Part shown: positions 1 to 52,113 of the stretch, piece by piece
How positions within the stretch are numbered: the first letter of the stretch is position 1
How the letters are laid out: every line of letters starts with the position of its first letter
DNA from: a virus
Taxonomy: Duplodnaviria; Heunggongvirae; Uroviricota; Caudoviricetes
Length of the DNA stretch: 52,113 bases
IMG/VR virus record: IMGVR_UViG_2541047719_000006
Strand: one strand, 5' to 3'
The notes under the pieces: model-generated
Databases searched by the model: none
What the model saw: the letters and a program-made list of their open reading frames with translations, nothing else
What the model was told of the DNA's origin: nothing
Program-made: the position numbers and the translations under genes

Positions 1-1236
1 CTACGATAACCGCGCATTCAACATAGCTACCTGTTCGTCGTTCATGTCATCAATCCACATACCGTAAATTTCATACACCATCTGCGCAGTTTCATGCCCC
101 ATCTGGCTGGCTATAAATGCCGGGTTCGCTCCTGCCGTCAACAGCCAGCAGGCAAAAGTATGCCGCGTATGGTACGGATTACGGCGGCGAATACCAGCAC
201 GTTTTACTGCTGCATTCCACCTTGCCCCCAAACTGCTTACCGAGTAATAAGGTTTCTGTTTTCCGTTACACACCCTTGGCATGAAAACAAAATGCAGTTT
301 TTGCTTTTCGGTTCTGCCGTACTCCCGATGATAAAAGGTGATTTCGCTTTTGCGATGATGCCCGGTCAGTTTGTATTGCTCCTTCAGTGCTTCAAGAGCA
401 GGCTGCAGTAGTGTTACTGTCCGGATCCCGGCATTTGTTTTTGGGGGACCGAACATATCAAGTATCGTCAGGTTTCTTCTGACATTCACTATTCCCTTTT
501 CGAGATCCACATCCTCCCACGCCAGAGCTGCCAGTTCCCCGTGACGAAGTCCTGAGTAAACGGCAAATTTCCACAAGTTCTGGCTCTGTCCTTTTTCACT
601 TTCCATTAATGCATTGAATTCTGTTTTAGATAACGGATCAGGCTTTATTCTGTTTCGCTGTAATTTTTTTACTCCTTCAAATGGTTTGGTTGATATAAAT
701 CCCGACTGATACGCAAAACGTAACAGCGAACAGAGCAGGGCGATATAGTTATCAACTGTGCGCACGGTTCTTCCTTTTTTGTTGGATCTTGGATTATCCA
801 GGTAAAGCGTTTCTCCATGCAGCAGTTCATTCCGGTAGTTTAAGATATCGCTATAACGAATATGTGATATCGGGGTACTTTCACAAATTATTATTCTGAG
901 TGTTTTTAATTGTGATTTCGTTTTCTTCATTGTGTTTGTTGTTAACTCTGTCTCTTTAATTTTTGTCCAGATATCACAAAGCTCCCCGAACGTTTTTATG
1001 ACTCTCGTTGTCACCATTTTTGCCCCAGTGCTGGACTGGGGAAAACGTCTTAAATACTCAAATTCACCGGAGTTTATTTCATGAACTATCAGCGCTCTTA
1101 AATTTCCGGCCTTTTTAATATTACTGTTTGTAATCTCCCAGCCTTTTAATGTTTCCCGACATCGTTTTCCTCGAAACATGAACCAGATGCGAATGTATTT
1201 ACCTCGAATCTCGACACCTGTTGGTAATTTAGACAT
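1..1236 (-). CDS. intR: Tyrosine recombinase, Rac-type prophage integrase
   Basis: 411-aa ORF; C-terminal R..HxxR..Y integrase motifs (NPYHTRHTFA, MVYEIYGMW); sits at prophage end next to excisionase; ATG at 1234-1236, stop at window edge. Confidence 0.9.
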   Translation of the reverse strand: MSKLPTGVEIRGKYIRIWFMFRGKRCRETLKGWEITNSNIKKAGNLRALIVHEINSGEFEYLRRFPQSSTGAKMVTTRVIKTFGELCDIWTKIKETELTTNTMKKTKSQLKTLRIIICESTPISHIRYSDILNYRNELLHGETLYLDNPRSNKKGRTVRTVDNYIALLCSLLRFAYQSGFISTKPFEGVKKLQRNRIKPDPLSKTEFNALMESEKGQSQNLWKFAVYSGLRHGELAALAWEDVDLEKGIVNVRRNLTILDMFGPPKTNAGIRTVTLLQPALEALKEQYKLTGHHRKSEITFYHREYGRTEKQKLHFVFMPRVCNGKQKPYYSVSSLGARWNAAVKRAGIRRRNPYHTRHTFACWLLTAGANPAFIASQMGHETAQMVYEIYGMWIDDMNDEQVAMLNARLS

Positions 1237-1237
1237 A

Positions 1238-1453
1238 TCATGAGTCTTTGATAAACTGATTTATCTTTGGATAGTTGTACCAGATAATCCCTCGCTTACT
1301 GTCTGGCTTCCCTAAAGGAGATACTCGTTTGAAGTGGAAGCCTTCCACCCAACAGTTCTGGCGGTATGCTTCAATTTGTCTGGCCCCCAGACCAGTGCGA
1401 AGCATCAGGCCGTATTCAACCATCCACTCTTCATTAAAGATTACTTGTGCCAT
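1238..1453 (-). CDS. xisR: Excisionase-like protein (Rac XisR/YdaQ-like)
   Basis: Small ORF immediately upstream of int with 1-nt gap; internal ATG at 1453 preceded by GAGGTGA RBS gives 71 aa; ORF-track start at 1477 is an extension. Confidence 0.7.
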
Positions 1454-1552
1454 CGCATCACCTCTGGCAGGCGCCAATGTTAGACTGAAATTGACGCCCG
1501 ATGTTGATTATTAATAATCAGCTATGAAGTTTTAATTTGAATACAATGCAAT

Positions 1553-1741
1553 TCACGACGACTGAAGTTTCTCGCAATTAAAATTTATCAGTTTTACTTT
1601 CTGCTCTCTGGAAACGCCTGCTTCTTTTTTACCTGAGAGCATTTTTTCGCATTCTGATTTGGTTAATTTTGTTTTTGAGTACCTTGTCCAGTTAGTAGGA
1701 GTGCCACCTTCCTTTTCAATAGTGGCGGTAATTTTATACAT
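1553..1741 (-). CDS. ydaC: YdaC-like small prophage protein
   Basis: ORF 1553..1813; start at 1741 preferred because of GGAGGTG RBS 5 nt upstream; overlaps ralR stop by 8 nt; alternative starts 1753 and 1813. Confidence 0.5.
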   Translation of the reverse strand: MYKITATIEKEGGTPTNWTRYSKTKLTKSECEKMLSGKKEAGVSREQKVKLINFNCEKLQSS

Positions 1742-1928
1742 GAACACCTCCATTATTATTTCCAGTGGTTCGTTTATTCCATCGTTCGAGTGCTTCTTTT
1801 TCACTTCCACCATAGCCGGTTCGGGATTCGCATCCGTTACACTTCGCGCGGTAATATCCTGAAATGGCTTTCACCGTTACTGATGGACAACCACAAAAAG
1901 GGCATGGTTTGACTTTTTCATACCGCAT
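1734..1928 (-). CDS. ralR: Restriction alleviation protein Lar/RalR (type I toxin in Rac)
   Basis: 64 aa from internal Met; CPFCG ... C..C zinc-ribbon-like motif typical of the Lar family; Rac position between recombination module and ydaC. Confidence 0.8.
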   Translation of the reverse strand: MRYEKVKPCPFCGCPSVTVKAISGYYRAKCNGCESRTGYGGSEKEALERWNKRTTGNNNGGVHV

Positions 1929-1991
1929 TGTCTTTTCTCTCATAAAATAAAATTTTGTGATGGCGGTGAGGCTACACCGCCAAAGTAAATA

Positions 1992-3044
1992 TCAGGAGCC
2001 GATATATTCTGGTTTCATATCTGTCAGTGTCGTTTTATACGCCTCATATAATTCACCCAGATGTGGCCGGGCAGCATTCAGCGTATTTTCCAGAGCAGTA
2101 AATTTTTGTTCTGCTTCTGGATCACCTGAAGAAGGTAGGTCATTTATCATCTTCTCGATACGGGCAATAGCATTGAGACGGTGATGACGCTGAACCACTT
2201 TTCCTTTAAGTTCCGTATAGAGAGCGCCAAGTGTATTTTTATGATCTTCCACTTCCTGGCGAAGTGCTGTTGTTTCCCCGGTGCTTTGTGCCTGCTCAAT
2301 ACGTTCACGGAAAGCATCGATCCAGTTTTCCCCGGCATCCTGCTCAATAATTGTTGTTTCACGTTCCACGCGGCAAGCGGAAGTGTTTTTATGTTCCTGA
2401 ACCGGATTAATGATTTTTTCCTGTGGCTCGTCCAGTTCGTCCCTGGTGTACACTCCAAGAATCACTTCGGGGCAATAAAGGCGCGCCCAGCGTTTCAGCG
2501 CCAGATAGGCAAGCTGCTGGCGAGGATCGTCGGCCCATAGCGTTGAATTACGTGTTCTGGCCTGCGCCAGAAGTAATTCCAGTACGCGTGGTTTACTTTC
2601 GCCGCGTAGTGTTGCCTGGACACGAACACCGATCCCGTTTTCATCGGCCAGCTTCCAGCCAGGTACACGATATTCTTTCCCTTTGTCGCTCTTCCTGATT
2701 TCAAATTTCCCGATAATTTTTTCCCACGGCCCGAACCAGTCATATTCAATACGCCCGGTTAGCGGCCCACGAGTACTGATTACGGCATTAACCAGTTGCG
2801 CTTCATATCCGAGCACACCATTCACAACGAAAGTTTTCTGAGCTACTGCGTAAGGGTTCATTTGCCACTGCATCGCCTGCATGGTGATGGCCATGCAGTC
2901 TGATGGATTTCCCCGGAGGTGTTCCGGTACAGTAGCCATGCCGGAAGCCATTACCTGGGAAAATGTCTGAATTGCAGCCAGGGACTGAGGGCTGAAAACC
3001 GCAACATTAGAGTTAATATTTTCTTGTTGAGTTAATTCGTTCAT
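1992..3044 (-). CDS. Single-strand annealing protein, Redbeta/RecT superfamily
   Basis: 350-aa ORF directly downstream of the exonuclease gene; segment QMNPYAVAQKTFVVNGVLGYEAQLVNAVI resembles lambda Bet GLNPW...VVGVDGW core; GAGGAAGG RBS; not the K-12 RecT sequence. Confidence 0.6.
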   Translation of the reverse strand: MNELTQQENINSNVAVFSPQSLAAIQTFSQVMASGMATVPEHLRGNPSDCMAITMQAMQWQMNPYAVAQKTFVVNGVLGYEAQLVNAVISTRGPLTGRIEYDWFGPWEKIIGKFEIRKSDKGKEYRVPGWKLADENGIGVRVQATLRGESKPRVLELLLAQARTRNSTLWADDPRQQLAYLALKRWARLYCPEVILGVYTRDELDEPQEKIINPVQEHKNTSACRVERETTIIEQDAGENWIDAFRERIEQAQSTGETTALRQEVEDHKNTLGALYTELKGKVVQRHHRLNAIARIEKMINDLPSSGDPEAEQKFTALENTLNAARPHLGELYEAYKTTLTDMKPEYIGS

Positions 3045-3055
3045 TGTGTCCTTCC

Positions 3056-6000
3056 TCAGATGCTCAGTGCTTCAAGACGACGAAGATCAAAGTCGTTTAA
3101 TTCGTCGGTATAACTTTCGGTAATCGGTGCTGGCCAGTTGTTTGTCTCCAGGGCTTCGTTTATCTGGCGTAGCGTCCGGCGATATTCCTGTCGACCAAGT
3201 TCCAGGAGTTCCTGCGAGGCTTCCACGACTGCCACCCAGTGATAGCCAGCATCTTTGTTGACGAAGATCCAGAAAAATTTGTCCAGATTTGCCACATCGC
3301 AATACATTGCTGCGCTGAGGTGATAATCACGCTCAATAATTTCACGGTGCAGGCGATCTTTCAGTCGTTCCTGTCGCACATAACCGAGGCTGACTGACTT
3401 CACGTCGGCGCAAATGCTTTCGTATGGCAGCCGGATTTCGATATCAGGACGGACCCTGATTTCCAGCCCGGTTTCTTCATCAAACCCGAAATAGCTGATT
3501 TCAGATTTGCGATCCGGGTGGTTGAGTAGCCTTGCTGCATCAGTATTGTTTTGCAGTGCAGCGTGAATATTTTTTGCCTGTTCATACATATCTGAACTGA
3601 TAAACGTTTTCCCGGCGTTTTCTTCTTGCTGGCGTTTTTGCCAGTCCTCCAGGGTAACCAGTTCCGGGCGGATTTTCCGAGCGATTTCGGTTAATTGCTC
3701 TTTCGTGCCACTGATGTTGTAAGGCAAAGATTTAGCACGTTCTTTTTTCGCCAGTTCTGGATCTACAGTTTCAATTTGCTCCAGAAGTTGCTCCCGTGTT
3801 CCACTGGTTTTCAACAGAGGAGGGAGGTTTGCATTGTATTCTCTAATGCAGGCTTTCATTGCCGATGCAGTATGTTTCTCCTCCTCCGGAATACGCCGGA
3901 ATTCCACCGGAAGCGAACCGTAAAGGATGCCTGTTTCTTCGGCTCCAGCACTTACAGACAGTGGCTGTATAGGAGTGCTGTTGTAGCTTTCGATCCACTC
4001 TTTCATCTGCTCTGGTGTCATCAGTGCTGGCAGACTGGCATTGTGTTTTTTAATGATGGCGATCAGTTCGCTAGAAGTAGTAACCACATATTCAGGAACT
4101 GGTACCGGAATGGCATATTCATCAGCGAATTTATCCGTTTCCAGAACATAGCTGTGAATGATCCGCCCACGCAGCAGTGCATCACTTTCCTCGTTCGGAA
4201 TAGTTCCGGCAATGTGCCGTCCGTGGTAATACATCAGGCTGATACGGGCATCCTTCAGCATCGTGCTGCTTATTCCGTTGGCGGAGTGATAAACCTCGTT
4301 CGGGAGGTTTTCATAGCGGCCAGGCTCGAAATATGACGGCCACATGATTTCAGTTGCTACAGGAGCTGACGCTTCACCAGTTTCATCACTGCAATCACGA
4401 TGCGGATCGCTGCCAGCATTCTCATTGTGCGGATGTTCAGCGCCTTCCATTTCCACCGGATCTTTTTCCTTAGCTTCAACCTGATTCTCTTCATCGAATG
4501 TTTCCTGGTATGTTGCGTCGCCCGTCACCGCCCCACAGTCAGGGCAGTTATCTCCGCCAGTCTGACCGCAGGCATTGCAGACTATTTCCGGTTCCTGTTG
4601 CACTACTGGCTCAGGTTGTTTCACATCCGGGCTGGTTTTTTCCGTTTCTGGCTGGTTCTGGTACACAGAATCGCGAGTCTGGATCCCCTTAACCCATTTC
4701 GGATCGTTCGGGTCGCTAATTCCGTCAACAAATTCACCACGTGATGCAGCAAGCAATTTATCGGCATCGACAGGATTTTTTGATGGAATGTTTTTCCGGG
4801 CTTCATGGAGTTCTGCCCGCAGTTCCTGATATTTCGCATCAACAGAATTTACCTGTGACTGAGCATCCAGCGGCTGCGTGTCCTGATGATGTTTAGTTGC
4901 GTCCGGTTCCATTGTTTCAGCCTCTCCCTGTTCATCTGCCGTTGTTCCAGATGGTTGCGGTTTTTCTTCATCATCCTGTTTTCCTTCTTCTGTTACTCGC
5001 TGCGGCATCGGGGCAGAGGAGCGACCGCAGGCAATATCCACGATTTCCGGATCAGGGTTGGCATGATCGGTTTCAGTCAGTACTTTGTTCAGATATTCAG
5101 TGACGTGCGCGGGGGTGACCTCGATCCCAATTGGTGCTTCTTTTACGGACGCAACCACGATGGCGCGGGAATAATCCAGCCCGCCAGGCATGGTGATGAA
5201 TTTGTCGCGGAAAACAGAAAAGGGCGGTTTATTTTCAGCGATAATTTCCTCAATGCGTTTAGCGTGTGCCGGATGAAGGTTATAGATGTCCACGTCCATT
5301 GAACGGGCCAGTACGCCAGTGGCTACGTCGCGCGCCAGTGACGTAAGATCGTGGACGAAACCTTCGCCGCGATCGGTGAGGTTCCCGCCGCCAGCATTAG
5401 CACCGGAAGCCGTGCGAGTGATGCGTGAAACACGATTACCCTTCATCCACTCTTTTGTCAGCAGTCCTCGATCGGTGTAGTCAGCGTTCAGGTATGCTTC
5501 GAAAAAAGCAGTTAACAGTCCCAAGTCTGAATTACCAGGATTAGGGAAAACTTTGTCAGTGTCACGAACCAGTTTGTGGAGATCGCGAATTTCCAGCGGG
5601 TCGAGCAGGCTGGTTTTGTGGGAAACAGCCAGGGCAGTAACAGCCGGTAGTTCTTCAGCCCGTGCAATGTGTAATGCCTGGAGTTCGCCGCGTGAAACGT
5701 GCGTTACCGGTTTTTCGCTGCCGTGTTGAGCAAGCCAACGAATGGGCAGTTCCTGGCCAGAAATTGGGAGTAGCATATTCTCCTCAATCTCAGTCATGTC
5801 TTCGCCGTTGACGTTGGTATTGCCTTGATAGTGAGCGTTGTCTGGTGCTGCTCCCGGTTTTAGTTCCCATGTCATGGAGTCTTTGCTGAGTTGATAGCGT
5901 TCACTCCAGGTAAAATCGATCTCACCTTCAGCGGGCAGGTCATTAACGACAGGAAAATTCGTGGCAACAGCTTTAAAATAGCTGCTCAGTTTTTTACCTG

Positions 6001-6127
6001 ACTTAACGATCAGGTAGTCCAGAGTGGCACAGGTCGATTCAAAATCGTCACTTGCCCACAGGACGACGTCAGGTTCACCGGATGATTTTTTCGCTTTCCG
6101 TAACAGGAAGAGTGGTTTTGTGCTCAT
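3056..6127 (-). CDS. recE: Exodeoxyribonuclease VIII (RecE-like), mosaic with divergent C-terminal nuclease domain
   Basis: 1023 aa; N-terminal ~590 aa closely match remembered K-12 RecE ([26 protein letters not shown]...); C-terminal region differs and is longer but keeps RecE-like motifs ([24 protein letters not shown]). Confidence 0.8.
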
Positions 6128-6257
6128 TGTTTTTTAACCTCAACTCAGATTAAAATTCGTTTTGTTCAGTGAATGATCTTGCCGGATACACACTGTTCAT
6201 AGCCTGCGCCATACGCAGGCTATTTCTTTCAGATTTCACCTTTTAATTTCATTGCAA

Positions 6258-6503
6258 TCAGAGTTGCCAGAAATCCGGCTTTTTTTCTGCGGGCAGATTC
6301 TTTCCGATATGCACCAGGCTCATTTTTTTGACACCTTCGTGAAGTGTTTTAACGTTGCCTGATGGACCGTCGATATCAACTACAGTGAATGGGGTTTCTT
6401 TATTTTCTGTTTTAATCACGTAGCCAATACGCTTTCCTTCCAGATTAACTTCGTGAACAATGTCATCAGTAGTTACAACAGTGGCTTCATAACTGGTAAT
6501 CAT
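6258..6503 (-). CDS. racC: RacC-like prophage protein
   Basis: Internal ATG at 6503 with AAGGAG RBS gives MITSYEATVVTTDD...; Rac position upstream of recE. Confidence 0.6.
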   Translation of the reverse strand: MITSYEATVVTTDDIVHEVNLEGKRIGYVIKTENKETPFTVVDIDGPSGNVKTLHEGVKKMSLVHIGKNLPAEKKPDFWQL

Positions 6504-6577
6504 GTTTTTCTCCTTAATTAAGGTTGAGCGAATCCCTGCCATTGCTGGCATAAATTCAGTTTCGCATAGTCAGTTAA

Positions 6578-6748
6578 TTAAAGTTCGTGTGCCATCTGGT
6601 CTTTTTCGGCACATATTTCACTACAATATTTTTTCATTTCCGTCGTTGGGATAACTCCACGCATGAAATGAAGTGGTCTTTTAATGCTTTTGCTTTCTTT
6701 AACTTCTTTATCGCAAAGGTGGTAAGCACATTTTATTTTCTTAGTCAT
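6578..6748 (-). CDS. ydaE: YdaE-like small Cys-containing protein
   Basis: 56-aa ORF read by hand ([56 protein letters not shown]), absent from ORF track because <60 aa; start overlaps kilR stop (TGATG). Confidence 0.6.
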   Translation of the reverse strand: MTKKIKCAYHLCDKEVKESKSIKRPLHFMRGVIPTTEMKKYCSEICAEKDQMAHEL

Positions 6749-6969
6749 CACCATGACTCCGCCTTTACAGGTAAACCATCACGACCGAGGAAGACTTTAA
6801 TCATGCAGTCAGTAATGCATGTTTTTGTGGTCAGGTTACGAATATAAAGCTTTCGCTTTTTAATATTGTTTGCCGAGGCAATATATGTCCGGCCGTTATG
6901 AAGAACATAATCACCAGGAGTCACACACTGACGAGGTATTTCATCAGTTCCGAAGTGATGAGCAATCAT
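6748..6969 (-). CDS. kilR: KilR-like cell-division (FtsZ) inhibitor
   Basis: 73 aa from ATG 6969 (GGAG RBS); [24 protein letters not shown]...; position matches Rac kilR. Confidence 0.7.
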
Positions 6970-7460
6970 AATTATCTCCATTTTCACAAATGAACTTTGT
7001 TGATGCGGTGCCTGGTGCCTCCAGGTGACGTTAACCAGTTAACAATTAACGCCGGATAATCCACCCATAACACTGATGCTTTTAACTGTTCCGCGTGCGC
7101 TTAGCCGCATTCACCGCATCACAAAATTCACTTTAAAAAGGGCGGACATCAGCCGAACTTCAAGAAAAAACTGATGCCGCCAAGACTACACACAGCAATG
7201 TCGTTATTTACAACCGGAGGCGCACTCCCACCATTTAAATTTAACAGACAAGACCGACTCTTTATGGATATCGGAAATGCGCCTTCGTGTTGCGCCCAGT
7301 TTTATTTCACCACCTCCGGGCTTCGGTGGTCTCGGCTATACCCCTACAGCGAGAGCTTGTGTTAACATTTCAATACCCTTACAGTTGAGAGTTATTGATA
7401 TGTTGGATGTATTTACTCCATTGTTGAAACTTTTTGCTAACGAGCCACATCGAAAGACTT

Positions 7461-7889
7461 ATGTATACGATTATCATTTTTGGTCTCACTCTCTGGCTGA
7501 TACCGAAAGAGTTTACTGTCGCATTCAATGCTTATACTGAAATACCTTGGCTCTTTCAGATTATCGTTTTTGCCTTTTCTTTCGTGGTCGCCATTTCCTT
7601 CTCAAGATTGCGAGCACATATTCAAAAGCATTATTCATTACTACCAGAGCAACGAGTATTGCTTCGTTTATCTGAGAAAGAAATCGCTGTATTTAAAGAT
7701 TTCCTTAAAACAGGAAATCTTATTATCACTTCTCCTTGCCGTAACCCGGTTATGAAAAAATTAGAACGGAAGGGCATCATTCAACATCAGAGTGATAGCG
7801 CAAACTGTTCTTATTATCTCGTCACCGAAAAATACTCCCATTTTATGAAGTTATTCTGGAACAGCAGGAGTAGACGTTTTAATCGTTAG
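7461..7889 (+). CDS. sieB: Superinfection exclusion protein B (SieB), possibly N-terminally disrupted
   Basis: Membrane-protein ORF MYTIIIFGLTLWLIPKEF...; the expected N-terminus MLDVFTPLLKLFANEP is encoded from ATG 7400 in a different frame, implying a 1-nt indel. Confidence 0.6.
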   Translation: MYTIIIFGLTLWLIPKEFTVAFNAYTEIPWLFQIIVFAFSFVVAISFSRLRAHIQKHYSLLPEQRVLLRLSEKEIAVFKDFLKTGNLIITSPCRNPVMKKLERKGIIQHQSDSANCSYYLVTEKYSHFMKLFWNSRSRRFNR

Positions 7890-8041
7890 CTTACTGTGTG
7901 CTTCTCCAACCATCGGCGCGCACCAGTTTCGGTTTTAAATGTTTTGCTTTTGGTATAAGTCATGGCGGTGAACGTTCCATCCTGGTTGGGGAACACGCCG
8001 CACACCATGGATTCGTTATTGCCGAGGTCGATTTTTTGCAT
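7886..8041 (-). CDS. ydaF: YdaF-like small prophage protein
   Basis: 51-aa ORF read by hand (MQKIDLGNNESMVCGVFPNQDGTFTAMTYTKSKTFKTETGARRWLEKHTVS); Rac position between sieB and ydaG; convergent 4-nt overlap with sieB. Confidence 0.5.
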   Translation of the reverse strand: MQKIDLGNNESMVCGVFPNQDGTFTAMTYTKSKTFKTETGARRWLEKHTVS

Positions 8042-8051
8042 TTTTCGCACC

Positions 8052-8186
8052 TCACATCTTGTTGTTGCGGATAGAGGCTTCTGCTTGCCAGAGATCCCAG
8101 TCGTTGCTACGTAAAGCCTGCACAGCCTGGCTGTAAGTGATACCGCAACAATCCATCAAATACTGAACTACTTCGTAATGCACCAT
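8052..8186 (-). CDS. ydaG: YdaG-like small prophage protein
   Basis: 44 aa from internal ATG 8186 (AAGGGGA RBS): MVHYEVVQYLMDCCGITYSQAVQALRSNDWDLWQAEASIRNNKM. Confidence 0.5.
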   Translation of the reverse strand: MVHYEVVQYLMDCCGITYSQAVQALRSNDWDLWQAEASIRNNKM

Positions 8187-8387
8187 CTTTTTTCCCCTTA
8201 ACGCCGGGTGGCGGAACGTTTTATCTACTGCGCTTTGTATCAATCAACAACTGCCGTCATGTTCGTATGCCTCAGGCTGGCTACTTAGCCCTGTTCAGTG
8301 GCTGGATAACTCGAGGTATTGTCCTGCCGTTCTCCGGTGGGGCGTTGTTTGGATATGCTTATTAAACACAAAGGGTTTTTGCATGTC

Positions 8388-8402
8388 AACACAAAATGTG
8401 TT
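8388..8402. promoter_or_regulatory. Inverted repeat AACACA-aaa-TGTGTT (candidate left operator)
   Basis: 6-bp arms, 3-bp spacer; near-identical repeat at 8965..8979 on the other side of racR; extra half-site AAACACAAA at 8364..8372. Confidence 0.45.
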
Positions 8403-8439
8403 TTTATGGTGGCGTGTCATATGATGATGGTACAAAAAA

Positions 8440-8462
8440 AGCCCGCTGATAGCGGGCTGATT
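8440..8462 (-). terminator. Rho-independent terminator downstream of racR
   Basis: On minus strand GCCCGC-tatca-GCGGGC followed by TTTTTTT. Confidence 0.55.
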
Positions 8463-8488
8463 GGCATATTACTGTGATAGCAAGATCA

Positions 8489-8908
8489 TTACTCCGGTGG
8501 GGGGGTATCTTTAAGCCTGCCCCTCAAATATTTTTCTACATACTCGTCGATTTCTTTTAGCCGGACTTCAAATAGCTCAATCATTCGTTGTTGTTCTGAG
8601 CCCGGTAGCTGGTTAAACAACTCAAGAAGTTTTCGTTGGGATTCATTTAACCACAATTCAGAAGAGTCTTTTTCCCCAAAGAGGAGCTCAGGAGGAGATA
8701 TGCCCAGCGCCTTTCCCAGGACGACAGCATCATGCACTCCAACATTTCTGCTGCCCGCCTCATAGTTACCTATACGCGATTGCGTCCATCCGCAGATTTC
8801 AGCAAGTTTTCCTTGAGATAAACCAAGCTTCTGCCTGCGCTCTTTAAGACGCATTGCAATTTTGTCATTGAGCCTACTAGCGGCAATTTTTTCGTTTTCT
8901 TTTTCCAT
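8489..8908 (-). CDS. racR: Prophage repressor, HTH XRE family (RacR-like)
   Basis: 139 aa with HTH segment LGLSQGKLAEICGWTQSRIGNYE; divergent from ydaS as in Rac. Confidence 0.75.
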   Translation of the reverse strand: MEKENEKIAASRLNDKIAMRLKERRQKLGLSQGKLAEICGWTQSRIGNYEAGSRNVGVHDAVVLGKALGISPPELLFGEKDSSELWLNESQRKLLELFNQLPGSEQQRMIELFEVRLKEIDEYVEKYLRGRLKDTPPPE

Positions 8909-9004
8909 TTCGTCCTTGTATCACGAATCGTGATTTATATAAAACACAAAATAGCTTGACCGTAAAACACAAGGTGTGTTTAAAATTGTCGTCGGAGGTT
9001 TTTA
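8909..9004. promoter_or_regulatory. Divergent racR/ydaS promoter-operator region
   Basis: Palindrome ATCACGA-A-TCGTGAT at 8920..8934; inverted repeat AACACA-agg-TGTGTT at 8965..8979; TTGACC (8955..8960) with TAAAAT/TTTAAA -10 candidates; GGAGG RBS before ydaS. Confidence 0.5.
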
Positions 9005-9247
9005 ATGAACAAAATTTCAACATATCGAAAACAACTTGGTCTGTCTCAAAGACAACTCGCTGTTCAGCTAGGGTGGATACAAAGCCGACTGGCAAATTAC
9101 GAAGCAAATTTTCGTACCCCTGGGCTAGAGGAGTGCAGAAAAATTGTTTCCACCCTTAATCGGCTTGGTGCTCATTGTGGACTTGACGATGTATTCCCCC
9201 CAGACGGTAAGCATAGCGAAAACAGCATAGGAGCGGTTGATTCATGA
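9005..9247 (+). CDS. ydaS: Cro-like HTH regulator YdaS
   Basis: 80 aa; HTH LGLSQRQLAVQLGWIQSRLANYE; GGAGG RBS; first gene of rightward early operon. Confidence 0.75.
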   Translation: MNKISTYRKQLGLSQRQLAVQLGWIQSRLANYEANFRTPGLEECRKIVSTLNRLGAHCGLDDVFPPDGKHSENSIGAVDS

Positions 9248-9666
9248 AAATCAGGCATGAGCACATCGAATCAGTGTTGTTAGCCCTAGCAGCCGAAAAA
9301 GGGCAGGCGTGGGTTGCTAACGCAATTACTGAAGAATATCTGCGCCAGGGGGGCGGCGAATTGCCCCTGGTACCAGGCAAGGACTGGAACAATCAGCAGA
9401 ATATCTATCACCGTTGGTTGAAAGGTGAAACGAAAGCGCAAAGGGAAAAAATTCAGAAACTGATCCCTGCGGTTCTGGCAATTCTTCCGCGCGAGCTGCG
9501 TCACCGACTCTGCATCTTCGATACCCTGGAACGCCGTGCATTACTGGCGGCGCAGGAAGCGTTGAGTACGGCAATTGATGCGCATGATGATGCAGTCCAG
9601 GCCGTTTACCGTAAAGCATATTTCAGCGGTGGCGGGTCTTCCGACGATTCTGTCATTGTTCATTAA
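9244..9666 (+). CDS. ydaT: YdaT-like early regulator
   Basis: 140 aa; start overlaps ydaS stop; Rac synteny. Confidence 0.65.
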   Translation: MKIRHEHIESVLLALAAEKGQAWVANAITEEYLRQGGGELPLVPGKDWNNQQNIYHRWLKGETKAQREKIQKLIPAVLAILPRELRHRLCIFDTLERRALLAAQEALSTAIDAHDDAVQAVYRKAYFSGGGSSDDSVIVH

Positions 9667-9678
9667 GCAAAAGTTTTC

Positions 9679-10536
9679 ATGCTGTTTGTGCTTATTCTAA
9701 GCAACCGGGCAGCATCATACGGGGCAATTATGGCCGCATTACCATACATGCAACTGTACATAGCTGATTACCTGGCTGACACCATGCATTTGTCAGCAGA
9801 GGAGCACGGTGCGTATTTGTTGCTGATGTTCAATTACTGGCAAACAGGAAAGCCAATACCCAAAAACAGGCTGGCAAAAATTGCCCGTCTGACTAACGAG
9901 CGATGGGCTGATGTTGAACCATCCTTGCGGGAGTTTTTTTGCGATAACGGCGAGGAATGGGTGCATCTTCGGATTGAGGAAGATCTGGCATCAGTCAGGG
10001 AAAAATTAACCAAAAAATCAGCCGCAGGAAAAGCATCTGTTCAGGCCAGAAGAAGCAGAAAGGAAGCAGATGTTCAAACAAAACAAGAGAGAAATTTAAC
10101 AGGTGTTCAAACAGATGTTGAAGTGGTGTTTGAACATGATGTCAACACAAAGGCAACTAATAAAGATACAGATAAAGATCTAAAAACAGATCCCCCCCTA
10201 AATCCCCCCCGGGGGAATCGAGGTGTCAAAAAGTTTGACCCTCTGGATATTGCTTTGCCGAACTGGATTTCTGTCTCGCTTTGGCGTGAGTGGGTTGAAT
10301 TTCGCCATGCATTGCGTAAACCGATTCGAACGGAGCAGGGCGCTAACGGGGCGATACGGGAGCTGGAAAAATTCCGCCAGCAGGGTTTTACCCCTGAGCA
10401 GGTGATTCGACATAGCATCGCCAATGAATACCAGGGCTTGTTCGCGCCGAAAGGTGTTCGGCCTGAGACGTTGCTCAGACAGGTTAACACCGTCTCGTTG
10501 CCGGACAGTGCGATCCCGCCAGGCTTCAGGGGGTAA
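9679..10536 (+). CDS. ydaU: YdaU-like replication-associated protein
   Basis: 285 aa; precedes DnaC-like gene; alternative start 9730. Confidence 0.65.
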   Translation: MLFVLILSNRAASYGAIMAALPYMQLYIADYLADTMHLSAEEHGAYLLLMFNYWQTGKPIPKNRLAKIARLTNERWADVEPSLREFFCDNGEEWVHLRIEEDLASVREKLTKKSAAGKASVQARRSRKEADVQTKQERNLTGVQTDVEVVFEHDVNTKATNKDTDKDLKTDPPLNPPRGNRGVKKFDPLDIALPNWISVSLWREWVEFRHALRKPIRTEQGANGAIRELEKFRQQGFTPEQVIRHSIANEYQGLFAPKGVRPETLLRQVNTVSLPDSAIPPGFRG

Positions 10537-10542
10537 CGAACC

Positions 10543-11289
10543 ATGAAAAATATTGCGACAGGCGGCGTTCTGGAACGCATCCGCCGACTGACCCCGCCAC
10601 ATGTAACCGCCCCATTCAGAACGGTAGCGGAGTGGCGCGAGTGGCAACTTGCTGAAGGCCAGAAACGTAGCGAGGAGATCAACCGCCTGAATCGCCAGTT
10701 GCGGGTGGAAAAAATTCTGAATCGCTCAGGCATCCAGCCGTTGCACCGTAAATGCTCGTTTGTGAATTACCAGGTGCAGAACGACGGCCAGCGATACGCG
10801 TTGAGTCAGGCAAAATCTATCGCTGACGAACTGGTTACCGGATGCACAAATTTCGCGTTTAGCGGAAAACCTGGTACCGGGAAGAACCACTTAGCAGCAG
10901 CTATCGGGAATCGCCTGCTGAAAGACGGTCAGACAGTGATTGTGGTTACCGTGGCTGATGTTATGAGTGCCCTCCACGCCAGCTATGACGATGGGCAGTC
11001 AGGCGAAAAATTTTTGCGGGAACTGTGCGAAGTGGATCTGCTGGTTCTTGATGAAATTGGCATTCAGCGCGAGACGAAAAACGAGCAGGTGGTACTGCAC
11101 CAGATTATTGATCGACGGACAGCGTCGATGCGTAGCGTGGGAATGCTGACAAACCTGAACTATGAGGCCATGAAAACATTGCTCGGCGAGCGGATTATGG
11201 ATCGCATGACCATGAACGGCGGGCGATGGGTGAATTTTAACTGGGAGAGCTGGCGTCCAAATGTCGTCCAGCCAGGAACTGCGAAGTAA
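10543..11289 (+). CDS. ydaV: DnaC-like replication helicase loader ATPase
   Basis: 248 aa; Walker [12 protein letters not shown] and Walker [10 protein letters not shown]. Confidence 0.8.
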
Positions 11290-11311
11290 TTTTTATCGGG
11301 AGGAAATTTTA

Positions 11312-12025
11312 ATGGAGACTGTTTTTGACGCACTGAAAGCAATGGGAAAAGCCACATCCATAGAACTTGCTGCGCGACTTGATATCAGTCGTGAAGAAGT
11401 GTTGAACGAACTATGGGAACTGAAAAAAGCTGGTTTCGTTGATAAAAGCGCGTACACCTGGCGTGTGGCTGATAACAACGTTCAGCAGGAACAGCCAATG
11501 CAGGCAGAACTGCCGGAAGAAACCACCACGGCAACAGTAGCGAAAATCTCAGAGTGCGATTTAACCGCGACGATTGAACAACGCGGACCACAAACGGCGG
11601 ATGAACTGGCTACGCTGTTCGGTACCACATCCCGCAAAATTGCTTCAACGCTGGCAATGGCAATCAGCAAAGGACGCCTGATTCGCGTAAATCAGAACGG
11701 TAAATTTCGTTACTGCATACCGGGCAATAATTTACCAGCAGAGCCGAAAGCTGCATCGGTAACGGAAACTGATTTTAAAGCCTTTCCTCAGCCAGCAGGT
11801 GTTGCGTTGCCGGTACAGAAAGATGCAACACAGGAAGATATTAAAACAGAAACTGTGGCGGACATTGTGCAGTCGCTGCACATGGCAAACCGTGAGCTGC
11901 GCCGGGCGAAAAATCATGTCCAGAAGTGGGAGCGTGTCTGCGCCGCGCTGCGGGAGCTGAACAAGTACCGGGATATTGTTCGACAGATTACTGATTCTTC
12001 TCGCTGTGTTGCATCGGAAAAGTGA
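11312..12025 (+). CDS. ydaW: YdaW-like prophage protein
   Basis: Start at ATG 11312 with GGGAGG RBS (METVFDALK...); Rac synteny. Confidence 0.55.
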
Positions 12026-12040
12026 TTGCCGGAGGCGCTT

Positions 12041-12457
12041 ATGGCAAAAGTATTTACACAAGAAGAGCGGGAAAAAATCAAGGGACAGGTTGTTGAGCTA
12101 GTACGCCGGAGTGGGCGCGAGACGTTACGGCAACTGGAAGCCAAGACAGGTGCGACAAGATATCTGATGAGCGTTCTCGCCAGAGAGCTGGTTGCCAGTG
12201 GCGATGTATACAACTCTGGCTACGGGTTATTCCCGTCTGAACAGGCTCGTAAGGACTGGCAAAATGCCCGCAAAAAACTATCTAGGGCAAAGGTGAAGAA
12301 ACCATCTGTGGTTGATCCGGACCTTATCTGGTCATTACCTGACGGAGAAATACGTCGTTATGACAGGCACCAAAACATAATTTGCTGTGAGTGCCGGAAG
12401 AGCGAAGTTATGCAGCGCATACTGGCATTTTATCAGAGAAATTTTCGTTATTTATAG
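12041..12457 (+). CDS. Hypothetical protein
   Basis: 138 aa from ATG 12041 with GGAGG RBS; basic C-terminal half with CCEC; no family recognised. Confidence 0.4.
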   Translation: MAKVFTQEEREKIKGQVVELVRRSGRETLRQLEAKTGATRYLMSVLARELVASGDVYNSGYGLFPSEQARKDWQNARKKLSRAKVKKPSVVDPDLIWSLPDGEIRRYDRHQNIICCECRKSEVMQRILAFYQRNFRYL

Positions 12458-12620
12458 ACGTTACTCGATTAAAGAGCATTAGTTCAGATGTGAATTGACA
12501 TTTTCACGGCACAGGATTGAGCTAGCGTGGTTGTCTGCTTTGTGTCAAAAGCAGATATTACCAGATTTAGACATCTATTCCCGATAGCCCTGCTCTGATG
12601 CTACACTCTGTGCTATTTTC

Positions 12621-13307
12621 ATGACCCCAATAAAAATATTTATGACTATTGCTGATTTCAAACGGCCTAAATTGGAGCTCCCAAACGGGGCAAACAAACT
12701 ACTACTGCACTCTTGCTGTGCTCCATGTTCCGGTGAAGTGATGGAGGCGCTTCAGGCCTCGGGAATCGACTATACCATCTTTTTCTACAACCCGAACATT
12801 CATCCTCAGAAAGAGTATTTAATTCGTAAGGATGAGAATATTCGCTTTGCTGAACAACACGGCGTGCCATTTATTGATGCTGATTACGACACAGACAACT
12901 GGTTTGAACGTGCCAAAGGAATGGAATGGGAGCCCGAGAGGGGGATCCGTTGTACCATGTGTTTTGACATGCGTTTTGAGCGGACAGCGCTGTACGCTGC
13001 TGAAAATGGTTTCAGTGTGATCAGCAGTTCACTGGGCATTTCACGCTGGAAAAATATGCAGCAGGTTAACGACTGTGGGCGGCGAGCCGTCGCGCATTAT
13101 CCGGGCATGGTGTACTGGGATTATAACTGGCGCAAGCAGGGCGGCTCGTCCCGCATGATTGAAATCAGCAAGCGCGAAAAATTCTATCAGCAGGAATATT
13201 GTGGCTGTGTGTATTCTCTGCGCGATACCAATCTACACCGCAAATCTCAGGGACGCCCTCTTATCAAAATTGGTCAACTCCACTACGGTAAAGAAGAGAA
13301 GGAGTGA
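12621..13307 (+). CDS. DUF208/QueH-like epoxyqueuosine reductase family protein
   Basis: Motifs [42 protein letters not shown] match remembered QueH conserved Cys pattern; alternative start 12642; TTGACA hexamer at 12496. Confidence 0.55.
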
Positions 13308-13544
13308 TTTTATGGAGCACCTTTCTTATTGATTTCATATTGGCGAGGTAGCGGGAGTTAAGTAAAATTGCTGCGGGTGCTTGAGGCTATCTGCCTCAGG
13401 CATGAACACCAAAAGGCAGATAGAGAAAAGCCCCAGTTAACATTACGCGTCCTGCAAGACGCTTAACATTAATCTGAGGCTCAATCTATGCTGAACACAT
13501 GTAGGTTAGCCTCTTACGTGCCGAAAGGCAAGGAGAAGCAGGCT

Positions 13545-13700
13545 ATGAAGCAGCAAAAGGCGATGTTAATCGCCCTGATCGTCATCTGTTTAACCGTCAT
13601 AGTGACGGCACTGGTAACGAGGAAAGACCTCTGCGAGGTACGAATCCGAACCGGGCAGACGGAGGTCGCTGTCTTCACAGCTTACGAACCTGAGGAGTAA
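13545..13700 (+). CDS. hokD: Hok/Gef family type I toxin (HokD/RelF-like)
   Basis: 51 aa MKQQKAMLIALIVICLTVIVTALVTRKDLCEVRIRTGQTEVAVFTAYEPEE; AAGGAG RBS; in-frame upstream extension to 13488 in ORF track. Confidence 0.8.
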   Translation: MKQQKAMLIALIVICLTVIVTALVTRKDLCEVRIRTGQTEVAVFTAYEPEE

Positions 13701-13768
13701 GAGACCGGGCGGGAGAGTAATCTCCCGCCACCTCTGATATGTCAGGCATCCTCAACGCACCCGCACTT

Positions 13769-13790
13769 AACCCGCTTCGGCGGGTTTTTT
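13769..13790 (+). terminator. Rho-independent terminator after hok
   Basis: AACCCGC-ttcg-GCGGG followed by TTTTTT; identical copy at 14609..14630. Confidence 0.6.
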
Positions 13791-13908
13791 CACGTACTGT
13801 GGTTGTGAATACGATTGGTATTAGGCTATGCTAACAACATTAGCCTGACTAATTTTGTATTGACTTAATTTTTGTTAAAGAACAGGACGGAGAAGTAAGG
13901 GTACACCA

Positions 13909-14088
13909 ATGAGCTACGCACTAAAAAAACACCCGCGATTGACTATTCCCCCTCGCGATAAAAGCGTTGTGGCAGCTCCGCGCCCGGCTATCGATGAAAA
14001 TTGCACTCATCGTGAGCAGGTGAAAAATGCTTTCGATTTCGGTTTTTCTCGTTACGAGAAGGCAATGGAAGATCTTTCAAAAGTGTAA
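13909..14088 (+). CDS. Small protein, candidate antitoxin partner of Doc
   Basis: 59-aa ORF read by hand (MSYALKKHPRLTIPPRDKSVVAAPRPAIDENCTHREQVKNAFDFGFSRYEKAMEDLSKV); ends 18 nt before Doc start; not in ORF track. Confidence 0.35.
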   Translation: MSYALKKHPRLTIPPRDKSVVAAPRPAIDENCTHREQVKNAFDFGFSRYEKAMEDLSKV

Positions 14089-14106
14089 TGATGGGTATTG
14101 TGCTCT

Positions 14107-14592
14107 ATGGCTGAGATTGTTGAAGGAGTGCACTACCTTTCGGTTGATGATCTTACTGAAATTAATCGCCTTTTAATTGAGCTTCAAACACCAGATGAAC
14201 CTGTTGGTGTGCTGAGTGTTGATAATTTAAGTTCTTCTCAGTCTCGTCCCAGTATGGTTCGATGGTATGAGCAAACCAACGACATGTTTGTACTGGCATC
14301 GGTATTGATTGAAAGTCTGATTCAGAATCATCCATTTGCCAATGCAAACAAGCGCACAGCAATGATGGCTGGTGCGGTTTTTTTATTGTTAAATGGATAC
14401 GAATTAACCGCACCAGGCGATGAAGTTGTGGAGATGGCTGAGGGGCTGGCCTGTAAAATTTATACACGAGAAGAGCTTGAAAATTGGTTGTGTTATTGGT
14501 CTCGTGCGTATGACAGTCGGGAATTATGTAAAACAGGCGCAACTATTGTTTTGTATGAAACTATCAAGCTTAAAATAGAACAGCAAAACTAA
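14107..14592 (+). CDS. Doc (death-on-curing) family toxin, Fic fold
   Basis: Motif HPFANANKRTA matches Doc signature H-x-F-x-(D/N)-A-N-K-R (P1 Doc HIFNDANKRTA); ORF track start 14098 is TTG, ATG at 14107. Confidence 0.7.
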   Translation: MAEIVEGVHYLSVDDLTEINRLLIELQTPDEPVGVLSVDNLSSSQSRPSMVRWYEQTNDMFVLASVLIESLIQNHPFANANKRTAMMAGAVFLLLNGYELTAPGDEVVEMAEGLACKIYTREELENWLCYWSRAYDSRELCKTGATIVLYETIKLKIEQQN

Positions 14593-14608
14593 AGATGCTT
14601 CTAATGAA

Positions 14609-14630
14609 AACCCGCTTCGGCGGGTTTTTT
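14609..14630 (+). terminator. Rho-independent terminator after doc
   Basis: AACCCGC-ttcg-GCGGG followed by TTTTTT, identical to 13769..13790. Confidence 0.6.
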
Positions 14631-14815
14631 GTTGCGTGCTGAATATGCAGGGTGAAAAATAACCATATATTTGATTATATACACAGCCAAAAATAAAAGT
14701 CATTGTACCTGCACATTAAACAATCAAATATACGACGTGAAATAAATATTTTTCAGATTAATATTTTTGTCTCTATGTGGATATAACCTTTTGTACTTAT
14801 AAACCTGGAGGCATC

Positions 14816-15028
14816 GTGGAAAAAATAAAGAAACTATTTAGTAGCAAATACGCAGTCATACGTCGTGATGACCTGTCAGTTATAGTCGAAATGGATTACT
14901 TCCCTGAAACCCCAAAATCAATGATGTATCGTAATGGTCGAAAGGCAATTTTTTTACCGATGAGGGTAAGTGACATTATGGGAAATGATAAACTGCTGGA
15001 TGAATTGCGAGTCAGAGCATCCTGTTAG
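14816..15028 (+). CDS. Hypothetical protein
   Basis: GTG start at 14816 with GGAGG RBS 5 nt upstream; 70 aa; no family recognised. Confidence 0.35.
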   Translation: MEKIKKLFSSKYAVIRRDDLSVIVEMDYFPETPKSMMYRNGRKAIFLPMRVSDIMGNDKLLDELRVRASC

Positions 15029-15099
15029 TATTGGCATTAATTCTGATATACTACATAACGGGCTGAACACCCATTCTACTGCGCCAGCGGAGAACTACG

Positions 15100-15699
15100 A
15101 TGGCGCATATACAACTGGTCAAACAAACCTCTTCCGGATTACTTCTCCCGGCGACGCCGGAGAGTTGCGATTTTCTGCATCAAATCAAAATAGGCGAGTG
15201 GATACACGCTGACTTTAAGCGTGTTCGTAACTACGCATTCCACAAGCGTTTTTTCAAACTCCTGCAATTGGGATTCGATTACTGGACTCCGGCCGGTGGG
15301 GCGATCACGCCTCGCGAACGAGAACTGGTGTCCGGTTTCGTTGATTTCCTGTGCGAATCAGTAGGTCGGGAACATACGCCAGCCCTGAGTGATGCCGCAG
15401 AGCAATACCTTAACACCGTTGCGACTCGCAGAACCCGGGATACGGCATTACTCAAGTCATTTGACGCTTTCCGCGAGTGGGTAACCATTCAGGCTGGATT
15501 TTACACCGAGCATTTTTATCCTGATGGTAGTCGTGGGCGTCGGGCGAAATCCATCGCGTTTGCGAATATGGACGAAACCGAGTTTCAGCAGGTTTATAAA
15601 TCTGTACTGAATGTGCTGTGGAACTGGATTCTGTTCCGTAAATTTTCCTCTCCGGAACAAGTCGAAAATGTGGCCGCGCAGCTACTGGAGTTTGCGTAA
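15100..15699 (+). CDS. DUF1367 family protein (YbcN-like, nin-region)
   Basis: 199 aa; position and size match lambdoid YbcN-type proteins upstream of YbcO and Q; identified by synteny and memory only. Confidence 0.5.
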   Translation: MAHIQLVKQTSSGLLLPATPESCDFLHQIKIGEWIHADFKRVRNYAFHKRFFKLLQLGFDYWTPAGGAITPRERELVSGFVDFLCESVGREHTPALSDAAEQYLNTVATRRTRDTALLKSFDAFREWVTIQAGFYTEHFYPDGSRGRRAKSIAFANMDETEFQQVYKSVLNVLWNWILFRKFSSPEQVENVAAQLLEFA

Positions 15700-15989
15700 T
15701 GGTGGATTTACGTAAAGCGGCGCGGGGCCAGATGTGCCAGGTCAGAATCCCTGGCTACTGCAATCACAATCCCGAAACTTCTGTGCTGGCGCATTACAGG
15801 TTGGCAGGGACGTGCGGAACAGCGACAAAACCACACGATATGCAGGCAGCGATTGCCTGTAACTCATGCCACGATTTAATCGACGGGCGGGTAAAAACCA
15901 GCGATTACACCAAAGAAGAATTACGCCTGATGCATGCAGAAGGTGTTTTTCGCACGCAAGAAATCTGGAGAAAGGAAGGTTATTTATGA
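15699..15989 (+). CDS. DUF1364 putative nuclease (YbcO-like)
   Basis: 96 aa with multiple Cys/His (CQVRIPGYCNHN, CNSCHD); start overlaps previous stop (TAATG); precedes Q. Confidence 0.5.
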   Translation: MVDLRKAARGQMCQVRIPGYCNHNPETSVLAHYRLAGTCGTATKPHDMQAAIACNSCHDLIDGRVKTSDYTKEELRLMHAEGVFRTQEIWRKEGYL

Positions 15990-16522
15990 TTTACCCAACA
16001 AATACAGGCAAAAGCGGGGAACACCTTCGTCTCACCACGCTGGAAAGTGTCTGGATTCAGGGAAAACTGCGCATGTGGGGGCGCTGGTCGTATATTGGCG
16101 GCGGTAAGACGGGGAATATGTTTAACCAGTTGCTGGCGTCAAAAAAATTGACGAAAACAGCCATCAATGAAGCCCTGCGCAGAATGAAAAAAGCGGGAAT
16201 AGAGAAAGCTGAGCTGGAAGCGTTTTTGCGAGAGATGATCAACGGCAAGCAAAAGAGCTGGCTGGCGCATTGTACTGATGCAGAGGCACTAAAAATTGAT
16301 AGTGTTATAGGTGAAGTTCTGGCGGATCATCCAGGACTACTAAATGTCCTGAGTCAGCGTTATGTGGGGCGAGGGATGAGTAAGAGAAGGATGGCCGAGT
16401 TATTAAACGAACAGTACCCAGAGTGGGCGTTGATTACATGCCGACGTCGTGTTGATCAGTGGTTGCGTGTTGCTGAGTTCATTTTGTATTCACCTATGAG
16501 AGAAGCGTTCGATTATGCTTAA
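15986..16522 (+). CDS. Late-gene antitermination protein Q-like
   Basis: 178 aa from ATG 15986 (AAGGAAGG RBS, ATGA overlap with previous gene); immediately upstream of terminator, tRNAs and lysis cassette. Confidence 0.55.
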   Translation: MIYPTNTGKSGEHLRLTTLESVWIQGKLRMWGRWSYIGGGKTGNMFNQLLASKKLTKTAINEALRRMKKAGIEKAELEAFLREMINGKQKSWLAHCTDAEALKIDSVIGEVLADHPGLLNVLSQRYVGRGMSKRRMAELLNEQYPEWALITCRRRVDQWLRVAEFILYSPMREAFDYA

Positions 16523-16618
16523 AAAAGCATTGCAAAATGAGCCACAAACTGCTTCAATTTCGGTACGCTTCGCATAGCTGTATCGCGAGGCAAATTAAGC
16601 GCATGAACTTTAATACAA

Positions 16619-16645
16619 CCCGCCATTGAGCGGGTTTTGTTGTTT
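16619..16645 (+). terminator. Candidate tR'-like terminator downstream of Q
   Basis: CCCGC-cattga-GCGGG followed by TTTTGTTGTTT, about 95 bp after Q stop. Confidence 0.45.
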
Positions 16646-16884
16646 CTGTGGCGTGATATCAGAAACGACATTTAATAATCGCCTTCAAAATAAATTTGTT
16701 TATACATTGTCATGTATATTTTAAGTGAAAGTGAATTATTCACATAAAATAAAAACACATAAATAAATTTACATAACTTGACGCAAAGTGTTGTTGCGAT
16801 TGGAATATTAAATCGTATCATCGAAAACGGTTCTGAGGGGGAACTCTTCTTTGCTCGGTGATATCGCTCCCCTGAAGAACCAAT

Positions 16885-16960
<76 letters not shown>

Positions 16961-16963
16961 TAT

Positions 16964-17038
<75 letters not shown>

Positions 17039-17399
17039 GCATTTGAAACAAGCCTTATTGTATTGCGGCACTGGCGTATTTTTTTATTACGTGGGAGCAG
17101 GTTGTTTTGAAAAAGCATTCTGTTCTCTGGCTATGATTTGAGGCCGGGTGTAGCCTCAGTGCTGATTTTTTACGGCAGCAGAATGGTGCATTATCGGTGG
17201 AGATTTTGTATTTCCTGGCAGGGTCGGTGATGCATCATTCTGGTGTTGTAAAAGCACCGCAGAGGCGTTCCTCAGGGCGAGGGTGGTTTAAAGAGTCGGT
17301 TTAGCGGGAAACCACAGTATCCATACGGCACGGAATACTTCGGGAGGCACCCGACACCTCGGTTTTATAACAATTAAATAATTCATCCCTTAATTGACC

Positions 17400-17425
17400 A
17401 ACCGCCGTATCAGGCGGTTTTTTTT
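17400..17425 (+). terminator. Rho-independent terminator in the tRNA-to-holin leader
   Basis: CCGCC-gtatca-GGCGG followed by T8. Confidence 0.55.
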
Positions 17426-17814
17426 ATTCCTTTCTCAGGACAAAAAAATACACGAGCATCCAGGAATACTCGTGGGACAACGTCCTTTGGATAGCAATTT
17501 GCGAGAGGGTGAAAAGTAGCGCGGTCGTCGGATTAAGACCGCGGGACAAAGTCCATGAAGAAGAATAAGTATCGGTCTCCTTCCGGAGACGAGTTGATAT
17601 TACTAAGCTTTAAAAATGGTTTAAATCCTCAGATCAACCTTAATTTCAGATAAGGTTTATTTCATTTTCTCCGCGTCACATCCGACGCACATCACATCAG
17701 ATAACACCACACAAAAGGCATCTGCGGGTGTCTTTGACGGGGTGTTTTTTACGGGCCGCTGGTGGCCATTTTTTGTTTCCATTACACAGCGCCCGCATCT
17801 GCGAGGTGGGGGTT

Positions 17815-18030
17815 ATGAAATCCATGGATAAGTTAACAACGGGTGTCGCCTATGGCACCTCCGCAGGCAGTGCTGGCTACTGGTTTTTACAGCTGCTCGA
17901 TAAAGTCACGCCCTCACAGTGGGCAGCAATAGGTGTGCTGGGTAGCTTGGTATTTGGCCTGCTGACGTACCTGACAAACCTTTATTTCAAGATTAAAGAA
18001 GATAAGCGCAAGGCTGCGAGAGGTGAATAA
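17815..18030 (+). CDS. Holin, phage 21 S21-type pinholin with dual start
   Basis: 71 aa [26 protein letters not shown]... resembles S21 pinholin; Met-Lys-x-Met dual-start motif; GAGGTGGGGG RBS; ORF track start 17728 is an upstream extension. Confidence 0.8.
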
Positions 18031-18527
18031 TGCCTCCATCATTACGAAAAGCCGTTGCTGCTGCTATTGGTGGCGGAGCAATTGCTATAGCATCAGTGTT
18101 AATCACTGGCCCAAGTGGTAACGATGGTCTGGAAGGTGTCAGCTACATACCATACAAAGATATTGTTGGTGTATGGACTGTATGTCACGGGCATACAGGA
18201 AAAGACATCATGCTCGGTAAAACGTATACCAAAGCAGAATGCAAAGCCCTCCTGAATAAAGACCTTGCCACGGTCGCCAGAGAAATTAACCCGTACATAA
18301 AAGTTGATATACCGGAAACAACGCGCGGCGCTCTTTACTCGTTCGTTTACAACGTGGGCGCTGGCAATTTCAGAACATCGACGCTTCTTCGCAAAATAAA
18401 CCAGGGCGATATCAAAGGCGCATGTGATCAGCTACGTCGCTGGACATATGCTGGCGGTAAGCAATGGAAAGGTCTCATGACTCGTCGTGAGATTGAGCGT
18501 GAAATCTGTTTGTGGGGTCAGCAATGA
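18030..18527 (+). CDS. SAR endolysin (lysozyme, phage 21 R-type)
   Basis: 165 aa; N-terminal signal-anchor-release segment [18 protein letters not shown] followed by lysozyme-like domain; start overlaps holin stop. Confidence 0.85.
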
Positions 18528-18988
18528 ACAGAGTAACCGCGATTATCTCCGCTCTGGTTATCTGCATCATCGTCTGCCTGTCATGGGCTGTTAATCATTA
18601 CCGTGATAATGCCATTACCTACAAAGCGCAACGCGATAATGTGAAGGAAAAACTCAACCAGGCGACCGCAATCATTACTGACATGCAGATACGCCAGCGT
18701 GATGTTGCTGCACTCGATGCAAAATACCTGAAGGAGTTAGCTGATGCGAAAGCTGAAAATGATGCTCTGCGTGATGATGTTGCCGCTGGTCGTCGTCGGT
18801 TGCACATCAAAGCAGTCTGTCCGTCCGTGCGTGAAGCCACCATCGCCTCCAGCGTGGATAATGCAGTCTCCCCCAGACTGGCAGACACCGCTGAACGGGA
18901 TTATTTCACCCTCCGGGAACGACTGGTAATGATGCAGGCCCAACTTGAAGGTGCTCAGCAATACATAACCGAACAGTGTTTAAAGTAA
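18524..18988 (+). CDS. Spanin inner-membrane subunit Rz
   Basis: 154 aa from ATG 18524 (ATGA overlap with endolysin); N-terminal TM helix then coiled-coil region. Confidence 0.8.
18744..18929 (+). CDS. Spanin outer-membrane lipoprotein Rz1, embedded in Rz
   Basis: 61-aa ORF in +1 frame inside Rz; lipobox LVVVGC; proline-rich; AAGGAG RBS 7 nt upstream. Confidence 0.75.
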
Positions 18989-19125
18989 AATCTTAACTAC
19001 AATATGATTCATTTTGATGATTGTTTCATAAGGAACAGTGAAGTAAGATCTAAGATGAGTTAAATTTTATACAGTATAATCATAATGTTGCAGCAAGGTG
19101 GTTATAATTGAAAGAATATTTAGAT

Positions 19126-20583
19126 ATGAATACATCTCATGTAAGAGTTGTTACTCATATGTGTGGGTTCCTGGTTTGGCTCTATAGTCTTTCAATGTTG
19201 CCACCAATGGTTGTAGCATTGTTTTATAAAGAAAAAAGCCTGTTCGTTTTCTTTATAACTTTCGTTATATTTTTTTGCATTGGTGGCGGAGCGTGGTATA
19301 CAACTAAGAAATCTGGTATTCAATTACGTACCCGTGATGGGTTTATTATAATTGTAATGTTTTGGATTTTGTTTTCTGTTATTAGTGCATTCCCTTTATG
19401 GATTGACTCAGAACTTAATTTAACGTTTATTGATGCTCTATTTGAAGGGGTTTCTGGAATAACAACAACAGGAGCAACTGTAATTGATGATGTTAGTTCA
19501 TTACCTCGGGCATATTTGTACTATCGGTCACAGTTAAATTTTATAGGTGGCTTAGGAGTTATTGTTCTGGCGGTTGCTGTATTGCCATTATTGGGTATTG
19601 GTGGTGCAAAGCTTTATCAGTCAGAAATGCCAGGGCCATTTAAGGATGACAAACTTACTCCCCGCCTGGCCGATACGTCACGGACACTTTGGATAACTTA
19701 TTCTTTATTAGGTATTGCTTGTATTGTCTGTTATAGACTTGCAGGAATGCCTTTGTTTGATGCTATTTGTCACGGGATATCCACAGTTTCGCTTGGTGGT
19801 TTCTCAACTCATAGCGAGAGTATCGGATATTTTAATAACTATTTGGTTGAGCTGGTGGCTGGTTCTTTTTCCCTGCTATCGGCTTTCAACTTCACCCTTT
19901 GGTATATTGTTATTAGCAGGAAAACGTTAAAACCTTTAATCAGAGATATTGAACTTCGTTTCTTTCTGTTAATAGCCTTAGGGGTGTTCATTGTTACCTC
20001 TTTCCAGGTCTGGCATATAGGTATGTATGACTTGCCTGGAAGTTTTATTCATTCGTTTTTTCTTGCCAGCTCCATGCTCACTGATAATGGTTTAGCTACG
20101 CAGGATTATGCAAACTGGCCCACGCACACGATAGTGTTTTTGCTGTTGTCAAGTTTCTTTGGGGGATGTATAGGTTCAACTTGTGGTGGAATTAAGTCAC
20201 TTCGATTTCTTATACTTTTCAAACAAAGCAAACACGAGATAAACCAGCTTTCTCATCCCAGAGCGTTGTTGAGTGTAAATGTAGGAGGGAAGATAGTTAC
20301 AGATCGTGTAATGAGGTCTGTATGGAGTTTCTTTTTTCTTTATACTCTCTTCACGGTGTTTTTTATACTGGTGTTAAATGGTATGGGATATGATTTTCTT
20401 ACATCATTTGCAACAGTGGCTGCATGTATTAATAATATGGGATTAGGTTTTGGGGCTACTGCATCGTCATTCGGAGTGCTTAATGACATTGCAAAATATT
20501 TAATGTGCATAGCTATGATTCTTGGTCGCCTTGAAATTTATCCTGTTATTATATTGTTTTCAGGTTTTTTTTGGCGCTCCTAA
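19126..20583 (+). CDS. trkG: Potassium uptake protein TrkG
   Basis: 485 aa from ATG 19126 matching remembered K-12 TrkG (MNTSHVRVVTHMCGFLVWLY...); multi-pass membrane protein; markedly AT-rich. Confidence 0.9.
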   Translation: MNTSHVRVVTHMCGFLVWLYSLSMLPPMVVALFYKEKSLFVFFITFVIFFCIGGGAWYTTKKSGIQLRTRDGFIIIVMFWILFSVISAFPLWIDSELNLTFIDALFEGVSGITTTGATVIDDVSSLPRAYLYYRSQLNFIGGLGVIVLAVAVLPLLGIGGAKLYQSEMPGPFKDDKLTPRLADTSRTLWITYSLLGIACIVCYRLAGMPLFDAICHGISTVSLGGFSTHSESIGYFNNYLVELVAGSFSLLSAFNFTLWYIVISRKTLKPLIRDIELRFFLLIALGVFIVTSFQVWHIGMYDLPGSFIHSFFLASSMLTDNGLATQDYANWPTHTIVFLLLSSFFGGCIGSTCGGIKSLRFLILFKQSKHEINQLSHPRALLSVNVGGKIVTDRVMRSVWSFFFLYTLFTVFFILVLNGMGYDFLTSFATVAACINNMGLGFGATASSFGVLNDIAKYLMCIAMILGRLEIYPVIILFSGFFWRS

Positions 20584-20720
20584 TATATGGCTGATTTATA
20601 ATTGTGAGTTTAATATTATATTGACTCACTCATTGATCCAATACCTAACTTTACCAGCAACACCTCCGCCCCCAGTAGCACTGGCTGCTGGGGTGCGTTT
20701 TATTCATAAAGCAAGGCTGT

Positions 20721-21512
20721 ATGAGCGAGAAATTGAAGATCGTCTATCGCCCTTTACAAGAACTGTCTCCGTATGCACACAACGCCAGGACACACAGCCC
20801 TGAGCAGGTGGCACAACTGGTAGAAAGCATTAAGCAATTCGGCTGGACTAATCCGGTGCTGATTGATGAAAAGGGCGAAATTATTGCTGGTCACGGTCGC
20901 GTTATGGCGGCTGAAGTGCTCAAAATGGATTCCATTCCGGTCATCGTTCTGTCTGGTTTGATGGATGATCAGAAAAAGGCGTACCGCCTGGCAGATAATC
21001 GCCTGCCGCTGAACGCTGGCTGGGATGAAGAACTGTTGCGGATGGAGCTGTCGGAGCTAATCAATGCTGATTTTGATATCTCCCTGACAGGATTCAGCCC
21101 GACAGAAATTGATGAACTGTTGACGGATGTTTTGCCAGGTACAGGAAATGAGGAGGAGCCGTACACGACGAAAATTGATACGCCTGTTTATGAGCCGTCG
21201 GGCGATAAACCGGACATCAGTGAGCTGTACGACGATACGAAAACTCAGGAGCTGATCAGCCGGATACGTTCGGCGTCCCTTGAGCCCGATATCGAAAAAT
21301 TCCTCCTGTGCGCGGCAGAACGCCACACGGTGTTTAATTTCAGCAGAATTGCGGACTATTACGCTCACGCCCCCGCTGAAATTCAGTGTTTTTTCGAGGA
21401 GTCGGCGCTGGTGATCATTGATTATCAGCAGGCTATTGAAAATGGATTTGTCCGGATGACGCAGCGCATGGTGGAGATCATGCATGGTGGTGAGGAGGAG
21501 GAATATGCGTGA
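20721..21512 (+). CDS. ynaK: ParB-like nuclease domain protein (YnaK-like, full length)
   Basis: 263 aa; N-terminal ParB/Srx-like segment VYRPLQELSPYAHNARTH ... GHGRVMAA; Rac synteny after trkG. Confidence 0.7.
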   Translation: MSEKLKIVYRPLQELSPYAHNARTHSPEQVAQLVESIKQFGWTNPVLIDEKGEIIAGHGRVMAAEVLKMDSIPVIVLSGLMDDQKKAYRLADNRLPLNAGWDEELLRMELSELINADFDISLTGFSPTEIDELLTDVLPGTGNEEEPYTTKIDTPVYEPSGDKPDISELYDDTKTQELISRIRSASLEPDIEKFLLCAAERHTVFNFSRIADYYAHAPAEIQCFFEESALVIIDYQQAIENGFVRMTQRMVEIMHGGEEEEYA

Positions 21513-22437
21513 TGATTTTTGCGCCTTTATTCTGACTCACGGGCGACCGGACAAAGTTCTGACTTACCGGACGTTGCGTCGTGCTGGCTATACCGGGAAA
21601 ATTTTTATCGTTGTTGATGATGAAGATAAGACACGGCATCAGTACATGGCTGAATTTGGTGAACAGGTGCTGGTGTTTTCCAAAGCCGATATCGCCAGTC
21701 GTTTTGACGAAGCCGATAATTTCGGTGACCGCCGCTCAATTTTTTACGCCCGTAATGCCTGTTTCGACCTGGCAAAACTGGTCGGGTGTAAATACTTCAT
21801 TCAGCTCGATGATGATTATCACGAGTTCCAGTTTCGGGTGGATCGCAACTATGACCAGGCCTATTTTCCGATAAGGAAACTGGATGCGATCCTTTCTGAA
21901 ATGCTGGCGTACTACGAATCAATACCTGCTCTTTCCATCGCTATGTCGCAGGGCGGGGATTTTCTTGGTGACAATGGCGGCCATGCTTCGTGGGTGAAAC
22001 GCAAGGCAATGAACAGCTTTATCTGTTCGGTTGATCGACCGTTCTCATTCATGGGGCGCATTAACGAGGATGTGAATACGTACACGAATCTCGGTCGCTG
22101 TGGTGAATTGTTTATGACGATCGGTGCTGTCCAGTTAGGGCAGAAACAGACGCAGAAAAACAGCGGCGGAATGACCGAGCTGTATCTGGATTCCGGAACC
22201 TACGTTAAAAGTTTTTACTCCGTCATGTATGCGCCGTCGTGCGTAAAAATCTCACTGATGGGTGCCAGCCATAAACGCATTCACCATCAGGTCACCTGGA
22301 ACAACGCTGCAGTAAAAATCCTTCACGAAAAATACAGGAAGAAGACACCCTGCATATCAATAGGGGTGACAAATGATTCCGTATTCGAAAGTCGAGTCTC
22401 TGGCAGCGTGCCGGATGACTGCACAACAAATCGCTGA
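21505..22437 (+). CDS. Hypothetical protein with GT-A glycosyltransferase-like motifs (YdaY-like)
   Basis: Start ATG 21505 after GAGGAGGAGG; FILTHGRP ... IVVDDED ... ARNACFDLAKLVGCKYFIQLDDDY resembles GT2 N-terminal strand and DxD motif; alternative start 21484. Confidence 0.45.
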   Translation: MRDDFCAFILTHGRPDKVLTYRTLRRAGYTGKIFIVVDDEDKTRHQYMAEFGEQVLVFSKADIASRFDEADNFGDRRSIFYARNACFDLAKLVGCKYFIQLDDDYHEFQFRVDRNYDQAYFPIRKLDAILSEMLAYYESIPALSIAMSQGGDFLGDNGGHASWVKRKAMNSFICSVDRPFSFMGRINEDVNTYTNLGRCGELFMTIGAVQLGQKQTQKNSGGMTELYLDSGTYVKSFYSVMYAPSCVKISLMGASHKRIHHQVTWNNAAVKILHEKYRKKTPCISIGVTNDSVFESRVSGSVPDDCTTNR

Positions 22438-22624
22438 CGTTCTGGATGTTGATCTGAACCGACTGAAAGAAAATCGGGAAGCAATGACAGATTTTTATGC
22501 GGCCATCCGTAAGGGCAGAGCGAAAGGTGAAGCCGAGTTACGAGCGGCATTGTTTAAGCTTGCCAGAAAAGGGGATGCCTTTGCTCTGCGCGAACTACTC
22601 AGGGTGGATAAAAATCAGGACTAA
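22373..22624 (+). CDS. Hypothetical small protein upstream of terminase
   Basis: 83 aa; AGGGGTGA RBS; overlaps 3' end of upstream gene by 65 nt. Confidence 0.35.
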   Translation: MIPYSKVESLAACRMTAQQIADVLDVDLNRLKENREAMTDFYAAIRKGRAKGEAELRAALFKLARKGDAFALRELLRVDKNQD

Positions 22625-22627
22625 CTG

Positions 22628-23722
22628 ATGAGCAGACCGGACTGGGGGGCGTTGCAGCAGGAGTATATTGCTGAATACACCCGCTCCGGTATATCTCCGG
22701 TGGCATGGTGTGAAGCAAGGGGACTGAATTACGCAACAGCCCGTCGTTACATCAAAAAACCTCCGAAAAATGCGCAGACAGAAATGCGCAAAACTGCGCA
22801 AAAAAGTGCGCAGAAAAAATCTGCGCAGACTGCACAAAAGCGGAACGAAAAATCTCAGGAAAAAAAGCCAGTATTCGATGCGGGCCTGAATGAGGGCGAC
22901 GCGGAGGAATTTTCGTTCTGTCCCGATGAATTCGGCATTTCTGACCAGCAGGCTAAGTTTGCGATGCTTGTTGCTCAGGGGAAAAAGCCGACAGAGGCGT
23001 ACCGACTAGCCGGTTATGAGGGGCAAGGTGCGACAGCTAACAGCAACGCCAGTCGTATGCTTAGAAATGCCAGGGTTTTTCGCGCTATCAGCTACTTCCG
23101 CAATCAGTACCAGAAACGCTATACCGCAGACCTGGATTTACTGGTGAGTCAGTTGATGGCCATTGTCCTGGCCGACCCCAATCAGCTTGCACAATTTCGC
23201 CGTGTTAACTGCCGTTATTGCTGGGGCGAGAATCATCTCTACCAGTGGCGCGATATAGCAGAATTCGACAAGGCAGCGGCGCAGGCTTCCAGAGATGGCA
23301 AACCCGAACCGGAATATGGAGGCCTCGGCTTTGTTGATAACGCCATACCCAATCCGGACTGCCCGAAGTGCTGCGGTGAGGGAACGGGACAGCTTTATAT
23401 GGCTGATACCACTCTGCTTGATGGGGATGCGCGGCAATTATATGCAGGGGCAAAACTCGGAAAATTCGGCGTTGAGATCCTGCTGGAGGATAAGGCTGCC
23501 GCCCGGCGTGAATTGTTGCGTTTGCTTTCTGCTGGCGGGGCTTTATGTGCAGATAAGCGGCTACAGGAACTGGAAATTGAACGACGCAGAATGGAAAACC
23601 AGAAGCTGCGCAAAGAGATCGAAACGGTGGAAGATAATGAACATCCCCAGCCTGTGGCGATCAATATTAATGTGGTTGATGCCAGAGTAAGGAGTGATGA
23701 AGATGATCTCTCCGACGCTTAA
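22628..23722 (+). CDS. Terminase small subunit
   Basis: 364 aa; segment AKFAMLVAQGKKPTEAYRLAGY typical of TerS; directly upstream of large terminase. Confidence 0.7.
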   Translation: MSRPDWGALQQEYIAEYTRSGISPVAWCEARGLNYATARRYIKKPPKNAQTEMRKTAQKSAQKKSAQTAQKRNEKSQEKKPVFDAGLNEGDAEEFSFCPDEFGISDQQAKFAMLVAQGKKPTEAYRLAGYEGQGATANSNASRMLRNARVFRAISYFRNQYQKRYTADLDLLVSQLMAIVLADPNQLAQFRRVNCRYCWGENHLYQWRDIAEFDKAAAQASRDGKPEPEYGGLGFVDNAIPNPDCPKCCGEGTGQLYMADTTLLDGDARQLYAGAKLGKFGVEILLEDKAAARRELLRLLSAGGALCADKRLQELEIERRRMENQKLRKEIETVEDNEHPQPVAININVVDARVRSDEDDLSDA

Positions 23723-25004
23723 TGTGCCTCAGGCGCGATTTCTTTCAATGCCCCATAAATTTAAAGCCTATATTGCTGGTTTTGGCTCGGGCAAAACATG
23801 GGTTGGGTGTGGCGGCATATGCAAGGGGATTTGGGAGCATCCAGGTATAAATCAGGGATATTTTGCGCCAACGTATCCCCAAATTCGCGATATTTTTTAC
23901 CCTACAGTGGAAGAAGTTGCTGCTGACTGGGGATTGAACGTAAAAATTAATGAGGGAAATAAAGAGGTTCACTTTTATTACGGACGCCAGTATCGGGGAA
24001 CCACTATCTGCAGATCGATGGAGAAGCCACAAACGATCGTCGGTTTCAAAATTGGTAATGCGCTGGTGGATGAACTGGACATTTTGCCGAAGGAAAAAGC
24101 CAGAACGGCGTGGCGCAAGATAATTGCGCGTATGCGTTATAAGATTGATGGACTTCGCAACGGTATTGACGTTACAACCACGCCGGAAGGATTCAAATTT
24201 GTCTACGAGCAGTTTGTTAAAGCCGTGCGTGAAAAAACAGAGCTGGCCTCACTGTATGGTCTGGTGCAGGCATCTACTTTCGATAATGAAAAGAACCTGC
24301 CAGCAGATTACATTCCTTCGCTTCTTGAATCATACCCTCCAGAGCTGATTAAAGCCTATCTTCGAGGACAGTTTACTAACCTGACAAGTGGTACTGTTTA
24401 CCATCAGTTTGACCGGAAACTGAATAATTGCGAAGAAGTGGAGCAGCCAGGGGAGCCGATTTATATTGGGATGGATTTTAACGTTGGAAAGATGGCGGGG
24501 ATCGTCCATGTGCTGCGTTTGGGGCTTCCATGTGCGGTAACTGAAATCATCAATGCCTACGATACGCCGGATATGATCCGCATCATTAAAGAACGCTTCT
24601 GGCTGTATGACGGGAATGATTACCGGAAAGTGAGGGAGATTTATATTTATCCAGATGCTTCCGGAGATTCCAGAAAATCAAGTAACGCAAGTACGACGGA
24701 TATAGCCCAGCTTAAGCAGGCTGGTTTTAACGTTGTGGTGAACAGCTCGAACCCGCCAGTAAAAGATCGCGTTAACTCAATGAATGCAATGTTCTGCAAT
24801 GCCAATGGTGAGCGTCGCTATAAAGTTAATGTGAAGCGTTGTCCGGTATATGCCGAATCTCTGGAGCAACAGGTCTGGGATGATAAGGGGGAGCCTGATA
24901 AAAAATCTGGCAATGATCACCCGAATGATGCCGGAGGTTATTTCATCGTTAAGCAATTCCCTATTGTCAAACCGACCGGAAGAGTCACATCACTTCGGAT
25001 TTAA
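23703..25004 (+). CDS. Terminase large subunit
   Basis: Walker A AGFGSGKT near N-terminus; AAGGAG RBS favours ATG 23703; ORF track start 23694. Confidence 0.85.
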   Translation: MISPTLNVPQARFLSMPHKFKAYIAGFGSGKTWVGCGGICKGIWEHPGINQGYFAPTYPQIRDIFYPTVEEVAADWGLNVKINEGNKEVHFYYGRQYRGTTICRSMEKPQTIVGFKIGNALVDELDILPKEKARTAWRKIIARMRYKIDGLRNGIDVTTTPEGFKFVYEQFVKAVREKTELASLYGLVQASTFDNEKNLPADYIPSLLESYPPELIKAYLRGQFTNLTSGTVYHQFDRKLNNCEEVEQPGEPIYIGMDFNVGKMAGIVHVLRLGLPCAVTEIINAYDTPDMIRIIKERFWLYDGNDYRKVREIYIYPDASGDSRKSSNASTTDIAQLKQAGFNVVVNSSNPPVKDRVNSMNAMFCNANGERRYKVNVKRCPVYAESLEQQVWDDKGEPDKKSGNDHPNDAGGYFIVKQFPIVKPTGRVTSLRI

Positions 25005-25006
25005 TT

Positions 25007-26413
25007 ATGGCTGATATATCAACACCCAACCTCGACTATAACGATATGCTGGAGGCGTGGGATATTAACGACGCATTGATGGGCGGTACGCTTGAAATGC
25101 GCAGGCAGGGGGAAAATTATCTCCCCAAATGGCCTAATGAAGATGAAGACGCTTATAAAAAACGCCTGTCTGTGGCTACGCTACTTCCTGTGTATGAAGA
25201 AAGCATCAAACAAAATATTGGGCGCATATTTGCAGAGCCGACAGTATTGAGTGAGGAAACGCCGGAAAAAATCAGGGAATATGCAGAAAATATCGACATG
25301 GAGGGGAGCCGACTGGATGTGTGGGCGCAGCAATTTTTCAGTCTCGCATTTCAGTATGGTGTGGCACATGCGCTGGTGGACTATCCACGAACGGATATGA
25401 AAGAGATTCGGACAAAAGCCGATGAAAACGCGGCCGGTGGTCGCCCGTACGTTACGATGCTGAATCCACGCCAGGTTATTGGATGGAAATCGAAAGTTGA
25501 AAAAGGGAAAGTTGTTCTCACTGATTTGCGTATAAAAGAGGTCATCATTATTGATGGTGATGATTTCGGGCAGAAGAAGGTGGAGCAGATCCGCCATATT
25601 ATGCCCCGTCGAGTTGAAATTTATCGACGCAGCGAAGGTACTAATGGCGAATCTGTCTGGACGCTTCATGAGTCATGGAATACCAGCCGTGATGATATTC
25701 CTCTGGTAACACTGTATACGAAGAAAACAGGGTTTATGCGTGGTACACCGCCATTGCTTAATCTTGGCTTGCTGAATATCAAGCACTGGCAAAGCCAGAG
25801 CGAGCAGGACAATATTCTTCATGTTGCCCGCGTTCCATTGCTGGTGGCCTACGGGCTGGACAGGAATGAAGAACTGACGGTTGGTGCATCCACCGCTACG
25901 ATTTTTGAGGACAGAACAAAAAATGGCCTCGAATATGTTGAACATAGTGGCGCAGCGATAGAATCTGGCGAAACATCACTTGAGAAGCTGGAAAATCAGA
26001 TGCGTCATGCCGGCGCTAAACTTCTGCGGGCTGAAAATACATCCACCAAATCTGTTGATCAGACTAATGAAGAGCGGATGCAGGAACACTCGCCGCTTTA
26101 TACAATGGCGAACTCCCTCGAAGATGCCCTCGATAATATTCTCCAGATAATGGCGGAATGGAGCGGAGAGAGTTGCGGTGGCAATGTGGATGTGCGCACT
26201 GAACTGGATGTATCTGCCCAGGTGTTTGACTCATCCTCCGCGCTGGCTGTTCAGTCATTGCGTCAGGGCGGTGATATACGTCAGATTGATGCGGTTCGGG
26301 TGTTGCAGGCGTTGAAATTTATCGATCAGGATTCCCGTCCAGAGGAAGTGATCGATGAATTAAAAAATCAGAGTGTAATGCTGATGGAAATCAATGATGC
26401 AAACCGTGAATGA
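25007..26413 (+). CDS. Portal protein
   Basis: 468 aa; position between TerL and head morphogenesis gene. Confidence 0.65.
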   Translation: MADISTPNLDYNDMLEAWDINDALMGGTLEMRRQGENYLPKWPNEDEDAYKKRLSVATLLPVYEESIKQNIGRIFAEPTVLSEETPEKIREYAENIDMEGSRLDVWAQQFFSLAFQYGVAHALVDYPRTDMKEIRTKADENAAGGRPYVTMLNPRQVIGWKSKVEKGKVVLTDLRIKEVIIIDGDDFGQKKVEQIRHIMPRRVEIYRRSEGTNGESVWTLHESWNTSRDDIPLVTLYTKKTGFMRGTPPLLNLGLLNIKHWQSQSEQDNILHVARVPLLVAYGLDRNEELTVGASTATIFEDRTKNGLEYVEHSGAAIESGETSLEKLENQMRHAGAKLLRAENTSTKSVDQTNEERMQEHSPLYTMANSLEDALDNILQIMAEWSGESCGGNVDVRTELDVSAQVFDSSSALAVQSLRQGGDIRQIDAVRVLQALKFIDQDSRPEEVIDELKNQSVMLMEINDANRE

Positions 26414-27509
26414 ACGGCTGCGTGATGAATCAATTGCTCATGCAGTCTGGATATCCCGCTATAGCACTGGTGTGGCTGCCAGAATGGTGAAAATACTGAA
26501 TGACAGCGATGCGGAGCTTACAGCTCGCCTGCTGGTAGCACTGGACAGCCTCGATCCTGGTAGTTTTACCGTTACGCGCCTGGAGTCACTTCTGGCGAGT
26601 GTCAGAGAGGTTAACCGCGCTGCTATTAACAGCATGTTTACCAGTCTCTCCGGAGAGCTGAACGAGCTGGCAATTTATGAGGCTGGTTATCAGTTAAGTC
26701 TGTTTGATTCTCTGCTACCTGATTTTGTTGCTGATGTTCACCCTCTGGTTGGTATATCTTCTGATGCACTTTACGCCGCTGCAATGGCGCGACCATTCCA
26801 GGGACGACTGCTCAGTGAGTGGGCCTTGGATCTTGAGGCGGATCGGCTCAGACGCATAACAAATACGGTGCGTCAGGGTTTTTTGCTGGGGGATACCAAT
26901 GAGCAGATCGCAAGAAAAATTCGGGGACATGTCAGCAAGGGATTTCAGGATGGTGCATTGCAGATGAGCCGGGCTAATGCGGCCAGCATTGCAAAAACAG
27001 CGGTTGGACATCTTGCTGCTACTGCCCGTGAGAGTTTTGCCAGCGCGAATAATGATTTGATTAAGGGTAAGCAATGGTTATCAACGCTTGATAATCGTAC
27101 TACGCCACAATGTCGAATCAGGGATCGCCTCAAATATACGCTGGATAATAAACCTGTAGGTCACAGTGTGCCTTATTTGCATGGGCCGGGAAAAATTCAT
27201 TTCTGCTGCCGCTCAACGGAAACGTTCATTCTGAAATCAGCGAAGGAACTGGGTATTGATGTTCGTGATATTTCCCCGGCTGAGCGGGCCAGCATGGATG
27301 GCGTGGTGGCCGGAGATACAACCTACAGGGAATGGTTTTTGCGTCAGCCTTACACCAGACAAAAACAGATTGTGGGGGAAACCCGGGCAAAGCTGATTCG
27401 GGATGGCGGTATGTCGCCAGATGAATTTTACACCGATAAAGGCGAATGGCTGACGCTGAAGCAACTCCGTGAGCGTGATGCACAGGTATTCAGAAAAGCA
27501 GGGATTTAA
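26394..27509 (+). CDS. Head morphogenesis protein (Mu F / SPP1 gp7-like)
   Basis: 371 aa; start overlaps portal 3' end. Confidence 0.6.
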   Translation: MMQTVNERLRDESIAHAVWISRYSTGVAARMVKILNDSDAELTARLLVALDSLDPGSFTVTRLESLLASVREVNRAAINSMFTSLSGELNELAIYEAGYQLSLFDSLLPDFVADVHPLVGISSDALYAAAMARPFQGRLLSEWALDLEADRLRRITNTVRQGFLLGDTNEQIARKIRGHVSKGFQDGALQMSRANAASIAKTAVGHLAATARESFASANNDLIKGKQWLSTLDNRTTPQCRIRDRLKYTLDNKPVGHSVPYLHGPGKIHFCCRSTETFILKSAKELGIDVRDISPAERASMDGVVAGDTTYREWFLRQPYTRQKQIVGETRAKLIRDGGMSPDEFYTDKGEWLTLKQLRERDAQVFRKAGI

Positions 27510-27529
27510 ATAAATCATTTATTACAACA

Positions 27530-27553
27530 GGCTACCTTCGGGTGGCCTTTTTT
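27530..27553 (+). terminator. Intrinsic terminator-like hairpin inside late operon
   Basis: GGCTACC-ttcg-GGTGGCC followed by TTTTTT. Confidence 0.5.
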
Positions 27554-27613
27554 ATTGCTGCGATCCGGATGGTGAGCAGCGTAACTGTCGGAAGACTTAA
27601 ACCAGGTACTAAT

Positions 27614-28378
27614 ATGAAACTGAAAACGGTCGAGATTAACGGAAAACAATACGCAGAAATTGATACTGCTGGCCTGCCAGTTTATGTGCACGACGATGGT
27701 AAAGAAATCGGCTTCGATGCACCGCTGGCGATAAAAAAAATTACAGAGCTTAATGGCGAGGCAAAAAATCATCGCCTGGCTAAAGAAGCTGCAGAGGAAA
27801 AACTGGCTAAGTTTGCCGCTATCGAAGACCCGAAGAAGGCGATCGAGGCACTGGAAATGCTGTCAAAAATCGACCAGAAAAAGCTGATCGATGCGGGACA
27901 GGTTGACCAGGTTAAGGCAGAAATTACGAAAAATTTTCAGCAGCAATTAGATGAAGAAAAGCAACGCTCTCAGATGCTGGAGACGCAGCTTTACGATTCT
28001 ATGATTGGCGGTAGTTTTGCGGGTTCAAAATATATTGCCGATAAAATTGCGATCCCGGCAGATTTATTACAAGCCCGCTTCGGGCAGGCATTCAAAGTGG
28101 AAGAAGGGAAGATCGTTGCTTATGACGCTTCCGGCAACAAAATTTATTCCCGCGCGAAGCCTGGCGAACTGGCGCAGTTTGATGAGGCGCTGGAGTTCCT
28201 CGTCGAAAATTACCCTCAGAAAGACTACATCCTGAAAGCCAGTGGCAACAATGGCGGCGGCTCCCGTCCGACACAGCATGATATTGGTCAGAAAACGATG
28301 AAACGCTCTGCTTTTGATGCACTGGATGTTGCAGGTAAGCAAAACGCATTGAAAGACGGTATCACAATTGTTGATTAA
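27614..28378 (+). CDS. Scaffolding protein (putative)
   Basis: Acidic, helical, coiled-coil-like sequence between head morphogenesis and capsid genes; start uncertain (ORF track 27542 lies inside the hairpin). Confidence 0.5.
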   Translation: MKLKTVEINGKQYAEIDTAGLPVYVHDDGKEIGFDAPLAIKKITELNGEAKNHRLAKEAAEEKLAKFAAIEDPKKAIEALEMLSKIDQKKLIDAGQVDQVKAEITKNFQQQLDEEKQRSQMLETQLYDSMIGGSFAGSKYIADKIAIPADLLQARFGQAFKVEEGKIVAYDASGNKIYSRAKPGELAQFDEALEFLVENYPQKDYILKASGNNGGGSRPTQHDIGQKTMKRSAFDALDVAGKQNALKDGITIVD

Positions 28379-28476
28379 CACATTTGTCAGCTTCCGGATG
28401 GGAGCTGGTGTCAGGGCTGGATAGCTCATTACTCCATCTATTCACGATTACGCAAATTTTTAAGGAATATTTAATT

Positions 28477-29616
28477 ATGGCTGGAAATACCCTGACCGGG
28501 TTGATCCCGACTATTTATACCGCCCTGGATATTGTATCCCGTGAGCAGGTAGGTTTTATCCCTGCGGTAGCAAAAAACGCAAAAGCTGACGCCGCAGCAA
28601 AAGATCAGACGGTAACCGCGCCAGTTGCGCCTGAGGCGAAAACCGAAGATATCGTACCGGGGCCGTCAGCTCCGAATACCGGTGATCAAAATATTGGCAC
28701 TGTTGATGTGAAAATTACTAAATCCAAAATGGCACCGGTTAAATGGAATGGTGAAGAACAACTGGCTCTTGGCCCTTCAGGGACTTACAACACCATTCTG
28801 GCTGATCAGTTTAAGCAGGCTTTTCGCGCCCTTGCAAACGAGGTTGAGGCTGATCTTGGTGCGTTGTATTTCGGTGCTTCCCGCGCCGTGGGAACCGCAG
28901 GGACAACGCCGTTTGGTGTTAAAGATGATCTTTCTGATGCTGCTCTGGCTCGTCAGGTTCTGGAGGATAACGGCGCACCGACAACCGATCTGCAGATGGT
29001 GCTTGGCTCCAGTGCCATTGCTAATTTGCGCGGAAAACAGTCTGTACTGTTTAAAGTGAATGAATCCGGCACTGAACAGCTACTGCGTGAGGGCGTGTTG
29101 GGGCGTCTGGAGGGATTCAATATTCACAGTTCGGCAGGTGTAAAACGAGCGCCAAAGGTTGCTGCAACTGGTTATCTCGTGAATGGCGAGAAAAAAGAAG
29201 GCGATGTTCTTATTTCCATTGATACTGGTTCGGGGAGTATTTCTGCAGGTCAGATTGTTACGTTCGCTGGCGATCCGAATCAGTATGTTGTGGCAGCAGC
29301 GACCAGCAATCTGATTACTCTTGCAGCGCCCGGACTGCGTCAGGATCTGGCCGATGATACTGCAATCACAGTTGTTGGCTCCTTTACTGCAAATATGGCG
29401 TTTGATCGCAACGCGTTTCTGCTGGCATCCCGTACTCCGGCAATGCCGGAAGGTGGCGATAATGCTGATGATGTAATGAATGTTACGGACCCGATTTCAG
29501 GGATTACGTTCCAGATTGCACTGTATCGTCAGTATCGCCAGGTGCGCTATGAAGTTGGACTGGCATGGGGTGTTTCATCAGTGAAGCCGGCACATGGTTG
29601 TCTGATTCTTGGTTAA
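28477..29616 (+). CDS. Major capsid protein
   Basis: 379 aa from ATG 28477 (AAGGA RBS); followed by strong terminator hairpin. Confidence 0.65.
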   Translation: MAGNTLTGLIPTIYTALDIVSREQVGFIPAVAKNAKADAAAKDQTVTAPVAPEAKTEDIVPGPSAPNTGDQNIGTVDVKITKSKMAPVKWNGEEQLALGPSGTYNTILADQFKQAFRALANEVEADLGALYFGASRAVGTAGTTPFGVKDDLSDAALARQVLEDNGAPTTDLQMVLGSSAIANLRGKQSVLFKVNESGTEQLLREGVLGRLEGFNIHSSAGVKRAPKVAATGYLVNGEKKEGDVLISIDTGSGSISAGQIVTFAGDPNQYVVAAATSNLITLAAPGLRQDLADDTAITVVGSFTANMAFDRNAFLLASRTPAMPEGGDNADDVMNVTDPISGITFQIALYRQYRQVRYEVGLAWGVSSVKPAHGCLILG

Positions 29617-29626
29617 ACATTCAAAC

Positions 29627-29646
29627 GGGGCTTCGGCCCCATTTTT
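29627..29646 (+). terminator. Terminator hairpin after major capsid gene
   Basis: GGGGC-ttcg-GCCCC followed by ATTTTT. Confidence 0.55.
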
Positions 29647-29658
29647 AATGGAGGGCAT

Positions 29659-29835
29659 ATGGCCGGATTAACTAAAGAGCAAAGAGCACAGCGTGAAGCC
29701 GCACAAAAAACGCAAATTGAGTTAGTGGTTATGGTGACCGATTATCAGATGTTTCCCGGCGCACCAACTATCGCTAATGTTCATCCTGATGAAGTTGACA
29801 ACTGGAAGGCTATGGGCTGGAAAACTCAGGAGTAA
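29659..29835 (+). CDS. Hypothetical small protein
   Basis: 58-aa ORF read by hand with GGAGGG RBS; not in ORF track. Confidence 0.3.
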   Translation: MAGLTKEQRAQREAAQKTQIELVVMVTDYQMFPGAPTIANVHPDEVDNWKAMGWKTQE

Positions 29836-29838
29836 CAC

Positions 29839-30234
29839 ATGATCACTTACGTGACCTGTGATGACGTTGATAATGCGTTTGGGAACGCCTGGACGAGTGA
29901 GAACGCTAAAAATAAAGCTGTTTTAATGGCTAATGCCTGGCTTAATGGCTTCAACCTGAAAATTAACCCATCCCGTATTCCGGAAGAGGTAAAACTTGCG
30001 GGAGCATATGCAGCCAGAATTGCCTCATTCGGTAAGTTGTTTCAGCAGAAAAATGATTCTGGCGTTGTTATCAGTAAAGCCGTGTCGGCTGACGGGGTCA
30101 GTGTATCGAAATCATTTGCTGAGTTGCCATCAAACAGCACTGTATTGCTTGAACCCGATTTACAGCTTGCGATAGCACTGCTGAAACCGTACGGACTTAG
30201 TCGCTCACAAGTCAGGGTTGTGAGGGGGGGATAA
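29839..30234 (+). CDS. Head-tail connector/adaptor protein (putative)
   Basis: 131 aa; AGGAG RBS; position between capsid and tail genes. Confidence 0.4.
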   Translation: MITYVTCDDVDNAFGNAWTSENAKNKAVLMANAWLNGFNLKINPSRIPEEVKLAGAYAARIASFGKLFQQKNDSGVVISKAVSADGVSVSKSFAELPSNSTVLLEPDLQLAIALLKPYGLSRSQVRVVRGG

Positions 30235-30617
30235 TGGGGCTTCGTGAAGAGATTCAGTCAGAGGTTGCCGCTGCTTTTGATGAGGATTTAGCGGACGCCG
30301 TGAGTGATTTTTCTGGTTCTTACGTTACGCACCGGCACTGGGATCCTGTGACGGAAACTGGCGGCGAATCCACCGCAATCTATACCGGGCGAGGCGTGTT
30401 GACACGTTATAAGCTGGGCAGAATTGATGGGATTAATATTTTGCATGGTGACCTTAAATTAACCGCTCTGGTATGCGAGGTTACGGATAAACCCGCTGTC
30501 GACCATATTATTGAGATTTATGATCCTGTATTAAGGCAGTTACAACGATACGAGGTAATTACAGCGAGTGTAGATCCTTCCGCATCAGTTTACTCTATCC
30601 AGTTAAGGAGAGCGTAA
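30234..30617 (+). CDS. Head-tail joining protein (putative)
   Basis: 127 aa; start overlaps previous stop; position. Confidence 0.4.
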   Translation: MGLREEIQSEVAAAFDEDLADAVSDFSGSYVTHRHWDPVTETGGESTAIYTGRGVLTRYKLGRIDGINILHGDLKLTALVCEVTDKPAVDHIIEIYDPVLRQLQRYEVITASVDPSASVYSIQLRRA

Positions 30618-30998
30618 ATGGCAAAGGCATGGGATATAGAACCGTCAATATTTGCCGGGATGATTGAGGAAGATGTGGGGCTGAAAATTCGCTACATCGC
30701 TATGCAGATTCTTACTGCTATTGATATTGCTGCTCCGGTTGATACCGGACGTTTCAGAAATAACAACCTGGTGTCGTTACAGCATCCCGATTTTGGTATA
30801 TCTGATAACGTGGATCCGAACGGTACGATTGCGGTTCAGCGTGGGATCGGGGTTATTTCGAAAGCTGCAAATTACGGAGTTATTTATATCCAGAATAACC
30901 TTCCTTATGCAGAGGCTCTTGAAAACGGTCATTCACAACAAGCGCCAACTGGCGTGTATGCCAACGCTTTTCATGGTGTCTTACAGGCTTACAAATGA
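30618..30998 (+). CDS. Head-tail joining protein (putative)
   Basis: 126 aa; AGGAG RBS; position. Confidence 0.4.
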   Translation: MAKAWDIEPSIFAGMIEEDVGLKIRYIAMQILTAIDIAAPVDTGRFRNNNLVSLQHPDFGISDNVDPNGTIAVQRGIGVISKAANYGVIYIQNNLPYAEALENGHSQQAPTGVYANAFHGVLQAYK

Positions 30999-31387
30999 CA
31001 TTTACTGAAATCAGAAATACGGTTATTTCCAGAATGACGGCACAGACGATTATTGATGGAAAAGACGTATTGTATCCGAACGCGCCAACGTTCGATCCTT
31101 CCGGTAAGTTAATCTGGGCGCGGTTAAGTAATATTCCCGGGCAGGCTGGAGTTAATGAAATTGGCGCGGGGCCGATTGTTTATCGCACGGGGATAATCAT
31201 TATTCAGTTATTTGTCCCCGCAGGTTCTGGTTCAAAACTCATTACTGAGACAGCCGATAAATTGCGGGGACTGTTTGAGTTTCAGGATGACGATCGTCTC
31301 AGTTACCAGGCTGTTTCCTCAATAGCCGTTGGCGAAAAGAATGGCTGGTTCCAGCTTAATCTTCAAATTCCATATCGCGCGCTCTAG
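30995..31387 (+). CDS. Tail completion/terminator protein (putative)
   Basis: 130 aa; ATGA overlap with previous gene; immediately upstream of major tail gene. Confidence 0.4.
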   Translation: MTFTEIRNTVISRMTAQTIIDGKDVLYPNAPTFDPSGKLIWARLSNIPGQAGVNEIGAGPIVYRTGIIIIQLFVPAGSGSKLITETADKLRGLFEFQDDDRLSYQAVSSIAVGEKNGWFQLNLQIPYRAL

Positions 31388-31413
31388 CGCAATTAATGAC
31401 ATAGGAGGCTCCT

Positions 31414-32343
31414 GTGAGTTCAGGTGCAAAGGTTATCTCGGCATTTATCCGGGAGACGGTTGCAGGCACTACGCCAGCAAGTGGTGACTGGAGTTTATTA
31501 AAACGCACAAGCTGGGGAGTAAAACCCACCCAGAATAAAGGCGAAAATAATGAGATTGGTGGCTCCCGGATGGCTCAGGGGGCGACGCCTGGCACTGTGG
31601 ATGTCGGCGGTGATGTTGGTACCAAATTTCGCTGGGGTCAACATGATGATTTTCTTGCATCCTGTTTCGGCGCGGAATGGTCAGGCGATTCTCTGACAAT
31701 GGGGAATGAGCGAATAACATTTTCTCTGGCGACCTATGCGTCCGATGTCGGAATTGCCTCTGTCGTCAGAGGAGCGCAGGTTGGCTCATGGAAAATGCAG
31801 ATCCCTAACGACGGCGATATTACAGCGACCGTAACCTTTGCCGGACTGGACTGGGAATCAAAGGCCGATGATACGAATTTTATCAAAGGCGAACCTGTGG
31901 AGAGTGCAGGAAAGCTACGTTATTCGTTTAAGGAGGTTTCAGCAGTAAGCCTGAATGGTGTTGCCGGAGGTAACGGTTTTTGTATCGACAGTTTTGATAT
32001 TCAGTTCGATAACAAACTCCAGACACAGCGTTGTATCGGGACTGGCTCGCCTTATGCAGGAGCAAATATTCCGACTACTTTTACACCGTCCGGTACGGTG
32101 ACGCTTTCATGGTCTAAAGCCGCGTGGGAAATCTGGAGTAAAACACTGACTGGAGAAACAGTTCCGTTCAGCTTCACGCTTTCGAATGGAGAGGGGGCAT
32201 ACACTTTCAGTTTCCCGAAGGTTCAGGTGTCAGGTGAATGGCCTGATGGGGGTAATAGCGACATTATCCAGGTTCAATTGAGCATTACCGCAGCAGATGA
32301 AGCACCTACGATAACCAGAAAAAAAATTCCCCGGCTGCCGTGA
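31414..32343 (+). CDS. Major tail (tube) protein
   Basis: 309 aa; GTG start with AGGAGG RBS; directly upstream of the tail chaperone pair. Confidence 0.6.
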   Translation: MSSGAKVISAFIRETVAGTTPASGDWSLLKRTSWGVKPTQNKGENNEIGGSRMAQGATPGTVDVGGDVGTKFRWGQHDDFLASCFGAEWSGDSLTMGNERITFSLATYASDVGIASVVRGAQVGSWKMQIPNDGDITATVTFAGLDWESKADDTNFIKGEPVESAGKLRYSFKEVSAVSLNGVAGGNGFCIDSFDIQFDNKLQTQRCIGTGSPYAGANIPTTFTPSGTVTLSWSKAAWEIWSKTLTGETVPFSFTLSNGEGAYTFSFPKVQVSGEWPDGGNSDIIQVQLSITAADEAPTITRKKIPRLP

Positions 32344-32423
32344 TCGCAAAAGCCAGTGCTGAGGCGATTAGTTGATTTTCCGTTATTCCTCCTGTGGTAC
32401 TGCCCTACAGGGGGACGCATTGA

Positions 32424-32885
32424 ATGAGGTTATGGATGTTTATTCTTAATCAGAAAATTATCATTGGTGGAGAACGCTGGTTTACGCCAATGAAGGACTT
32501 AAAACCTGTAGACGGGTTAAAACTGTTGGTGGCAAGCAGCGATAACGATCAGTATCGCTCCCGTAATGCATTAATCCGTCGCCACATTGAGAAAATGGAT
32601 GCCAGTTTGCACGTCGGAACGAAGGAGTTTGATATTTCAAAGGTTTCCGAGGTGGATTCTGTTGATGATTTACTCATTGATAATGCTGCTCGTTATCTGC
32701 TGAAAGACTGGAAAGGGGTTGGTGAACTGGTTGATGGTGTTGAGGTTGCACTGGAATATACGCCAGAACGAGGGATCGCGCTGCTTAAGCAGAATCCGGA
32801 GTTGTACTGGCAGATCCTTGCAGAAGCAGCCAGCATCGCCCAGGGTAAAGAGCAGCAGAAGCAGGATACGATAAAAAAGCCATAG
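32424..32885 (+). CDS. Tail assembly chaperone (lambda G analog)
   Basis: 153 aa acidic protein upstream of tape measure; contains slippery heptamer A_AAA_AAG at 32873..32879. Confidence 0.7.
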   Translation: MRLWMFILNQKIIIGGERWFTPMKDLKPVDGLKLLVASSDNDQYRSRNALIRRHIEKMDASLHVGTKEFDISKVSEVDSVDDLLIDNAARYLLKDWKGVGELVDGVEVALEYTPERGIALLKQNPELYWQILAEAASIAQGKEQQKQDTIKKP

Positions 32886-33193
32886 CCGCCCAGCGGTGGT
32901 TATCGGAGTTCGGGGGAGAAAAGGGTGAAAAGGCAAGATGGAAGCGAGAAAAACTCAGGTTGCCACCGATACCGGAACCAGAAATAGACCCGGTGCTTAA
33001 GGAATTGTTGTACGCCTATTCGGTAATATCCCGTGCCCGACGTTATGCTGGAATGACTGGGGTGCCTTTGCCTTTATCTCTGACAGAGATAAATGAATAT
33101 TTAGCCACTCATCCGGTATTGATTGAGCGCGATGAATTTGAAGCAGTGATCTTTGCACTGGATGACCAGTATTTTCAGGAGCAGTGTGTGTAG
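32424..33193 (+). CDS. Tail assembly chaperone frameshift product (lambda GT analog)
   Basis: A -1 shift at 32873..32879 continues into an open frame with no stops to 33193 (KKAIAAQRWLSEFGGEKGEKARWKREKLRLPPIPEPEIDPV...). Confidence 0.6.
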
Positions 33194-33316
33194 TTGTTAA
33201 TTACGTACACTCTGTTACAGAGATGTGATGGTGTCTTTAATTAAATCGATGATGCTCCTGGAGAAAAGCATTGCGTGGCCTCGTAATCGCTATATCTACT
33301 ATTATGTCGCCTGAAA

Positions 33317-33336
33317 CCCACTTCGGTGGGTTTTTT
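33317..33336 (+). terminator. Terminator-like hairpin upstream of tape measure gene
   Basis: CCCAC-ttcg-GTGGG followed by TTTTTT. Confidence 0.5.
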
Positions 33337-33356
33337 GTTGTCAGGAGTTTTAATGA

Positions 33357-36300
33357 ATGGCAGAGCAAACCTCGCGTCTCGCAATAATTATTGATAGCAC
33401 TGGAGCGAAAAATAATGCTGACAATCTGGCCTCCTCATTAGTCAAAATGACGCAGGCTGGGGAAACTGCTGCAAATAGCGCAGGGAAAGTGACTAAGGCA
33501 ACAGAAGATGAGAAGAACGCGCTCGCAAAATTAAAAGCAGCTATTGATCCAGTTGGTGCCGCAATTGATACTGTCGGTCGACGCTATTCTGAATTAAAGA
33601 AATTTTTCGATAAAGGGCTTATTGATAAAGAAGAATATGAATTTCTTGTCCGTAAACTTAATGAAACCACAGAGGAATTGAGCGGGGTTGCGCAAGCGCA
33701 GAGAGAAGCCGAGAAGGCCGGAAAACTTGCTGCCGCCCAGCAGGAAGCGCAGGCTCAGGCCTTTCAAAGAATGCTGGACAAGATCGACCCTCTGGCTGCG
33801 GCGCTAAGAAATCTTGAACAACAGCAGGATGAACTTAATGCTGCGTTTGCATCCGGGAAAATAAATGGTTCTCAGTTTGAGAATTATAGCCGAAAAATAC
33901 AGGAAACACGGCGAGAGCTTACCGGAGAGGCTCAGGCAGAGCGAGAAGCAGCAAAAGCGCATGATGAACAGGTTGCTGCTTTGCAACGTCTGATTGCTCA
34001 ACTTGATCCTGTCGGAACTGCTTTTAATCGTCTGCTAGAACAACAGAAACAGCTCAATGAAGCAAAAGCTAAGGGGATGCTTTCTCCTGAAATGTATGAG
34101 GAGCTTTCTGGAAAACTTCGTGCTATGCGGAGTGAGCTTGAGGTTACTCAATCGCAATTAAGCAAAACCGGAATGTCGGCAAAACAAACGGCTTTTGCTA
34201 TGCGCATGTTGCCTGCACAAATGACGGATATTGTTGTTGGGTTGTCCACTGGTCAGTCGCCATTTATGGTGTTAATGCAGCAGGGCGGCCAGCTAAAAGA
34301 TATGTTCGGTGGGATTGGCCCGGCGATCAAAGGTGTAGGTTCTTATGTGCTGGGATTAATTAATCCTTTTACCCTGGCCGCAGCAGCCGTTGGCGTCTTA
34401 GGGCTGGCTTACTATAAAGGCTCTCAGGAGCAGGACGAATTTAATAAATCTCTTATTCTTACCGGAAATCAGTTGGGGACAACCAGCGGGCAATTGGCCG
34501 ATATAGCTCAACGTGCCGGGAATGCGGCTGATTCGACAACTGGCGCTGCGGCGGCAGTATTAAACCAGCTTGTGCGTTCGGGAAAGGTAGCGAGCAGTTC
34601 GCTGGAGCAAGTGACGACAGCGATAGTAAAAACGAGCGAAGTAACAGGAATATCAACCGAACAACTGGTTAATGACTTCAATGAAATTGCAAAGGATCCT
34701 GTCAGTGCTATATCAAAACTTAATGATCAGTACCATTTTCTGACACTTGCGACTTATAACCAGATTAAGGCGCTACAGGATGAAGGGAACCAGCAGGAGG
34801 CCGCCCGCATTGCGACAGAAGCATACTCATCCTCAATGATCCAGCGCACCAACCAGATTAAAGAAAATCTTGGTTATCTTGAGACTGCATGGAAAGCTGT
34901 CGCAGACTCCGCAAAATGGGCATGGGATTCCATGCTGGATATTGGCCGTGAGGCCTCCCTTGATCAAAAAATCTCAGATGTTCTCCGTCAAATTGATGAA
35001 ATAGAAAAAAATACCCGACCCGGAGTTTTCGGGTTAGGTGGCATTGGAGATGGCGGAGCTCAAAATAAAAAGCTGGCACGATTAAAGCAGCAATTGGGCG
35101 TACTTCAAGCAGAGAAAATTGCTCAGGACGTACTAAATTCATCAATAAACGATTACAACAAGCGACAACAGGAAGGAATTGAACTCAGACAGAGAGCAGA
35201 TGCTTTTTCAAAACAATATCAGACCCGGGAGCAGCAGAGAGCTAGTGAACTTGCAAAACTGGAAAAGCTAAAGAATCAGTATTCAAAGGAAGAATATAAT
35301 AATCTTATCGCTCAAATAAATGAGCGTTATAAAGATCCAAAGCAACCAAAGGCGAAAGGTTATTCGGATGATGCTGCCCAACGAATGATTGATCATCTGA
35401 ATCAACAGAATGCGTTACTAAGTTCACAAGCTGAATTGACCGTTAAATTAAGTTCCTCTGAACAGGAACTGGTTAAGTGGCGTCAGCAGATTGCCGACCT
35501 GGAGTCACGACCGTCATCGAAATTAACCCAGGATCAGAAATCGCTTCTCTTACACCGGGAAGAAATAACCGCGTTGATGGAGAAAAATGTTGCGATTGAA
35601 AAAAATAACAGGCTAATCAAGGAATCCGCCGAAATAGCTGCATGGCGTGATTCATTGCAGGCTTCGATTGATAATCGTCAACAGGGGTATGACATTCAGA
35701 TTGCTGGTTATGGGGTTGGCGATAAAAATCAGCAACGCCAGCAGGAATTACTGCGGATTGAACGTGAATATAACAATCAGCGTCTGCAACTTGAACGTGA
35801 CTATGCAGATAAATCCCGTGGAATGTCAAATCATGTTTTTCAGGAGAAAATGCAGGCTCTGAATGATGCTCTGGAACGAGAAAAAGAAATTGTCAGCCAG
35901 ATAAACGAGCAGCTCGATATTCAGGCAAGAGACTGGATTAGTGGTGCCTCCCAGGGATTCAATAACTGGCTGGATGACACTAAGGATATCGGTGCGCAGA
36001 TAAAATCAACCACGACTCAGATGTTTGATGGGATGACCGATGCGCTAGGTGATTTTGTCACGACAGGCAAGGCAAATTTTCGTTCTTTCGCTACTTCCGT
36101 GATTTCGGATCTTAGTCGAATTGCATTAAAGGCTTCAATTACTGGGATTTTCGACAGCATTAGTAACAGTTCTTCTGGGGGTATTTTAGGAACTATCGGG
36201 AGTGCTATTAGTAAATTTATTCCGAATGCAAAGGGCGGTGTTTATGAGTCTCCGTCATTGAGTACATATTCGAACGGTATTTATGACTCCCCGCAATTTT

Positions 36301-36590
36301 TTGCTTTTGCAAAAGGAGCTGGTGTTTTTGGTGAGGCTGGACCGGAAGCTATTATGCCATTAACGCGAACTTCCGATGGTTCTCTTGGTGTCAGAGCTAT
36401 TAATAGTAAAAGTGGTAATGGAGGCAGAGATATTACTTATGCCCCTGTATACCAAATCACTATTCAAAATGACGGCCAGAATGGAGAGATTGGTCCTCAG
36501 GCAATAAAAGCACTTATGGGGATGGTTGATCAGCGGGTGCAGGGCACTCTGTTAAATATGCGACGTGATGGAGGAATGTTAAGTGGCTAA
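33357..36590 (+). CDS. Tail tape measure protein
   Basis: 1077 aa, coiled-coil-rich N-terminal half; CAGGAG RBS; follows G/GT. Confidence 0.85.
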
Positions 36591-36624
36591 TACGGAAGAA
36601 TTTTACTGGTTACCAGAGGATGGA

Positions 36625-36921
36625 ATGAAAACAGAAAATAAGCCATCGATAAAAACTGTAAGATTTGGCGATGGTTATGAACAACGAAGCCCAAACGGAC
36701 TTAATCATTCTCTGCGTGTTTTTACCTGTGATTTCAGGGTTGAGGCGAATGAACGTAATTCATTTGAACTGTTTCTGGCTCGGCATGGAGGCTATAAATC
36801 TTTTTTTTGGCGCCCGCCGGGTATTAACAGAAAAATCAGAGTGGTGTGTCGAACGTGGTCAGCGACAGAACATATCACCTATACCGATTTTTCGTGTCAG
36901 TTTGACGAAGTGGTGATCTGA
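36625..36921 (+). CDS. Minor tail protein M
   Basis: Matches remembered lambda M (VRFGDGYEQR, C-terminal FDEVVI); alternative GTG start 36583. Confidence 0.8.
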   Translation: MKTENKPSIKTVRFGDGYEQRSPNGLNHSLRVFTCDFRVEANERNSFELFLARHGGYKSFFWRPPGINRKIRVVCRTWSATEHITYTDFSCQFDEVVI

Positions 36922-37619
36922 TGCAGGACATACGACAGGAAACACATCATGAGACGACACGCCTTACTCAGTCAGCCCAGGTGGTGCTCTGGGAAATCGA
37001 TCTGACAGAGGTCGGTGGTGAACGTTATTTTTTCTGTAATGAGCAGAACGAAAAAGGTGAGCCGGTCACCTGGCAGGGGCGGCAGTATCAGGTATACCCT
37101 ATTCAGGGGACGGGATTTGAACTGAACGGTAAGGGTAGTGCTGCCCGTCCGACACTGACGGTCTCTAACCTGCACGGCATGGTCACCGGGATGGCGGAAG
37201 ACCTGCAGAGTCTGGTCGGCGGAACGGTGGTCAGGCGTAAGGTTTACGCCCGTTTTCTGGATGCGGTGAACTTCGTCAACGGAAACAGCGACGCCGATCC
37301 GGAGCAGGAGGTGATCAGCCGCTGGCGCATCGAGCAGTGCAGCGAACTGAGTGCGGTCAGTGCCTCCTTTGTGCTCTCCACACCGACGGAAACGGATGGT
37401 GCTGTTTTTCCGGGGCGCATCATGCTGGCCAACACCTGCACCTGGACCTATCGCGGTGATGAGTGCGGTTATCATGGTCCGGCTGTCGCGGATGAATATG
37501 ACCAGCCGACGTCCGATATCACGAAGGATAAATGCAGCAAATGCCTGAGCGGCTGTAAGTTTCGCAATAACGTCGGCAACTTTGGCGGCTTCCTTTCCAT
37601 TAACAAACTTTCGCAGTAA
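36921..37619 (+). CDS. Minor tail protein L
   Basis: 232 aa near-identical to remembered lambda L (MQDIRQET..., SKCLSGCKFRNNVGNFGGFLSINKLSQ). Confidence 0.9.
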   Translation: MQDIRQETHHETTRLTQSAQVVLWEIDLTEVGGERYFFCNEQNEKGEPVTWQGRQYQVYPIQGTGFELNGKGSAARPTLTVSNLHGMVTGMAEDLQSLVGGTVVRRKVYARFLDAVNFVNGNSDADPEQEVISRWRIEQCSELSAVSASFVLSTPTETDGAVFPGRIMLANTCTWTYRGDECGYHGPAVADEYDQPTSDITKDKCSKCLSGCKFRNNVGNFGGFLSINKLSQ

Positions 37620-37623
37620 TCCC

Positions 37624-38367
37624 ATGACACAGACAGAATCAGCGATTCTGGCGCACGCCCGGCGATGTGCGCCAGCGGAGTCGTGCGGCTTCGTGGTGAG
37701 AACGCCGGAAGGGGAAAGATATTTTCCCTGCGTGAATATCTCCGGTGAGCCGGAGGCGTATTTCCGGATGTCGCCGGAGGACTGGCTGCGGGCAGAGATG
37801 CAGGGTGAGATTGTGGCGCTGGTCCACAGCCACCCCGGTGGTCTGCCCTGGCTGAGTGAGGCTGACCGGCGGCTGCAGGTGCAGAGCGATTTGCCTTGGT
37901 GGCTGGTCTGCCGGGGTGAGATTCATAAATTCCGCTGTGTGCCGCATCTTACCGGGCGGCGCTTTGAGCACGGGGCGACGGACTGTTACACGCTGTTCCG
38001 GGATGCTTATCATCTGGCGGGGATTGAGATGCCGGACTTTCATCGTGAGGATGACTGGTGGTGTAACGGCCAGAATCTCTATCTGGATAATCTGGAGGCC
38101 ACAGGGCTGTATCAGGTGCCGTTGTCAGCGGCGCAGCCGGGCGATGTGCTGCTGTGCTGTTTTGGTTCATCGGTGCCGAATCATGCCGCCATTTACTGCG
38201 GCGACGGTGAGCTGTTGCACCATATTCCTGAACAACTGAGCAAACGAGAGAGGTATACCGACAAATGGCAGCGACGCACACACTCCCTCTGGCGTCACCG
38301 GGCATGGCACGCATCTGCCTTTACGGGGATTTACAACGATTTGGCCGCCGCATCGACCTTCGTGTAA
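37624..38367 (+). CDS. Tail assembly protein K (NlpC/P60 + JAB/MPN)
   Basis: Near-identical to remembered lambda K from MTQTESAILAHARRCAPAESCGF; ORF track start 37582 is an extension. Confidence 0.9.
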   Translation: MTQTESAILAHARRCAPAESCGFVVRTPEGERYFPCVNISGEPEAYFRMSPEDWLRAEMQGEIVALVHSHPGGLPWLSEADRRLQVQSDLPWWLVCRGEIHKFRCVPHLTGRRFEHGATDCYTLFRDAYHLAGIEMPDFHREDDWWCNGQNLYLDNLEATGLYQVPLSAAQPGDVLLCCFGSSVPNHAAIYCGDGELLHHIPEQLSKRERYTDKWQRRTHSLWRHRAWHASAFTGIYNDLAAASTFV

Positions 38368-38912
38368 AAACGGGGGCTGAAGCCATCCGGGCGTTGTCCA
38401 CACAGCTCCCGGCGTTTCGTCAGAAACTGAATGAGGGCTGGTATCAGGTGCGCATTGCCGGGCGTGATGCAGGCGAAAATGAATTATCTGCCCGTCTTAA
38501 TGAGTCGCTGGCAAATGGTGCCGTGATCCACATTGTGCCGCGTCTGGCGGGAGCTAAAAGTGGCGGTGTTTTTCAGGCAGTGCTGGGTGCGGCGCTGATT
38601 GCGGTGGCATGGTGGAACCCTGTGGGCTGGCTGGGTGCCGCGGCTGTATCGGGCATGTATGCGGCAGGGGCCAGTATGATCCTGGGTGGTGTGGCCCAGA
38701 TGCTGGCACCGAAAGCCCGGACGCCCACAGCGACCAGCACGGATAACGGTAAGCAGAACACCTATTTCTCATCACTGGATAACATGGTTGCCCAGGGCAA
38801 TGTTCTGCCTGTTCTGTACGGTGAAATGCGCGTGGGGTCTCGTGTGGTTTCTCAGGAGATCAGCACGGCAGATGAAGGGGACGGTGGTCAGGTTGTGGTG
38901 ATTGGCCGCTGA
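38265..38912 (+). CDS. Tail assembly protein I
   Basis: Matches remembered lambda I (MAATHTLPLASPGMARICLYGDLQRFGRR...). Confidence 0.9.
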   Translation: MAATHTLPLASPGMARICLYGDLQRFGRRIDLRVKTGAEAIRALSTQLPAFRQKLNEGWYQVRIAGRDAGENELSARLNESLANGAVIHIVPRLAGAKSGGVFQAVLGAALIAVAWWNPVGWLGAAAVSGMYAAGASMILGGVAQMLAPKARTPTATSTDNGKQNTYFSSLDNMVAQGNVLPVLYGEMRVGSRVVSQEISTADEGDGGQVVVIGR

Positions 38913-38933
38913 TGCAAAATATTTCATGTGAAA

Positions 38934-38952
38934 CCGCCCTCCGGGCGGTTTT
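38934..38952 (+). terminator. Hairpin with T-run between I and J
   Basis: CCGCCC-tcc-GGGCGG followed by TTTT. Confidence 0.4.
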
Positions 38953-38973
38953 GTCGTTTATGGAGCATGACGA

Positions 38974-52113: not shown

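Follow-up and report, generated by a model that had tools for sequence, protein, structure and literature searches.

RecET and Red are the main recombineering tools. The locus described here lies in a 52,113-nucleotide stretch of viral DNA (IMG/VR record IMGVR_UViG_2541047719_000006; hereafter the window). It carries a recE gene that resembles that of Escherichia coli K-12 Rac closely in its N-terminal region, together with an annealase (single-strand annealing protein) gene that is not K-12 recT. This raises the question of how the arrangement arose and whether the two genes still form a working pair. The locus and its relatives amount to natural swap experiments on the role of the RecE N-terminal region and on the coupling of RecT to RecE, and the mosaic shows parts of two proteins that travel together. 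The module is very probably an intact RecET-type two-component recombinase of predicted activity, whose nuclease-annealase cassette was exchanged by recombination between lambdoid prophages.

Locus and borders of the exchanged block

Two open reading frames were verified on the minus strand, at 3056-6127 (1023 aa) and 1992-3044 (350 aa). The genes adjoin, are co-oriented and form one operon, as expected of a two-component exonuclease/annealase recombinase of the SynExo/EATR class. Their 11-nt spacer (3045..3055, minus strand), read directly from the sequence, contains the ribosome-binding site GGAAGGA 5' of the annealase ATG, whereas in K-12 the recE and recT genes overlap. The module belongs to the early-left operon of a Rac-type prophage that is full-length and sits at ttcA of E. 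coli; prophage type, insertion site and gene order (intR-xisR-...-ralR-annealase-recE-racC-kilR) are those of K-12 Rac. In the same prophage RefSeq marks frameshifts in the neighbouring racC-like gene, sieB and a tail-tube gene, and partial decay is therefore possible. The 1023-aa protein is named recE in RefSeq and matches the NCBIfam equivalog NF007259 (exodeoxyribonuclease VIII) with 1519 bits (cut-off 1269; K-12 RecE 1830), a score owed mostly to its N-terminal region. Pfam matches are Exonuc_VIII (PF06630) at residues 2-178 (E = 4.5e-96) and DUF3799 at residues 836-1000. The locus is real and intact, belongs to a kind already known and is a case of ordinary lambdoid phage mosaicism, with pre-existing RefSeq annotation.

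The first-pass annotation had stated that the first ~590 residues track K-12 RecE, and that the catalytic part behind them is divergent and about 150 aa longer. Both statements hold. The N-terminal region of K-12 Rac type (residues ~1-585; 4373..6127, minus strand) is identical to K-12 RecE at 565 of 586 positions (96.4%, residues 1-586), gap-free, with 97.9% identity at the DNA level. The C-terminal part measures 437 aa versus 280 aa in K-12 (157 aa more) and can be aligned with K-12 RecE in the PD-(D/E)XK core only, at ~29% identity.

The window is collinear with K-12 Rac at 1-1982 (97.6% identity) and at 4358-8344 (95.3%). The 2,375 bp between these blocks (1983-4357) have no DNA match to K-12 Rac and stand in place of 1,640 bp in K-12. 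The upstream joint lies inside recE at codons ~581-590 (DETGE|A; 4358..4387, minus strand), as located by a shared string, a four-way alignment and a BLAST edge at 4358. The last string in common with K-12, GATGAAACTGGTGAAG, is found at 4372-4387; DNA identity stays at 94-100% as far as window position 4401 and is ~50% (background) from 4350 on, and the switch from K-12-type sequence to the distant RecE-type nuclease domain is completed within ~15 nt. The downstream joint is a conserved GC-rich hairpin (1961..1982, minus strand), placed by a three-way alignment, a BLAST block edge at 1982 and exact match coordinates; K-12 Rac collinearity is regained 9 nt behind the stop codon of the annealase gene. 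A terminator scan did not identify this hairpin as a canonical intrinsic terminator.

Similarity to the K-12 pair is thus step-like and not uniform along the length. Since the joints are step-like and collinearity is restored behind them, one 2.4-kb cassette, comprising the nuclease domain and the annealase, replaces 1.6 kb of K-12, in agreement with the original proposal that recombination had swapped the functional half of the module. Rapid divergence of the recE 3' half and recT in place, without exchange, has next to no probability, as the step-like junctions refute it. Homology between the nuclease cores and the common Pfam family of both annealases would fit such divergence, but DNA identity drops from 94-100% to background in one 50-nt bin, the other end is equally abrupt, the cassette lengths differ by 735 bp, and other prophage backgrounds contain the same cassette at 92-100% identity.

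The cassette type is recognized by comparison with the Salmonella prophages Gifsy-1 and Gifsy-2. Their RecE proteins have the same insertion-bearing nuclease (51-52% identity across all 434 aa), and their annealases share both the core (53%) and the C-terminal domain (49%). The N-terminal region of Gifsy-2 RecE, in contrast, is 41% identical to that of K-12, as against 96% for the window, which therefore combines a Rac N-terminus with a Gifsy-like cassette. As judged from these sequence comparisons, a Salmonella Gifsy-type version, only distantly related, stands in place of both the catalytic end of RecE and its partner annealase gene, the two having been exchanged as a single block. Related lambdoid prophages would have recombined to move a cassette reaching from recE codon ~586 to 9 nt beyond the annealase stop, most likely by crossover in the conserved flanks, i.e. 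the DETGE linker-coding stretch upstream and the GC-rich hairpin downstream. In laboratory work, 'RecE from a.a. 588 plus full recT' serves as the functional RecET module (PMC3945230). This is the same unit as the natural cassette, and the natural breakpoint falls exactly at the laboratory truncation site of RecE (residue ~588).

Nuclease domain and annealase of the cassette

The exchanged region (residues 586-1023; 3056..4372, minus strand) is a PD-(D/E)XK nuclease of RecE type, as indicated by Foldseek, phmmer and its identity to the Gifsy proteins. The best Foldseek match of its model (mean pLDDT 71) is 3H4R, E. coli RecE (E = 3.3e-9), versus only ~0.03 for lambda Exo. The phmmer match to 3H4R has E = 2.9e-7, and no significant sequence similarity to lambda Exo was found (E = 0.76). 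The C-terminal RecE-type nuclease family PF12684 is matched with E = 1.3e-13 over profile positions 61-222 only, a coverage limited by a helical insertion. This insertion of ~155 aa (residues ~680-835; 3623..4090, minus strand) is not present in K-12 RecE. It is modelled as helices (pLDDT 80-93) and contains an internal duplication, with two 20-residue copies matched by hhalign at a probability of 95.5%; Pfam gave only sub-threshold hints to HeH/SAP-type motifs (Ish1, SAP_new25). The catalytic motif RVRPD895 ... AD908-V-K910 (3398..3445, minus strand) aligns with K-12 RCRPD748 ... MD759-V-K761, and D895, D908 and K910, the counterparts of K-12 D748, D759 and K761, are invariant in 13 homologues. 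We take these Asp...Asp-x-Lys residues to be the RecE active site (Zhang et al. 2009).

The annealase gene (350 aa; 1992..3044, minus strand) was assigned to the RecT/Redbeta superfamily from Pfam, PHROG and its homologues. PF03837 (RecT) is matched at residues 30-209 (E = 4.6e-43; 147.5 bits, cut-off 24), but this model captures both K-12 RecT (188.9 bits) and lambda Bet (115.6 bits) and therefore cannot tell one from the other. PHROG 561 is matched with E = 5e-145, and identity to Gifsy-2 RecT, HK225 and mEp237 is 48.6% over 97% of the length. Members of the annealase cluster carry the names 'enterohemolysin' or 'RecT family recombinase'; homologues with 57-70% identity are named 'enterohemolysin' by their sources and phage copies 'RecT family enterohemolysin'. 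The EHAP1-like family is set apart in the literature as an E. coli/Salmonella subgroup of its own (PMC8093625). By sequence, the protein would belong to this third branch of the superfamily, the Gifsy/'enterohemolysin' (EHAP1-like) branch (Iyer et al. 2002), its EHAP1 placement being drawn from homologue names and the published description.

That the partner is not K-12 RecT, as first annotated, is borne out by BLASTP, which detected no similarity between the two (E = 0.36), by hhalign (probability 0.2-0.3%) and by the RecT-specific NCBIfam models TIGR00616 and NF007351, which gave no match at E <= 0.01 (K-12 RecT, 416-465 bits). The accompanying claim of a Bet/Redbeta-like core found no support. 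It would imply a RecE-Bet hybrid system in which a lambda Bet/Redbeta-type annealase has taken the place of RecT, which is very unlikely. The weakest pairwise signals do lean slightly towards Bet, with a BLASTP hit over 34 aa at E = 0.02 and an hhalign probability of 27.7% (0.3% for RecT) over a single helix, the last of the core (W..P..L..A...G(V/I)Y..DE). With a more diverse profile, however, the hhalign probability for Bet falls to 2.8%, comparable with 5.9% in a RecT-versus-Bet control, and the Bet equivalog model TIGR01913 gave no match at E <= 0.01. All close relatives are of Gifsy, HK225 or 'enterohemolysin' type, and the partner nuclease is of RecE type and not of lambda Exo type, whose Pfam family is YqaJ and not DUF3799. 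Foldseek against 7UJL gave E = 1.0; the core model is mediocre and fold searches were uninformative.

The annealase consists of an N-terminal DNA-binding core (residues ~1-210; 2415..3044, minus strand; Pfam RecT, alpha/beta model with pLDDT 50-88), a linker modelled as disordered (193-237) and a C-terminal domain (CTD) of ~110 aa (residues ~238-350; 1995..2333, minus strand), for which an all-helical model was obtained (pLDDT ~90). It is 81 aa longer than K-12 RecT, from which it differs by this predicted folded helical domain. The lambda Exo/Redbeta system likewise combines a PD-(D/E)XK 5'-3' exonuclease with a PF03837 annealase built of a DNA-binding core and a separate helical CTD. In lambda, however, bet lies upstream of exo, the reverse of the order in the window, and the two C-terminal domains have no detectable similarity.

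Distribution, predicted activity and direction of exchange

The cassette was found in 159 of 5,426 complete E. coli genomes, as compared with 1,728 for the K-12 type. A prophage that differs in integrase, insertion site and RecE N-terminus also contains it (96.6% identity). The closest other cassettes (75-85%) come from one Salmonella enterica genome and one soil MAG.

From their sequences, the two proteins are predicted to be enzymatically active as a pair. The nuclease domain, as a 5'-3' dsDNA exonuclease and, if it follows exodeoxyribonuclease VIII, a processive enzyme and toroidal tetramer, would resect the 5' strand at a double-strand end. Docking of its CTD would bring the annealase onto the 3' tail as this emerges, a step modelled on the binding of lambda Exo by the Redbeta C-terminal domain. 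An improbable alternative is a decaying prophage in which the two genes persist as inert remnants and no longer form a working recombinase. K-12 recET is indeed transcriptionally silent without sbcA mutations (PMC3945230), several neighbouring genes of the prophage are annotated as frameshifted, and deletion derivatives exist elsewhere, e.g. locus L149, where a RecE N-terminal region is fused to the annealase CTD. Against this stand two full-length reading frames with intact catalytic residues, a pair conserved without disruption in the majority of the 159 genomes and in viral contigs of 47-50 kb, and a sequence deposited as that of an isolated phage, with a 99.7% identical annealase and an adjoining exoVIII gene.

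As to direction, the Gifsy-type cassette would have been the part incoming to Rac. A quite possible, though less favoured, alternative is the reverse polarity, with the insertion-bearing nuclease and its annealase older on long RecE, and K-12 Rac itself the recombinant, having received a short phage-type nuclease and RecT. Across Enterobacterales the insertion-bearing nuclease is mostly found on long RecE-homologous N-terminal regions, that of Gifsy-2 (41% identical to K-12's) being an example, and in phages TL-2011b and SPN1S the K-12-type nuclease forms a 273-aa protein by itself. On the other side, the K-12-type cassette is ~10x commoner within E. coli (1,728 versus 159 genomes), and loci whose nucleases are of window type and 97-98% identical have N-terminal regions ranging from 54 to 98% identity to that of K-12. 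The joint must therefore have served repeatedly, and neither of the two arrangements stands out as ancestral.

Co-inheritance of the nuclease and the annealase C-terminal domain

The first-pass annotation held that exonuclease and annealing protein normally co-evolve as a pair. A survey of ~160 related loci confined this to one part of the annealase: the CTD is co-inherited with the nuclease type, whereas the DNA-binding core re-assorts freely. Among evaluable genome loci of the insertion-bearing nuclease type, 76 of 77 have a downstream annealase with this CTD, and the adjacent, co-oriented arrangement is likewise kept in 76 of 77. The Mantel correlation with the nuclease core is r = 0.81 for the CTD versus 0.28 for the annealase N-terminal core (NTD); adjusted Rand indices at the 60%-identity level are 0.68 and 0.03, respectively. 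The NTD lies between nuclease and CTD on the DNA, yet has the weaker correlation with the nuclease. In four loci a K-12-RecT-type core (E ~1e-26) is fused to this CTD (E 1e-12 to 5e-14); the four are close relatives of one another and therefore count as one evolutionary event. A search with the CTD alone found the insertion-bearing nuclease directly upstream in 78, and a K-12-type, lambda-Exo or DEDD nuclease in none, of the best 80 of 579 matching viral contigs, a sample biased to close relatives.

The short ExoVIII/RecT pairs of TL-2011b and SPN1S have an annealase core of window type (51-53% identity) but an unrelated C-terminal region; their nuclease is of K-12 type (49% identity to the C-terminal part of K-12 RecE), without insertion or N-terminal region. 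K-12-type nucleases 49% identical to each other pair with C-terminal regions lacking detectable mutual similarity, so that the rule that the CTD follows the nuclease is demonstrated for the insertion-bearing type only.

The CTD may accordingly be named as a putative nuclease-docking domain. Exo/annealase pairs of mixed origin do not function, and in lambda it is the CTD of Redbeta that docks on Exo (PMC6393309; PDB 6M9K); in the window, co-inheritance points to a comparable docking. Nuclease domain and CTD are proposed to be exchanged together because they form a co-adapted unit. Shared vertical descent of the two, with gene conversion homogenising the better-conserved core alone, could give the same correlation without physical interaction. 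It is the CTD and not the DNA-binding core that goes with the nuclease type, and on the docking reading an annealase core of any kind might be adapted to a given exonuclease by grafting on the cognate CTD.

A wider reading, which we regard as evenly balanced, is that RecET consists of four separately exchangeable pieces: RecE N-terminal region, nuclease, annealase core and CTD. Nuclease and CTD would be a co-adapted docking pair, RecT and EHAP1 cores would be interchangeable, and the N-terminal region would be a portable platform, joined via a DETGE-linker hot spot either to a PD-(D/E)XK nuclease with annealase or to a DEDD exonuclease without one. If so, the function of the N-terminal region would be independent of nuclease polarity and of annealing. 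Large 'exonuclease' genes of lambdoid prophages, e.g. WP_000102136.1 ('3'-5' exoribonuclease domain'), are of the latter kind. Their RecE N-terminal region (59% identity over residues 50-587) ends at the same ...ETGE joint, but is fused to a DEDD Rv2179c-like/RNase T 3'-5' exonuclease (PF16473, E = 1.2e-67), and no annealase gene follows; the region is thus reused with a nuclease of opposite polarity. In the four-way DNA alignment these genes diverge at most ~20 nt from the upstream joint in recE. The DEDD domain (PF16473) is present in 4,053 of the 5,426 complete E. coli genomes (75%).

Cassette joints and prophage setting

Two ORFs were found on the minus strand where the first-pass annotation had claimed them, a recE-type ORF of 1023 aa (3056-6127) and an annealase ORF of 350 aa (1992-3044). 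The sequence GGAAGGA directly follows the recE stop codon and the annealase ATG lies 7 nt further on, so that the two genes form a normal operon. Residues 1-586 of the RecE align with K-12 RecE without gaps and are identical at 565 of 586 positions, and divergence starts after ...SDETGE. Past this break, 437 residues remain in the window RecE versus 280 in K-12, and the two proteins realign only in the PD-(D/E)XK core, at ~29% identity. Both the K-12-like first ~590 residues and the divergent C-terminal region, longer by ~150 aa, had thus been described correctly.

The alignment to K-12 also locates the breakpoint. Counted in 50-nt bins, DNA identity stays at 94-100% as far as window 4401, and from 4350 onward it is no higher than background; the final string common to both is GATGAAACTGGTGAAG (4372-4387). 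Downstream, window 1-1982 is collinear with K-12 at 97.6% (blastn), with homology returning at a conserved hairpin, TGGCGGTG...CACCGCCA (1961-1982), 9 nt past the annealase stop codon. No canonical intrinsic terminator was found by scan at this hairpin, and no sigma-70-type promoter by scan of window 1700-2100. Given the step at the recE joint and the resumption of homology at 1961-1982, a cassette of 2,375 bp therefore replaces 1,640 bp of K-12, taken as the reference. It holds exactly the coding part for the RecE nuclease domain plus the annealase gene, the same unit as the minimal functional RecET module of the laboratory, 'RecE from a.a. 588 plus recT' (PMC3945230).

The chromosome of E. 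coli K56-43-un matches the window at 100%. The recE and annealase genes lie there within a Rac-type prophage adjoining ttcA, in the order intR, xisR, DUF1187 gene, ralR, 'RecT family recombinase', recE, racC-like, ydaE and kilR. The prophage is full-length and includes genes for head, tail and lysis. Its distal end (window 47324-49424, plus strand) carries cdtA, cdtB and cdtC, which RefSeq, in annotating the identical record, gives as an operon for cytolethal distending toxin type IV. Though of full length, the prophage may be partly defective, because frameshifts are marked by RefSeq in the racC-like gene (6258-6551, minus), in sieB (~7434-7889, plus) and in a tail-tube gene further along. 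RalA, the sRNA antitoxin of RalR, was located at 1557-1735 on the plus strand (Rfam RF02694, 215 bits). As in K-12 Rac, it runs antisense to the DUF1187/ralR region, where the ralR ORF occupies 1734-1943 (minus). The immunity region (8345-9237) is also unlike K-12 Rac, with a different HTH repressor (8489-8908, minus) and a Cro-like gene in place of racR/ydaS. It is a second, independent mosaic patch, common to strain CAU16175 at 96.5%.

Nuclease domain and annealase family

The exchanged nuclease region is a RecE-type PD-(D/E)XK domain. It contains a match to Pfam DUF3799, finds PDB 3H4R by phmmer (E = 2.9e-7), and its AlphaFold model has the same structure as best Foldseek match (E = 3.3e-9), with lambda Exo far behind (~0.03). 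The motif RVRPD895...AD908-V-K910 aligns with D748...D759-V-K761 of K-12 and is invariant in homologues. The extra length of the RecE is accounted for by an insertion at residues ~680-835, which is confidently predicted to be helical and contains an internal duplication (hhalign probability 95.5%). Full-length homologues of the region, insertion included, include the RecE proteins of Gifsy-1 and Gifsy-2 (51-52% identity); closer copies (75-85%) occur in one Salmonella enterica genome and one soil MAG. The insertion varies in length, since five genome loci (L082-L086) whose nuclease domains fall in the same clade have a shorter one and are still paired with a window-type annealase. In L082, for instance, ~33 residues are absent, and these align to positions 121-153 of the fragment.

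With Pfam PF03837 'RecT', the annealase scores 147.5 bits. This model cannot separate RecT from Bet, because it captures both (K-12 RecT at 188.9 bits, lambda Bet at 115.6 bits). The protein matches neither the NCBIfam model specific for RecT nor the one specific for Bet, and BLASTP gave E = 0.36 against RecT and, over a stretch of 34 residues, E = 0.02 against Bet. The statement that the annealase is not K-12 RecT therefore stands, and its description as Redbeta-like is unsupported: the specific models fail, and the relatives found are Gifsy-2 RecT, HK225, mEp237 and proteins with the legacy name 'enterohemolysin'. A 2021 paper that cites Iyer et al. (PMC8093625) treats this enterohemolysin-associated family as a separate E. 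coli/Salmonella subgroup. A sequence search of the PDB found no relative. Probabilities from hhalign of annealase profiles were below 30% against K-12 RecT, a small RecT profile and lambda Bet, with a RecT-versus-Bet control of only 5.9%, so that profiles this deep cannot order the three branches; fold searches likewise cannot. The model of the protein predicts an alpha/beta core, a disordered linker (193-237) and, confidently, a helical C-terminal domain (CTD, 238-347). Pfam searches with the isolated RecE insertion and the isolated CTD returned only sub-threshold matches (Stk19, Ish1, SAP_new25; HrpB7, spectrin). An HeH/SAP assignment is not claimed.

Co-inheritance of nuclease and annealase parts

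The locus matters for the comparative pattern that it exposes, not for itself. Genome loci with an insertion-bearing nuclease domain were sampled across Enterobacterales, one per species; 3 of the 80 ended at contig ends, leaving 77 evaluable. A window-type annealase lies downstream of the nuclease in 72 of these 77, and an annealase with a K-12-RecT-type core in four; the remaining locus is decayed. The four are chimeric (L019:4873-6036, L043:7251-8414, L048:7254-8417 and L078:7241-8404): the N-terminal core is of RecT type (~30% identity to K-12 RecT, E ~1e-26), and the CTD is of window type (34-41% identity, E 1e-12 to 5e-14) with the motif LYTELKNKIVxQHHRLNAIA. Three of them come from Serratia genomes, and the fourth from a genome that bears the label Sphingomonas. 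Phages TL-2011b and SPN1S present the converse pairing: the nuclease is stand-alone, of K-12 type (49% identity) and without the insertion, and the annealase combines a window-type core (51-53%) with a C-terminal region unrelated to that of the window.

In the 60 loci where the proteins are complete, identity between loci in the nuclease core tracks identity in the annealase CTD (Mantel r = 0.81) but only poorly that in the annealase N-terminal core (r = 0.28), although the core sits between the nuclease part and the CTD on the DNA. At the 60%-identity level, the adjusted Rand index is 0.68 for nuclease versus CTD type and 0.03 for nuclease versus core type. A search of viral contigs with the CTD alone gave 579 matches; in the best 80 of these, a set biased to close relatives, an insertion-bearing nuclease lies directly upstream in 78, and a K-12-type, lambda-Exo or DEDD nuclease in none. 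The other two of the 80 are a deletion derivative and an unresolved case. In the derivative (L149:4834-6264), an in-frame fusion links RecE residues 1-383 to the final ~85 residues of the CTD, with loss of the nuclease domain and the annealase core. Fifteen viral contigs (L128-L142) have a nuclease domain 97-98%, a CTD 80-83% and a core only 56-58% identical to the window. The divergent block covers annealase residues ~89-175 (window 2519-2778); here the central core block has been replaced, which places a mosaic joint within the annealase core itself.

In lambda, heterologous exonuclease/annealase pairs fail, and Exo is bound by the Redbeta C-terminal domain (PMC6393309). By analogy, the co-inheritance of CTD and nuclease suggests the same division of labour in window-type systems: the CTD would dock on the cognate nuclease domain, and the core would serve as a generic annealing engine. 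Gene conversion limited to the conserved annealase core could mimic this pattern of co-inheritance, which weakens the docking proposal. The proposal is weakened further because the four RecT-core chimeras are one evolutionary event, because of the bias of the viral set, and because K-12-type nucleases pair with annealase C-terminal regions that are mutually without similarity.

Exchange, recurrence and alternative cassettes

Divergence in place of the recE C-terminal half and the annealase is ruled out by the step-like junctions. These junctions, and the recurrence of the cassette in another prophage background, uphold the first-pass reading that the functional half of the module was exchanged by recombination. 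Strain CAU16175 carries the cassette at 96.6% identity in a prophage with another integrase, another attachment site and another RecE N-terminus, and with a second mosaic joint near RecE residue 212. The feature is real and intact, and is explained by cassette exchange inside the known RecET family. RefSeq already annotates the locus, and the cassette belongs to the type carried by the Gifsy prophages; a limited literature search found no paper on this mosaic.

Most of the window-type cassette is present in 159 of 5,426 complete E. coli genomes, and the K-12-type cassette in 1,728. The joint near RecE residue 586 has been used repeatedly, since nuclease domains 97-98% identical to that of the window are joined in viral contigs to N-terminal regions 54-98% identical to that of K-12. 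One record (L091, PP818812.1, 'Actinobacillus phage vB_Apl-pPE4', 47.5 kb) was deposited as a phage of Actinobacillus pleuropneumoniae. At 2867-7053 it carries an annealase 99.7% identical to that of the window and a 1040-aa exoVIII gene, and it also has kil/ydaT genes of the sort usual in Rac-like prophages of E. coli. Either the host was wrongly assigned or the record is contaminated, or else the host range crosses families.

Other lambdoid prophages also carry the RecE N-terminal region, 59% identical across residues 50-587 and ending in ...NETGE, within 'exonuclease' genes that encode 813 aa. Its fusion partner in these proteins is a 3'-5' exonuclease domain of the DEDD type (Rv2179c-like/RNase T; PF16473, E = 1.2e-67). 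No annealase gene is present downstream, where the excisionase gene comes immediately next. Such genes were located in E. coli CREC8 (L006:3385-5826) and, frameshifted, in O157:H7 EC4115 (L005:3355-5798); the fusion joint is homologous to window ~4360-4390. Because it is fused to this third cassette as well, the N-terminal region would seem to act as a shared platform to which different catalytic cassettes can be joined. The fusion was not found described in a limited literature search. Of the 5,426 complete E. coli genomes, 4,053 contain this DEDD domain, with a maximum of seven copies. The N-terminal region contains a zinc-ribbon-like CxxC-x9-CxxC motif (RecE residues 517-532; window 4532-4579, minus) that both K-12 RecE and the DEDD-fusion proteins conserve.

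Follow-up and report, generated by a model that had tools for sequence, protein, structure and literature searches.

The inverted repeats that flank the repressor gene of this Rac-like prophage are probably the left and right operator sets of a DicA-type repressor/Cro switch, laid out in the style of lambda and carried on an exchangeable cassette, a reading to which we give a probability of about 0.85. The window analysed is a whole stretch of viral DNA of 52,113 bp. The core of the OL/OR-like arrangement proposed by the first-pass annotation has stood up, in that two sets of the same operator stand on either side of one repressor gene, are conserved, lie on candidate divergent early promoters and co-vary with the recognition helix of the repressor. 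Three features of a lambdoid switch are present, namely divergent HTH genes, regular dyads at OR and the same operators at the leftward promoter, the overlap with promoters being a consensus reading. No description of the motif or of this immunity type was found in the literature searched.

Features of the immunity cassette, with positions counted from the first letter of the window
Feature	Position	Strand	Description
Immunity cassette	8345..9237	.	OL/PL, terminator, repressor gene, OR, Cro-like gene
Candidate PL	8361..8389	-	-35 TTGACA (8389..8384), 17-bp spacer, -10 TTTAAT (8366..8361)
OL1	8365..8379	.	AACACA-aag-GGTTTT, degenerate, centre 8372; inside the PL spacer, overlaps the -10
OL2	8388..8402	.	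AACACA-aaa-TGTGTT, centre 8395; abuts the PL -35 with a 2-bp overlap
Intrinsic terminator of the repressor gene	8440..8458	-	terminator scan: 8-bp stem, 6 GC pairs, T-run
Immunity repressor, 139 aa	8489..8908	-	from the list of open reading frames; Pfam HTH_3, E=5.5e-13
Candidate repressor maintenance promoter (PRM-like), -10	8917..8922	-	GATACA; read from the sequence, low confidence
OR3	8920..8934	.	ATCACG-aat-CGTGAT, perfect palindrome, centre 8927; adjoins the repressor start
OR2	8943..8957	.	AACACA-aaa-TAGCTT, centre 8950; one consensus half, other half overlaps the PR -35
Candidate PR (Cro-like gene, ydaT)	8956..8986	+	-35 TTGACC (8956..8961); consensus reading
OR1	8966..8980	.	AACACA-agg-TGTGTT, perfect, centre 8973; within the PR spacer, touches the -10
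Cro-like protein, 80 aa	9005..9247	+	Pfam HTH_3, E=6.7e-10
YdaT-box-like inverted repeat	9237..9254	.	TTGATT-catgaa-AATCAg, one mismatch to TTGATT-N6-AATCAA

Read directly from the sequence, 8388..8402 is AACACAaaaTGTGTT, the perfect operator OL2, and 8966..8980 is AACACAaggTGTGTT, the perfect operator OR1. The former lies exactly where the first-pass annotation had placed it; the latter is a real repeat that had been put one base too far to the left, at 8965..8979. The additional AACACAA half-sites, described as about 20 bp away, occur at 8365..8371 and 8943..8949, and each begins exactly 23 bp to the left of its own perfect repeat. The term half-site suits them unequally, as the left one is a degenerate full site and the right one has just one half conserved. 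The palindrome at 8920..8934, ATCACGAATCGTGAT, was correctly located, but it is not the separate element it had been taken for: it has the 6-3-6 geometry of the other sites and stands in exact 23-bp register as the third site of OR. Site centres thus fall at 8927, 8950 and 8973 on the right and at 8372 and 8395 on the left, all neighbours being 23 bp apart, and OL2 and OR1 are separated by 578 bp in the window. In its common form the operator spans 15 bp, with two 6-bp half-sites and the consensus A(A/T)CAC(A/G)-N3-(C/T)GTG(A/T)T (AWCACR-N3-YGTGWT), in which the central three bases are probably not contacted.

These repeats are rare in the window. The pattern AACACANNNTGTGTT (AACACA-N3-TGTGTT), with no mismatch allowed, matches twice in the 52,113 bp against 0.01 matches expected, none of 100 shuffled windows reached two matches, and the two exact copies flank the HTH repressor gene, one per side. 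A generalised pattern, AWCACRNNNYGTGWT, which was drawn up after the data had been seen, gives three matches against 0.07 expected (0/100 shuffles reached three), and all three are sites of the first-pass annotation. The bare heptamer AACACAA shows no enrichment in the window (11 found, 10 expected), so the half-sites acquire meaning only through the 23-bp register and their conservation, not through their number.

The two genes that diverge from the intergenic region, the repressor gene on the minus strand and the Cro-like gene on the plus strand, both encode HTH_3 proteins, but not the ones that the first-pass annotation had named. The gene called racR lies in the position of racR without being its homologue: K-12 RacR is ruled out by BLASTP (E=3.3), and RacR-type operators (WTAGGC-N3-GCCTAW) are absent from the cassette. 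The protein aligns instead with DicA (BLASTP, 30% identity over 125 aa, E=2e-15) over its full length, including the C-terminal LLELFN-LP-SEQ region, and judged by this alignment it is a full-length DicA-family protein with a DicA-type C-terminal domain. The Pfam search found the N-terminal HTH_3 domain and matched only HTH families, none of them in the C-terminal half, and a LexA/S24 peptidase (autocleavage) domain was absent by the same search. Relatives in the PDB (the 434, lambda and P22 repressors and C.AhdI) match the HTH domain only, the HTH of the 434 repressor with E=2e-4. The partner called ydaS likewise just occupies the ydaS position, K-12 YdaS being excluded by the lack of any local alignment at E<=100, and it is not homologous to DicC either. 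It is 45% identical to the repressor over the 42-aa HTH (E=2e-10), and the recognition helices of the Cro-like protein and the repressor are near-identical, GWIQSRLANYEA against GWTQSRIGNYEA. YdaT was rejected as the binder of the repeats, its known site TTGATT-N6-AATCAA being different and occurring elsewhere (9237 and 1504). At the right edge of the cassette, the YdaT-box-like repeat overlaps the start codon of ydaT; in K-12 Rac, YdaT binds a box at the equivalent position and so activates a reverse promoter that serves the repressor gene (PMC11879457).

On the left side, candidate PL points at the ydaG/ydaF/sieB-side genes, kilR and recET, and its hexamers are invariant across relatives except for single-sequence changes in the -35. 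It was read by eye, with the pBR322 tet promoter as the precedent, a functional promoter with hexamers and spacing identical to TTGACA-17-TTTAAT. The -10 of the tet promoter is TTTAAT (PMC2912393). A consensus promoter scan reported neither PL nor PR and nothing at the operator sites; it misses PL because it requires an A at position 2 of the -10. OL1 matches the operator pattern with two mismatches, its AACACA half is nearly invariant, and its second half is kept in relatives as AAAAC(R), one mismatch away from the consensus. The terminator, with an RNA fold of -14.2 kcal/mol (z=-4.7), stands between the repressor gene and OL/PL.

On the right side, sequence comparison supports a three-site OR between the divergent genes. 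OR1 and OR3 are exactly 46 bp apart in 80/80 related loci, and OR2 has a single good half-site, its AACACA half (TTTTGTGTTTT on the opposite strand), which is invariant in relatives. The -10 of candidate PR is ambiguous, either TTTAAA (8979..8984, 17-bp spacer) or TAAAAT (8981..8986, 19-bp spacer); the elements of this promoter are mostly conserved, and the 86% group has TAGAAT at the 19-bp position. For the repressor promoter, a -10 at TATAAA (8939..8934) was dropped because its bases vary among close relatives, leaving GATACA (8922..8917) as a weak replacement candidate, for which no good or recognisable -35 was seen. This hexamer overlaps the proximal half of OR3 and lies 8 nt before the repressor ATG, so that the transcript would be leaderless or nearly so, and a hexamer G(A/G)TA(A/C)A is found 8-9 nt before the repressor ATG in every operator type examined.

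Conservation was assessed in 61 unique immunity regions, and presence and spacing in 80 related viral contigs. Among the 61 regions, 4 of 48 half-site positions are variable, compared with 80 of 128 in the rest of the intergenic sequence (Fisher p=2e-11), and nucleotide diversity is 0.005 in the half-sites, against 0.03 at third codon positions; the half-sites appear to be under purifying selection. Eight of the nine central operator positions vary in the same regions. At OR1, only 1 of 12 half-site positions varies, in one sequence of 61, and the central 3 nt are highly variable; at OR3, the half-sites are invariant in relatives and the central bases variable. The repeats accompany this repressor in every relative that has it, on both sides in 80/80 viral contigs, with OL2 found in every one and its central 3 nt free to vary. 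The association extends to Citrobacter youngae and C. braakii, whose repressors are 65-67% identical in protein sequence and have AACACA-N3-YGTGTT on both sides at 23-bp spacing. The non-contacted operator positions are hypervariable: diversity at non-contacted operator and linker bases reaches 0.15-0.22, against 0.03 at synonymous positions, several-fold faster, and one 13-bp stretch has 20 haplotypes.

In heteroimmune relatives, the operators change together with the recognition helix of the repressor. The helix GW(T/A)QSRIG pairs with AACACA, GWSGSSRIA with CTCACR on both sides and GWATASRVG with GACACR, again on both sides, and an unrelated helix (L007) and DicA pair with unrelated repeats. 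The Cro-like protein follows a different course, since a 100% identical copy also occurs beside a different repressor with different OR1/OL operators, and it cannot therefore be assumed that both proteins bind all the sites. Across the two repressors and OR1-OL types that share this protein, OR3 stays ATCACG-N3-YGTGA(T/A). The sequence type of OR3 tracks the Cro-like protein. OR3 and OR1 differ in the outer half-site bases in 4/4 lineages compared, and at position 2 in 3/4.

The operators belong to a unit that is exchanged as a whole. When positions 7000..10500 were compared by blastn with K-12 Rac, 7000..8344 (93.5%) and 9238..10499 (97.2%) aligned and nothing between them did: relative to K-12 Rac, 8345..9237 has been swapped as a single cassette. 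The left operators lie inside it, about 20 bp from the left junction, and are therefore exchanged along with the repressor and not along with the target genes. In phage vB_Apl-pPE4 and other prophages the immunity type switches at the identical left junction, and only one cultured phage in the phage database carries part of the cassette, with the other immunity type. The surrounding prophage is Rac-like, integrated at ttcA, with recET, kilR and ydaT-ydaU-ydaV in its backbone, and this immunity type is present in 168 of 5,426 complete E. coli genomes, among them those of O157:H7, O145 and O103 strains.

In the switch that we propose, repressor dimers would bind OR1/OR2 and OL1/OL2 and shut both early promoters, of which PL would drive ydaG, ydaF, kilR and recET. 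Binding to neighbouring sites is probably cooperative, as in lambda with its spacing of 23-24 bp. OR3 would serve the repressor as a weaker site for autoregulation and would be the preferred site of the Cro-like protein, which would thereby shut off repressor synthesis. Opposite preferences of the two proteins have indirect support from their near-identical recognition helices and from the way in which the OR3 type goes with the Cro-like protein. As the repressor has no LexA-like cleavage domain, induction is expected to proceed via an antirepressor, as for DicA, and not by RecA-mediated cleavage. The composite units of the two sides repeat in the same direction, unlike the mirror symmetry of lambda: at PL the strong site is upstream of the -35, at PR it falls within the spacer.

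That the conserved blocks are only promoter elements (PL, PR and PRM), with incidental dyad symmetry and the real operator elsewhere, is very improbable. TGTGTT merges with TTGACA at PL, and with TTTAAT/TTTAAA at both promoters, so contacts of RNA polymerase could explain part of the conservation, but not that OL2, OR1 and OR3 are each conserved in both halves around three central bases that vary freely, nor the position of one OL2 half upstream of the -35, where a promoter would have no need of it. When the recognition helix changes, moreover, both halves change symmetrically (GACAC..GTGTC, CTCAC..GTGAG) and TTGACA stays, and no further repeated motif is common to both sides. Still less credible is a role of the inverted repeats as hairpins, in RNA or in DNA (terminators, attenuators or processing sites), in place of protein binding. 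The dyads are perfect over 6-7 bp with 3-nt loops, and three of the five dyad folds have z scores of -2.7 to -3.3; their folding, however, is weak (-3.7 to -5.3 kcal/mol, where the real terminator close by has -14.2), they have no T-run, and the Rfam search returned just two chance hits, both below threshold. In OL1 and OR2 a single half is conserved (the other half of OL1 only in degenerate form), so neither forms a good hairpin, and the sites lie in or upstream of promoters, where most would not be transcribed.

Readings that accept the operators and differ in how they are used weigh more. The repressor may in addition join OL and OR cooperatively through a DNA loop of about 580 bp, like the octamers of lambda CI. 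This stronger claim of the first-pass annotation is drawn purely by analogy, and we consider it somewhat less likely than not; a loop would make repression tighter and occupancy of OR3 possible. Lambda CI loops OL to OR and provides the precedent, and the arrangement here permits it, with multiple sites per side 578 bp apart and a spacing of neighbours, 23 bp, of the kind usual for cooperative repressors. In CP-933P, PaaR2 forms octamers and has both PR and PL under its control (PMC8630535). Against a loop, the C-terminal domain of the repressor has no solved relative, looping is not reported for DicA in the literature searched, and the OL2-OR1 distance is 574, 575, 576, 578, 579 or 585-587 bp in close relatives and 549-550 bp in Citrobacter. 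Such variation by single bases gives no sign of selection for helical phase, which is of little consequence over a distance like this. It is rather unlikely that each site serves one protein, for example that only the repressor uses the AACACA type and only the Cro-like protein uses ATCACG, with no lambda-like competition for shared operators. The identical Cro-like protein beside two repressors and two OR1/OL types, with OR3 unchanged in type, favours such a division, as does the difference between OR3 and OR1 in all four lineages, which are, however, the only ones compared. It sits poorly with the near-identical recognition helices of the two proteins and with the CAC core and geometry common to all sites, which make some cross-binding likely, and OR3 is just one outer base away from OR1 in the second immunity type. 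A related proposal, equally doubtful, assigns the AACACA-type sites (OL1, OL2, OR1 and OR2) to the repressor and the ATCACG-type OR3 to the Cro-like protein as its own, and adds diversifying selection or short-patch recombination acting on switch set-points among near-identical prophages. If there are two operator types, they would explain how one Cro-like gene is reused with at least two repressors and operator sets, and the fast-evolving non-contacted bases would be a sign that such selection or recombination is still going on.

The lambda-style switch that we favour would govern kilR and recET to its left and ydaT to its right, genes whose counterparts in K-12 have toxic or recombinogenic effects once derepressed. 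The operator consensus and the site map provide a ready design for reporter fusions and binding tests, and they add one more specificity to the exchangeable immunity cassettes of the Rac locus. The layout is ordinary and leaves the general picture of lambdoid switches unchanged; only the hypervariable spacer positions and the shared Cro-like protein might teach something new.

Like lambda cI/cro, the system has a repressor gene bracketed by operator sets over divergent early promoters, three OR sites, a repressor-adjacent site that differs from the site on PR, and a repressor promoter that is probably weak and leaderless. The OR sites of lambda are spaced at 24 and 23 bp, against 23 bp here. 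The sites here are shorter (15 bp against 17 bp), OL has two recognisable sites where lambda has three, the distance from OL to OR is about 0.58 kb and not about 2.4 kb, the repressor lacks the S24 autocleavage domain, and the left and right units are direct. Phage 434 resembles this system in having very similar recognition helices in repressor and Cro, which would share operators, and short operators with a non-contacted centre, whose bases in 434 tune affinity; its operators are, however, 14 bp long (ACAA-N6-TTGT) and the C-terminal domain of its repressor is cleavable.

Closer in setting is K-12 Rac, which shares the chromosomal site at ttcA, the flanking genes and the position of the cassette, and has its own RacR-type repeats, WTAGGC-N3-GCCTAW, on both sides of racR, around a leftward TTGACA-17-TATAGT promoter that occupies the place of PL. 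RacR and YdaS are nevertheless not homologous to the proteins here, nor are the operators related. In K-12 Rac, O3 of RacR overlaps the start codon of racR (PMC9638921), which differs from the layout in this cassette. In K-12, ydaG, ydaF and kilR rise 40-70 fold when RacR falls (PMC11014345). CP-933P of E. coli O157:H7, with its PaaR2/YdaS pair, is built on a prophage backbone of the same type, in which ydaT follows the Cro-like gene, and shows the same OR and OL layout; its OR and the PL/OL downstream of the repressor operon have been mapped by footprinting and reporter fusions (PMC8630535). Its operator consensus is different, GTTTAGTAA, and its repressor operon also contains the paaA2-parE2 toxin-antitoxin genes. 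Related by homology is DicA of the Qin prophage of E. coli K-12, likewise a short repressor without a RecA-cleavage domain and with a divergent small HTH gene. Its operators at dicCp and dicBp have been described (PMC10448788), and the DicA motif was found on both sides of dicA in our analysis; as here, there are operators between the divergent genes and further ones downstream of the repressor gene, at the promoter for a DUF1391 gene (ydfA/ydaF) and a cell-division inhibitor (PMC10448788). The two systems part ways in the operators themselves, TTAGY-N4-RCTAA for DicA being unrelated to AWCACR-N3-YGTGWT, in the Cro-like protein, which is no homologue of DicC, and in the backbone, which is Rac-like here and not that of Qin.

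The window carries a Rac-like prophage integrated beside ttcA and matches Escherichia coli K56-43-un at 100%, with a left arm ordered intR, xisR, ralR, recT, recE, kilR, sieB and ydaF, two HTH genes at the centre and ydaT, ydaU and ydaV on the right. When 7000..10500 is compared with K-12 Rac by blastn, 7000..8344 and 9238..10499 align and nothing aligns between them, so that 8345..9237 is, on this comparison, an exchangeable immunity cassette; on the ydaT side, the genes in common with K-12 start at ydaT. This immunity type is carried by 168 of 5,426 complete E. coli genomes, and a literature search on it found no paper; the type is uncharacterised, and its operator sequence and site map are the new elements here. 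In the early left arm (window 7434..7889 and 8151..8640 of record L001), the 100%-identical genome record annotates both sieB and a racC-like gene as frameshifted, giving this arm at least two pseudogenes.

The first-pass annotation named the central genes racR and ydaS, and neither name holds, the repressor having no detectable similarity to K-12 RacR by BLASTP (E=3.3), nor the Cro-like protein to K-12 YdaS. DicA of prophage Qin aligns with the repressor at 30% identity over 125 aa (E=2e-15), C-terminal domain included, and the repressor is, on this alignment, a full-length DicA relative. A Pfam search found no LexA-like cleavage domain in it, and the solved structures matching its HTH domain are the 434, lambda and P22 repressors and C.AhdI.

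All the inverted repeats reported around the repressor gene are present, the right-hand perfect repeat lying one base further right than first placed. The exact pattern AACACA-N3-TGTGTT occurs at these two places only in 52 kb (0.01 expected); the bare heptamer AACACAA is not enriched in the window. The palindrome beside the repressor start, at first taken for a separate element, belongs with the other sites: ATCACG-aat-CGTGAT has the same 6-3-6 geometry and A-CAC core, and the right-hand centres (8927, 8950 and 8973) follow one another in exact 23-bp steps, the left-hand centres (8372 and 8395) likewise being 23 bp apart. Read from the sequence, the layout is a three-site right operator (OR1 to OR3) and a two-site left operator (OL1 and OL2). 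The generalised pattern AWCACR-N3-YGTGWT, derived post hoc with the data already seen, matches only OL2, OR1 and OR3 in the window (0.07 expected).

Features of the immunity region and related sites (window coordinates unless stated)
Feature	Coordinates	Strand	Description
OL2	8388..8402		AACACAaaaTGTGTT, perfect repeat
OR1	8966..8980		AACACAaggTGTGTT, perfect repeat
AACACAA half-sites (OL1, OR2)	starts 8365 and 8943		each start exactly 23 bp left of its perfect repeat
OR3	8920..8934		ATCACGAATCGTGAT, palindrome
Candidate PL (leftward)	-35 8389..8384; -10 8366..8361	-	TTGACA, 17-bp spacer, TTTAAT; towards ydaG/ydaF
Candidate PR (rightward)	-35 8956..8961	+	TTGACC, then TTTAAA after 17 bp or TAAAAT after 19 bp
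Strong terminator	8440..8458		parts the repressor gene from OL
Repressor gene	8489..8908	-	139 aa, HTH_3
Cro-like gene	9005..9247	+	80 aa, HTH, divergent from the repressor gene
Identical Cro-like gene	2968..3210 of L088		phage vB_Apl-pPE4; also in prophages L090, L097 and L114
YdaT-box-like repeat	9237..9254		TTGATTcatgaaAATCAg
YdaT-box-like repeat	1504..1521		TTGATTattaatAATCAg
Hypervariable positions	8371..8397; to a lesser degree 8938, 8952, 8962, 8974		

Every promoter assignment is a consensus reading, and an automated consensus promoter scan detects none of them. OL2 adjoins the PL -35 and OL1 lies within the PL spacer, touching the -10; K-12 Rac has TTGACA-17-TATAGT in the equivalent place, and the functional pBR322 tet promoter has TTTAAT as its native -10 (PMC2912393). 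The PR spacer is occupied by OR1, and the PR -35 is overlapped by the degenerate half of OR2. OR3 stands 12-26 nt upstream of the repressor ATG, and over its proximal half, 8-9 nt before the ATG, lies a hexamer, G(A/G)TA(A/C)A, whose conservation in all types examined suggests a candidate maintenance transcript that is leaderless or nearly so, as reported for lambda cI, PaaR2 and RacR (PMC8630535, PMC9638921).

In each of 80 viral contigs encoding the repressor at 86-100% identity, the generalised pattern matches exactly three times over about 5.4 kb, at OR1, OR3 and OL2, and the OR3-OR1 distance is 46 bp in all 80. Aligning 61 distinct immunity regions shows variation at 4 of 48 half-site positions, against 80 of 128 other intergenic positions (Fisher p=2e-11); in the central spacers, 8 of 9 positions vary. 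In prophages of Citrobacter youngae and C. braakii, whose repressors are 65-67% identical, AACACA-N3-YGTGTT is retained on either side with 23-bp spacing. Enterobacter pairs the helix GWATASRVG with GACACR-N3-YGTGTC, and in a second type from E. coli, seen in several prophages and in phage vB_Apl-pPE4, GWSGSSRIA goes with CTCACR-N3-YGTGAG, each on both sides; Phytobacter has an unrelated helix with unrelated repeats. The proposal of operators on both sides of a prophage repressor gene is thus right in outline, the sites being kept in relatives and co-varying with the recognition helix. Because the left junction of the window's cassette is also the point at which sequences of the second E. coli type diverge, the left operators, by this comparison, travel with the repressor and not with the genes controlled.

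Promoter elements alone cannot explain the conserved blocks, as they account neither for the symmetric conservation nor for the symmetric change with the helix. Were the inverted repeats RNA hairpins, these would be weak (-3.7 to -5.3 kcal/mol), and OL1 and OR2, with one well-conserved half each, are conserved though unable to form good ones; an Rfam search returned no family match. YdaT was rejected as the binder of the operators, since it recognises a different repeat.

The repressor and the Cro-like protein are 45% identical over the HTH, and their recognition helices, GWTQSRIGNYEA and GWIQSRLANYEA, are near-identical, which makes operators common to both plausible. A 100% identical Cro-like protein stands beside the second repressor type, which has a different N-terminal domain and CTCACR-type OR1 and OL; the recombination breakpoint between the two types falls exactly at the Cro-like ATG (9005), and OR3 stays ATCACG-N3-YGTGAA there, the ATCACG type thus occurring in both backgrounds. 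Where the Cro-like helix has changed (GWRQSR in Citrobacter, GWGRSR in Enterobacter), OR3 has changed too, to AACACG/ACCACG and GCCACA/ACCACG, respectively. Across these four lineages only, the pattern suggests that OR3 would be mainly the Cro-like protein's site and a weaker repressor site, as in lambda. A Cro-like protein common to heteroimmune cassettes merits follow-up. The cultured phage vB_Apl-pPE4 (PP818812.1) is listed with Actinobacillus pleuropneumoniae as its host. Its early region, with recE, kil and ydaT, is nevertheless of the E. coli Rac type and, counted from the Cro-like gene, matches the window at 96% identity; the host assignment looks odd.

Positions outside the half-sites and promoter hexamers, both between and inside operators, are hypervariable among near-identical prophages. 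The PL spacer/linker tract has a diversity of 0.217 and the central spacers one of 0.148, compared with 0.03 at third codon positions of the adjacent gene, and 8372..8384 has 20 haplotypes among 48 sequences (median 2.5 for a 13-bp window). Six sequence pairs differ only in the PL tract, one of them at 5 positions, and are identical over the other ~680 bp. These non-contacted operator bases are a side observation worth pursuing, for which selection that diversifies promoter strength or operator affinity, recombination in short patches and local hypermutation are rival possible explanations.

One YdaT-box-like repeat lies over the start codon of ydaT, at the swapped cassette's right edge. In K-12 Rac this box is a YdaT binding site that activates a reverse promoter serving the repressor gene (PMC11879457); by analogy, the repressor here, though unrelated, is probably supplied through the same lambda CII/PRE-like circuit. 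The other repeat is ~50 bp upstream of the xisR start, with an identical 18-mer in the same place in K-12 Rac (L170, 2004..2021), and may mark a YdaT-dependent promoter for xisR-intR of the lambda CII/PI kind; the accessible part of the 2025 YdaT paper gives two YdaT sites in Rac and leaves xisR unmentioned.

OL-OR looping, put forward in the first-pass annotation on the lambda model, is possible by that analogy only. The OL2-OR1 distance is 578 bp in the window, 574-587 bp in close relatives, in single-base steps, and 549-550 bp in Citrobacter, so that the distances give no hint of a phase constraint.

The layout is the standard lambdoid arrangement, already documented elsewhere. RacR-type repeats likewise flank racR on both sides in K-12 Rac, where a fall in RacR is accompanied by a 40-70 fold rise of the leftward genes (PMC11014345). 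Downstream of racR (K-12 Rac sequence L002, 3130..3169), two RacR-type inverted repeats, ATAGGtaatGCCTAA and ATAGGCtatGCCTAA, flank a TTGACA-17-TATAGT promoter aimed at ydaG, an arrangement resembling OL/PL; the paper on the RacR operators is confined to the racR-ydaS intergenic region and never mentions ydaG (PMC9638921). The homologous repressor DicA has operators at dicCp and dicBp (PMC10448788), and we found its motif on both sides of dicA, while for PaaR2/YdaS of CP-933P both OR and OL/PL have been footprinted and reporter-tested (PMC8630535).

Follow-up and report, generated by a model that had tools for sequence, protein, structure and literature searches.

The interval described here extends from position 12,041 to position 15,028 of the virus record IMGVR_UViG_2541047719_000006 (Caudoviricetes), a stretch of 52,113 nucleotides that was analysed as a whole and is called the window in the following. 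An earlier note, made from the sequence alone, had described this interval as an accessory cluster in the nin-equivalent position of a Rac-like prophage, with a QueH-like enzyme, Hok, Doc and two unassigned proteins of 138 and 70 residues, here called ORF138 and ORF70. All of its open reading frames were recovered at their coordinates (Table 1), and RefSeq has the same genes in an E. coli chromosome that is 100% identical to the window, where they are named in order DUF977, QueH, HokD, hypothetical 59-aa protein, Doc and hypothetical 70-aa protein, the latter with a GTG start at 14816. The assignments of QueH (Pfam QueH, 220.6 bits), Hok and Doc (scores in Table 1) were confirmed, and the interval is indeed accessory and mosaic in nature and takes the nin-equivalent place in a Rac-like prophage. 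Also the statement that K-12 Rac lacks this region proved right: the alignment with K-12 Rac covers window positions 9238-11761 and restarts at 18544, so that the deletion comprises 11762-18543. In front of the interval lies the DUF1627 gene, the second-last gene of the replication module, within which K-12 ydaW is truncated.

Table 1. Features of the interval and its surroundings, in window coordinates.
Feature	Position	Strand	Remarks
Immunity repressor, 139 aa	8489..8908	-	short DicA/GtgR-type; predicted target of ORF70
Palindrome TCACGAATCGTGA	8921-8933		predicted repressor operator
Palindrome AACACAAGGTGTGTT	8966-8980		predicted repressor operator
DUF1627 protein, ydaW-type	11261..12025	+	Pfam DUF1627 E 3.9e-76; RefSeq start 11312
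ORF138	12041..12457	+	DUF977/Ren-like; 138 aa; GGAGG Shine-Dalgarno 6 nt upstream
QueH homologue (epoxyqueuosine reductase)	12621..13307	+	Pfam QueH E 1.9e-65; RefSeq start 12642
hok/sok type I toxin-antitoxin locus	13375..13700	+	Rfam sok 119.6 bits (threshold 59); Pfam HOK_GEF 81.6 bits
mok	13488-13700	+
hok	13545-13700	+	RefSeq: hokD
Intrinsic terminator, copy 1, AACCCGCTTCGGCGGGTTTTTT	13769..13790	+	3' end of hok mRNA; fold -11.9 kcal/mol
59-aa protein	13909..14088	+	phrog_2208 E 5e-42
Doc-family toxin (Fic fold)	14107..14592	+	TIGR01550 120.6 bits (cutoff 38.65); Pfam Fic; HPFANANKR motif in translation
Terminator, copy 2, identical to copy 1	14609..14630	+	fold -14.9 kcal/mol, z -4.2
ORF70 leader	14633..14815	+	AT-rich
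Degenerate LexA-like 16-mer TTGATTATATACACAG	14671-14686		in ORF70 leader; one core mismatch; 12/20 consensus matches
ORF70	14816..15028	+	70 aa; GTG start, GGAGG Shine-Dalgarno; phrog_1813 E 1.3e-34
irsA homologue (DUF1367)	15100..15699	+	Pfam DUF1367 E 1e-97; 55% identity to Gifsy-2 STM1020 (irsA), E 2e-76

The view that the interval consists of five units with separate ribosome binding sites and terminators has to be corrected. Clear intrinsic terminators are present only after hok and after doc, and both are one identical 22-bp sequence; they were verified by folding, as a consensus terminator scan had missed both of them when its stem extension consumed the T-run. The hairpin on the 3' side of ORF138 lacks a U-tract, and neither after QueH nor after ORF70 was a terminator found by scanning and folding the window. 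No obvious Shine-Dalgarno sequence precedes QueH or Doc. In a presence/absence comparison across 5426 complete E. coli genomes, the exact five-unit set proved rare, with 9 occurrences, and pieces of the interval were present in 4817. The five units do not form one system; they are independent modules that together make up a mosaic within the early-right operon of a lambdoid prophage of the Rac type. Three of them, namely QueH, hok/sok and the 59-aa protein with Doc, are self-contained accessory units. QueH, which comes and goes independently of its neighbours in E. coli genome contexts, is a stand-alone accessory gene. Rather than a defence island, the interval as a whole is a slot prone to recombination, in which toxin-antitoxin cassettes are swapped at a common terminator sequence.

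The traces of such an exchange can be followed at the Doc cassette. The insertion comprises 840 bp (13791-14630) and is bounded by the duplicated 22-bp terminator, a sequence that is also found behind hokD in K-12 Qin. In alignments with Doc-less prophages the hok terminator runs directly into the ORF70 leader, and the BLAST breakpoints around the insertion fall at 14608-14612 and 14632-14634. The cassette is likely to have been inserted at the hok terminator, which would have placed a terminator on both of its sides. The 59-aa ORF ends 18 nt upstream of Doc and accompanies it in every context examined; it is the true partner of Doc, and its product is presumed to be the antitoxin. As profile scans gave neither a Pfam match nor any Phd/YefM similarity for this protein, its antitoxin role can only be inferred. 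A sub-threshold Rfam match to IsrK was seen at the 3' end of hok and led us to consider an IsrK-orf45-anrP model, but the published locus is organised differently and the model was dropped.

Both of the ORFs that had been described as devoid of recognisable motifs can be assigned by sequence to recognisable phage families: ORF138 to Pfam DUF977 (E 1e-29) and PHROG 142, and ORF70 to PHROG 1813, with a relationship to the antirepressors GfoA and Rem. ORF70 is a "hypothetical protein" in RefSeq, and its family, which comprises 313 clusters at 90% identity with named sources nearly all from Enterobacterales, is listed under "unknown function" in PHROG. The comparison with a divergent E. coli copy gave a pN of 0.19 and a pS of 0.77. 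Of six relatives, taken from other strains and genera, five keep the GTG start, and in relatives from four other genera it likewise stands behind a Shine-Dalgarno sequence. The E. coli clade of ORF70 ends in VRASC and is without the GYRV motif that the wider family has at the C-terminus. The AF2 model (pLDDT 85.7) consists of four strands and one helix and had no structural match in the PDB or BFVD in a fold search; a PDB sequence search returned nothing, and ORF70 and 56 family members remained without a match in scans against Pfam, NCBIfam and PADLOC. A precomputed PF27490 label is attached to one relative; this entry is not contained in the Pfam copy scanned.

The position of ORF70 is highly regular on its downstream side. 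In the window it is placed outside the immunity region and separated by 71 nt from the irsA/DUF1367 homologue, which opens the conserved block leading to Q and forms the downstream edge of the slot that holds antirepressor genes elsewhere. In all of the E. coli contexts that were read, a set of 10 loci and some further ones, ORF70 is located 40-140 nt upstream of irsA/DUF1367 or of NinB/RusA-type genes, and an equivalent placement was found in Enterobacter, Brenneria and Salmonella genomes, in SPN3UB and in one Aeromonas phage. The exception is two Klebsiella-type prophage remnants, in which other genes lie between the ORF70 relative and a DUF968-Q block. The gene upstream of ORF70 varies and can be hok, Doc, dinI, a methylase or a PIN toxin pair; ORF70 is tied to the irsA/DUF1367-YbcO-Q block. 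In K-12 Qin this slot holds rem, and in Salmonella it holds the Gifsy antirepressors.

Lemire, Figueroa-Bossi and Bossi (2011, PMC3121763) mapped the Gifsy antirepressors to a small ORF that has a GUG start and lies between dinI and irsA, and they noted this non-canonical start for GftA, GfoA and GfhA. The gfoA primer arms in Table S1 of that study encode MSNSALQ... and ...RRLGYRVTPPSDI. In a BLAST search of the phage collection, a 40-nt gfoA primer arm matched SEN34 gp55 and mEp237 gp49 at 37 of 38 positions; a scan of viral contigs gave no exact match to it. Both genes lie between dinI and irsA, and their products read VSDSALQ...RRLGYRVTPPSDN. The bridge to the characterised GfoA is made by close relatives that were picked by 20 primer-encoded residues and not by the full published sequence. 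The ORF70 family profile aligned with the GfoA-like SEN34 gp55 over 72 columns (hhalign 98.1%, E 1.1e-13), and the single sequences were related in BLASTP with an E of 8e-5. The proteins gp55 and gp49 match both phrog_340, the PHROG of Rem (E 1e-20), and phrog_1813, the PHROG of ORF70 (E 1e-11). Directly compared, ORF70 had no significant match to K-12 Rem, no similarity to GftA and nothing in common with the "Rem" of phage record MN652886; its connection to antirepressors emerged solely via the GfoA-like intermediates. For Rem itself, experiments have shown that it acts as antirepressor of DicA and causes 165-fold derepression (Ragunathan et al. 2023, PMC10448788). Judged by sequence and position, ORF70 belongs as a divergent member to the superfamily of GfoA (Gifsy-1) and Rem (Qin), and it occupies the canonical slot directly in front of irsA.

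A candidate target is encoded in the same prophage. The 139-aa immunity repressor contains an HTH_3 domain only, and the domain scan found no peptidase S24 or other self-cleavage domain. Its identity with K-12 DicA amounts to 30% across the full length (E 2e-15); it has a C-terminal LL.LFNQLP motif in common with the Gifsy-2 repressor GtgR (E 1e-6) and is unrelated to K-12 RacR. Because of this short DicA/GtgR-like repressor without a cleavage domain, together with the profile match to GfoA relatives, ORF70 is most likely an antirepressor, with its own prophage as the predicted site of action. Two other ORF70-bearing prophages possess a repressor that is 98-100% identical. On a Rac-like backbone the slot gene tracks the repressor, with the 139-aa type and ORF70 in three prophages, the DicA type and Rem in two, and GtgR and GftA in one, a covariation that covers six prophages only and is confounded by shared descent. 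Once made, ORF70 would bind the 139-aa repressor and remove it from its operators, which would derepress the early operons, whose divergent promoters are placed in 8909-9005, and induce the prophage.

A promoter under LexA control is typical of the Gifsy-type operon, and the signal that sets off the synthesis of ORF70 may be a different one. In all eight dinI-linked relatives (8/8), dinI is preceded at a distance of about 35 nt by a perfect LexA box, CTG-N10-CAG. The leader of ORF70 has no conserved LexA box when compared with other E. coli copies, and the CAG half-site of the degenerate 16-mer TTGATTATATACACAG is CAA in three other loci. It also has no 8-mer in common with the immunity operators. 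We tentatively suggest, as a possibility that we rate as somewhat doubtful, that ORF70 represents a third, hitherto unannotated branch of the small-antirepressor superfamily (phrog_1813), which in E. coli has become uncoupled from dinI and LexA and has come to lie after terminators of the hok type. For Rac-like prophages that carry the 139-aa repressor, the inducing signal would then be a non-SOS one, or ORF70 would function as a read-through-dependent feed-forward switch or as a cross-talk switch between co-resident prophages.

As alternative to an antirepressor that induces its own prophage, ORF70 could be of the GfoA/Rem family and act in trans on the repressors of other prophages, or serve as a feed-forward lock after early transcription has begun. 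There is precedent in FsoA of Fels-1, which answers to the phage repressor and not to LexA, and Lemire et al. (2011, PMC3121763) describe FsoA as well as the cross-acting GfoA and GfhA. The leader without a conserved LexA box or separate operator and the location of ORF70 behind terminators within the early-right transcription unit are compatible with such a role. However, the 139-aa repressor type and ORF70 occurred together in 3/3 prophages checked, as fits a cognate pair, and an effect of ORF70 on heterologous repressors is hypothetical. We therefore regard this alternative as unlikely and prefer the view of ORF70 as candidate antirepressor of its own prophage.

ORF138 begins 15 nt past the DUF1627 stop codon. 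Its score with Pfam PF06163 (DUF977) is 103.8 bits and thus above the curated cutoff of 22.1, and it falls into phrog_142 (E 4.6e-46), to which also lambda Ren belongs (E 1.6e-41). Beyond the common PHROG, the similarity of the two proteins is confined to a C-terminal motif of 20-23 residues (BLASTP E 1e-5, hhalign 73%). In the AF2 model, which was built on a shallow alignment, residues 7-64 form a helix-helix-helix-hairpin with a pLDDT of about 90 that was interpreted on visual inspection as a winged helix, and the C-terminal half has low confidence. A winged helix has also been assigned to DUF977 in the literature (PMC2686095). ORF138 is syntenic with replication genes, behind which it is normally placed, and not with QueH or hok; it closes the replication module ydaU-ydaV-DUF1627-DUF977. 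By analogy to what is thought for lambda Ren, ORF138 probably binds either DNA or a partner in replication or exclusion.

This analogy is the point on which a role of one or both ORFs in defence or anti-defence, as raised in the earlier note, has to be judged, with the stronger case for ORF138 in a Ren-like protection from Rex-type exclusion. Lambda ren mutants are sensitive to Rex exclusion. Ren is labelled as an exclusion protein in the lambda record and in PHROG, where phrog_142 is annotated as "Ren-like exclusion protein", and the C-terminal motif is common to both proteins. A two-hybrid study found that Ren interacts with the Rex proteins (bioRxiv 2021.04.19.439022), which by analogy may count for an exclusion role of ORF138, but the same preprint considers Ren likely to act in DNA replication. 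Neither ORF138 nor ORF70 matches any PADLOC defence model, and ORF138 keeps company with replication genes and not with defence cargo. What is left of the suggestion is the likeness of ORF138 to lambda Ren, the sole remaining link to anti-defence, and we consider a defence or anti-defence function quite improbable.

The remaining suggestion, that the proteins are partners of the neighbouring toxins, with ORF70 as antitoxin, regulator or chaperone of Doc or Hok, could draw on the distance of 224 nt from Doc to ORF70 in the window and on VapB antitoxins among the top PDB matches in Foldseek, which were non-significant (E > 3.9, TM ~0.3), but it is effectively refuted by the co-occurrence counts, as Doc lies upstream in only 16 of the 175 ORF70 loci (in 175 E. 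coli genomes) and ORF70 downstream in only 16 of the 125 Doc cassettes, and it also conflicts with the strong terminator between the two genes, with the constant 59-aa partner of Doc, with the regulation of Hok by sok RNA, with the ORF70 relatives in other genera that follow dinI or a methylase and not a toxin, and, for ORF138, with its association with replication genes.

Taken as a whole, we think that an interval of independent modules, with a Ren-like ORF138, a Doc cassette inserted at the hok terminator and ORF70 as predicted antirepressor of the prophage, is probably the right explanation. The family relationships, the gene position, the repressor type and the independence from the toxins are established here. 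The link to GfoA and Rem provides a candidate function for a family that so far had none in RefSeq or PHROG. It also bears on the question left by Ragunathan et al. (2023), whether other prophages with DicA-like non-cleavable repressors have antirepressors of their own: one Rac-family prophage has a candidate, and K-12 Rac has deleted that slot. The value lies in a better annotation of an ordinary region and in a testable prediction, and no new principle is involved.

Among the known systems, Phd/Doc of phage P1 resembles the cassette in the Doc-family toxin with HxFx(D/N)ANKR and in the small ORF in front of it. Here, however, no Phd/YefM similarity could be detected for the 59-aa protein upstream, and the cassette is a prophage accessory pair between duplicated terminators. 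Lambda Ren shares with ORF138 the membership in PHROG 142, the motif ECR.S..M.R.LA.Y at the C-terminus, a predicted N-terminus of similar HTH type and the position directly behind the replication genes, which are O/P for Ren and the YdaU/DnaC-like/DUF1627 module for ORF138. With 138 residues, which include an extra helix and a linker, ORF138 is longer than Ren with its 96, and Ren remained below the Pfam DUF977 threshold in our scan.

GfoA and GfhA of Gifsy-1 and Gifsy-3 are, like ORF70, proteins of about 70-80 residues with a GUG start, encoded immediately upstream of irsA in lambdoid prophages with a short and non-cleavable repressor. ORF70 differs from them in that its upstream neighbour is hok (here hok and Doc) and not dinI, and in that it lacks a conserved LexA box and the C-terminal GYRV tail; the likeness comes from sequence and position, and the identity to GfoA-like proteins is about 33% and limited to the N-terminal half. 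With Rem of Qin, ORF70 has in common the slot, composed of hok terminator, gene and first gene of the Q-leading block, with flanks that can be aligned, as well as a DicA-like repressor as target type, which is predicted for ORF70, and a control by SOS that is not evident. Rem belongs to phrog_340 and ORF70 to phrog_1813; the two proteins have no direct pairwise similarity and are linked only via the GfoA-like intermediates, and the predicted cognate repressor of ORF70 shares only 30% of its residues with DicA, the target of Rem.

A lambdoid E. coli prophage of the Rac family makes up the window, and the five units considered here (ORF138, QueH, hok, the 59-aa gene with doc, and ORF70) are accessory genes combined in an ordinary prophage mosaic. 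The stretch 12026-15100 has 100% identity to the E. coli K56-43-un chromosome and 99.8% to APEC O1. Of 5426 complete E. coli genomes, 9 contain the exact five-unit combination and 4817 contain fragments of it, which is a mosaic signature and not that of a conserved cluster. K-12 Rac had been said to have lost this whole interval, and the alignment bears this out: it covers window 9238-11761 and is only resumed at 18544, so that 11762-18543, with all five units, is absent from K-12 Rac. From there, 18544-20974 matches K-12 Rac at 96.7% identity from the rzpR/rzoR remnant via trkG into ynaK, and the potassium transporter gene trkG is therefore also present in this fuller Rac-family prophage; a further relative deletion in K-12 corresponds to 20975-32533.

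Features of the prophage region (gene order and product names from RefSeq)
Feature	Coordinates	Strand	Remarks
Repressor	8489-8908	minus	139 aa; HTH_3 only, without S24 peptidase
Palindrome TCACGAATCGTGA	8921-8933		perfect; candidate operator
Palindrome AACACAAGGTGTGTT	8966-8980		perfect; candidate operator
ydaT, ydaU, ydaV, DUF1627 gene			replication side; ydaV DnaC-like
ORF138	12041-12457		DUF977 protein
QueH, HokD			follow ORF138
IsrK-like stretch	13709-13790		hok mRNA 3' end and its terminator
hok terminator	13769-13790		AACCCGCTTCGGCGGGTTTTTT
59-aa hypothetical protein, Doc-family toxin	13791-14630		840 bp between the terminator copies, including the second copy
doc terminator	14609-14630		identical to hok terminator
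ORF70 leader	14633-14815		183 nt
LexA-like site TTGATTATATACACAG	14671-14686		one core mismatch
Two sigma-70-like promoter matches	14674-14756	minus	one ATGACT-18-TATAAT, 10/12 positions
ORF70	14816-15028		70-aa hypothetical protein, GTG start; directly after Doc
DUF1367, DUF1364/YbcO, DUF1133/Q			follow ORF70
Two tRNA genes (Thr, Gly)	16885-17036		downstream of Q-like gene, ahead of lysis genes

The earlier note gave each unit its own ribosome-binding site and terminator, which is only partly right, because hok and doc alone are followed by a clear intrinsic terminator, and QueH and Doc have no obvious Shine-Dalgarno sequence; GGAGG does precede ORF138 and ORF70. The 3' side of ORF138 carries a 10-bp hairpin without a U-tract, and no terminator-like structure was seen after QueH or ORF70. 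QueH has two in-frame ATG starts, at 12621 and 12642 (the latter used by RefSeq), neither with a Shine-Dalgarno sequence. The E. coli host normally uses QueG, and no papers on a prophage-borne QueH were found.

The Doc cassette is an insertion. The hok and doc terminators are one identical 22-bp sequence; in aligned Doc-less prophages the hok terminator passes straight into the ORF70 leader, and BLAST breakpoints across E. coli genomes (14608-14612 and 14632-14634) coincide with this element, which is the recombination joint for cassette swaps between hok and the block headed by irsA (the DUF1367 gene). Judged by its profile match (TIGR01550, 120.6 bits) and HPFANANKR motif, Doc is a genuine Doc-family toxin, and the 59-aa gene is its partner, since the two travel together in every context seen. 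The same hairpin also lies 3' of hokD in K-12 Qin, and the cassettes swapped there include, besides Doc, a RelE/HTH pair with an ORF6N gene in O104:H4. Rfam gives a sub-threshold match over the full length of its model for IsrK, a Salmonella Gifsy-1 sRNA (25.7 bits, gathering score 50); it may mean that RNA elements near terminators in this part of the prophage share an origin.

Both ORF138 and ORF70 had been described as lacking a recognisable motif, yet both fall into recognisable families. ORF70, from a divergent branch of the GfoA/Rem superfamily that has had no annotation until now, is most probably the antirepressor of this prophage. It has no match in Pfam, NCBIfam or PADLOC, and its only profile match is phrog_1813 ('unknown function'). 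Small antirepressors are known to induce the Salmonella Gifsy prophages, whose repressors have been likened to DicA and RacR (Lemire, Figueroa-Bossi and Bossi 2011, PMC3121763). The primer table of that study gives the termini of GfoA (MSNSALQ... and ...RRLGYRVTPPSDI) and confirms Gifsy-2 STM1020.1n as GftA. A 40-nt gfoA primer arm matches the genes of Salmonella phage SEN34 gp55 and coliphage mEp237 gp49 at 37/38; these are flanked by dinI and an irsA homologue and encode VSDSALQ...RRLGYRVTPPSDN. The ORF70 family profile aligns with SEN34 gp55 over 72 columns (hhalign probability 98.1%, E 1.1e-13), and ORF70 alone finds these GfoA-like proteins by BLASTP (E 8e-5). The latter match phrog_340 (E 1e-20) as well as phrog_1813 (E 1e-11), and K-12 Rem, a phrog_340 member, is found in the same slot, behind the hokD terminator. 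Experiments showed a 165-fold derepression by Rem of the dicB promoter, which DicA controls (Ragunathan et al. 2023, PMC10448788). Against a combined Rem and GfoA-like alignment the ORF70 family scores 87% (E 3.8e-6); similarity to GftA, which is too divergent, was not detected. The window irsA is 55% identical to Gifsy-2 STM1020. As GfoA homologues outside Salmonella were already noted by Lemire et al. (PMC3121763), the assignment will not surprise a specialist, but it is useful for annotation.

The family is small (23 representatives at 50% identity, 313 clusters at 90% in an exhaustive HMM search), and its organism-named matches are nearly all from Enterobacterales, with Aeromonas and Actinobacillus phage records added by a phage search. 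ORF70 is under purifying selection, as pN is 0.19 and pS 0.77 against a divergent E. coli copy, and the GTG start and Shine-Dalgarno sequence are kept across genera. Its AlphaFold2 model is confident (pLDDT 85.7; four strands and a C-terminal helix), without a significant match in PDB or BFVD. Two 45-aa truncated versions are labelled 'bacteriocin' in NCBI records, for which no support was found in sequence or context.

The suggestion that ORF70 is the partner of a neighbouring toxin is effectively ruled out by co-occurrence and by its constant downstream neighbour. Of the complete E. coli genomes, 175 have ORF70 and 125 the Doc cassette, the two being adjacent in only 16, and DUF1367-YbcO-Q follows ORF70 at a distance of 71 nt in 10/10 E. 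coli contexts. Relatives in Enterobacter, Brenneria, Salmonella, phage SPN3UB and an Aeromonas phage are likewise closely followed by DUF1367, NinB or RusA-type genes on the way to Q; two Klebsiella-type prophage remnants have other genes in between. Klebsiella-type contigs (~3226-3760) carry a LexA-boxed dinI and GfoA-family gene pair in prophage remnants, beside defence genes (SIR2 and AAA_31; KwaA/KwaB) and a LexA_DNA_bind-DUF968-Q block, which suggests that the pair outlasts decay of the remaining phage.

The largest branch of the family has dinI as its upstream neighbour, at a distance of about 40 nt, and a perfect CTG-N10-CAG LexA box lies ~35 nt upstream of dinI in 8/8 dinI-linked loci. 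The only LexA-like site of the ORF70 leader is imperfect, and other E. coli copies read CAA in place of its CAG half-site; because an intact, conserved box is lacking, the E. coli branch appears freed from LexA control. Read-through of the early-right operon may then be what produces ORF70, which, like Fels-1 FsoA, would serve as a feed-forward lock or for cross-talk; alternatively, ORF70 may answer to some other signal. The leader and the immunity operators have no 8-mers in common. Both minus-strand promoter matches in the leader point back to the doc terminator, and an antisense or short RNA from them is conceivable.

The window repressor is 30% identical to DicA over its length (E 2e-15), shares the C-terminal motif LL.LFNQLP with the Gifsy-2 repressor GtgR and is unrelated to K-12 RacR. 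The divergent intergenic stretch of the immunity region, which separates the repressor from the Cro-like gene, contains both candidate operators. Two other ORF70-bearing prophages with different cargo (O157:H7 NE1092-2 and strain ZYB62) have repressors identical to each other and 98% identical to that of the window, even though ORF70 of ZYB62 shares just 66% identity. Where Rac-like or Qin prophages carry a DicA-type repressor, Rem replaces ORF70, so repressor and slot gene change together on a shared backbone, in a small sample confounded by common descent (three prophages with the 139-aa repressor and ORF70, two with DicA type and Rem, one with GtgR and GftA).

Family matches and synteny make ORF138 the tail of the replication module and the counterpart of lambda ren in position as well as in family. 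It matches Pfam DUF977 (103.8 bits, cutoff 22.1) and phrog_142, the 'Ren-like exclusion protein' (E 4.6e-46), which lambda Ren also matches (E 1.6e-41), and both proteins contain a common C-terminal motif, NIICCECRKSEVMQRILAFY / NLVFKECRQSAAMKRVLAVY (BLASTP E 1e-5; hhalign 73%). From a shallow alignment, AlphaFold2 predicts a confident helix-helix-helix-hairpin at residues 7-64, interpretable as a winged helix, with low confidence in the C-terminal half; DUF977 was placed in the winged-helix fold by Kinch et al. 2009 (PMC2686095). ORF138 starts 15 nt past the end of DUF1627, which precedes it in 7/9 contexts where DUF1627 is visible, and Ren-like genes of Enterobacter prophages and mEp237 likewise come after lambda-P-type replication genes. 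A partnership with QueH or hok is rejected, the synteny being with replication genes. Lambda Ren itself was described as 'likely involved in DNA replication' and makes contacts with Rex proteins in two-hybrid assays (Thomason et al., bioRxiv 2021.04.19.439022).

Follow-up and report, generated by a model that had tools for sequence, protein, structure and literature searches.

Why should a lambdoid prophage of E. coli carry a gene for the last step of queuosine (Q) synthesis, and what could the product do in a host that already has QueG for that step? The question is raised by the locus at 12458-13307 of the window, by which we mean the whole stretch of 52,113 nucleotides that was analysed. 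The window is a lambdoid prophage of the Rac family that has integrated beside ttcA; from position 9000 to 33000 it matches the urine isolate E. coli K56-43-un with 100% identity, and the prophage is near-identical to prophages in strains 042 and APEC O1. The first-pass annotation had noticed here a 228-aa open reading frame (ORF) with cysteine motifs of the QueH type, among them QEYCGCV, and had placed it between the replication and nin/Q regions. The ORF with these motifs is present at 12621..13307 on the plus strand and is the sole long ORF in 12458-13307, and the placement is accurate according to the annotated gene order. On the 5' side of queH lie cI/cro-like regulators, ydaT, ydaU/ydaV-like replication genes, DUF1627 and DUF977 (LygF/Ren-like), and on the 3' side hok/sok, a small-ORF/Doc pair, DUF1367/DUF1364/DUF1133, tRNA-Thr, tRNA-Gly and lysis genes. 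The two prophage tRNA genes, for tRNA-Thr(UGU) and tRNA-Gly(UCC) at 16885-17038, had been said not to encode queuosine substrates, which is correct.

The product of window positions 12642-13307 is a QueH of the proteobacterial "CCAPC" type. It matched Pfam PF02677 (QueH/DUF208/IPR003828) with 220.6 bits against a cutoff of 23.5 (E 1.9e-65), essentially over the full length of the profile (positions 1-174 of 175), and the Pfam search returned no other family. Its relatives in the PDB were entries for T. maritima QueH only, with an E value of 5e-22 for 7lc5. An AlphaFold2 (AF2) model built from a 60-sequence alignment (pLDDT 94.8, pTM 0.91) was compared with known structures by Foldseek and superposed on 7LC5 with a target-normalised TM score of 0.93, a query-normalised TM score of 0.75 and an rmsd of 1.2 Å over 180 columns (E 3.6e-14). 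All of the best five matches were QueH structures (target-normalised TM 0.91-0.93, rmsd 1.2-1.9 Å), and the matches that came next, with E values of 5e-5 or weaker, were distant enzymes of the PP-loop type, TtuA and GMP synthase among them. A profile search and a structure prediction were among the checks proposed at first pass, and the identification as QueH/DUF208 that had been drawn from the cysteine pattern now agrees with Pfam, the PDB, the fold and the cysteines themselves. Membership in the QueG/reductive dehalogenase family was rejected, PF02677 being the sole Pfam family matched and QueG being a separate gene at another chromosomal locus. No NCBIfam model matched the window protein, and PHROG 3217, which did match, is labelled only "unknown function".

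Six cysteines, C25, C26, C104, C107, C187 and C189 (221-aa numbering), are present in the window protein and invariant in the 60-sequence alignment. In a larger alignment of 240 homologues (120 proteobacterial and 120 Thermotoga-like), all six align with those of the QueH family; C104 and C187 each have a substitution in a single sequence, and the other four never vary. We take these cysteines (CC ... CxxC ... CxC) to be the binders of a [4Fe-4S] cluster and an adjacent iron. Further near-invariant residues are also kept, namely H23, N50-P-N-I, E58, Y59, R62, E99, R103, S134, K137, Y182, Q184 and Y186. The relative with solved structures, T. maritima QueH (7LC5, 7LC7 and 9DEU, with the mutants 9D86 C9S and 9DCO D13N), belongs to the same Pfam family, has the same fold and has in common with the window protein the six cysteines and the NPNI, E-Y-R, S-K and Y-Q-Y-CGC motifs. 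However, it is only 30% identical, and the window protein is longer by 19 residues at the N-terminus and by ~25 at the C-terminus, both extensions being kept in proteobacterial homologues. The two proteins also differ in one motif, which reads CCAPD in T. maritima and CCAPC here: the position of T. maritima Asp13 is occupied by Cys29 in the window protein. A cysteine stands at this position in 120/120 proteobacterial homologues and in 109/113 representatives at 50% identity, and an aspartate in 107/120 Thermotoga-like homologues. Cys29 is thus the family-typical majority form and no peculiarity of the phage copy, and, judged by these frequencies within the family, it may be equivalent to the aspartate.

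The start of the gene was placed differently from the longest frame, which begins at ATG 12621. The start codon is likely the ATG at 12642, as in RefSeq/PGAP, because the codons between the two ATGs diverge (the amino acid is changed in four of the six between alleles) while dN/dS in the gene body is 0.02-0.08, because one IMG/VR variant has a 1-nt insertion within 12621-12641, and because the first codon of chromosomal QueH homologues matches position 12642. The inter-allele divergence and the frameshift variant speak against ATG 12621 as the start, and the segment between the two ATGs is probably a non-coding 5' untranslated leader. The coordinates of the features are collected in Table 1.

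Table 1. Features of the queH locus and its constant neighbours, in window positions
Feature	Position	Strand	Basis
DUF977/LygF (Ren-like) gene, constant upstream neighbour	12026..12457	+	annotation in four prophage types examined
queH cargo cassette (candidate promoter, leader, CDS, 47-nt tail)	12561..13354	+	ends of sequence common to queH-less phages
Candidate native promoter, extended -10 TGcTACACT	12599..12607	+	TG 12599-12600, hexamer 12602-12607; 34 nt before ATG
In-frame upstream ATG plus 6 codons, probably untranslated leader	12621..12641	+	allele divergence, 1-nt insertion variant, homologue/PGAP starts
queH CDS, 221 aa plus stop	12642..13307	+	PF02677, 7lc5, AF2/Foldseek, RefSeq WP_021554705.1 (identical coordinates), dN/dS
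hok/sok type I toxin-antitoxin, constant downstream neighbour	13375..13700	+	Rfam RF01794, 119.6 bits; hokD annotated
sok RNA	13375-13550	in + module	Rfam RF01794
hokD CDS	13545-13700	in + module	annotation

In the prophage, queH is a discrete cargo ("moron") insertion between conserved phage modules. The inserted cassette of ~0.8 kb has the DUF977 module on its left and the hok/sok module on its right, and its ends are defined by related phages without the gene: in the queH-less phages 204576, Tritos, Evi and mEp460 the homology ends at ~12560, and in an Stx2 phage it begins at 13355. In phage Tritos, the slot from DUF977 to hok is occupied by an unrelated gene on the minus strand. The view of queH as a cargo gene, already taken at first pass, is thus borne out by related phages that lack it or hold other cargo in its place. 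The GC content of the gene (48.5%, compared with 47.1% for the window) is unremarkable. At least four different lambdoid prophage backgrounds carry the cassette, and in each of them the DUF977 gene immediately precedes it. They are the Rac prophage at ttcA, the Qin-like remnant of REL606, an O157:H7 prophage in which an NgoMIV-type restriction-modification system follows queH, and an ST131 prophage with a LexA-like repressor. The neighbourhood was similarly constant in a sample of 80 of the 190 queH loci found in IMG/VR, with DUF977 upstream in 72/80 and hok/sok downstream in 80/80, the latter at a spacing of 58-75 nt in 78. BL21(DE3) had been expected to carry queH as REL606 does and was found to lack it at that locus, where a clean 1,361-bp deletion is seen in the same prophage. 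The loss of queH from BL21(DE3) has been without obvious harm.

Compared with the chromosomal QueH of Alpha-, Beta- and Gammaproteobacteria, the window protein shows 76-92% identity, which marks QueH as a very conserved housekeeping enzyme. The chromosomal proteins of Enterobacterales (Scandinavium, Kluyvera, Enterobacter, Erwinia, Serratia, Photorhabdus and Providencia) have the same length and are 79-92% identical, the closest non-phage genes being those of Scandinavium (92%), Kluyvera (91%) and Enterobacter (89-90%). These genes lie in ordinary chromosomal neighbourhoods, next to SDR, metallo-beta-lactamase-fold genes and Hcp in Scandinavium and next to isocitrate dehydrogenase (icd), chorismate mutase and a GGDEF protein in Enterobacter, whereas the window gene lies inside a prophage in the interval from DUF977 to hok/sok. 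The order purL-queH-glrK was seen in one Erwinia-like genome and was considered as a general chromosomal context; it was found at 0/80 genome loci, and the context varies. Nucleotide homology to chromosomal queH covers the CDS and ≤50 nt upstream, that is, 12592-13311 at most. We suggest that a lambdoid phage may have captured queH from an Enterobacteriaceae chromosome together with a short native promoter region. The gene now circulates as a cargo cassette, and several lambdoid prophages of E. coli hold it in their DUF977-hok slot.

The gene is common in E. coli. It was found in 1,031-1,047 of 5,426 complete genomes (~19%), and carriers include ST131, O157:H7, O104:H4, APEC O1, 042 and REL606; among the matches listed, every E. 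coli match bears the RefSeq label "epoxyqueuosine reductase QueH". An identical copy occurs in E. albertii. The one deposited phage genome that clearly carries queH is that of the isolate HannyBb, where it is annotated as hypothetical; the remaining matches in phage records come from metagenomic fragments without annotation or from very large records that are doubtful as phages. Plasmid matches labelled "QueH" turned out to be 51-aa fragments and were set aside as irrelevant. The prophage protein is under strong purifying selection: dN/dS between prophage queH alleles is 0.02-0.08, with dS up to 0.29. All of the 80 sampled IMG/VR copies are intact, and the gene is intact even in decaying prophages with frameshifts, truncations and IS insertions.

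A TTGACA hexamer, placed at 12496 by the first-pass annotation and actually lying at 12495-12500, had been assigned to queH as its own. As a promoter it is not credible: the hexamer has no acceptable -10 box and was missed by the promoter scan, it lies in a stretch of ~100 nt behind the DUF977 gene that is present in queH-less phages too, and TTGACA is under-represented in the window (17 occurrences compared with 36 expected), so that no hexamer enrichment speaks for it. Another element, the extended -10 sequence TGcTACACT, lies inside the cassette and is invariant in all 7 upstream variants of the 80 viral loci and in 5 prophage types. Related sequences, TGCTACAAT, TGCTACACT or GCTACAAT, stand 40-45 nt before the ATG in the chromosomal queH genes of Scandinavium, Kluyvera, Enterobacter and Symbiopectobacterium, and in the nearest genera TGCTACA(A/C)T is found ~43 nt upstream of the ATG; the sequence around the chromosomal element is otherwise unalignable with the window. 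More broadly, GCTAnnnT occurs at -60..-30 in 17/77 genome loci, where shuffles give 2.1 and a control segment gives 1. From these comparisons, TGcTACACT appears to be a better promoter candidate than TTGACA, and the cassette may have brought its housekeeping promoter along.

The remaining expression signals are sparse. The promoter scan did not call the TGcTACACT site, and neither a good -35 box nor a Shine-Dalgarno sequence was found before ATG 12642. No terminator was predicted on either side of queH, and most of its transcription may therefore reach it by read-through out of the early-right operon when the phage grows lytically. A hairpin at 12533-12556 was considered as a terminator and rejected, having no T-run and a pairing that is broken in the O157 and ST131 alleles. 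A riboswitch or other RNA element upstream of queH was looked for and not found in an Rfam search of the whole window at the gathering threshold and of 12300-13600 at E up to 5, which matched only sok, RalA and the two tRNAs.

It could be proposed on these grounds that queH is a helper of the lytic cycle only, which would be silent in the lysogen, transcribed from an early-right (pR-type) promoter after induction and useful for topping up Q on host tRNAs during the synthesis of phage late proteins, with no benefit to the lysogen. The poor -35 element would fit such a role, as would the position of queH, co-oriented with and downstream of the replication genes with no predicted terminator between, and the presence of the gene in the isolated phage HannyBb. 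However, the -10 element common to chromosomal housekeeping orthologues argues for transcription independent of the phage, queH is intact and under purifying selection in damaged prophages that are probably incapable of lytic growth, and the turnover of a tRNA modification in one lytic cycle would be a small effect. We therefore regard a purely lytic role as unlikely. The strong purifying selection, the intact gene in damaged prophages and the candidate promoter of housekeeping type argue instead that QueH may be useful to the host and more than a passenger.

What the enzyme would do for a lysogen has to be considered beside QueG. E. coli QueG (YjeS), which is cobalamin- and Fe-S-dependent, catalyzes in the same host the reaction (EC 1.17.99.6) that phage QueH would carry out, yet it is unrelated to QueH in sequence and fold. 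The statement at first pass that E. coli normally uses QueG agrees with the presence of queG in 5,426/5,426 complete genomes, and phage queH therefore always encodes a second epoxyqueuosine (oQ) reductase. The first-pass annotation had called such a phage-borne enzyme unexpected; that it is a second enzyme beside QueG stands, but its presence is less of a surprise than was thought, as RefSeq already labels QueH in ~1,000 genomes. E. coli has no de novo synthesis of cobalamin. Cobalamin is required for the step that QueG catalyzes, and oQ builds up in a K-12 queG knockout (PMC4646009), which means that K-12 has no backup. [quoted passage not shown]

We suggest that the phage protein may be a functional iron-sulfur, cobalamin-independent tRNA epoxyqueuosine(34) reductase, which in the lysogen would work beside QueG and turn the oQ at position 34 of host tRNA-Asp, -Asn, -His and -Tyr into Q. 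The phage enzyme would free the last step of Q synthesis from the supply of B12, since QueG needs cobalamin, which E. coli cannot make. QueH is reported to need no cobalamin, a finding attributed to Zallot 2017 and Li 2021. Taken as a whole, the explanation that a functional QueH was captured with its promoter, circulates as cargo and turns oQ into Q in lysogens seems to us probable. If so, queH may alter the tRNA modification of host or phage, as was supposed at first pass.

It is also conceivable that the enzyme acts on a different substrate, such as a small molecule, or a base in the DNA of phage or host that is a 7-deazaguanine or bears an epoxide, and has an anti-restriction or defence role. 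This idea draws on the use of Q-pathway enzymes by phages for DNA modification (PMC6884629) and on the company that queH keeps, with a restriction-modification system in the same slot of the O157:H7 prophage and toxin-antitoxin modules here. We consider it highly improbable. The 100%-identical prophage has 64 annotated features, none of which is a DpdA/TGT, QueC, QueD, QueE, QueA or preQ0-synthesis gene that could act as a partner, and a PADLOC search matched no defence family at E 0.01 or better. With 89-92% identity to housekeeping QueH and conserved residues unchanged, the protein bears no sign of neofunctionalisation, and the main survey of Q-pathway genes in viruses (Hutinet 2019), which covers DNA-modifying phages, found no QueA, QueG or QueH homologues (PMC6884629). 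There is equally little chance that queH is a neutral hitch-hiker, an inactive or useless passenger that owes its spread to successful prophages and to the hok/sok addiction module linked with it, for while the tight and near-constant spacing to hok/sok, the presence of queG in all hosts and the loss from BL21(DE3) would suit a passenger, the low dN/dS, at a synonymous divergence that is substantial, shows that the protein itself is under selection, no copy is pseudogenised among the 80 viral loci, and every E. coli match among those listed is annotated as QueH. We favour none of these three alternatives over a reductase that would act on host tRNA in the lysogen.

The family, its reaction, its structure and its RefSeq name were already known; the prophage genetic context seems to be new. 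The genetics of Acinetobacter baylyi ADP1, a bacterium with both QueG and QueH, are reported in Zallot 2017. An Acinetobacter homologue is 79% identical to the window protein. Staphylococcus aureus also carries both QueG and QueH, which are apparently differentially expressed, and the use of two non-homologous enzymes for one step has been proposed to reflect cofactor availability (PMC13443448). In S. aureus and A. baylyi ADP1 both genes are chromosomal, whereas in E. coli the second enzyme is strain-variable and phage-borne. Phages are known to carry genes of the queuosine pathway in 7-deazaguanine clusters (FolE/QueD/QueE/QueC with DpdA), and the window queH is like them in this respect. Those clusters, however, cover early pathway steps and modify phage DNA, whereas the window queH stands for the last, tRNA-specific step and has no partner genes. 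Our search of 8 million full texts for QueH/DUF208 together with phage, prophage or E. coli found no description of QueH as an E. coli prophage cargo.

It is tempting to go one step further and to propose a lysogenic conversion of the tRNA epitranscriptome, in which the imported housekeeping promoter would be active in uninduced lysogens and would make the completion of Q independent of B12. We put this forward tentatively, with slightly less than even confidence. If it is true, ~19% of E. coli strains would carry Q where K-12-like strains carry oQ, namely when cobalamin is scarce or BtuB is lost or repressed, and QueH would be the first phage-borne enzyme shown to act on the Q-pathway anticodon modification of host tRNA. 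BtuB is also the entry point for E colicins and some phages. We know of no phenotype that separates oQ from Q, and REL606 and BL21(DE3) form a natural strain pair for a physiological comparison of the two.

E. coli is the reference organism for queuosine, and in the textbook account the last step is carried out by QueG with imported cobalamin. If prophage QueH is active, this dependence on QueG and cobalamin would be limited to cassette-free strains. Many clinical and veterinary lineages, as well as the Lenski ancestor REL606, would then complete Q without B12, and K-12 would have no B12-free completion; the same would probably apply to BL21(DE3), in which the gene has been lost at this locus. 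The queH status of a strain would thus bear on the reading of tRNA-modification data across E. coli backgrounds, and a tRNA-modification enzyme, if active, would join the list of prophage cargo functions.

In the queH-less phage Tritos (locus L007, 3170-4504), the slot between the DUF977 gene and hok is occupied by a 444-aa hypothetical gene on the minus strand that is unrelated to queH. In an O157:H7 prophage (locus L010, 5851-7861), queH is present and is followed by genes for a cytosine methyltransferase and an NgoMIV-type endonuclease. Accessory cargo thus accumulates preferentially between DUF977 and hok, which makes this slot a hot spot. In the window, a small ORF and a Doc/Fic-type toxin gene lie beside queH and hok/sok, so that queH, hok/sok and a Phd/Doc-like module are stacked in the cargo region; the small ORF-toxin pair is missing in the prophage of E. 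coli 042, which is similar elsewhere.

The prophage of the window is probably defective, with queH still intact. Its damaged genes are listed in the table together with other features of the window, among them the antitoxin RNA RalA, which adjoins ralR and forms with it the type I toxin-antitoxin pair of Rac. Two E. coli B strains share a Qin-like prophage, in which BL21(DE3) (locus L173, NC_012971 1590000-1639000) carries a clean deletion of 1,361 bp relative to REL606 (locus L009, 4592-5952). In BL21(DE3) the DUF977 gene has thereby lost its 3' end, and a methyltransferase remnant and the complete queH are gone; at this site, queH is thus present in REL606 but not in BL21(DE3). As for the promoter-like site on the minus strand at the start of queH, five such sites were observed by the scan in the region against six expected, and we therefore consider this site to be probably a chance match.

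Features of the window; positions of the flagged prophage genes are those of the 100%-identical prophage of E. coli K56-43-un (L003) minus 3901
Feature	Position	Strand	State or basis
RalA antitoxin sRNA	1557-1735	+	Rfam RF02694, 215 bits
sieB	~7400-7889		frameshifted (PGAP, 100%-identical genome)
Promoter-like site TTGAAA-17-TATTTT	12633-12661	-	promoter scan; overlaps queH start
Small ORF	13909-14088	+	upstream partner of toxin gene
Doc/Fic-type toxin	14098-14592	+	HPFANANKR motif; PGAP, death-on-curing type II toxin
trkG	~19126-20583		Rac potassium transporter
ynaK	~20721-20978		truncated (PGAP, 100%-identical genome)
Tail tube gene	~31414-32375		frameshifted (PGAP, 100%-identical genome)
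Tail-fibre gene	~43188-43554		truncated (PGAP, 100%-identical genome)

A QueH-annotated fragment of 51 aa (67-74% nucleotide identity), surrounded by IS remnants and the type III effector genes nleG and espT, is carried by plasmids of ~72-75 kb from O55:H7 and O103 strains; the matches comprise pDEC5B-4 of E. coli O55:H7 (locus L012, 6009-6164) and about 60 other plasmid hits. This fragment is a second, divergent acquisition of queH that has decayed.

The QueH copies of E. coli prophages share 76-80% identity with those of Sphingomonas, Rhizobium, Paracoccus, Neisseriaceae, Stenotrophomonas and Lysobacter (genome loci L093-L172), and conservation of the proteobacterial-type QueH is unusually high. 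The few records with unexpected names among these loci, such as Bacillus subtilis SK7B5 and an 'Avacidaminococcus' MAG (copies 77-86% identical), probably reflect contamination. Some representatives clustered at 50% identity are far longer proteins that have a QueH domain, 54-60% identical to the window protein, at their C-terminal end (P0245, 1398 aa; P0258, 824 aa; P0248, 761 aa; P0255, 719 aa). It is worth noting that the UniRef representative of Thermotoga maritima QueH (P0121) reads CCAPN, with an Asn13 that is rare in the family (1/120) and identical to that of PDB 9DCO, labelled 'D13N mutant', whereas the 'wild-type' 7LC5 reads CCAPD.

The queH cassette is internal to the prophage, which does not fit simple aberrant excision. 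On the chromosome of Enterobacter sp. ECC-175 (locus L097, 677-3669), queH lies two genes from icd, encoding isocitrate dehydrogenase, and icd is a classic attachment site of lambdoid prophages in E. coli. This proximity is suggestive of how a phage may have met queH.

Follow-up and report, generated by a model that had tools for sequence, protein, structure and literature searches.

Evidence for an apparently complete hok/mok/sok cassette of the hokD/hokW subtype in a Rac-site lambdoid prophage

The region 13340-13790 of the window, i.e., of the whole 52,113-nt stretch of viral DNA analyzed here, very probably represents a type I toxin-antitoxin cassette, hok/mok/sok of the hokD/hokW subtype, which is complete and apparently intact as judged from its sequence. 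It holds a hok promoter, a tac element at the mRNA 5′ end, mok, hok, fbi and a terminator, with Sok on the opposite strand (Table 1). A first-pass annotation of this DNA had described a “solitary” Hok-type gene, which is wrong or at least incomplete, given that a Sok gene lies opposite 13426-13496 and a full cassette surrounds hok. The same annotation had asked whether a Sok-like antisense RNA is encoded, and the answer appears to be yes, based on a promoter identical to that of the validated sokW and on a terminator hairpin. The cassette is an ordinary, fully equipped one of the textbook kind, which is already known and of low interest as such: it holds nothing new, because it is ~95% identical to the experimentally characterized hokW-sokW of Shiga-toxin phages. 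Its discovery value is also small in that it occurs in most E. coli genomes and that the toxin gene is already called hokD in RefSeq. The transcript ends, the 3′ processing, the half-life of Sok and the toxicity of hok expressed from its native leader are presumed here from these relatives.

Table 1. Predicted elements of the cassette and of its transcripts (positions in the window)
Feature	Position	Strand	Basis or remark
hok (mok-hok) promoter	13340..13368	+	-35 TTGGCG 13340-45, 17-nt spacer, -10 TAAAAT 13363-68
Full-length hok mRNA, ~416 nt	13375..13790	+	tac 5′ end to intrinsic terminator; ends placed by homology
tac (translational activator element) GGGTGCTTGAGG	13375..13386	+	mRNA 5′ end; pairs with fbi
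5′ stem CTATCTGCCT / AGGCAGATAG	13387..13423	+	MFE; inverted repeat I8
Sok antisense RNA, ~71 nt	13426..13496	-	mapping of sokW/sokC annotation, fold, 40 homologues
Sok-target hairpin of hok mRNA	13429..13481	+	MFE; direct repeat D4
mok Shine-Dalgarno GAGG	13476..13479	+	read from sequence; 8 nt before mok ATG
mok reading frame, 70 codons	13488..13700	+	ORF list; in frame with hok
Sok promoter	13503..13531	-	-35 TTGCCT 13531→13526, 17-nt spacer, -10 TAACCT 13508→13503; +1 G13496
ucb-like box CCTCTTAC	13510..13517	+	complementary to dcb GTAAGAG and to hok SD region
hok Shine-Dalgarno AAGGAG	13530..13535	+	read from sequence; sequestered in MFE
hok CDS, 51 aa, identical to HokD/RelF	13545..13700	+	Pfam, PHROG, RefSeq annotation hokD
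Small hairpin CAG-C-UUACGAA-C-CUG	13678..13692	+	Tyr47 TAC 13683-85 in loop, TadA motif UACG
dcb-like box GTAAGAG	13697..13703	+	overlaps stop codon; complementary to 13511-13517; conserved in 40 loci
Stable 3′-UTR hairpin GGCGGGAGA / TCTCCCGCC	13708..13729	+	inverted repeat I6, 9/9; MFE; conserved with changes
fbi (fold-back inhibition element) CCTCAACGCACCC	13750..13762	+	pairs with tac
Intrinsic terminator AACCCGC-TTCG-GCGGGTT + TTTT	13769..13790	+	read from sequence; present in MFE

Prophage setting and toxin gene

Positions 1-28800 of the window are 99.997% identical to a prophage located next to ttcA in E. coli K56-43-un. Because this twin adjoins ttcA and carries intR, xisR, ralR, recT, recE, kilR, sieB, ydaSTUV and trkG, the window prophage is assigned to the lambdoid prophages of the Rac site. 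The earlier description of a Rac-like prophage without relBE thereby holds: the gene preceding hok encodes QueH (220.6 bits), and there is no relBE upstream. The arrangement in which hokD directly follows relE and has no leader of its own is therefore not the one found in the window. A literature search on prophage-encoded QueH yielded nothing relevant. Replication genes and QueH lie on one side of hok, and DUF1367, DUF1364 and Q-like genes on the other, all in the same orientation. Equipped with its own promoter and terminator, the cassette can be regarded with high confidence as an autonomous “moron” that a Rac-site lambdoid prophage carries in its nin-like region. In the RefSeq annotation of the K56-43-un prophage, the hokD CDS is the only part of the cassette that is listed; mok and Sok are absent, as they are from the RefSeq entries of such prophages in general. 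Of 5,426 complete E. coli genomes searched by megablast with positions 13308-13800, 4,726 gave a match. At least 80% of the query is covered at a single place in 3,883 genomes, which means that the leader is included.

The 51-aa product of the ORF at 13545-13700, MKQQKAMLIALIVICLTVIVTALVTRKDLCEVRIRTGQTEVAVFTAYEPEE, is assigned to the Hok/Gef-family toxin peptides, which are ~50 aa long and have an N-terminal hydrophobic helix. It matches HOK_GEF (Pfam PF01848) with 81.6 bits (cutoff 22) and PHROG 251 with 2.8e-33, and an identical record exists in RefSeq under the name HokD (WP_000813254.1). The proposed HokD identity of the toxin is thus borne out, all 51 residues being the same in K-12 HokD. 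The NCBIfam Hok subfamily model scores 48.5 bits, below its cutoff of 73; in the presence of clear Pfam and PHROG matches, NCBIfam Hok models that stay below their cutoffs are uninformative. The identical HokD peptide is listed among previously characterized toxic controls (bioRxiv 10.1101/2025.08.07.668861). Also correct was the earlier reading of an AAGGAG ribosome binding site and of an ORF open in frame back to 13488, with small coordinate corrections overall; AAGGAG lies 9 nt before the hok ATG and overlaps the -35 element of the Sok promoter by 2 nt.

The hok mRNA and the mok reading frame

For comparative analysis, 53 related loci were collected with one genome per species, and 38 of them were aligned together with the window, 933W and a Rac phage; the 40 loci evaluated come from at least six genera, including Escherichia, Kluyvera, Photorhabdus and Erwinia. 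In distant loci, homology with the window extends from ~13361-13375 to ~13762, and in other hok loci it begins at ~13355-13363. Since it spans just this stretch, the conserved unit is the mRNA from tac to fbi. The hok promoter agrees with the consensus at 9 of 12 positions in a consensus scan and is situated 7 nt ahead of the conserved 5′ end of the mRNA. The intrinsic terminator at the other end was missed by a generic scan, because its A-T pairs run into the T-tract.

A conserved structured leader of the hok mRNA is indicated by the Rfam model RF01794 (“sok”), which matches 13375-13550 over its full length (model positions 1-157) and scores 119.6 bits (gathering score 59). Despite its name, this model lies on the hok-sense strand: the K-12 match is on the strand of hokC, opposite the annotated sokC, and the same holds for 933W. 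For this reason, the match proves the hok leader and by itself no antisense gene, and it was rejected as direct proof of the latter; automated calls that rely on the model can misplace the Sok strand. Weak Rfam matches to isrK, CsrC, rsmX, istR and ceN48 were discarded as well, all of them being below the gathering scores and concerning terminator hairpins or the hok leader only.

The minimum free energy (MFE) fold of 13375-13790 has -170 to -174 kcal/mol (z = -6.7), with the Shine-Dalgarno (SD) sequences of both mok and hok buried. In this model, tac and fbi form 12 bp with one bulge, a long-range 5′-3′ pairing that would lock the full-length mRNA. Compensatory changes in this helix are seen in Photorhabdus and Kluyvera loci, and its pair 4 is U-A in 28 and C-G in 8 of the 40 loci. 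The adjacent 5′ stem shows compensation at the alignment column pair 15/48 (A-U 25, U-A 5, G-C 1). An alternative local hairpin at 13378-13402, TGCTTGAGGC / GCCTCAGGCA, is likely a metastable co-transcriptional hairpin. The ucb- and dcb-like boxes (13511-17 / 13697-703) could form 7 bp, which are 100% paired across the 40 loci; a covariation signal was not found for them in this set, the boxes being nearly invariant. In the full-length MFE fold, the ucb-like box pairs with the hok SD and not with dcb, and the MFE fold of the 3′-truncated mRNA contained the 5′ local hairpin and no textbook tac-ucb structure. When the tac-fbi helix, the 5′ stem, the ucb/dcb boxes and the small hairpin at Tyr47 are taken together, 90.8% of the cells in the 40 loci are paired, vs. 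41-50% when the partners are slid. Double changes occupy 50 cells, compared to 19.6 in shuffles, and none of 500 shuffles reached the observed number.

The small hairpin at Tyr47 has, at the level of sequence and structure, the properties of a TadA substrate: a UACG motif, the base to be edited in the loop of a small hairpin, and a predicted Tyr→Cys outcome. A13684 is therefore a predicted A-to-I editing site. TACGAA is invariant in the 40 loci while the closing stem covaries (C-G 24 / U-A 15 and G-C 24 / A-U 14). In K-12, hokC, hokD and hokE are edited by TadA at the corresponding codon, hokD to ~6% (PMC5630033, PMC12214031). Editing of Tyr47 from UAC to UIC, which is read as Cys, probably modulates the toxicity of HokD.

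The first-pass annotation had noted an upstream in-frame extension of hok that recalls the mok/hok arrangement, and this is supported by the homologues: an overlapping mok starts upstream of hok within the Sok target, and 39 of 40 loci have its ATG 56-58 nt ahead of that of hok. The mok SD, which is located inside the Sok-complementary region and pairs with CCCC at 13431-34 in the MFE fold, is invariant across all 40. The frame of mok relative to hok varies: 26 loci have frame 0, 9 have +1 and 4 have +2, and in these last 4 mok ends 19 codons later, at the start of hok. As the ATG is conserved while the frame is not, it is the start position of mok that is kept and not the peptide, which is as expected for a reading frame that would act by translational coupling. 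An alternative is that the 70-aa product of 13488-13700 is itself a functional, N-terminally extended Hok rather than the by-product of a regulatory frame. Where mok is in frame, as here and in 26 of the 40 homologues, its translation yields Hok with a 19-aa extension, and K-12 MokC is annotated in this way. However, the out-of-frame mok ATG in 13 of 40 homologues implies that the extension peptide is not conserved, and a strong SD precedes the inner ATG, which makes a functional extended Hok highly improbable.

The Sok antisense RNA and its terminator hairpin

On the strand opposite hok, all parts of a cis-encoded Sok gene can be recognized: a putative promoter of its own, a 5′ tail, a terminator hairpin, and a position over the SD and start codon of mok. 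A 16-nt single-stranded 5′ tail (13496→13481) would cover the mok start codon, followed by the long hairpin (13480→13430) and UUUU. The annotated 5′ ends of sokW in 933W and of sokC in K-12 both map to 13496, and their annotated 3′ ends to 13426 and 13420, respectively. Folding of the minus-strand RNA 13503→13421 gives -32.7 kcal/mol (z = -4.8) with precisely this layout of 5′ tail, one long hairpin and UUUU. In 40 of 40 homologues, the fold is a hairpin that has a GCCUC...GGGGC base and a U-tract behind it.

The Sok promoter region and the Sok 5′ end are base-for-base identical to those of sokW in phage 933W. With only 3 of 6 consensus matches in its -10 element, this promoter stayed below the threshold of a generic promoter scan. 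The generic promoter and terminator scan was rejected as evidence of absence, and homology to the validated sokW settles the Sok promoter. The sokW RNA of Sp5 was detected by northern blot, and HokW is toxic (PMC8621323). Moreover, substitutions in the -10 element of Sp5 sokW abolish the protection by the antitoxin, which is restored by sokW in trans (PMC8621323, Fig. 1E, primers YO-421/422).

The long hairpin also accounts for the repeats that had been pointed out upstream of hok. Within the 52 kb of the window, the 9-mer TTAACATTA has exactly two copies (13437-13445, 13463-13471), which flank a stem, GCGTC/GACGC (13447-51, 13458-62). The earlier claim of two TTAACATTA copies around a short stem hence stands. 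As a separate “repeat elements” feature it does not, since the Sok terminator hairpin has the two copies as its facing arms, and so has, on the other strand, the Sok-target hairpin in the hok mRNA, which holds both copies plus the inner stem and sequesters the mok SD at its base. The arms read as a direct repeat because the 9-mer is a quasi-palindrome: only the two bases in the center distinguish its reverse complement, TAATGTTAA, from TTAACATTA. In Sok, the arms pair as U-A, U-A, A-U, A-U, U-G, G-U, U-A, U-A, A-U. Both wobble pairs in the center are confined to the Sok strand and become A·C and C·A mismatches on the hok strand, so that the hairpin is stronger in Sok than in the hok mRNA.

The copy number of the 9-mer is unremarkable by itself, as at least two copies occurred in 14 of 100 shuffles; the reality and meaning of the repeat instead rest on its conservation in 15 homologous loci and on its pairing. 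A perfect 9-bp direct repeat flanking a 17-bp segment could also be the footprint of an insertion or duplication, i.e., a 9-bp target duplication around a 17-bp insert that has no function of its own, and loci of the hokC, Photorhabdus and Erwinia types, which lack 18-20 nt at exactly this place, would fit such an event. Yet the arrangement is kept in 15 loci from Escherichia, Shigella, Kluyvera and other Enterobacteriaceae, the copies pair on the Sok strand, and the insert supplies an apical stem of 5-6 bp. Across the 15 loci, 91.9% of the long hairpin is paired, vs. 36-46% in slid controls, with compensatory changes at two pairs and the two G·U pairs invariant. A functionless footprint is thus very unlikely. 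An insertion may nonetheless, with low confidence, have been the origin of the TTAACATTA repeats, the outcome being a maintained, longer hairpin; where the 18-20-nt apical segment is missing, as in the hokC-, Photorhabdus-, Erwinia- and R1-type loci, the hairpin is short.

Known relatives, proposed mechanism and possible roles

The closest characterized system is hokW-mokW-sokW of the Stx2 phages 933W and Sakai prophage 5 (Plunkett annotation AF125520; Takada et al. 2021, PMC8621323), with 95% nucleotide identity over 13355-13772. Like the window, the prophage-borne 933W locus has a 70-codon mok in frame and a long Sok of 71 nt with TTAACATTA arms, and mokW, hokW and sokW are all three annotated there (AF125520). 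Four of 51 residues, located at the C-terminus (TAYEPEE vs. VDYESEK), distinguish the toxin from HokW, and two substitutions (13453, 13487) distinguish Sok from sokW; the terminator deviates beyond 13772. The loci also differ in their position in the phage genome: the cassette of the window is found in the nin-like region between QueH and the Doc module, co-oriented with the early rightward genes, whereas hokW of 933W lies near the right end.

K-12 hokD (relF), which belongs to the relBE-hokD operon of the Qin prophage, encodes the identical 51-aa protein with the same TadA codon. At the DNA level, however, K-12 is homologous only over 13531-13789 (96.9% identity, fbi and terminator included) and has nothing of the cassette upstream of the hok SD, where the 3′ end of relE takes the place of the hok promoter, tac, mok and the Sok gene with its promoter. 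From sequence comparison, the arrangement without relBE is the common, ancestral-looking one, and relBE-hokD of K-12 a truncated exception or derivative. The window thus displays an intact “hokD” locus, while the K-12 reference copy is truncated and devoid of tac, mok and sok.

More distant relatives share the same plan. The comparison with hok/sok (parB) of plasmid R1 was made on an IncFII plasmid encoding a Hok that is identical to the 52-aa sequence of R1 Hok. In the R1/IncF locus, the elements follow each other as in the window: tac, there GGCGCTTGAGG, a Sok hairpin with the base GCCCC...GAGGC, the mok ATG, a Sok promoter, TTGCGC-17-TATCCT, in the homologous position, AAGGAG, TACGAA and fbi. 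Unlike the window, R1-type loci have a short Sok hairpin and an extra insertion in the 5′ leader after the first hairpin, and R1 hok/sok is plasmid-borne with proven post-segregational killing. HokW is reported to be 44% identical to R1 Hok (PMC8621323). The chromosomal hokC/mokC/sokC (gef) of E. coli is 76% identical across the whole cassette and likewise has mok in frame (mokC, 69 codons); it differs from the window by its short Sok of 59 nt, which lacks the 18-19-nt apical segment, by a Sok -35 element (TTGACC) in a different register, and, in the K-12 copy, by the flanking IS186.

The mechanism proposed here is carried over from R1 hok/sok and hokW-sokW, for which it is established, with local support from sequence, structure and covariation. 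The scheme of tac, fbi, ucb, dcb and 3′ processing reportedly goes back, in part, to work of the Gerdes laboratory. A weak promoter would give rise to a stable ~416-nt hok mRNA, which tac-fbi pairing would shield from both translation and Sok binding. Slow trimming from the 3′ end would remove fbi, and the refolding mRNA would expose the ribosome binding site of mok along with the Sok target. Provided that the DNA is there and being transcribed, the 71-nt cis-antisense Sok could pair over the mok SD and start codon, blocking translation of mok and hence the coupled translation of hok, and RNase III would cut the duplex. Once the supply of Sok stops, be it by loss of the element, by a block of transcription or, as for sokW, by prophage induction, HokD would be made, insert into the inner membrane and depolarize or lyse the cell. 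Toxicity of Hok, its neutralization by Sok and its activation upon Sok decay are, for 13340-13790, presumed by transfer from the 95%-identical hokW-sokW.

In the native prophage, hokW-sokW is active: sokW is lost upon induction with mitomycin C in a RecA-dependent manner, HokW is then produced, and deletion of hokW-sokW halves phage release (PMC8621323). The candidate roles for the cassette are lysis assistance on induction, prophage stabilization and defense against other phages. A prophage-linked role, i.e., lysis assistance on induction and/or prophage stabilization, seems most likely, although the induction role may not transfer, as the cassette occupies a different position than hokW in 933W.

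Alternatively, the cassette could be a silent relic that looks intact and neither kills nor stabilizes anything, either because hok is not translated from its native mRNA or because Sok is always in excess. The K-12 chromosomal loci hokA, hokB and hokC showed no post-segregational killing in earlier tests, as far as these are cited in bioRxiv 10.1101/2025.08.07.668861. Likewise, the copy of APEC O1, the closest relative checked (99.4% identical), has a nonsense change (CAA→TAA) at hok codon 4, from which it follows that such copies can decay, and hok is frameshifted in one Shigella copy (L051). Against a relic stand the intactness of every element in the window, the open hok frame in 39 of 40 homologues, the maintenance of RNA helices by compensatory changes and the activity of the near-identical hokW-sokW in its native prophage. 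A silent relic is accordingly judged to be distinctly unlikely.

Defense of the abortive infection type could be the main function if shut-off of host transcription by an infecting phage depleted Sok and freed HokD, in which case the cassette would serve neither to maintain the prophage nor to assist lysis. When carried on a high-copy plasmid, R1 hok/sok lowered the plating efficiency and plaque size of T4, according to the citation of this work in PMC8621323, and the prophage has further toxin modules nearby, RalR/RalA and a Doc-family toxin. On the other hand, hok genes are not enriched beside defense systems (bioRxiv 10.1101/2025.08.07.668861), and the only test of a prophage-borne copy revealed a positive effect on the release of the phage itself (PMC8621323). 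Defense as the main function is therefore considered unlikely compared to a prophage-linked role.

The long Sok of the hokD/hokW subfamily and the nin-like position, co-oriented with early rightward transcription, might together point to a specialized switch timed by induction, in which read-through from the de-repressed early promoter would run into the Sok promoter and free HokD as a lysis accessory. The extra GC-rich apical stem and the two invariant G·U pairs could then tune the half-life of Sok or its recognition. Such a switch, put forward as a doubtful possibility here, would turn the classical addiction logic of plasmids into a variant specific to prophages. With ralR/ralA, hok/sok and a Doc-family pair, at least three toxin modules are stacked in this prophage, which is relevant to studies of prophage stability and induction.

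Predicted toxin-antitoxin modules neighbouring hok/sok

Judging from sequence matches, the prophage carries a second type I toxin-antitoxin system beside hok/sok, because RalA, the antitoxin sRNA of RalR, is matched by its Rfam model and ralR is annotated in the virtually identical prophage of E. coli K56-43-un (see the table below). Downstream, hok is directly followed by a 59-aa ORF, which has no Pfam match, and then by a Doc/Fic-family toxin gene; together they are probably a type II toxin-antitoxin module whose antitoxin is not of the Phd type. A 22-nt terminator, AACCCGCTTCGGCGGGTTTTTT, closes the hok cassette (13769-13790, plus strand) and recurs at the end of the Doc module (14607-14631, plus strand); this shared element could indicate a boundary between modules or a site of recombination. 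Weak Rfam matches to rsmX and istR at 14541-14631 represent nothing but the terminator of the Doc module.

Features of the prophage outside the hok cassette
Feature	Window position	Strand	Match or remark
RalA (RalR antitoxin sRNA)	1557-1735	+	Rfam, 215 bits (gathering score 170)
Epoxyqueuosine reductase QueH gene	12621-13307 (RefSeq start 12642)	+	PF02677, 220.6 bits
59-aa ORF	13909-14088	+	PHROG 2208
Doc/Fic-family toxin gene	14107-14592	+	TIGR01550, 120.6 bits; PHROG 577 'Doc-like toxin'
tRNA-Thr(TGT)	16885-16960	+	prophage-borne
tRNA-Gly(TCC)	16964-17038	+	prophage-borne

Sequence variation and pairing at the hok locus

The counterpart of 13308-13800 in E. coli APEC O1 (L002, 4001-4494) is 99.4% identical. 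Its hok codon 4 is TAA instead of CAA, and its Sok hairpin has an additional T in the apical loop; in RefSeq this copy is annotated as a shortened 'Hok/Gef family protein' of 45 aa. Compared at the level of identity and annotation, six more records match this copy. Besides the motif at Tyr47, hok contains a further TACGAA, which includes the UACG motif of TadA A-to-I editing, at 13639-13644 (Val32-Arg33, GTA CGA). Phage 933W has a G at exactly the editable position, 13640, and editing at this site would be synonymous.

In the promoter region, 5' of the hok +1, GAGGTAGCGGGAG (13345-13357) is complementary at 12 of 13 positions to 13722-13734, the 3' arm region of the 3'-UTR hairpin, and is absent from 933W in a comparison with that phage. 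The complementarity may be due to chance, and pairing would be relevant only to transcripts reading through from QueH.

Strand of the Rfam sok model

RF01794, named 'sok antitoxin', models the sense strand of hok mRNA and not the antisense RNA, as seen at the K-12 (L003, 902-1054) and 933W (L005, 1521-1695) loci. Annotation pipelines that adopt the strand of this model uncritically would therefore put Sok on the wrong strand.

QueH and tRNA genes

The QueH gene lies within the prophage and adjoins hok on its upstream side. E. coli itself uses QueG for the same step, and QueH is therefore an unexpected passenger on a phage; a literature search for prophage-borne QueH found nothing. Both prophage tRNA genes are located upstream of the lysis genes.

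Follow-up and report, generated by a model that had tools for sequence, protein, structure and literature searches.

Directly 3' of the terminator of hokD, a Rac-like lambdoid prophage of Escherichia coli carries an 840-bp cassette in its early-right (nin-like) region. We interpret it as a classic phage moron whose two genes probably form a type II toxin-antitoxin pair with a new minimal antitoxin. The cassette occupies positions 13791-14630 of the window, i.e. of the whole stretch of 52,113 nucleotides analyzed (IMG/VR record IMGVR_UViG_2541047719_000006), and consists of a leader with a candidate promoter, a gene encoding a 59-aa protein, doc, and a terminator. As the best explanation of the whole, we consider it likely that the moron carries a two-gene type II pair in which a helix of the 59-aa partner neutralizes Doc; the module is a variant of a well-known system and not a new kind of system. 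The following features were assigned:

13375..13700, plus strand: hok/sok (hokD-type) type I toxin-antitoxin locus, the upstream neighbor outside the cassette
13488-13700, plus strand: mok/hok reading frame within the hok/sok locus, alongside the Sok-complementary leader
13769..13790, plus strand: left 22-bp hairpin, the native hokD terminator and left cassette boundary (exact match, fold)
13791..13908, plus strand: regulatory leader of 118 bp, AT-rich (37% GC), not present in the cassette-free relative
13909..14088, plus strand: small ORF of 59 aa, candidate antitoxin (phrog_2208, dN/dS)
14107..14592, plus strand: doc, encoding a 161-aa Doc-subfamily Fic protein (TIGR01550, PF02661, phrog_577)
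14607..14630, plus strand: right hairpin, the cassette's own intrinsic terminator and right boundary (fold, retained after doc)

The upstream neighbor was identified by an Rfam match to sok (RF01794) at 13375-13550 with 119.6 bits against a gathering score of 59 and by a match of the hok frame to PF01848 HOK_GEF (E = 3e-23); hokD is also annotated by PGAP in a strain with identical DNA. Besides hok/sok, the prophage harbors ralR/RalA as a toxin-antitoxin locus. The GC content of the cassette is 41% as compared to 47% for the window. The initial annotation had described a 59-aa ORF at 13909-14088 ending 18 nt before doc; this ORF exists, and the gap to the doc start codon ATG at 14107 is indeed 18 nt. 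It had also been called unannotated, which proved to be incorrect: in a strain whose DNA is 100% identical, PGAP lists it as "hypothetical protein" WP_000119355.1.

Doc scored above the curated cut-offs of both Fic/Doc models searched, with 120.7 bits for TIGR01550 (cut-off 38.65) and 45.3 bits for PF02661 (cut-off 24). Furthermore, it matched phrog_577, "Doc-like toxin", with E = 1e-48, and PGAP names it "type II toxin-antitoxin system death-on-curing family toxin". The catalytic motif H75-P-F-A-N-A-N-K82-R83 is of the Doc type, HxFx(D/N)(A/G)NKR, with K replacing the G of Fic proteins; the sequence HPFANANKRTA corresponds to residues 75-85 of 161. The motif, which had been recognized from the start, is conserved on alignment, residues H75, F77, N79, N81, K82, and R83 being invariant across 30 homologues. 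The protein length of 164 aa given earlier had to be revised: it belongs to a mechanical ORF starting at TTG 14098, whereas the N-terminus MAE(I/F)VEG is conserved across all relatives and the RefSeq start lies at 14107, which results in 161 aa. Alignments to solved structures placed the motif in register with HCFYNANKR of Enterococcus faecalis Doc (PDB 9VZC, E = 6e-14) and with HIFNDANKR of P1 Doc (PDB 3K33, E = 1.8e-4 over about 60 residues); relative to P1 Doc, the protein has a 35-residue C-terminal extension. An AF2 model based on 30 homologues was all-helical and poor (pLDDT 54.4), and a Foldseek search of the PDB with this low-confidence model returned P1 Doc (3dd7_A) as the top match, which was not significant (E = 0.43, TM 0.30); this result was left out of the evidence. 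In PADLOC-DB 2.0, Doc gave weak partial matches to candidate systems, the best (E = 0.0016) spanning some 45 residues that surround the Fic motif. Profile scores and motif solidly identify the protein as a genuine member of the Doc subfamily of Fic proteins, the motif being intact. Its activity would be that of an EF-Tu kinase toxin, by extrapolation from P1 and Salmonella Doc, which are about 25% identical.

The small ORF matched phrog_2208 (E = 5e-42), a family annotated "unknown function"; no match was obtained in Pfam, NCBIfam (E ≤ 1), PADLOC, or a PDB profile search. A Phd/YefM N-terminal domain was not found, as PF02604 gave no match and residues 1-33 are predicted to be coil. These searches returned neither Phd/YefM nor any other named family, in agreement with the earlier remark that the small protein does not obviously resemble Phd/YefM. 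The dN/dS ratio of the ORF was 0.05-0.11 at a dS of about 0.5-0.6; in comparison with the Ewingella and Salmonella copies, synonymous sites were saturated and the proteins 73-78% identical. Judged by these substitution patterns, the small ORF is a real gene which is translated and under strong purifying selection. An exhaustive HMM search of 1.84 billion proteins revealed a family of 36 representatives with lengths of 38-95 aa and no fusion to another domain; the one exception, a protein of 1,274 aa, was matched via its low-complexity N-terminal part alone (E = 8e-5). Literature searches by accession, locus tag, and topic gave no description of the pair formed by the small ORF and Doc.

Residues 1-33 of the small protein are basic, proline-rich, and disordered and contain the conserved motif L-x-I-P-x-R-D-K, followed by a conserved amphipathic helix at residues 34-57 (QVKNAFDFGFSRYEKAMEDLSKV). 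The AF2 model showed coil for residues 1-33 and a helix for residues 34-57 with a mean pLDDT of 72.6. For Phd, the hot spots F56, M/F60, H/L63, L67, and L70 were defined experimentally (PMC9207808). In a gapless register anchored at the C-terminus, they correspond to F42, F46, Y49, M53, and L56 of the small protein. This register was the best among all Phd registers, with a shuffle P-value of 0.003, and only one of 581 unrelated ORF C-termini scored above it. Residues F46, Y49, M53, and L56 are invariant among close homologues and F42 is nearly so; in the wider family, near invariance is confined to Y49 and L56, and the other hot-spot positions stay hydrophobic. When the small family was compared with the Phd alignment by hhalign, a probability of 0.84% was obtained with a 7-column match in a different register; therefore, homology to Phd is not claimed, and our statement is limited to a similar helix pattern. 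Such hydrophobic periodicity is generic to amphipathic helices and could instead serve homodimerization. A recognizable DNA-binding fold is not present in the small protein, which leaves classical autoregulation without explanation.

The best promoter candidate of the leader, as read from the sequence, comprises TTGTGA (13803-13808), an 18-nt spacer, and TATGCT (13827-13832), corresponding to 8/12; a promoter scan of the window leader gave nothing at ≥9/12, and no strong palindrome was found there. The block ATTAGGCTATGCTAAC (13820-13835) is common to otherwise unalignable leaders, and a Shine-Dalgarno-like AAGGG is located 7 nt 5' of the ATG of the small ORF. Orthologous cassettes of Providencia and Morganella contain a promoter TTGACT-17-CATTAT (9/12 in Providencia) with a 20-bp dyad in the spacer, the arms of which vary symmetrically by compensatory changes; the Pseudomonas orthologue has TTGACA-18-AACAAT (10/12). 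Additionally, a short block TAGNCTA was present in four of 21 leaders examined, in three of them about 88 nt 5' of the ATG; as an operator candidate it was discarded as too weak.

The initial annotation had recognized an antitoxin-toxin layout, and this layout, with the small gene first, co-oriented, and separated by a short gap, was found at every locus examined: a family member lies 3-18 nt 5' of a Doc of this subfamily on the same strand in all relatives examined, covering about 14 genera and at least five genomic contexts. Pairing was observed at seven E. coli loci with identical or diverged copies, in Ewingella and Salmonella, in Xenorhabdus and Pantoea, and in two Pseudomonas P2-like phages, where 50-55% identity is retained. 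A genome scan, which used the close-homologue alignment and not the diverse wide-family alignment, gave pairing at 12 of 12 species loci (Serratia, Citrobacter, Kluyvera, Hafnia, Morganella, Rosenbergiella, Providencia, Izhakiella, Yersinia pestis). In the phage collection, the three records with this Doc subfamily are the same three that contain the small ORF. The pair is located after hokD, between tail and baseplate genes, after an integrase by the attachment site, or in a Salmonella toxin-antitoxin cluster; as these contexts differ, the mobile unit is therefore the pair itself. Genome comparison demonstrated, at the level of sequence, that the two genes were inherited and moved jointly as a unit with its own terminator. 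The cassette occurs in 125 of 5,426 complete E. coli genomes, including the O104:H4, O157:H7, and O121 outbreak lineages, and in many other prophages of Enterobacterales and Pseudomonas. The unannotated record of Salmonella phage SW-37 shows frameshifts in both genes, which would fit an antitoxin that is lost only jointly with its toxin; as they may simply be sequencing indels, no weight was given to them.

Co-occurrence, purifying selection, and the missing match to any named family strongly support the assignment of the small ORF as partner of Doc, and its product is probably the antitoxin, unnamed so far. The operon would be transcribed in the lysogen from its own promoter, and translation of doc would be coupled to that of the small ORF, the distance between them being 18 nt in this cassette and 3-18 nt in others, and a good ribosome-binding site being absent. 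To bind Doc, the small protein would use the hydrophobic and invariant side of the helix at its C-terminus (V38, A41/F42, F46, Y49, A52/M53, L56, V59), which would be functionally analogous to the "Phd-C" helix of Phd, and Doc would thereby be kept inactive. Upon prophage loss, or when an infecting phage shuts off host expression, the labile and largely disordered partner would no longer be replenished; free Doc would then phosphorylate EF-Tu (at Thr382 in the P1 paradigm), and translation would stop. The outcome may be prophage stabilization and/or abortive infection.

It is possible, albeit unlikely, that the small protein acts as a co-factor, specificity subunit, or transcription regulator and that Doc, without being toxic, modifies a protein of phage or host in phage development or defence. 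The lack of antitoxin-family homology would fit such a role, and a basic N-terminus combined with a possibly dimerizing amphipathic helix could suit DNA or RNA binding; furthermore, orthologous leaders carry dyad-symmetric sites inside or near the promoter, and the cassette is often found in tail-gene clusters and by attachment sites, where accessory and defence genes accumulate. However, the catalytic motif of Doc is invariant, as it is in proven toxins, and small gene first, tiny gap, obligate pairing, and joint mobility make up the standard signature of type II systems. Moreover, the roles of regulator and antitoxin are not mutually exclusive in classical antitoxins.

A more far-reaching version of the antitoxin model, which we regard as decidedly improbable, would make the small protein a new class of minimal Doc inhibitor lacking a DNA-binding domain: the helix would dock on Doc, the N-terminal I-P-x-R-D-K-x-(V/I)-(V/I)-A would be a possible pseudosubstrate, and the prophage would thereby have a module for abortive infection or superinfection exclusion, triggered once an incoming phage shuts off host expression. 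The I-P-x-R-D-K segment might resemble the EF-Tu loop G-G-R-T382-V-G-A-G-V-V-A, with Asp replacing the phospho-acceptor Thr.

An orphan Doc, as raised initially, is disfavored and seems very improbable to us. Doc would in this case either lack activity or be neutralized in trans by a Phd/YefM-type or other antitoxin encoded elsewhere, with the small ORF as an unrelated passenger. Its missing Phd/YefM domain and the ralR/RalA and hok/sok loci of the prophage are compatible with this idea, but the unit that moves among unrelated genomes and genera consists of two genes, and a third conserved gene was not found with it across those compared. In diverged E. coli copies, homology begins exactly at the ATG of the small ORF; strong purifying selection acts on both genes, and an unrelated passenger would not remain attached at the divergence reached in Pseudomonas.

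The 22-mer AACCCGCTTCGGCGGGTTTTTT is present at 13769-13790 and 14609-14630 with zero mismatches, as had been noted before, and its expected count was 0.00 in 100 dinucleotide-preserving shuffles. A third copy with two stem-compensating changes is located at 33315-33336. Both hairpins are GC-rich with a UUCG loop followed by a U-run, and their folding energies are -11.9 kcal/mol (left) and -14.9 kcal/mol (right); the right hairpin consists of AAAACCCGC-TTCG-GCGGGTTTT plus a T-run and is bidirectional in form. Both were missed by a simple terminator scanner, apparently because the stem was extended into the A/T runs and too few T were left in the tail.

Each copy is the native terminator of a module of its own, the left one of hokD and the right one of the Doc cassette. 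Of 5,426 complete E. coli genomes, about 4,700 contain a match to the hokD segment, K-12 BW25113 among them; in most of 25 records sampled across the ranking, this match stops where the T-run of the left hairpin ends or a few bases from there, and phage matches likewise stop at 13788-13795. Throughout the E. coli contexts, doc is followed by the right hairpin, and directly past the T-run five of these contexts diverge. The right hairpin is also present after doc in L009, a context without hok. In Xenorhabdus, Pantoea, Citrobacter, Morganella, Providencia, and Ewingella, the cassette terminates with this hairpin or a compensated version of it. Independent decay of the left copy was seen in O121, and the unrelated Pseudomonas sRNA family rsmX has this hairpin as its consensus terminator.

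The collinear cassette-free phage PP818812 contains hok, one terminator copy, and then the same downstream sequence; the boundaries of the insertion thus coincide with the repeated terminator, and the indel is exactly 840 bp, i.e. 818 unique bp plus one 22-bp repeat. This empty-site sequence (hokD, one terminator, downstream region) was covered over ≥80% of its length in 131 E. coli genomes. Of the initial proposal that the terminators frame an inserted unit, the exact insertion was borne out; the copies are not the ends of one element, each being native to its own module. Their perfect identity over 22 bp would offer a short homology by which the cassette could be gained, lost, or re-joined to new right-hand neighbors precisely by recombination. 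Perfect direct repeats around the unit and an empty site with one copy might suggest that a target site was duplicated upon insertion, or that the repeats mark the ends of an element inserted by transposition or site-specific recombination. This is scarcely credible: the 818 bp contain no transposase, recombinase, or terminal inverted repeat, thousands of genomes have the left copy as hokD terminator but lack the cassette, the right copy is found after doc in L009, Citrobacter, Xenorhabdus, and Pantoea, where neither a left copy nor hok is present, the left copy decayed on its own in O121, and the hairpin of rsmX shows that it recurs independently of the cassette.

Kinase-type Fic enzymes and the role of intrinsic disorder in antitoxin action are both studied with Doc toxins as a model. 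To our knowledge, mechanistic insight into Doc comes almost wholly from Phd-type partners. The partner family described here is widespread, carries no name in the libraries and literature searched, and comprises little beyond a disordered arm and one helix. If the partner inhibits Doc, it would be a minimal natural Doc inhibitor and a useful peptide template; Phd-derived peptides have already been explored as templates. Annotation pipelines could then stop listing these Doc genes as lone toxins. Additionally, the terminators provide a clean natural example of identical "ideal" terminators as micro-homology joints through which mosaic phage genomes can gain, lose, and re-assort morons.

Among known systems, Phd-Doc of P1 (PDB 3K33, 3DD7) and its Salmonella Typhimurium homologue share the Doc-subfamily Fic toxin with the HxFx(D/N)(A/G)NKR motif, and the P1 locus likewise has a small gene immediately upstream on the same strand in a module borne by a temperate phage. 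The predicted helix of the partner has the F56/F60/L63/L67/L70 spacing of P1 Phd and ends three residues past the last hot spot (PMC9207808). Unlike P1 Phd, the partner lacks an N-terminal domain of the Phd/YefM type, and its profile is not significantly similar to that of Phd; Doc matches P1 Doc over about 60 residues (E = 1.8e-4) and differs by its 35-residue C-terminal extension, and the cassette is a moron in lambdoid, myovirus-like, and P2-like prophages, whereas Phd-Doc of P1 is a plasmid-prophage addiction locus.

The closest solved Doc is that of E. faecalis Phd-Doc (PDB 9VZC, E = 6e-14). The E. faecalis antitoxin acts via a C-terminal bent helix and has no sequence similarity to P1 Phd (PMC13034048); Doc partners therefore diverge beyond recognition. 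EFPhd differs from the small protein in its 79 aa and its beta-sheet DNA-binding N-terminal domain (PMC13034048), and a PDB search with the 59-aa family gave no sequence match. A stand-alone Phd-C helix fused to SUMO suffices to neutralize a Doc (PMC10440598). PanA(Phd-C)-Doc of Corynebacterium doosanense, described by the NetFlax "linear neutralising element" model (PMC10440598), resembles the present pair, as proposed, in its reliance on a short helical element alone, the rest being exchangeable or dispensable. A Panacea domain is missing here, and a 33-residue disordered N-terminal segment with its own conserved IPxRDK motif is found instead.

PaaA2 is a small, largely disordered antitoxin that is not known to have a DNA-binding domain. 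PaaA2-ParE2 from a cryptic prophage of E. coli O157:H7 (paaR2-paaA2-parE2; PMC8630535) is likewise a prophage-borne type II system. It comprises a separate regulator, paaR2, and a ParE-type toxin, whereas the cassette has two genes only. Finally, the cassette resembles the lambdoid-phage "morons" reportedly described by Juhala, Hendrix, and colleagues in a comparison of HK97 and HK022: it is an extra unit between genes adjacent in a relative, with its own factor-independent terminator, a lower GC content than its surroundings, and its own promoter, as seen in the cassettes of relatives. It differs from these in that it adjoins a neighbor's terminator identical to its own, and the resulting 22-bp direct repeat can mediate exact excision or re-assortment.

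The toxin gene of the cassette (window 13791-14630) is doc, located at 14107-14592. The initial annotation had proposed a 164-aa Doc-like protein; the ORF was found, and the extra length came from a mechanical ORF call starting at TTG 14098. The gene encodes 161 aa and starts at ATG 14107 (RefSeq), and the N-terminus MAE(I/F)VEG is present in all relatives. With this start, the proposed 18-nt gap to the preceding small ORF holds. The protein passed the curated cut-offs of both Fic/Doc models, TIGR01550 (120.7 bits; cut-off 38.65) and PF02661 (45.3; cut-off 24), and matched phrog_577 ('Doc-like toxin'). A strain whose DNA is 100% identical has it as WP_000818163.1, named by PGAP 'type II toxin-antitoxin system death-on-curing family toxin'. 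The nearest solved structure was E. faecalis Doc (PDB 9VZC, E=6e-14), and P1 Doc matched with E=1.8e-4; in both alignments H75-P-F-A-N-A-N-K82-R83 lined up with the catalytic motif. The motif HPFANANKRTA, recognized at the outset, is intact, and these residues showed no variation in 30 homologues (63-94% identity). An AF2 model of Doc reached a pLDDT of 54, too low for confirmation of the fold, and its best Foldseek match, P1 Doc, was non-significant. As a toxin, Doc is therefore nothing out of the ordinary: its family is known, and PGAP has already named it.

Between the hairpins, doc is preceded by the predicted 59-aa ORF (13909-14088). This ORF had been regarded as unannotated; PGAP lists it as 'hypothetical protein' WP_000119355.1 in the strain with 100% identical DNA. 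Over its whole length it corresponded to phrog_2208 (unknown function); searches of Pfam, NCBIfam, PADLOC and PDB came back empty, in line with the initial impression that it does not obviously resemble Phd/YefM. Comparison of diverged E. coli copies gave a synonymous divergence of 0.5-0.6 and dN/dS of 0.05-0.11. In comparisons with Ewingella and Salmonella, protein identity was still 73-78% at saturation of the synonymous sites. When 1.84 billion representative proteins were searched exhaustively by HMM, just 36 matched. Their sizes were 38-95 aa, except for one 1,274-aa protein with a low-complexity N-terminal match only (E=8e-5), and none of the 36 was fused to another domain. The wider family conserves the motifs L-x-I-P-x-R-D-K at the N-terminus and QV-x-NAF-x3-F-x-RYEKA-x3-LSKV at the C-terminus. 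The family is unnamed: source labels are 'hypothetical', 'bacteriophage protein' and PHROG 'unknown function', and no published description was found in the literature searched.

In all loci examined, a Doc of the same subfamily was located 3-18 nt 3' of the small ORF on the same strand. Pairs were found in seven E. coli loci, in Ewingella and Salmonella, in two Pseudomonas P2-like phages and, reached from the Doc side, in Xenorhabdus and Pantoea. A scan with one genome per species added 12 of 12 loci (Serratia, Citrobacter, Kluyvera, Hafnia, Morganella, Rosenbergiella, Providencia, Izhakiella, Yersinia pestis). Furthermore, the three records of the phage collection with this Doc subfamily were the same three with the small ORF. 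Thus, the small ORF is a real, selected gene obligately linked to Doc. The pair follows hokD in lambdoid prophages, lies between tail and baseplate genes in myovirus-type prophages and between integrase and tRNA attachment site in P2-like phages, and belongs to a cluster with ParDE and VapBC in Salmonella. Since these settings differ widely, small ORF and doc together are the moving unit. The Salmonella enterica locus (DAAWNC010000008; L005 3496-6009) is a dense prophage toxin-antitoxin cluster in the order hok (opposite strand), small ORF-Doc pair, ParE/ParD and PIN/VapB pair. In Salmonella phage SW-37 (L030; CP051275.1 25146-26790), frameshifts interrupt both genes, the small ORF once and doc two or more times; either the two genes may have decayed together, or the assembly, which is unannotated, may contain indel errors.

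The small protein was modeled with AF2 using 14 homologues. Residues 1-33 were without secondary structure and residues 34-57 formed a helix (pLDDT ~80), on one face of which the small protein has its conserved residues V38, A41/F42, F46, Y49, A52/M53, L56 and V59. It clearly lacks the N-terminal domain of Phd/YefM. The Doc-binding peptide of Phd comprises residues 51-73 (PDB 3DD7); in an alanine scan of Salmonella Phd (PMC9207808), hot spots were F56, I59, M60, H63, L67 and L70, of which F56 and L70 are called 'gatekeepers'. A gapless alignment anchored at the C-termini placed Phd F56, F/M60, L/H63, L67 and L70 on F42, F46, Y49, M53 and L56 of the small protein. Among close homologues the last four are invariant and F42 nearly so; in the wider family only Y49 and L56 are near-invariant, and the other hot-spot positions are still hydrophobic. 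When the 51 Phd registers were compared with the family profile, this one ranked first; it scored higher than 99.7% of shuffles, and of 581 unrelated ORF C-termini a single one outscored it. Profile-profile alignment of the family with Phd gave a probability of 0.84% and chose another 7-column match. Hence, the helix may be analogous to the Doc-neutralizing C-terminal helix Phd-C, and no homology is claimed.

The identical 22-bp terminator reported to frame the cassette, AACCCGCTTCGGCGGGTTTTTT, was confirmed in exact copies at 13769-13790 and 14609-14630; it had 0 matches in 100 dinucleotide-preserving shuffles. Both copies have GC-rich stems, a UUCG loop and a U-run (-11.9 and -14.9 kcal/mol). 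The hairpin is a recurrent 'ideal' terminator, because rsmX, an unrelated sRNA family of Pseudomonas, also has it as its consensus terminator. A third copy, AACCCACTTCGGTGGGTTTTTT, with two compensating changes (G>A and C>T) that keep stem pairing, was found at 33315-33336 (+), just 5' of a 1077-aa ORF (33357-36590); the terminator of the Providencia Doc cassette (L022) is the same variant. The cassette terminator could be bidirectional, judging from the A-run on its 5' side. The best promoter-like site of the region (ATGACT-18-TATAAT, 10/12; 14674-14703, -) is oriented towards it and is found in the cassette-free relative, too.

The cassette had been described as an inserted unit framed by these terminators. 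Alignment with the cassette-lacking phage PP818812.1, 97% identical on either side, supported a discrete unit: the phage has one terminator at the junction, the window has terminator, 818 bp and terminator, the length difference is exactly 840 bp, and the boundaries coincide with the repeat. The repeats are not the ends of one element. Directly 5' of the cassette lies an intact hok/sok (Rfam sok, 119.6 bits at 13375-13550; Hok matching PF01848); therefore, the left hairpin is assigned to hokD. The hokD segment was found in ~4,700 of 5,426 complete E. coli genomes, K-12 included, and in most of 25 records sampled across the ranking the match ended exactly with the T-run or no more than a few bases from its end; 131 genomes covered the full empty-site sequence over at least 80% of its length. 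The right copy was always 3' of doc in seven E. coli loci, with five different sequences after its T-run. One E. coli locus (L009) has neither hok nor left copy; in O121 the left copy is decayed and the right copy intact. In other genera (Doc 63-70% identical), this hairpin, unchanged or with compensating changes, still closes the cassette: AACCCGCTTCGGCGGGTTTTT in Xenorhabdus, AGCCCGCTTCGGCGGGTTTTTT in Citrobacter, stem CCCAC/GTGGG in Providencia, and loops TTTG in Pantoea, TCAG in Morganella and TCCG in Ewingella. By this comparison of loci, the left copy belongs to hokD and the right copy to the cassette, a unit with its own terminator. A target duplication is ruled out, because the repeats are two native terminators with separate histories. 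Presence/absence polymorphism and changing right-hand neighbors both break exactly at the 22 bp of homology that the identical terminators provide, which fits recombination at this micro-homology, gain or loss alike. PP818812.1 is deposited as 'Actinobacillus phage vB_Apl-pPE4'; it is 97% identical to an E. coli lambdoid prophage over the hok/sok and DUF1367 region, and Actinobacillus as its host looks doubtful.

The leader of the window's cassette (118 bp, 37% GC) contains no strong palindrome and no promoter candidate better than TTGTGA-18-TATGCT (13803-13832, 8/12). Homology between diverged E. coli copies begins at the small ORF ATG, with none 5' of it; leaders are thus exchangeable. Orthologous cassettes show clear promoters. 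In the Pseudomonas phages the promoter is TTGACA-18-AACAAT. In Providencia and Morganella it is TTGACT-17-CATTAT, and its spacer contains a 20-bp dyad, AATG(A/T)AA(C/G)TTA(A/G)CTT(T/A)CATT, ~100-70 nt before the small ORF (L017 ~1545-1570; equivalent position in L019, L022, L023 and L024). The dyad arms vary symmetrically between species (A to T in one arm, T to A in the other), which suggests a putative operator recognized by a dimer. No DNA-binding fold is recognizable in the small protein.

The window is a Rac-like lambdoid prophage with the integrase at the left end and late genes beyond the tRNAs. Additional features are:
1557-1735, + strand, RalA sRNA (Rfam RF02694, 215 bits)
12621-13307, + strand, 228-aa ORF, epoxyqueuosine reductase QueH (full-length PF02677 match, E=1.9e-65)
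16885-17038, + strand, tRNA-Thr (TGT) and tRNA-Gly (TCC), 3' of a 218-aa ORF (15866-16522)

RalA marks a ralR/RalA type I toxin-antitoxin locus adjoining recET-like genes; hok/sok and the Doc pair bring the number of such loci in this one prophage to three or more. Strain M19 lacks the queH ORF, which lies just 5' of hok/sok in the window, and is identical in the rest of this region; a single queuosine-pathway gene is unusual in a lambdoid prophage. The near-identical M19 prophage has four tRNAs (Ile, Arg, Thr, Gly) in place of Thr and Gly, so the array differs among close relatives.

We infer that the small protein would bind Doc via its predicted helix and hold it inactive. It is probably unstable, because it is largely disordered. 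When it is not replenished, Doc would phosphorylate EF-Tu and translation would halt, as reportedly occurs with P1 and Salmonella Doc (Castro-Roa et al. 2013; Cruz et al. 2014; both cited in PMC10440598 and PMC11869752). Prophage retention or abortive infection are candidate pay-offs; PADLOC defense models gave no significant match. The cassette thus appears to be a toxin-antitoxin pair, packaged as a textbook moron (a self-contained add-on gene unit), in which Doc has a minimal partner that is not of the Phd/YefM type and is presumed to neutralize it. Type II systems are well known to exchange partners, and a specialist will therefore be little surprised; the small-protein partner is simple, widespread and readily testable. 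In a review from 2025 on type II systems in E. coli, Phd/Doc figures solely as a plasmid locus. Antitoxins made up of just a neutralizing element exist, and in the NetFlax study the SUMO-stabilized Phd-C helix alone neutralized a Doc (PMC10440598). The E. faecalis system is evidence that partners of Doc can diverge beyond any sequence similarity yet retain a C-terminal helix (PMC13034048).

Follow-up and report, generated by a model that had tools for sequence, protein, structure and literature searches.

Directly upstream of its terminase genes, a Rac-like prophage of E. coli carries three overlapping open reading frames (ORFs), which the initial annotation described as a ParB-like nuclease, a putative GT-A-like glycosyltransferase and a small third protein, possibly forming one DNA-modification or packaging-associated unit. 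The locus raises the question of which of these genes belong together, what the glycosyltransferase would act on, and why a ParB-like protein should accompany it.

Layout and prevalence of the locus

In the window (the whole stretch of 52,113 nucleotides analysed here), the genes of the locus all lie on the plus strand. The ParB/Srx protein, a full-length YnaK of 263 amino acid residues (positions 20721-21512), is followed by a 310-residue protein of the TAGT glycosyltransferase family (21505-22437), a basic 83-residue ORF (22373-22624) and, directly downstream, the small terminase subunit (TerS, 22628-23722; PF03592 and phrog_51) and the large one (TerL, 23694-25004; Terminase_6N/6C in Pfam). 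The coordinates thus match the arrangement first described. From its first ATG the TAGT ORF extends from 21484 to 22437 (317 residues), and the 310-residue form corresponds to the PGAP start at ATG 21505. The ParB stop and this TAGT start overlap by 8 nt (ATGCGTGA) with a Shine-Dalgarno-like stretch (GAGGAGGAGGAA) ahead of the overlap, and the 83-residue ORF overlaps the 3' end of the TAGT gene by 65 nt (23 nt with the PGAP start at 22415). Between the trkG moron (PF02386 in Pfam) and the ParB-like gene there is a terminator-like GC-rich hairpin on the same strand (20670-20693; a 10-bp stem with 7 G-C pairs and a T-rich tail), which marks the end of trkG, and transcription of the module would presumably need read-through of this hairpin by antiterminated late transcription. 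Elsewhere, the prophage carries the conflict genes sieB, ralR, hok and doc.

The region is 100% identical in APEC O1, 042 and K56-43-un. Among the 5426 complete genomes of E. coli, 1608 contain matches, and in 867 these cover at least 80% of the query. The genes had been described as truncated or pseudogenised in K-12; there, ynaK is indeed cut down to 87 residues, abutting ydaY, but the TAGT gene is deleted, along with the genes from the terminase to the tail tube, rather than pseudogenised. The dN/dS values of YnaK and TAGT against enterobacterial orthologues (0.06-0.13 for both) indicate purifying selection, and because both proteins also match curated families, the module is real, beyond chance.

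The glycosyltransferase and its partner protein

By its sequence and its model, the 310-residue protein is a GT-A glycosyltransferase of the TAGT family. The Pfam family TAGT (PF20691) matched residues 15-229 of the 317-residue form with 121.4 bits (cut-off 27.5; E = 6.5e-35), and the match to phrog_842 had an E-value of 9e-104. With the AF2 model (pLDDT 73, pTM 0.74; pLDDT >85 for the N-terminal ~150 residues), the top 50 PDB matches in Foldseek were all GT-A enzymes, including GalNAc-T2 and glycogenin, and models of viral TAGTs gave TM values of 0.72-0.75. The DDD motif (D102-D103-D104) is invariant among the homologues from bacterial and archaeal viruses, and further conserved motifs are NEDV, TQxxGGMT and RxHH (invariant). 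The GT-A proposal, and the motifs on which it had been based (FILTHGRP, IVVDDED, ARNA and IQLDDDY, all of them in the translation), were therefore borne out, except that the fold had been placed in the N-terminal third only, whereas the domain covers about 90% of the protein. The conserved core comprises residues 1-285, and the last 25 residues form a tail specific to E. coli, of low confidence, which is overlapped by the 83-residue ORF. This TAGT subfamily has at least 8000 scored relatives.

The TAGT family was reportedly defined by Iyer et al. in 2013. The known TAGTs (the T2/T6 alpha-glucosyltransferase and the 5hmC/5hmU enzymes of 5mYOX clusters) share the family, the GT-A fold and the DxD motif with the protein of the prophage, and are likewise phage-encoded, often near ParB and terminase genes. 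The prophage clade differs from them in a conserved C-terminal extension (TQxxGGMT...GTYxKxFY...RxHH) and in always being accompanied by a partner with the YnaK C-terminal domain, with no 5mYOX or dNMP hydroxymethylase found alongside; its identity to the TAGT homologues of T4-like Aeromonas phages is only about 23-25%. We read the clade as an uncharacterised branch of a known family that works independently of TET.

In YnaK, residues 1-135 (20721-21125) form a ParB/Srx nucleotide-binding domain (NBD), followed in the AF2 model by a disordered segment (136-156) and a helical region (172-255). Pfam ParB_N (PF02195) matched with 28 bits (cut-off 26.3), the PDB sequence matches were to the NBD of Noc/ParB/Spo0J only, and Foldseek matched Noc, PadC, ParB and KorB over about 140 columns, and Srx as well. 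YnaK belongs to phrog_498 by profile match, and its sole match in PADLOC-DB v2 was the ParB-like N-terminal region of the MTase_II model (E = 5.7e-37); in the same search, TAGT and the 83-residue ORF had no match to defence-system components. The ParB/Srx domain has long been annotated as 'ParB-like nuclease', and YnaK had been named accordingly, but we found no indication in support of such an activity, and no nuclease motif was identified in the protein. A partition role was rejected. Unlike the partition proteins Spo0J, Noc and KorB, YnaK has no ParA (the prophage lacks a parA gene), no HTH/parS-binding domain was detected after the NBD (by Pfam, and alignments to solved ParBs are confined to the NBD), and box II reads GHGR instead of the catalytic GERR. 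The box varies across the family and, in YnaK, is without the Glu that is catalytic in ParB CTPases. YnaK further differs from them in being strongly acidic (pI 4.5) and set in a phage late operon, and with this pI and no HTH domain, direct DNA binding is not evident.

The NBD also matches the N-terminal domain of ParB-DNA methyltransferase fusions (phrog_498, PADLOC MTase_II and N6_N4_Mtase), whose ParB/Srx part is a close relative (E = 3e-50 and 6e-37). These fusions occupy the same pre-terminase position, and in two loci (L094 and L125) both cassettes lie side by side, the ParB-N6/N4 methyltransferase genes being directly upstream of the YnaK/TAGT pair. In contrast to the fusions, the catalytic part associated with YnaK is a separate glycosyltransferase, apparently recruited via the dedicated C-terminal domain of YnaK.

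The rest of YnaK (21126-21512) contains a linker motif (residues 147-159, P-Y-T-T-K-I-D-T-P-V-Y-E-P; family motif Y-T-x-K-x3-P-x-Y-E-P) and a helical, acidic C-terminal domain (CTD, residues ~172-255). Both are conserved across bacterial and archaeal viruses, and the CTD forms 1189 clusters at 50% identity. Short partners of 123-148 residues match only HMM positions 133-260 and are devoid of the NBD, and the longer CTD-bearing proteins consist of ParB_N and the CTD with extended N-termini only. On this evidence, the constant companion of the TAGT clade is the linker motif with the CTD, which the initial annotation had overlooked in coupling the glycosyltransferase to the ParB domain; the ParB NBD is an optional N-terminal addition to the partner. 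The invariant polar residues of the linker/CTD region are Y148, Y157, R201 and D234; the two tyrosines, together with the nearly invariant P155, lie in the segment predicted to be disordered. The CTD was rejected as a metal enzyme, as these four residues give no recognisable metal site and H202 is replaced in some members (RL and RF variants). No credible remote homologue of the CTD emerged from Pfam, from a profile search of the PDB or from Foldseek, weak matches to Phage_Gene47 and armadillo repeats being judged noise, and a literature search for ynaK returned nothing on its function.

Conservation of the two-gene pair

The 83-residue ORF matches part of a TerS family (phrog_309, E = 8e-23). 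Since it is in one frame with TerS, with TAA and one codon between them, a split TerS was suspected, but the stop codon is kept in all 69 relatives that have flanking anchor sequence, which ruled this out. In phi jlb1 the ORF is missing from its place between the TAGT gene and TerS. Being TerS-related and missing beside the pair in other phages, it belongs to the prophage's own packaging module, outside the conserved pair, so that the three-gene unit first suggested is reduced to a conserved and selected pairing of the ParB-like gene with the glycosyltransferase gene by the terminase.

The conserved unit comprises two genes, encoding the YnaK-type partner and TAGT. The pair with its start/stop overlap recurs in phages of Lactobacillus and Nocardia and in a haloarchaeal virus; an overlap of 8-14 nt is kept in phi jlb1, c5, NTR1 and the haloarchaeal HHTV-2 at 40-47% identity, which is also the range between E. 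coli and the halovirus. Note that the E. coli protein, used to scan viral sequences, retrieved near-identical prophages only, and the diversity was obtained with a divergent reference. Starting from TAGT, the partner lay next to it or was fused to it at each of the 77 informative loci on metagenomic viral contigs of IMG/VR; starting from the CTD, TAGT was found at most 1 kb downstream in 77 of the 77 loci having room for it. One locus (L117) encodes a natural fusion of the pair as a single protein of 522 residues.

Terminases are the dominant downstream neighbours of the pair. In most genomes the pair directly precedes TerS and TerL, and in phage c5 it directly follows cos. Such a position would suit a ParB-like protein that is itself a packaging accessory (a nuclease or a pac/cos-site factor, comparable to the HNH proteins assisting terminases) with TAGT as an unrelated neighbour, as would the historical nuclease annotation of the domain. 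We consider this reading very improbable, as the adjacency to TAGT is reciprocal and near-universal and extends to a natural fusion, the pairing holds in replication gene clusters and in partners without the ParB domain, and a nuclease motif was not identified. In fact, the variants with an NBD-less partner are located between the genes for DNA polymerase A and the beta-clamp. Other variant loci have elaborations reminiscent of a pathway: a tandem second TAGT, an SDR sugar-nucleotide epimerase/dehydratase, a radical SAM protein, or a CofD-like protein with a nucleotidyltransferase. Genes for about 270 residues intervening in the pair in six contigs were considered as a hidden dioxygenase; they are second TAGT copies, not TET/JBP.

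Possible acceptors of the sugar

A TAGT usually performs the second step of a modification, decorating the 5hmC or 5hmU that a dioxygenase or hydroxymethylase has produced, and we know of no hydroxyl in unmodified DNA of the type used by known TAGTs. No TET/JBP, thymidylate-synthase-like hydroxymethylase or DNA methyltransferase was found in the prophage, and none is annotated in the complete, compact genomes of phi jlb1 and c5. The TET_JBP and thymidylate-synthase families were also absent from the 25 commonest neighbour families listed per scan (about 80 diverse contigs), in a survey by Pfam, which divergent 5mYOX can escape. The failure to find an acceptor-making enzyme counts against a reading as DNA glycosylation. 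The authors of the largest survey of phage glycosyltransferases judged contigs without 5mYOX or ThyS to be less obviously DNA-modifying, and about 65% of the glycosyltransferase contigs in that survey, which had no recognisable base-modifying neighbour, were set aside. Against the DNA reading also point the acidity of YnaK and its lack of an HTH domain, its missing CTPase Glu and the eukaryotic TAGT relative GREB1, which O-GlcNAcylates a protein (PMC7968844). A further such point is that the module has decayed in several phages of L. delbrueckii and is therefore dispensable.

An alternative is that TAGT glycosylates protein, either YnaK itself (at the invariant tyrosines or at Thr/Ser of the Pro-rich linker, in a glycogenin- or mucin-type manner) or a packaging or virion protein, with the ParB-like protein as acceptor or scaffold. 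The tyrosines and P155 are kept in a disordered segment even in the NBD-less partners, the fused protein and the tandem TAGTs would fit priming followed by extension, no source of a DNA acceptor was found in the prophage or in the commonest neighbour families listed, and, besides GREB1, GalNAc-T2 and glycogenin are among the top structural neighbours. The GalNAc-T likeness in Foldseek is, however, generic for GT-A (TM ~0.4), the characterised phage TAGTs work on DNA, the NBD is common to DNA methyltransferase fusions, the genes nearby encode polymerase, clamp and terminase and not capsid or tail proteins, and a glycosylated acidic ParB-like protein has no apparent role. On balance, protein glycosylation seems unlikely.

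The reading we prefer, to which we give about an even chance, is that of a late-expressed, post-replicative DNA-glycosylation module, most likely acting on the phage's own DNA around packaging. Among the roles first suggested, DNA modification is the one best supported by genomic context; we infer DNA as the substrate, as well as the two-protein complex and the timing. The 310-residue TAGT would be the metal-dependent (DxD) catalytic subunit that moves a sugar from an NDP-sugar, and full-length YnaK its obligate partner, in which the linker motif and the helical CTD may bind, activate or position TAGT, while the NBD may couple the enzyme to DNA or to a packaging step. TAGT relatives that act on modified DNA bases include the T2/T6 beta-glucosyl-HMC alpha-glucosyltransferase (PMC13216743, PMC13390438) and phage 5hmC glycosyltransferases (PMC8256090).

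The role proposed for the NBD is modelled on the ParB proteins that activate the thymine dioxygenases of phages. These ParB homologues, which have NBD, linker and CTD but no DNA-binding domain, activate phage 5mYOX on dsDNA (PMC13229309). Compared by description, activators of the 5mYOX176/ParB176 type and YnaK both have an NBD joined to a CTD by a flexible linker, without HTH, both are encoded beside a post-replicative DNA-modifying enzyme (for YnaK, a putative one), and in both the residues typical of the CTPase seem to be degenerate or not needed. They differ in that the enzyme adjacent to YnaK is TAGT (77 of 77 loci), not a dioxygenase; in the same study, ParB-dependent dioxygenases were tied to amino-acid/kinase hypermodification genes and the glycosyltransferase-linked ones were ParB-independent. 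A proposal by Aravind and co-workers, as cited in PMC8256090, is that ParB guides DNA-modification enzymes in packaging. We found no experimental link between ParB and TAGT in the literature covered, outside which Iyer et al. 2013 falls.

If the acceptor is DNA, the YnaK-CTD/TAGT pair might put a sugar on phage DNA without TET/JBP or hydroxymethylase, either because its direct target is a canonical base or one methylated by the host, or because the CTD supplies a new acceptor-generating or base-presenting activity. We hold this rather doubtful; if true, it would mean a new DNA-modification chemistry in prophages of about 1/6 to 1/3 of sequenced E. coli, and also in viruses of Firmicutes, Actinobacteria and haloarchaea. 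The TAGT subfamily of the pair is large, strongly conserved and spread over bacterial and archaeal viruses; in the genomes and neighbourhoods covered it lacks the usual first step, and it relies on a dedicated, unstudied partner domain. The module may account for part of the ~65% of contigs set aside. The nature of the acceptor also bears on restriction evasion, on failed sequencing or cloning of phage DNA, and on ParB-fold domains as accessories of DNA-modifying enzymes.

A function in conflict away from the phage's own DNA would involve hypermodifying or marking incoming phage DNA (T-even 5hmC or glucosyl-5hmC), depleting NDP-sugars or modifying a host defence component. The T2/T6 TAGT does add sugar to an already glucosylated base (PMC13216743), the glycosyltransferase survey floats prophage enzymes that act on invading genomes, and the module adjoins the trkG moron on a prophage that also has sieB, ralR, hok and doc. 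We nevertheless regard this as quite unlikely, because TAGT has no PADLOC match, the terminator-like hairpin stands between the module and trkG, the module genes are translationally coupled to TerS, and the pair stands first in the late/packaging operon not only of virulent and cos phages but also of an archaeal virus that infects hosts with no known exposure to hmC phages.

Ordinary E. coli strains carry the module in lambdoid prophages that can be induced, which opens the acceptor and the link to packaging to direct genetic tests and to mass spectrometry of nucleosides.

The ynaK and glycosyltransferase genes of a Rac-like prophage

The window is a Rac-like lambdoid prophage of E. coli. Its segment 20600-22700 is 100% identical to sequences of APEC O1, 042 and K56-43-un, and was matched in 1608 of 5426 complete E. 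coli genomes, in 867 of them with at least 80% query coverage. The lysis genes are followed by trkG (19108-20583; PF02386), a terminator-like hairpin (20670-20693) and the gene of a 263-aa ParB/Srx protein, which is full-length YnaK (20721-21512). Next come the genes of a 310-aa protein (21505-22437; 317 aa from an alternative ATG at 21484), an 83-aa ORF (22373-22624), TerS (22628-23722), TerL (23694-25004) and the portal. The ynaK stop and the start of the 310-aa gene overlap in ATGCGTGA, with the Shine-Dalgarno-like run GAGGAGGAGG ahead. Selection on ynaK and the 310-aa gene is strongly purifying (dN/dS 0.06-0.13). The initial annotation regarded these genes as truncated or pseudogenised in K-12. 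There, ynaK is indeed shortened to 87 aa and adjoins ydaY; since ydaY is flanked in an intact prophage by the tail tube and tape-measure genes, the 310-aa gene and the head genes have been deleted from K-12 rather than pseudogenised.

The 310-aa protein belongs to the TAGT family of GT-A glycosyltransferases (GT). It matched Pfam PF20691 (TET-Associated Glycosyltransferase; E 6.5e-35, 121 bits against a cut-off of 27.5 bits) and PHROG 842 ('beta-glucosyl-HMC-alpha-glucosyltransferase'; E 9e-104). Its label in recent PGAP annotations is 'GREB1-related protein'. All the motifs quoted in the initial annotation were found in the translation, and the GT-A fold that it proposed was recovered in an AlphaFold2 model (pTM 0.74, from an alignment of 45 homologues), in which the N-terminal Rossmann-like half is confident. 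The best PDB structural neighbours of the model are GT-A enzymes throughout (GalNAc-T2, GpgS, SpsA, SunS and glycogenin among them), and in BFVD it matched viral TAGT models (TM 0.72-0.75). The DxD motif (D102-D103-D104), NEDV, TQxxGGMT, GTYxKxFY and RxHH are (near-)invariant from enterobacterial prophages to a haloarchaeal virus, and the last 25 residues form a low-confidence, E. coli-specific tail. The pI of the GT is 8-9.4.

Residues 1-135 of YnaK have the ParB/Srx nucleotide-binding fold (NBD; Pfam ParB_N), with profile matches to Noc, ParB and Spo0J and Foldseek matches, over about 140 columns only, to Noc, PadC, ParB, KorB and sulfiredoxin. The domain most similar to the NBD is the one at the N-terminus of ParB-DNA-methyltransferase fusions of phages (phrog_498, E 3e-50; PADLOC MTase_II, E 5.7e-37). 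A disordered linker (aa 136-156) is followed by a strikingly conserved Y-T-x-K-x3-P-x-Y-E-P motif and a helical domain (aa ~172-255). The C-terminal half had no match by Pfam, PDB sequence search or structure (Foldseek), while its domain formed 1189 clusters at 50% identity in a library of 1.84 billion proteins, almost always as ParB_N plus the domain or as the domain alone. A partition function was ruled out, because the GERR box, which is variable across the family, reads GHGR in YnaK, no HTH domain was detected in the protein and no parA was found in the prophage. Nor does any feature mark YnaK as the nuclease that it had been taken for.

The 83-aa ORF had been counted as the third member of the unit, which in fact comprises two genes, as elsewhere the pair occurs without this ORF. 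It is similar to part of a TerS (phrog_309) and shares the reading frame of TerS, from which it is separated by TAA and one codon (22622-22630). Its stop is kept in all 69 relatives in which the flanking anchor was found, seven of them having a second stop (TAACTAATG). PGAP treats the TerS of APEC O1 (22029-23123 of its locus, L001) as a pseudogene on account of an 'internal stop', although the window has an uninterrupted ORF of 364 aa here.

Elsewhere in the prophage, the left end (1-6127) is not colinear with APEC O1, and the RecE-like and RecT-like ORFs have 1023 and 350 aa, versus 866 and 269 aa in APEC O1; the window thus comes from a different strain that has the identical ParB-TAGT segment. 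The G+C content at 37001-41000, by position a stretch of tail genes (in APEC O1, from the tape measure to the J region), is 0.57-0.62 versus about 0.45-0.50 in the remaining prophage, and may reflect a mosaic origin. The early/middle region encodes a QueH-type epoxyqueuosine reductase (12621-13307, + strand; PF02677, E 2e-65), a phage-borne gene of the tRNA-queuosine pathway, for which E. coli normally uses QueG. As no DpdA/TGT-like gene was seen in the prophage, nothing points to a link between QueH and 7-deazaguanine modification of DNA.

Reciprocal pairing of the partner and the TAGT

From the TAGT side, IMG/VR was scanned with a divergent reference. Of the 80 best loci, three were uninformative since the contig begins at the GT. 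The partner was adjacent to or fused with the TAGT in 77 of 77 informative loci (directly upstream in 73, directly downstream in 3, fused in 1). In the fusion (contig L117, 7287-8855), apparently a natural one, both HMMs match a single 522-aa ORF, in which the partner C-terminus runs straight into the GT N-terminus, joined exactly at the usual termini. In the reverse scan, with a divergent reference of the C-terminal domain alone, a TAGT lay immediately downstream in 73 of 78 loci and within 1 kb in four, the last having no room for it. The conserved unit is thus the pair of partner and TAGT, and the pairing is obligate both ways. Independent functions of the two genes are very improbable, and less likely than the protein glycosylation considered below, given the fusion and the reciprocal adjacency.

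The two genes overlap, mostly by 8-14 nt and by up to 29 nt, in phages phi jlb1 of Lactobacillus gasseri, c5 of L. delbrueckii and NTR1 of Nocardia, in the haloarchaeal virus HHTV-2, and in metagenomic phages whose terminases are of three unrelated types. In c5 the pair comes first after cos. The GTs of these viruses share 40-47% identity with that of E. coli. Partners as short as 123-148 aa (L095, L096, L100, L115, L141, L148, L164 and L166) match the linker motif and C-terminal domain only (HMM positions 133-260), indicating that the constant partner is the C-terminal domain. The ParB NBD, present in about 80% of cases, is an accessory part.

In several other L. delbrueckii phages (phiLdb, Ld17, LL-Ku, Ld25A) the TAGT gene is in two pieces or has become shorter, or only 45 residues of it survive within an annotated ParB nuclease gene; some lineages are evidently losing the module. 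Vibrio jumbo phages of about 191 kb, pv27 (L089, 5887-6888) among them, have a 333-aa TAGT of this clade (45% identity) within a cluster of replication genes, beside those of a primase, an exonuclease and a helicase. No gene nearby is annotated as ParB; a 139-aa ORF just upstream may be the C-terminal-domain partner.

A putative two-component DNA glycosyltransferase

The TAGT-related enzyme of T2/T6 adds glucose onto glucosyl-5hmC (PMC13216743; PMC13390438), and 5hmC made by phage TETs is decorated by phage GT-A enzymes (PMC8256090; bioRxiv 10.1101/2023.12.21.572611). Work published in 2026 showed that thymine dioxygenases of phages are activated by their cognate ParB homologues, and specifically on dsDNA (PMC13229309); these activators and YnaK have the same NBD-linker-CTD layout, both without a DNA-binding domain. 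An earlier proposal of Aravind and co-workers, as quoted in PMC8256090, is that ParB steers modification enzymes to DNA during packaging. Since characterised TAGTs act on DNA and ParB homologues activate dioxygenases, the best-supported reading of the pair is a late-expressed two-component DNA glycosyltransferase, to which, by this analogy, we give an even chance. The GT would be the catalytic component, the C-terminal domain of YnaK would bind or activate it, and the NBD would couple it to DNA or packaging, presumably likewise for the fused methyltransferases.

Against a DNA glycosyltransferase, YnaK is acidic (pI 4.5) with no obvious DNA-binding surface. Protein glycosylation is the main rival, possibly targeting the partner's own invariant Tyr/Thr-Pro motif in a glycogenin- or GalNAc-T-like manner; this reading, which we consider unlikely, agrees with the protein-GT activity of GREB1 (PMC7968844). 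A conflict function against other targets is improbable and ranks below protein glycosylation, as the GT had no PADLOC match and such a function is a poor match for the place of the genes in the late operons of virulent and archaeal viruses.

The weak point of the DNA glycosyltransferase is its acceptor, for no known source of hydroxymethyl-pyrimidine is present. No TET/JBP, thymidylate-synthase-like hydroxymethylase or DNA methyltransferase was found in the prophage, and none is annotated in the complete compact genomes of phi jlb1 and c5. TET_JBP and thymidylate-synthase families were not among the 25 commonest families listed for each Pfam scan of neighbours (106 upstream, 113 downstream and 102 further medium-sized proteins from diverse contigs), rare or divergent cases being possible. 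It is conceivable, though doubtful, that the module glycosylates DNA without a hydroxylation step, or via a new one; if true, prophages that are common and inducible in E. coli would carry a new DNA-modification chemistry.

The GT family and the ParB fold are already known and the genes are annotated, so the pair itself is no discovery. Our literature search, with Iyer et al. 2013 outside its scope, found neither description nor test of the TET-independence of this TAGT clade, of the uncharacterised domain (not ParB as such) as the invariant partner, or of the reciprocal, occasionally fused coupling across bacterial and archaeal viruses. ParB-TAGT operons may already be depicted in Iyer et al. 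2013.

Neighbouring genes of the module

Terminases formed the overwhelming majority of downstream neighbours. Six contigs have the order ParB-TAGT-TAGT and a seventh TAGT-partner-TAGT. The TAGT may be followed by an SDR sugar-nucleotide epimerase/dehydratase (six proteins) or a radical-SAM enzyme (five); SDR enzymes or radical-SAM proteins of about 315 aa lie between TAGT and TerS in L103, L111, L113, L132, L118, L119, L139 and L143. The radical-SAM protein could provide an alternative acceptor-generating or sugar-tailoring step. In L164 (2398-6140), a CofD-like transferase (572 aa) and a MobA-like nucleotidyltransferase are inserted between partner and GT. ParB_N-N6/N4 DNA methyltransferase fusions immediately upstream of the pair (L094, 5930-7108; L125, 5988-7277) place two ParB-headed modification cassettes in tandem ahead of the terminase, and modules whose partners lack the NBD lie between a family-A DNA polymerase and a beta-clamp gene. 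These variants look like elaborations of a sugar-transfer pathway linked to DNA replication or packaging.

Among the upstream regions of L092-L171, PAPS-reductase-domain proteins occurred in three contigs and ASCH domains in two neighbours; both domains are said to have been proposed by Iyer et al. 2013 as parts or readers of DNA-modification systems.
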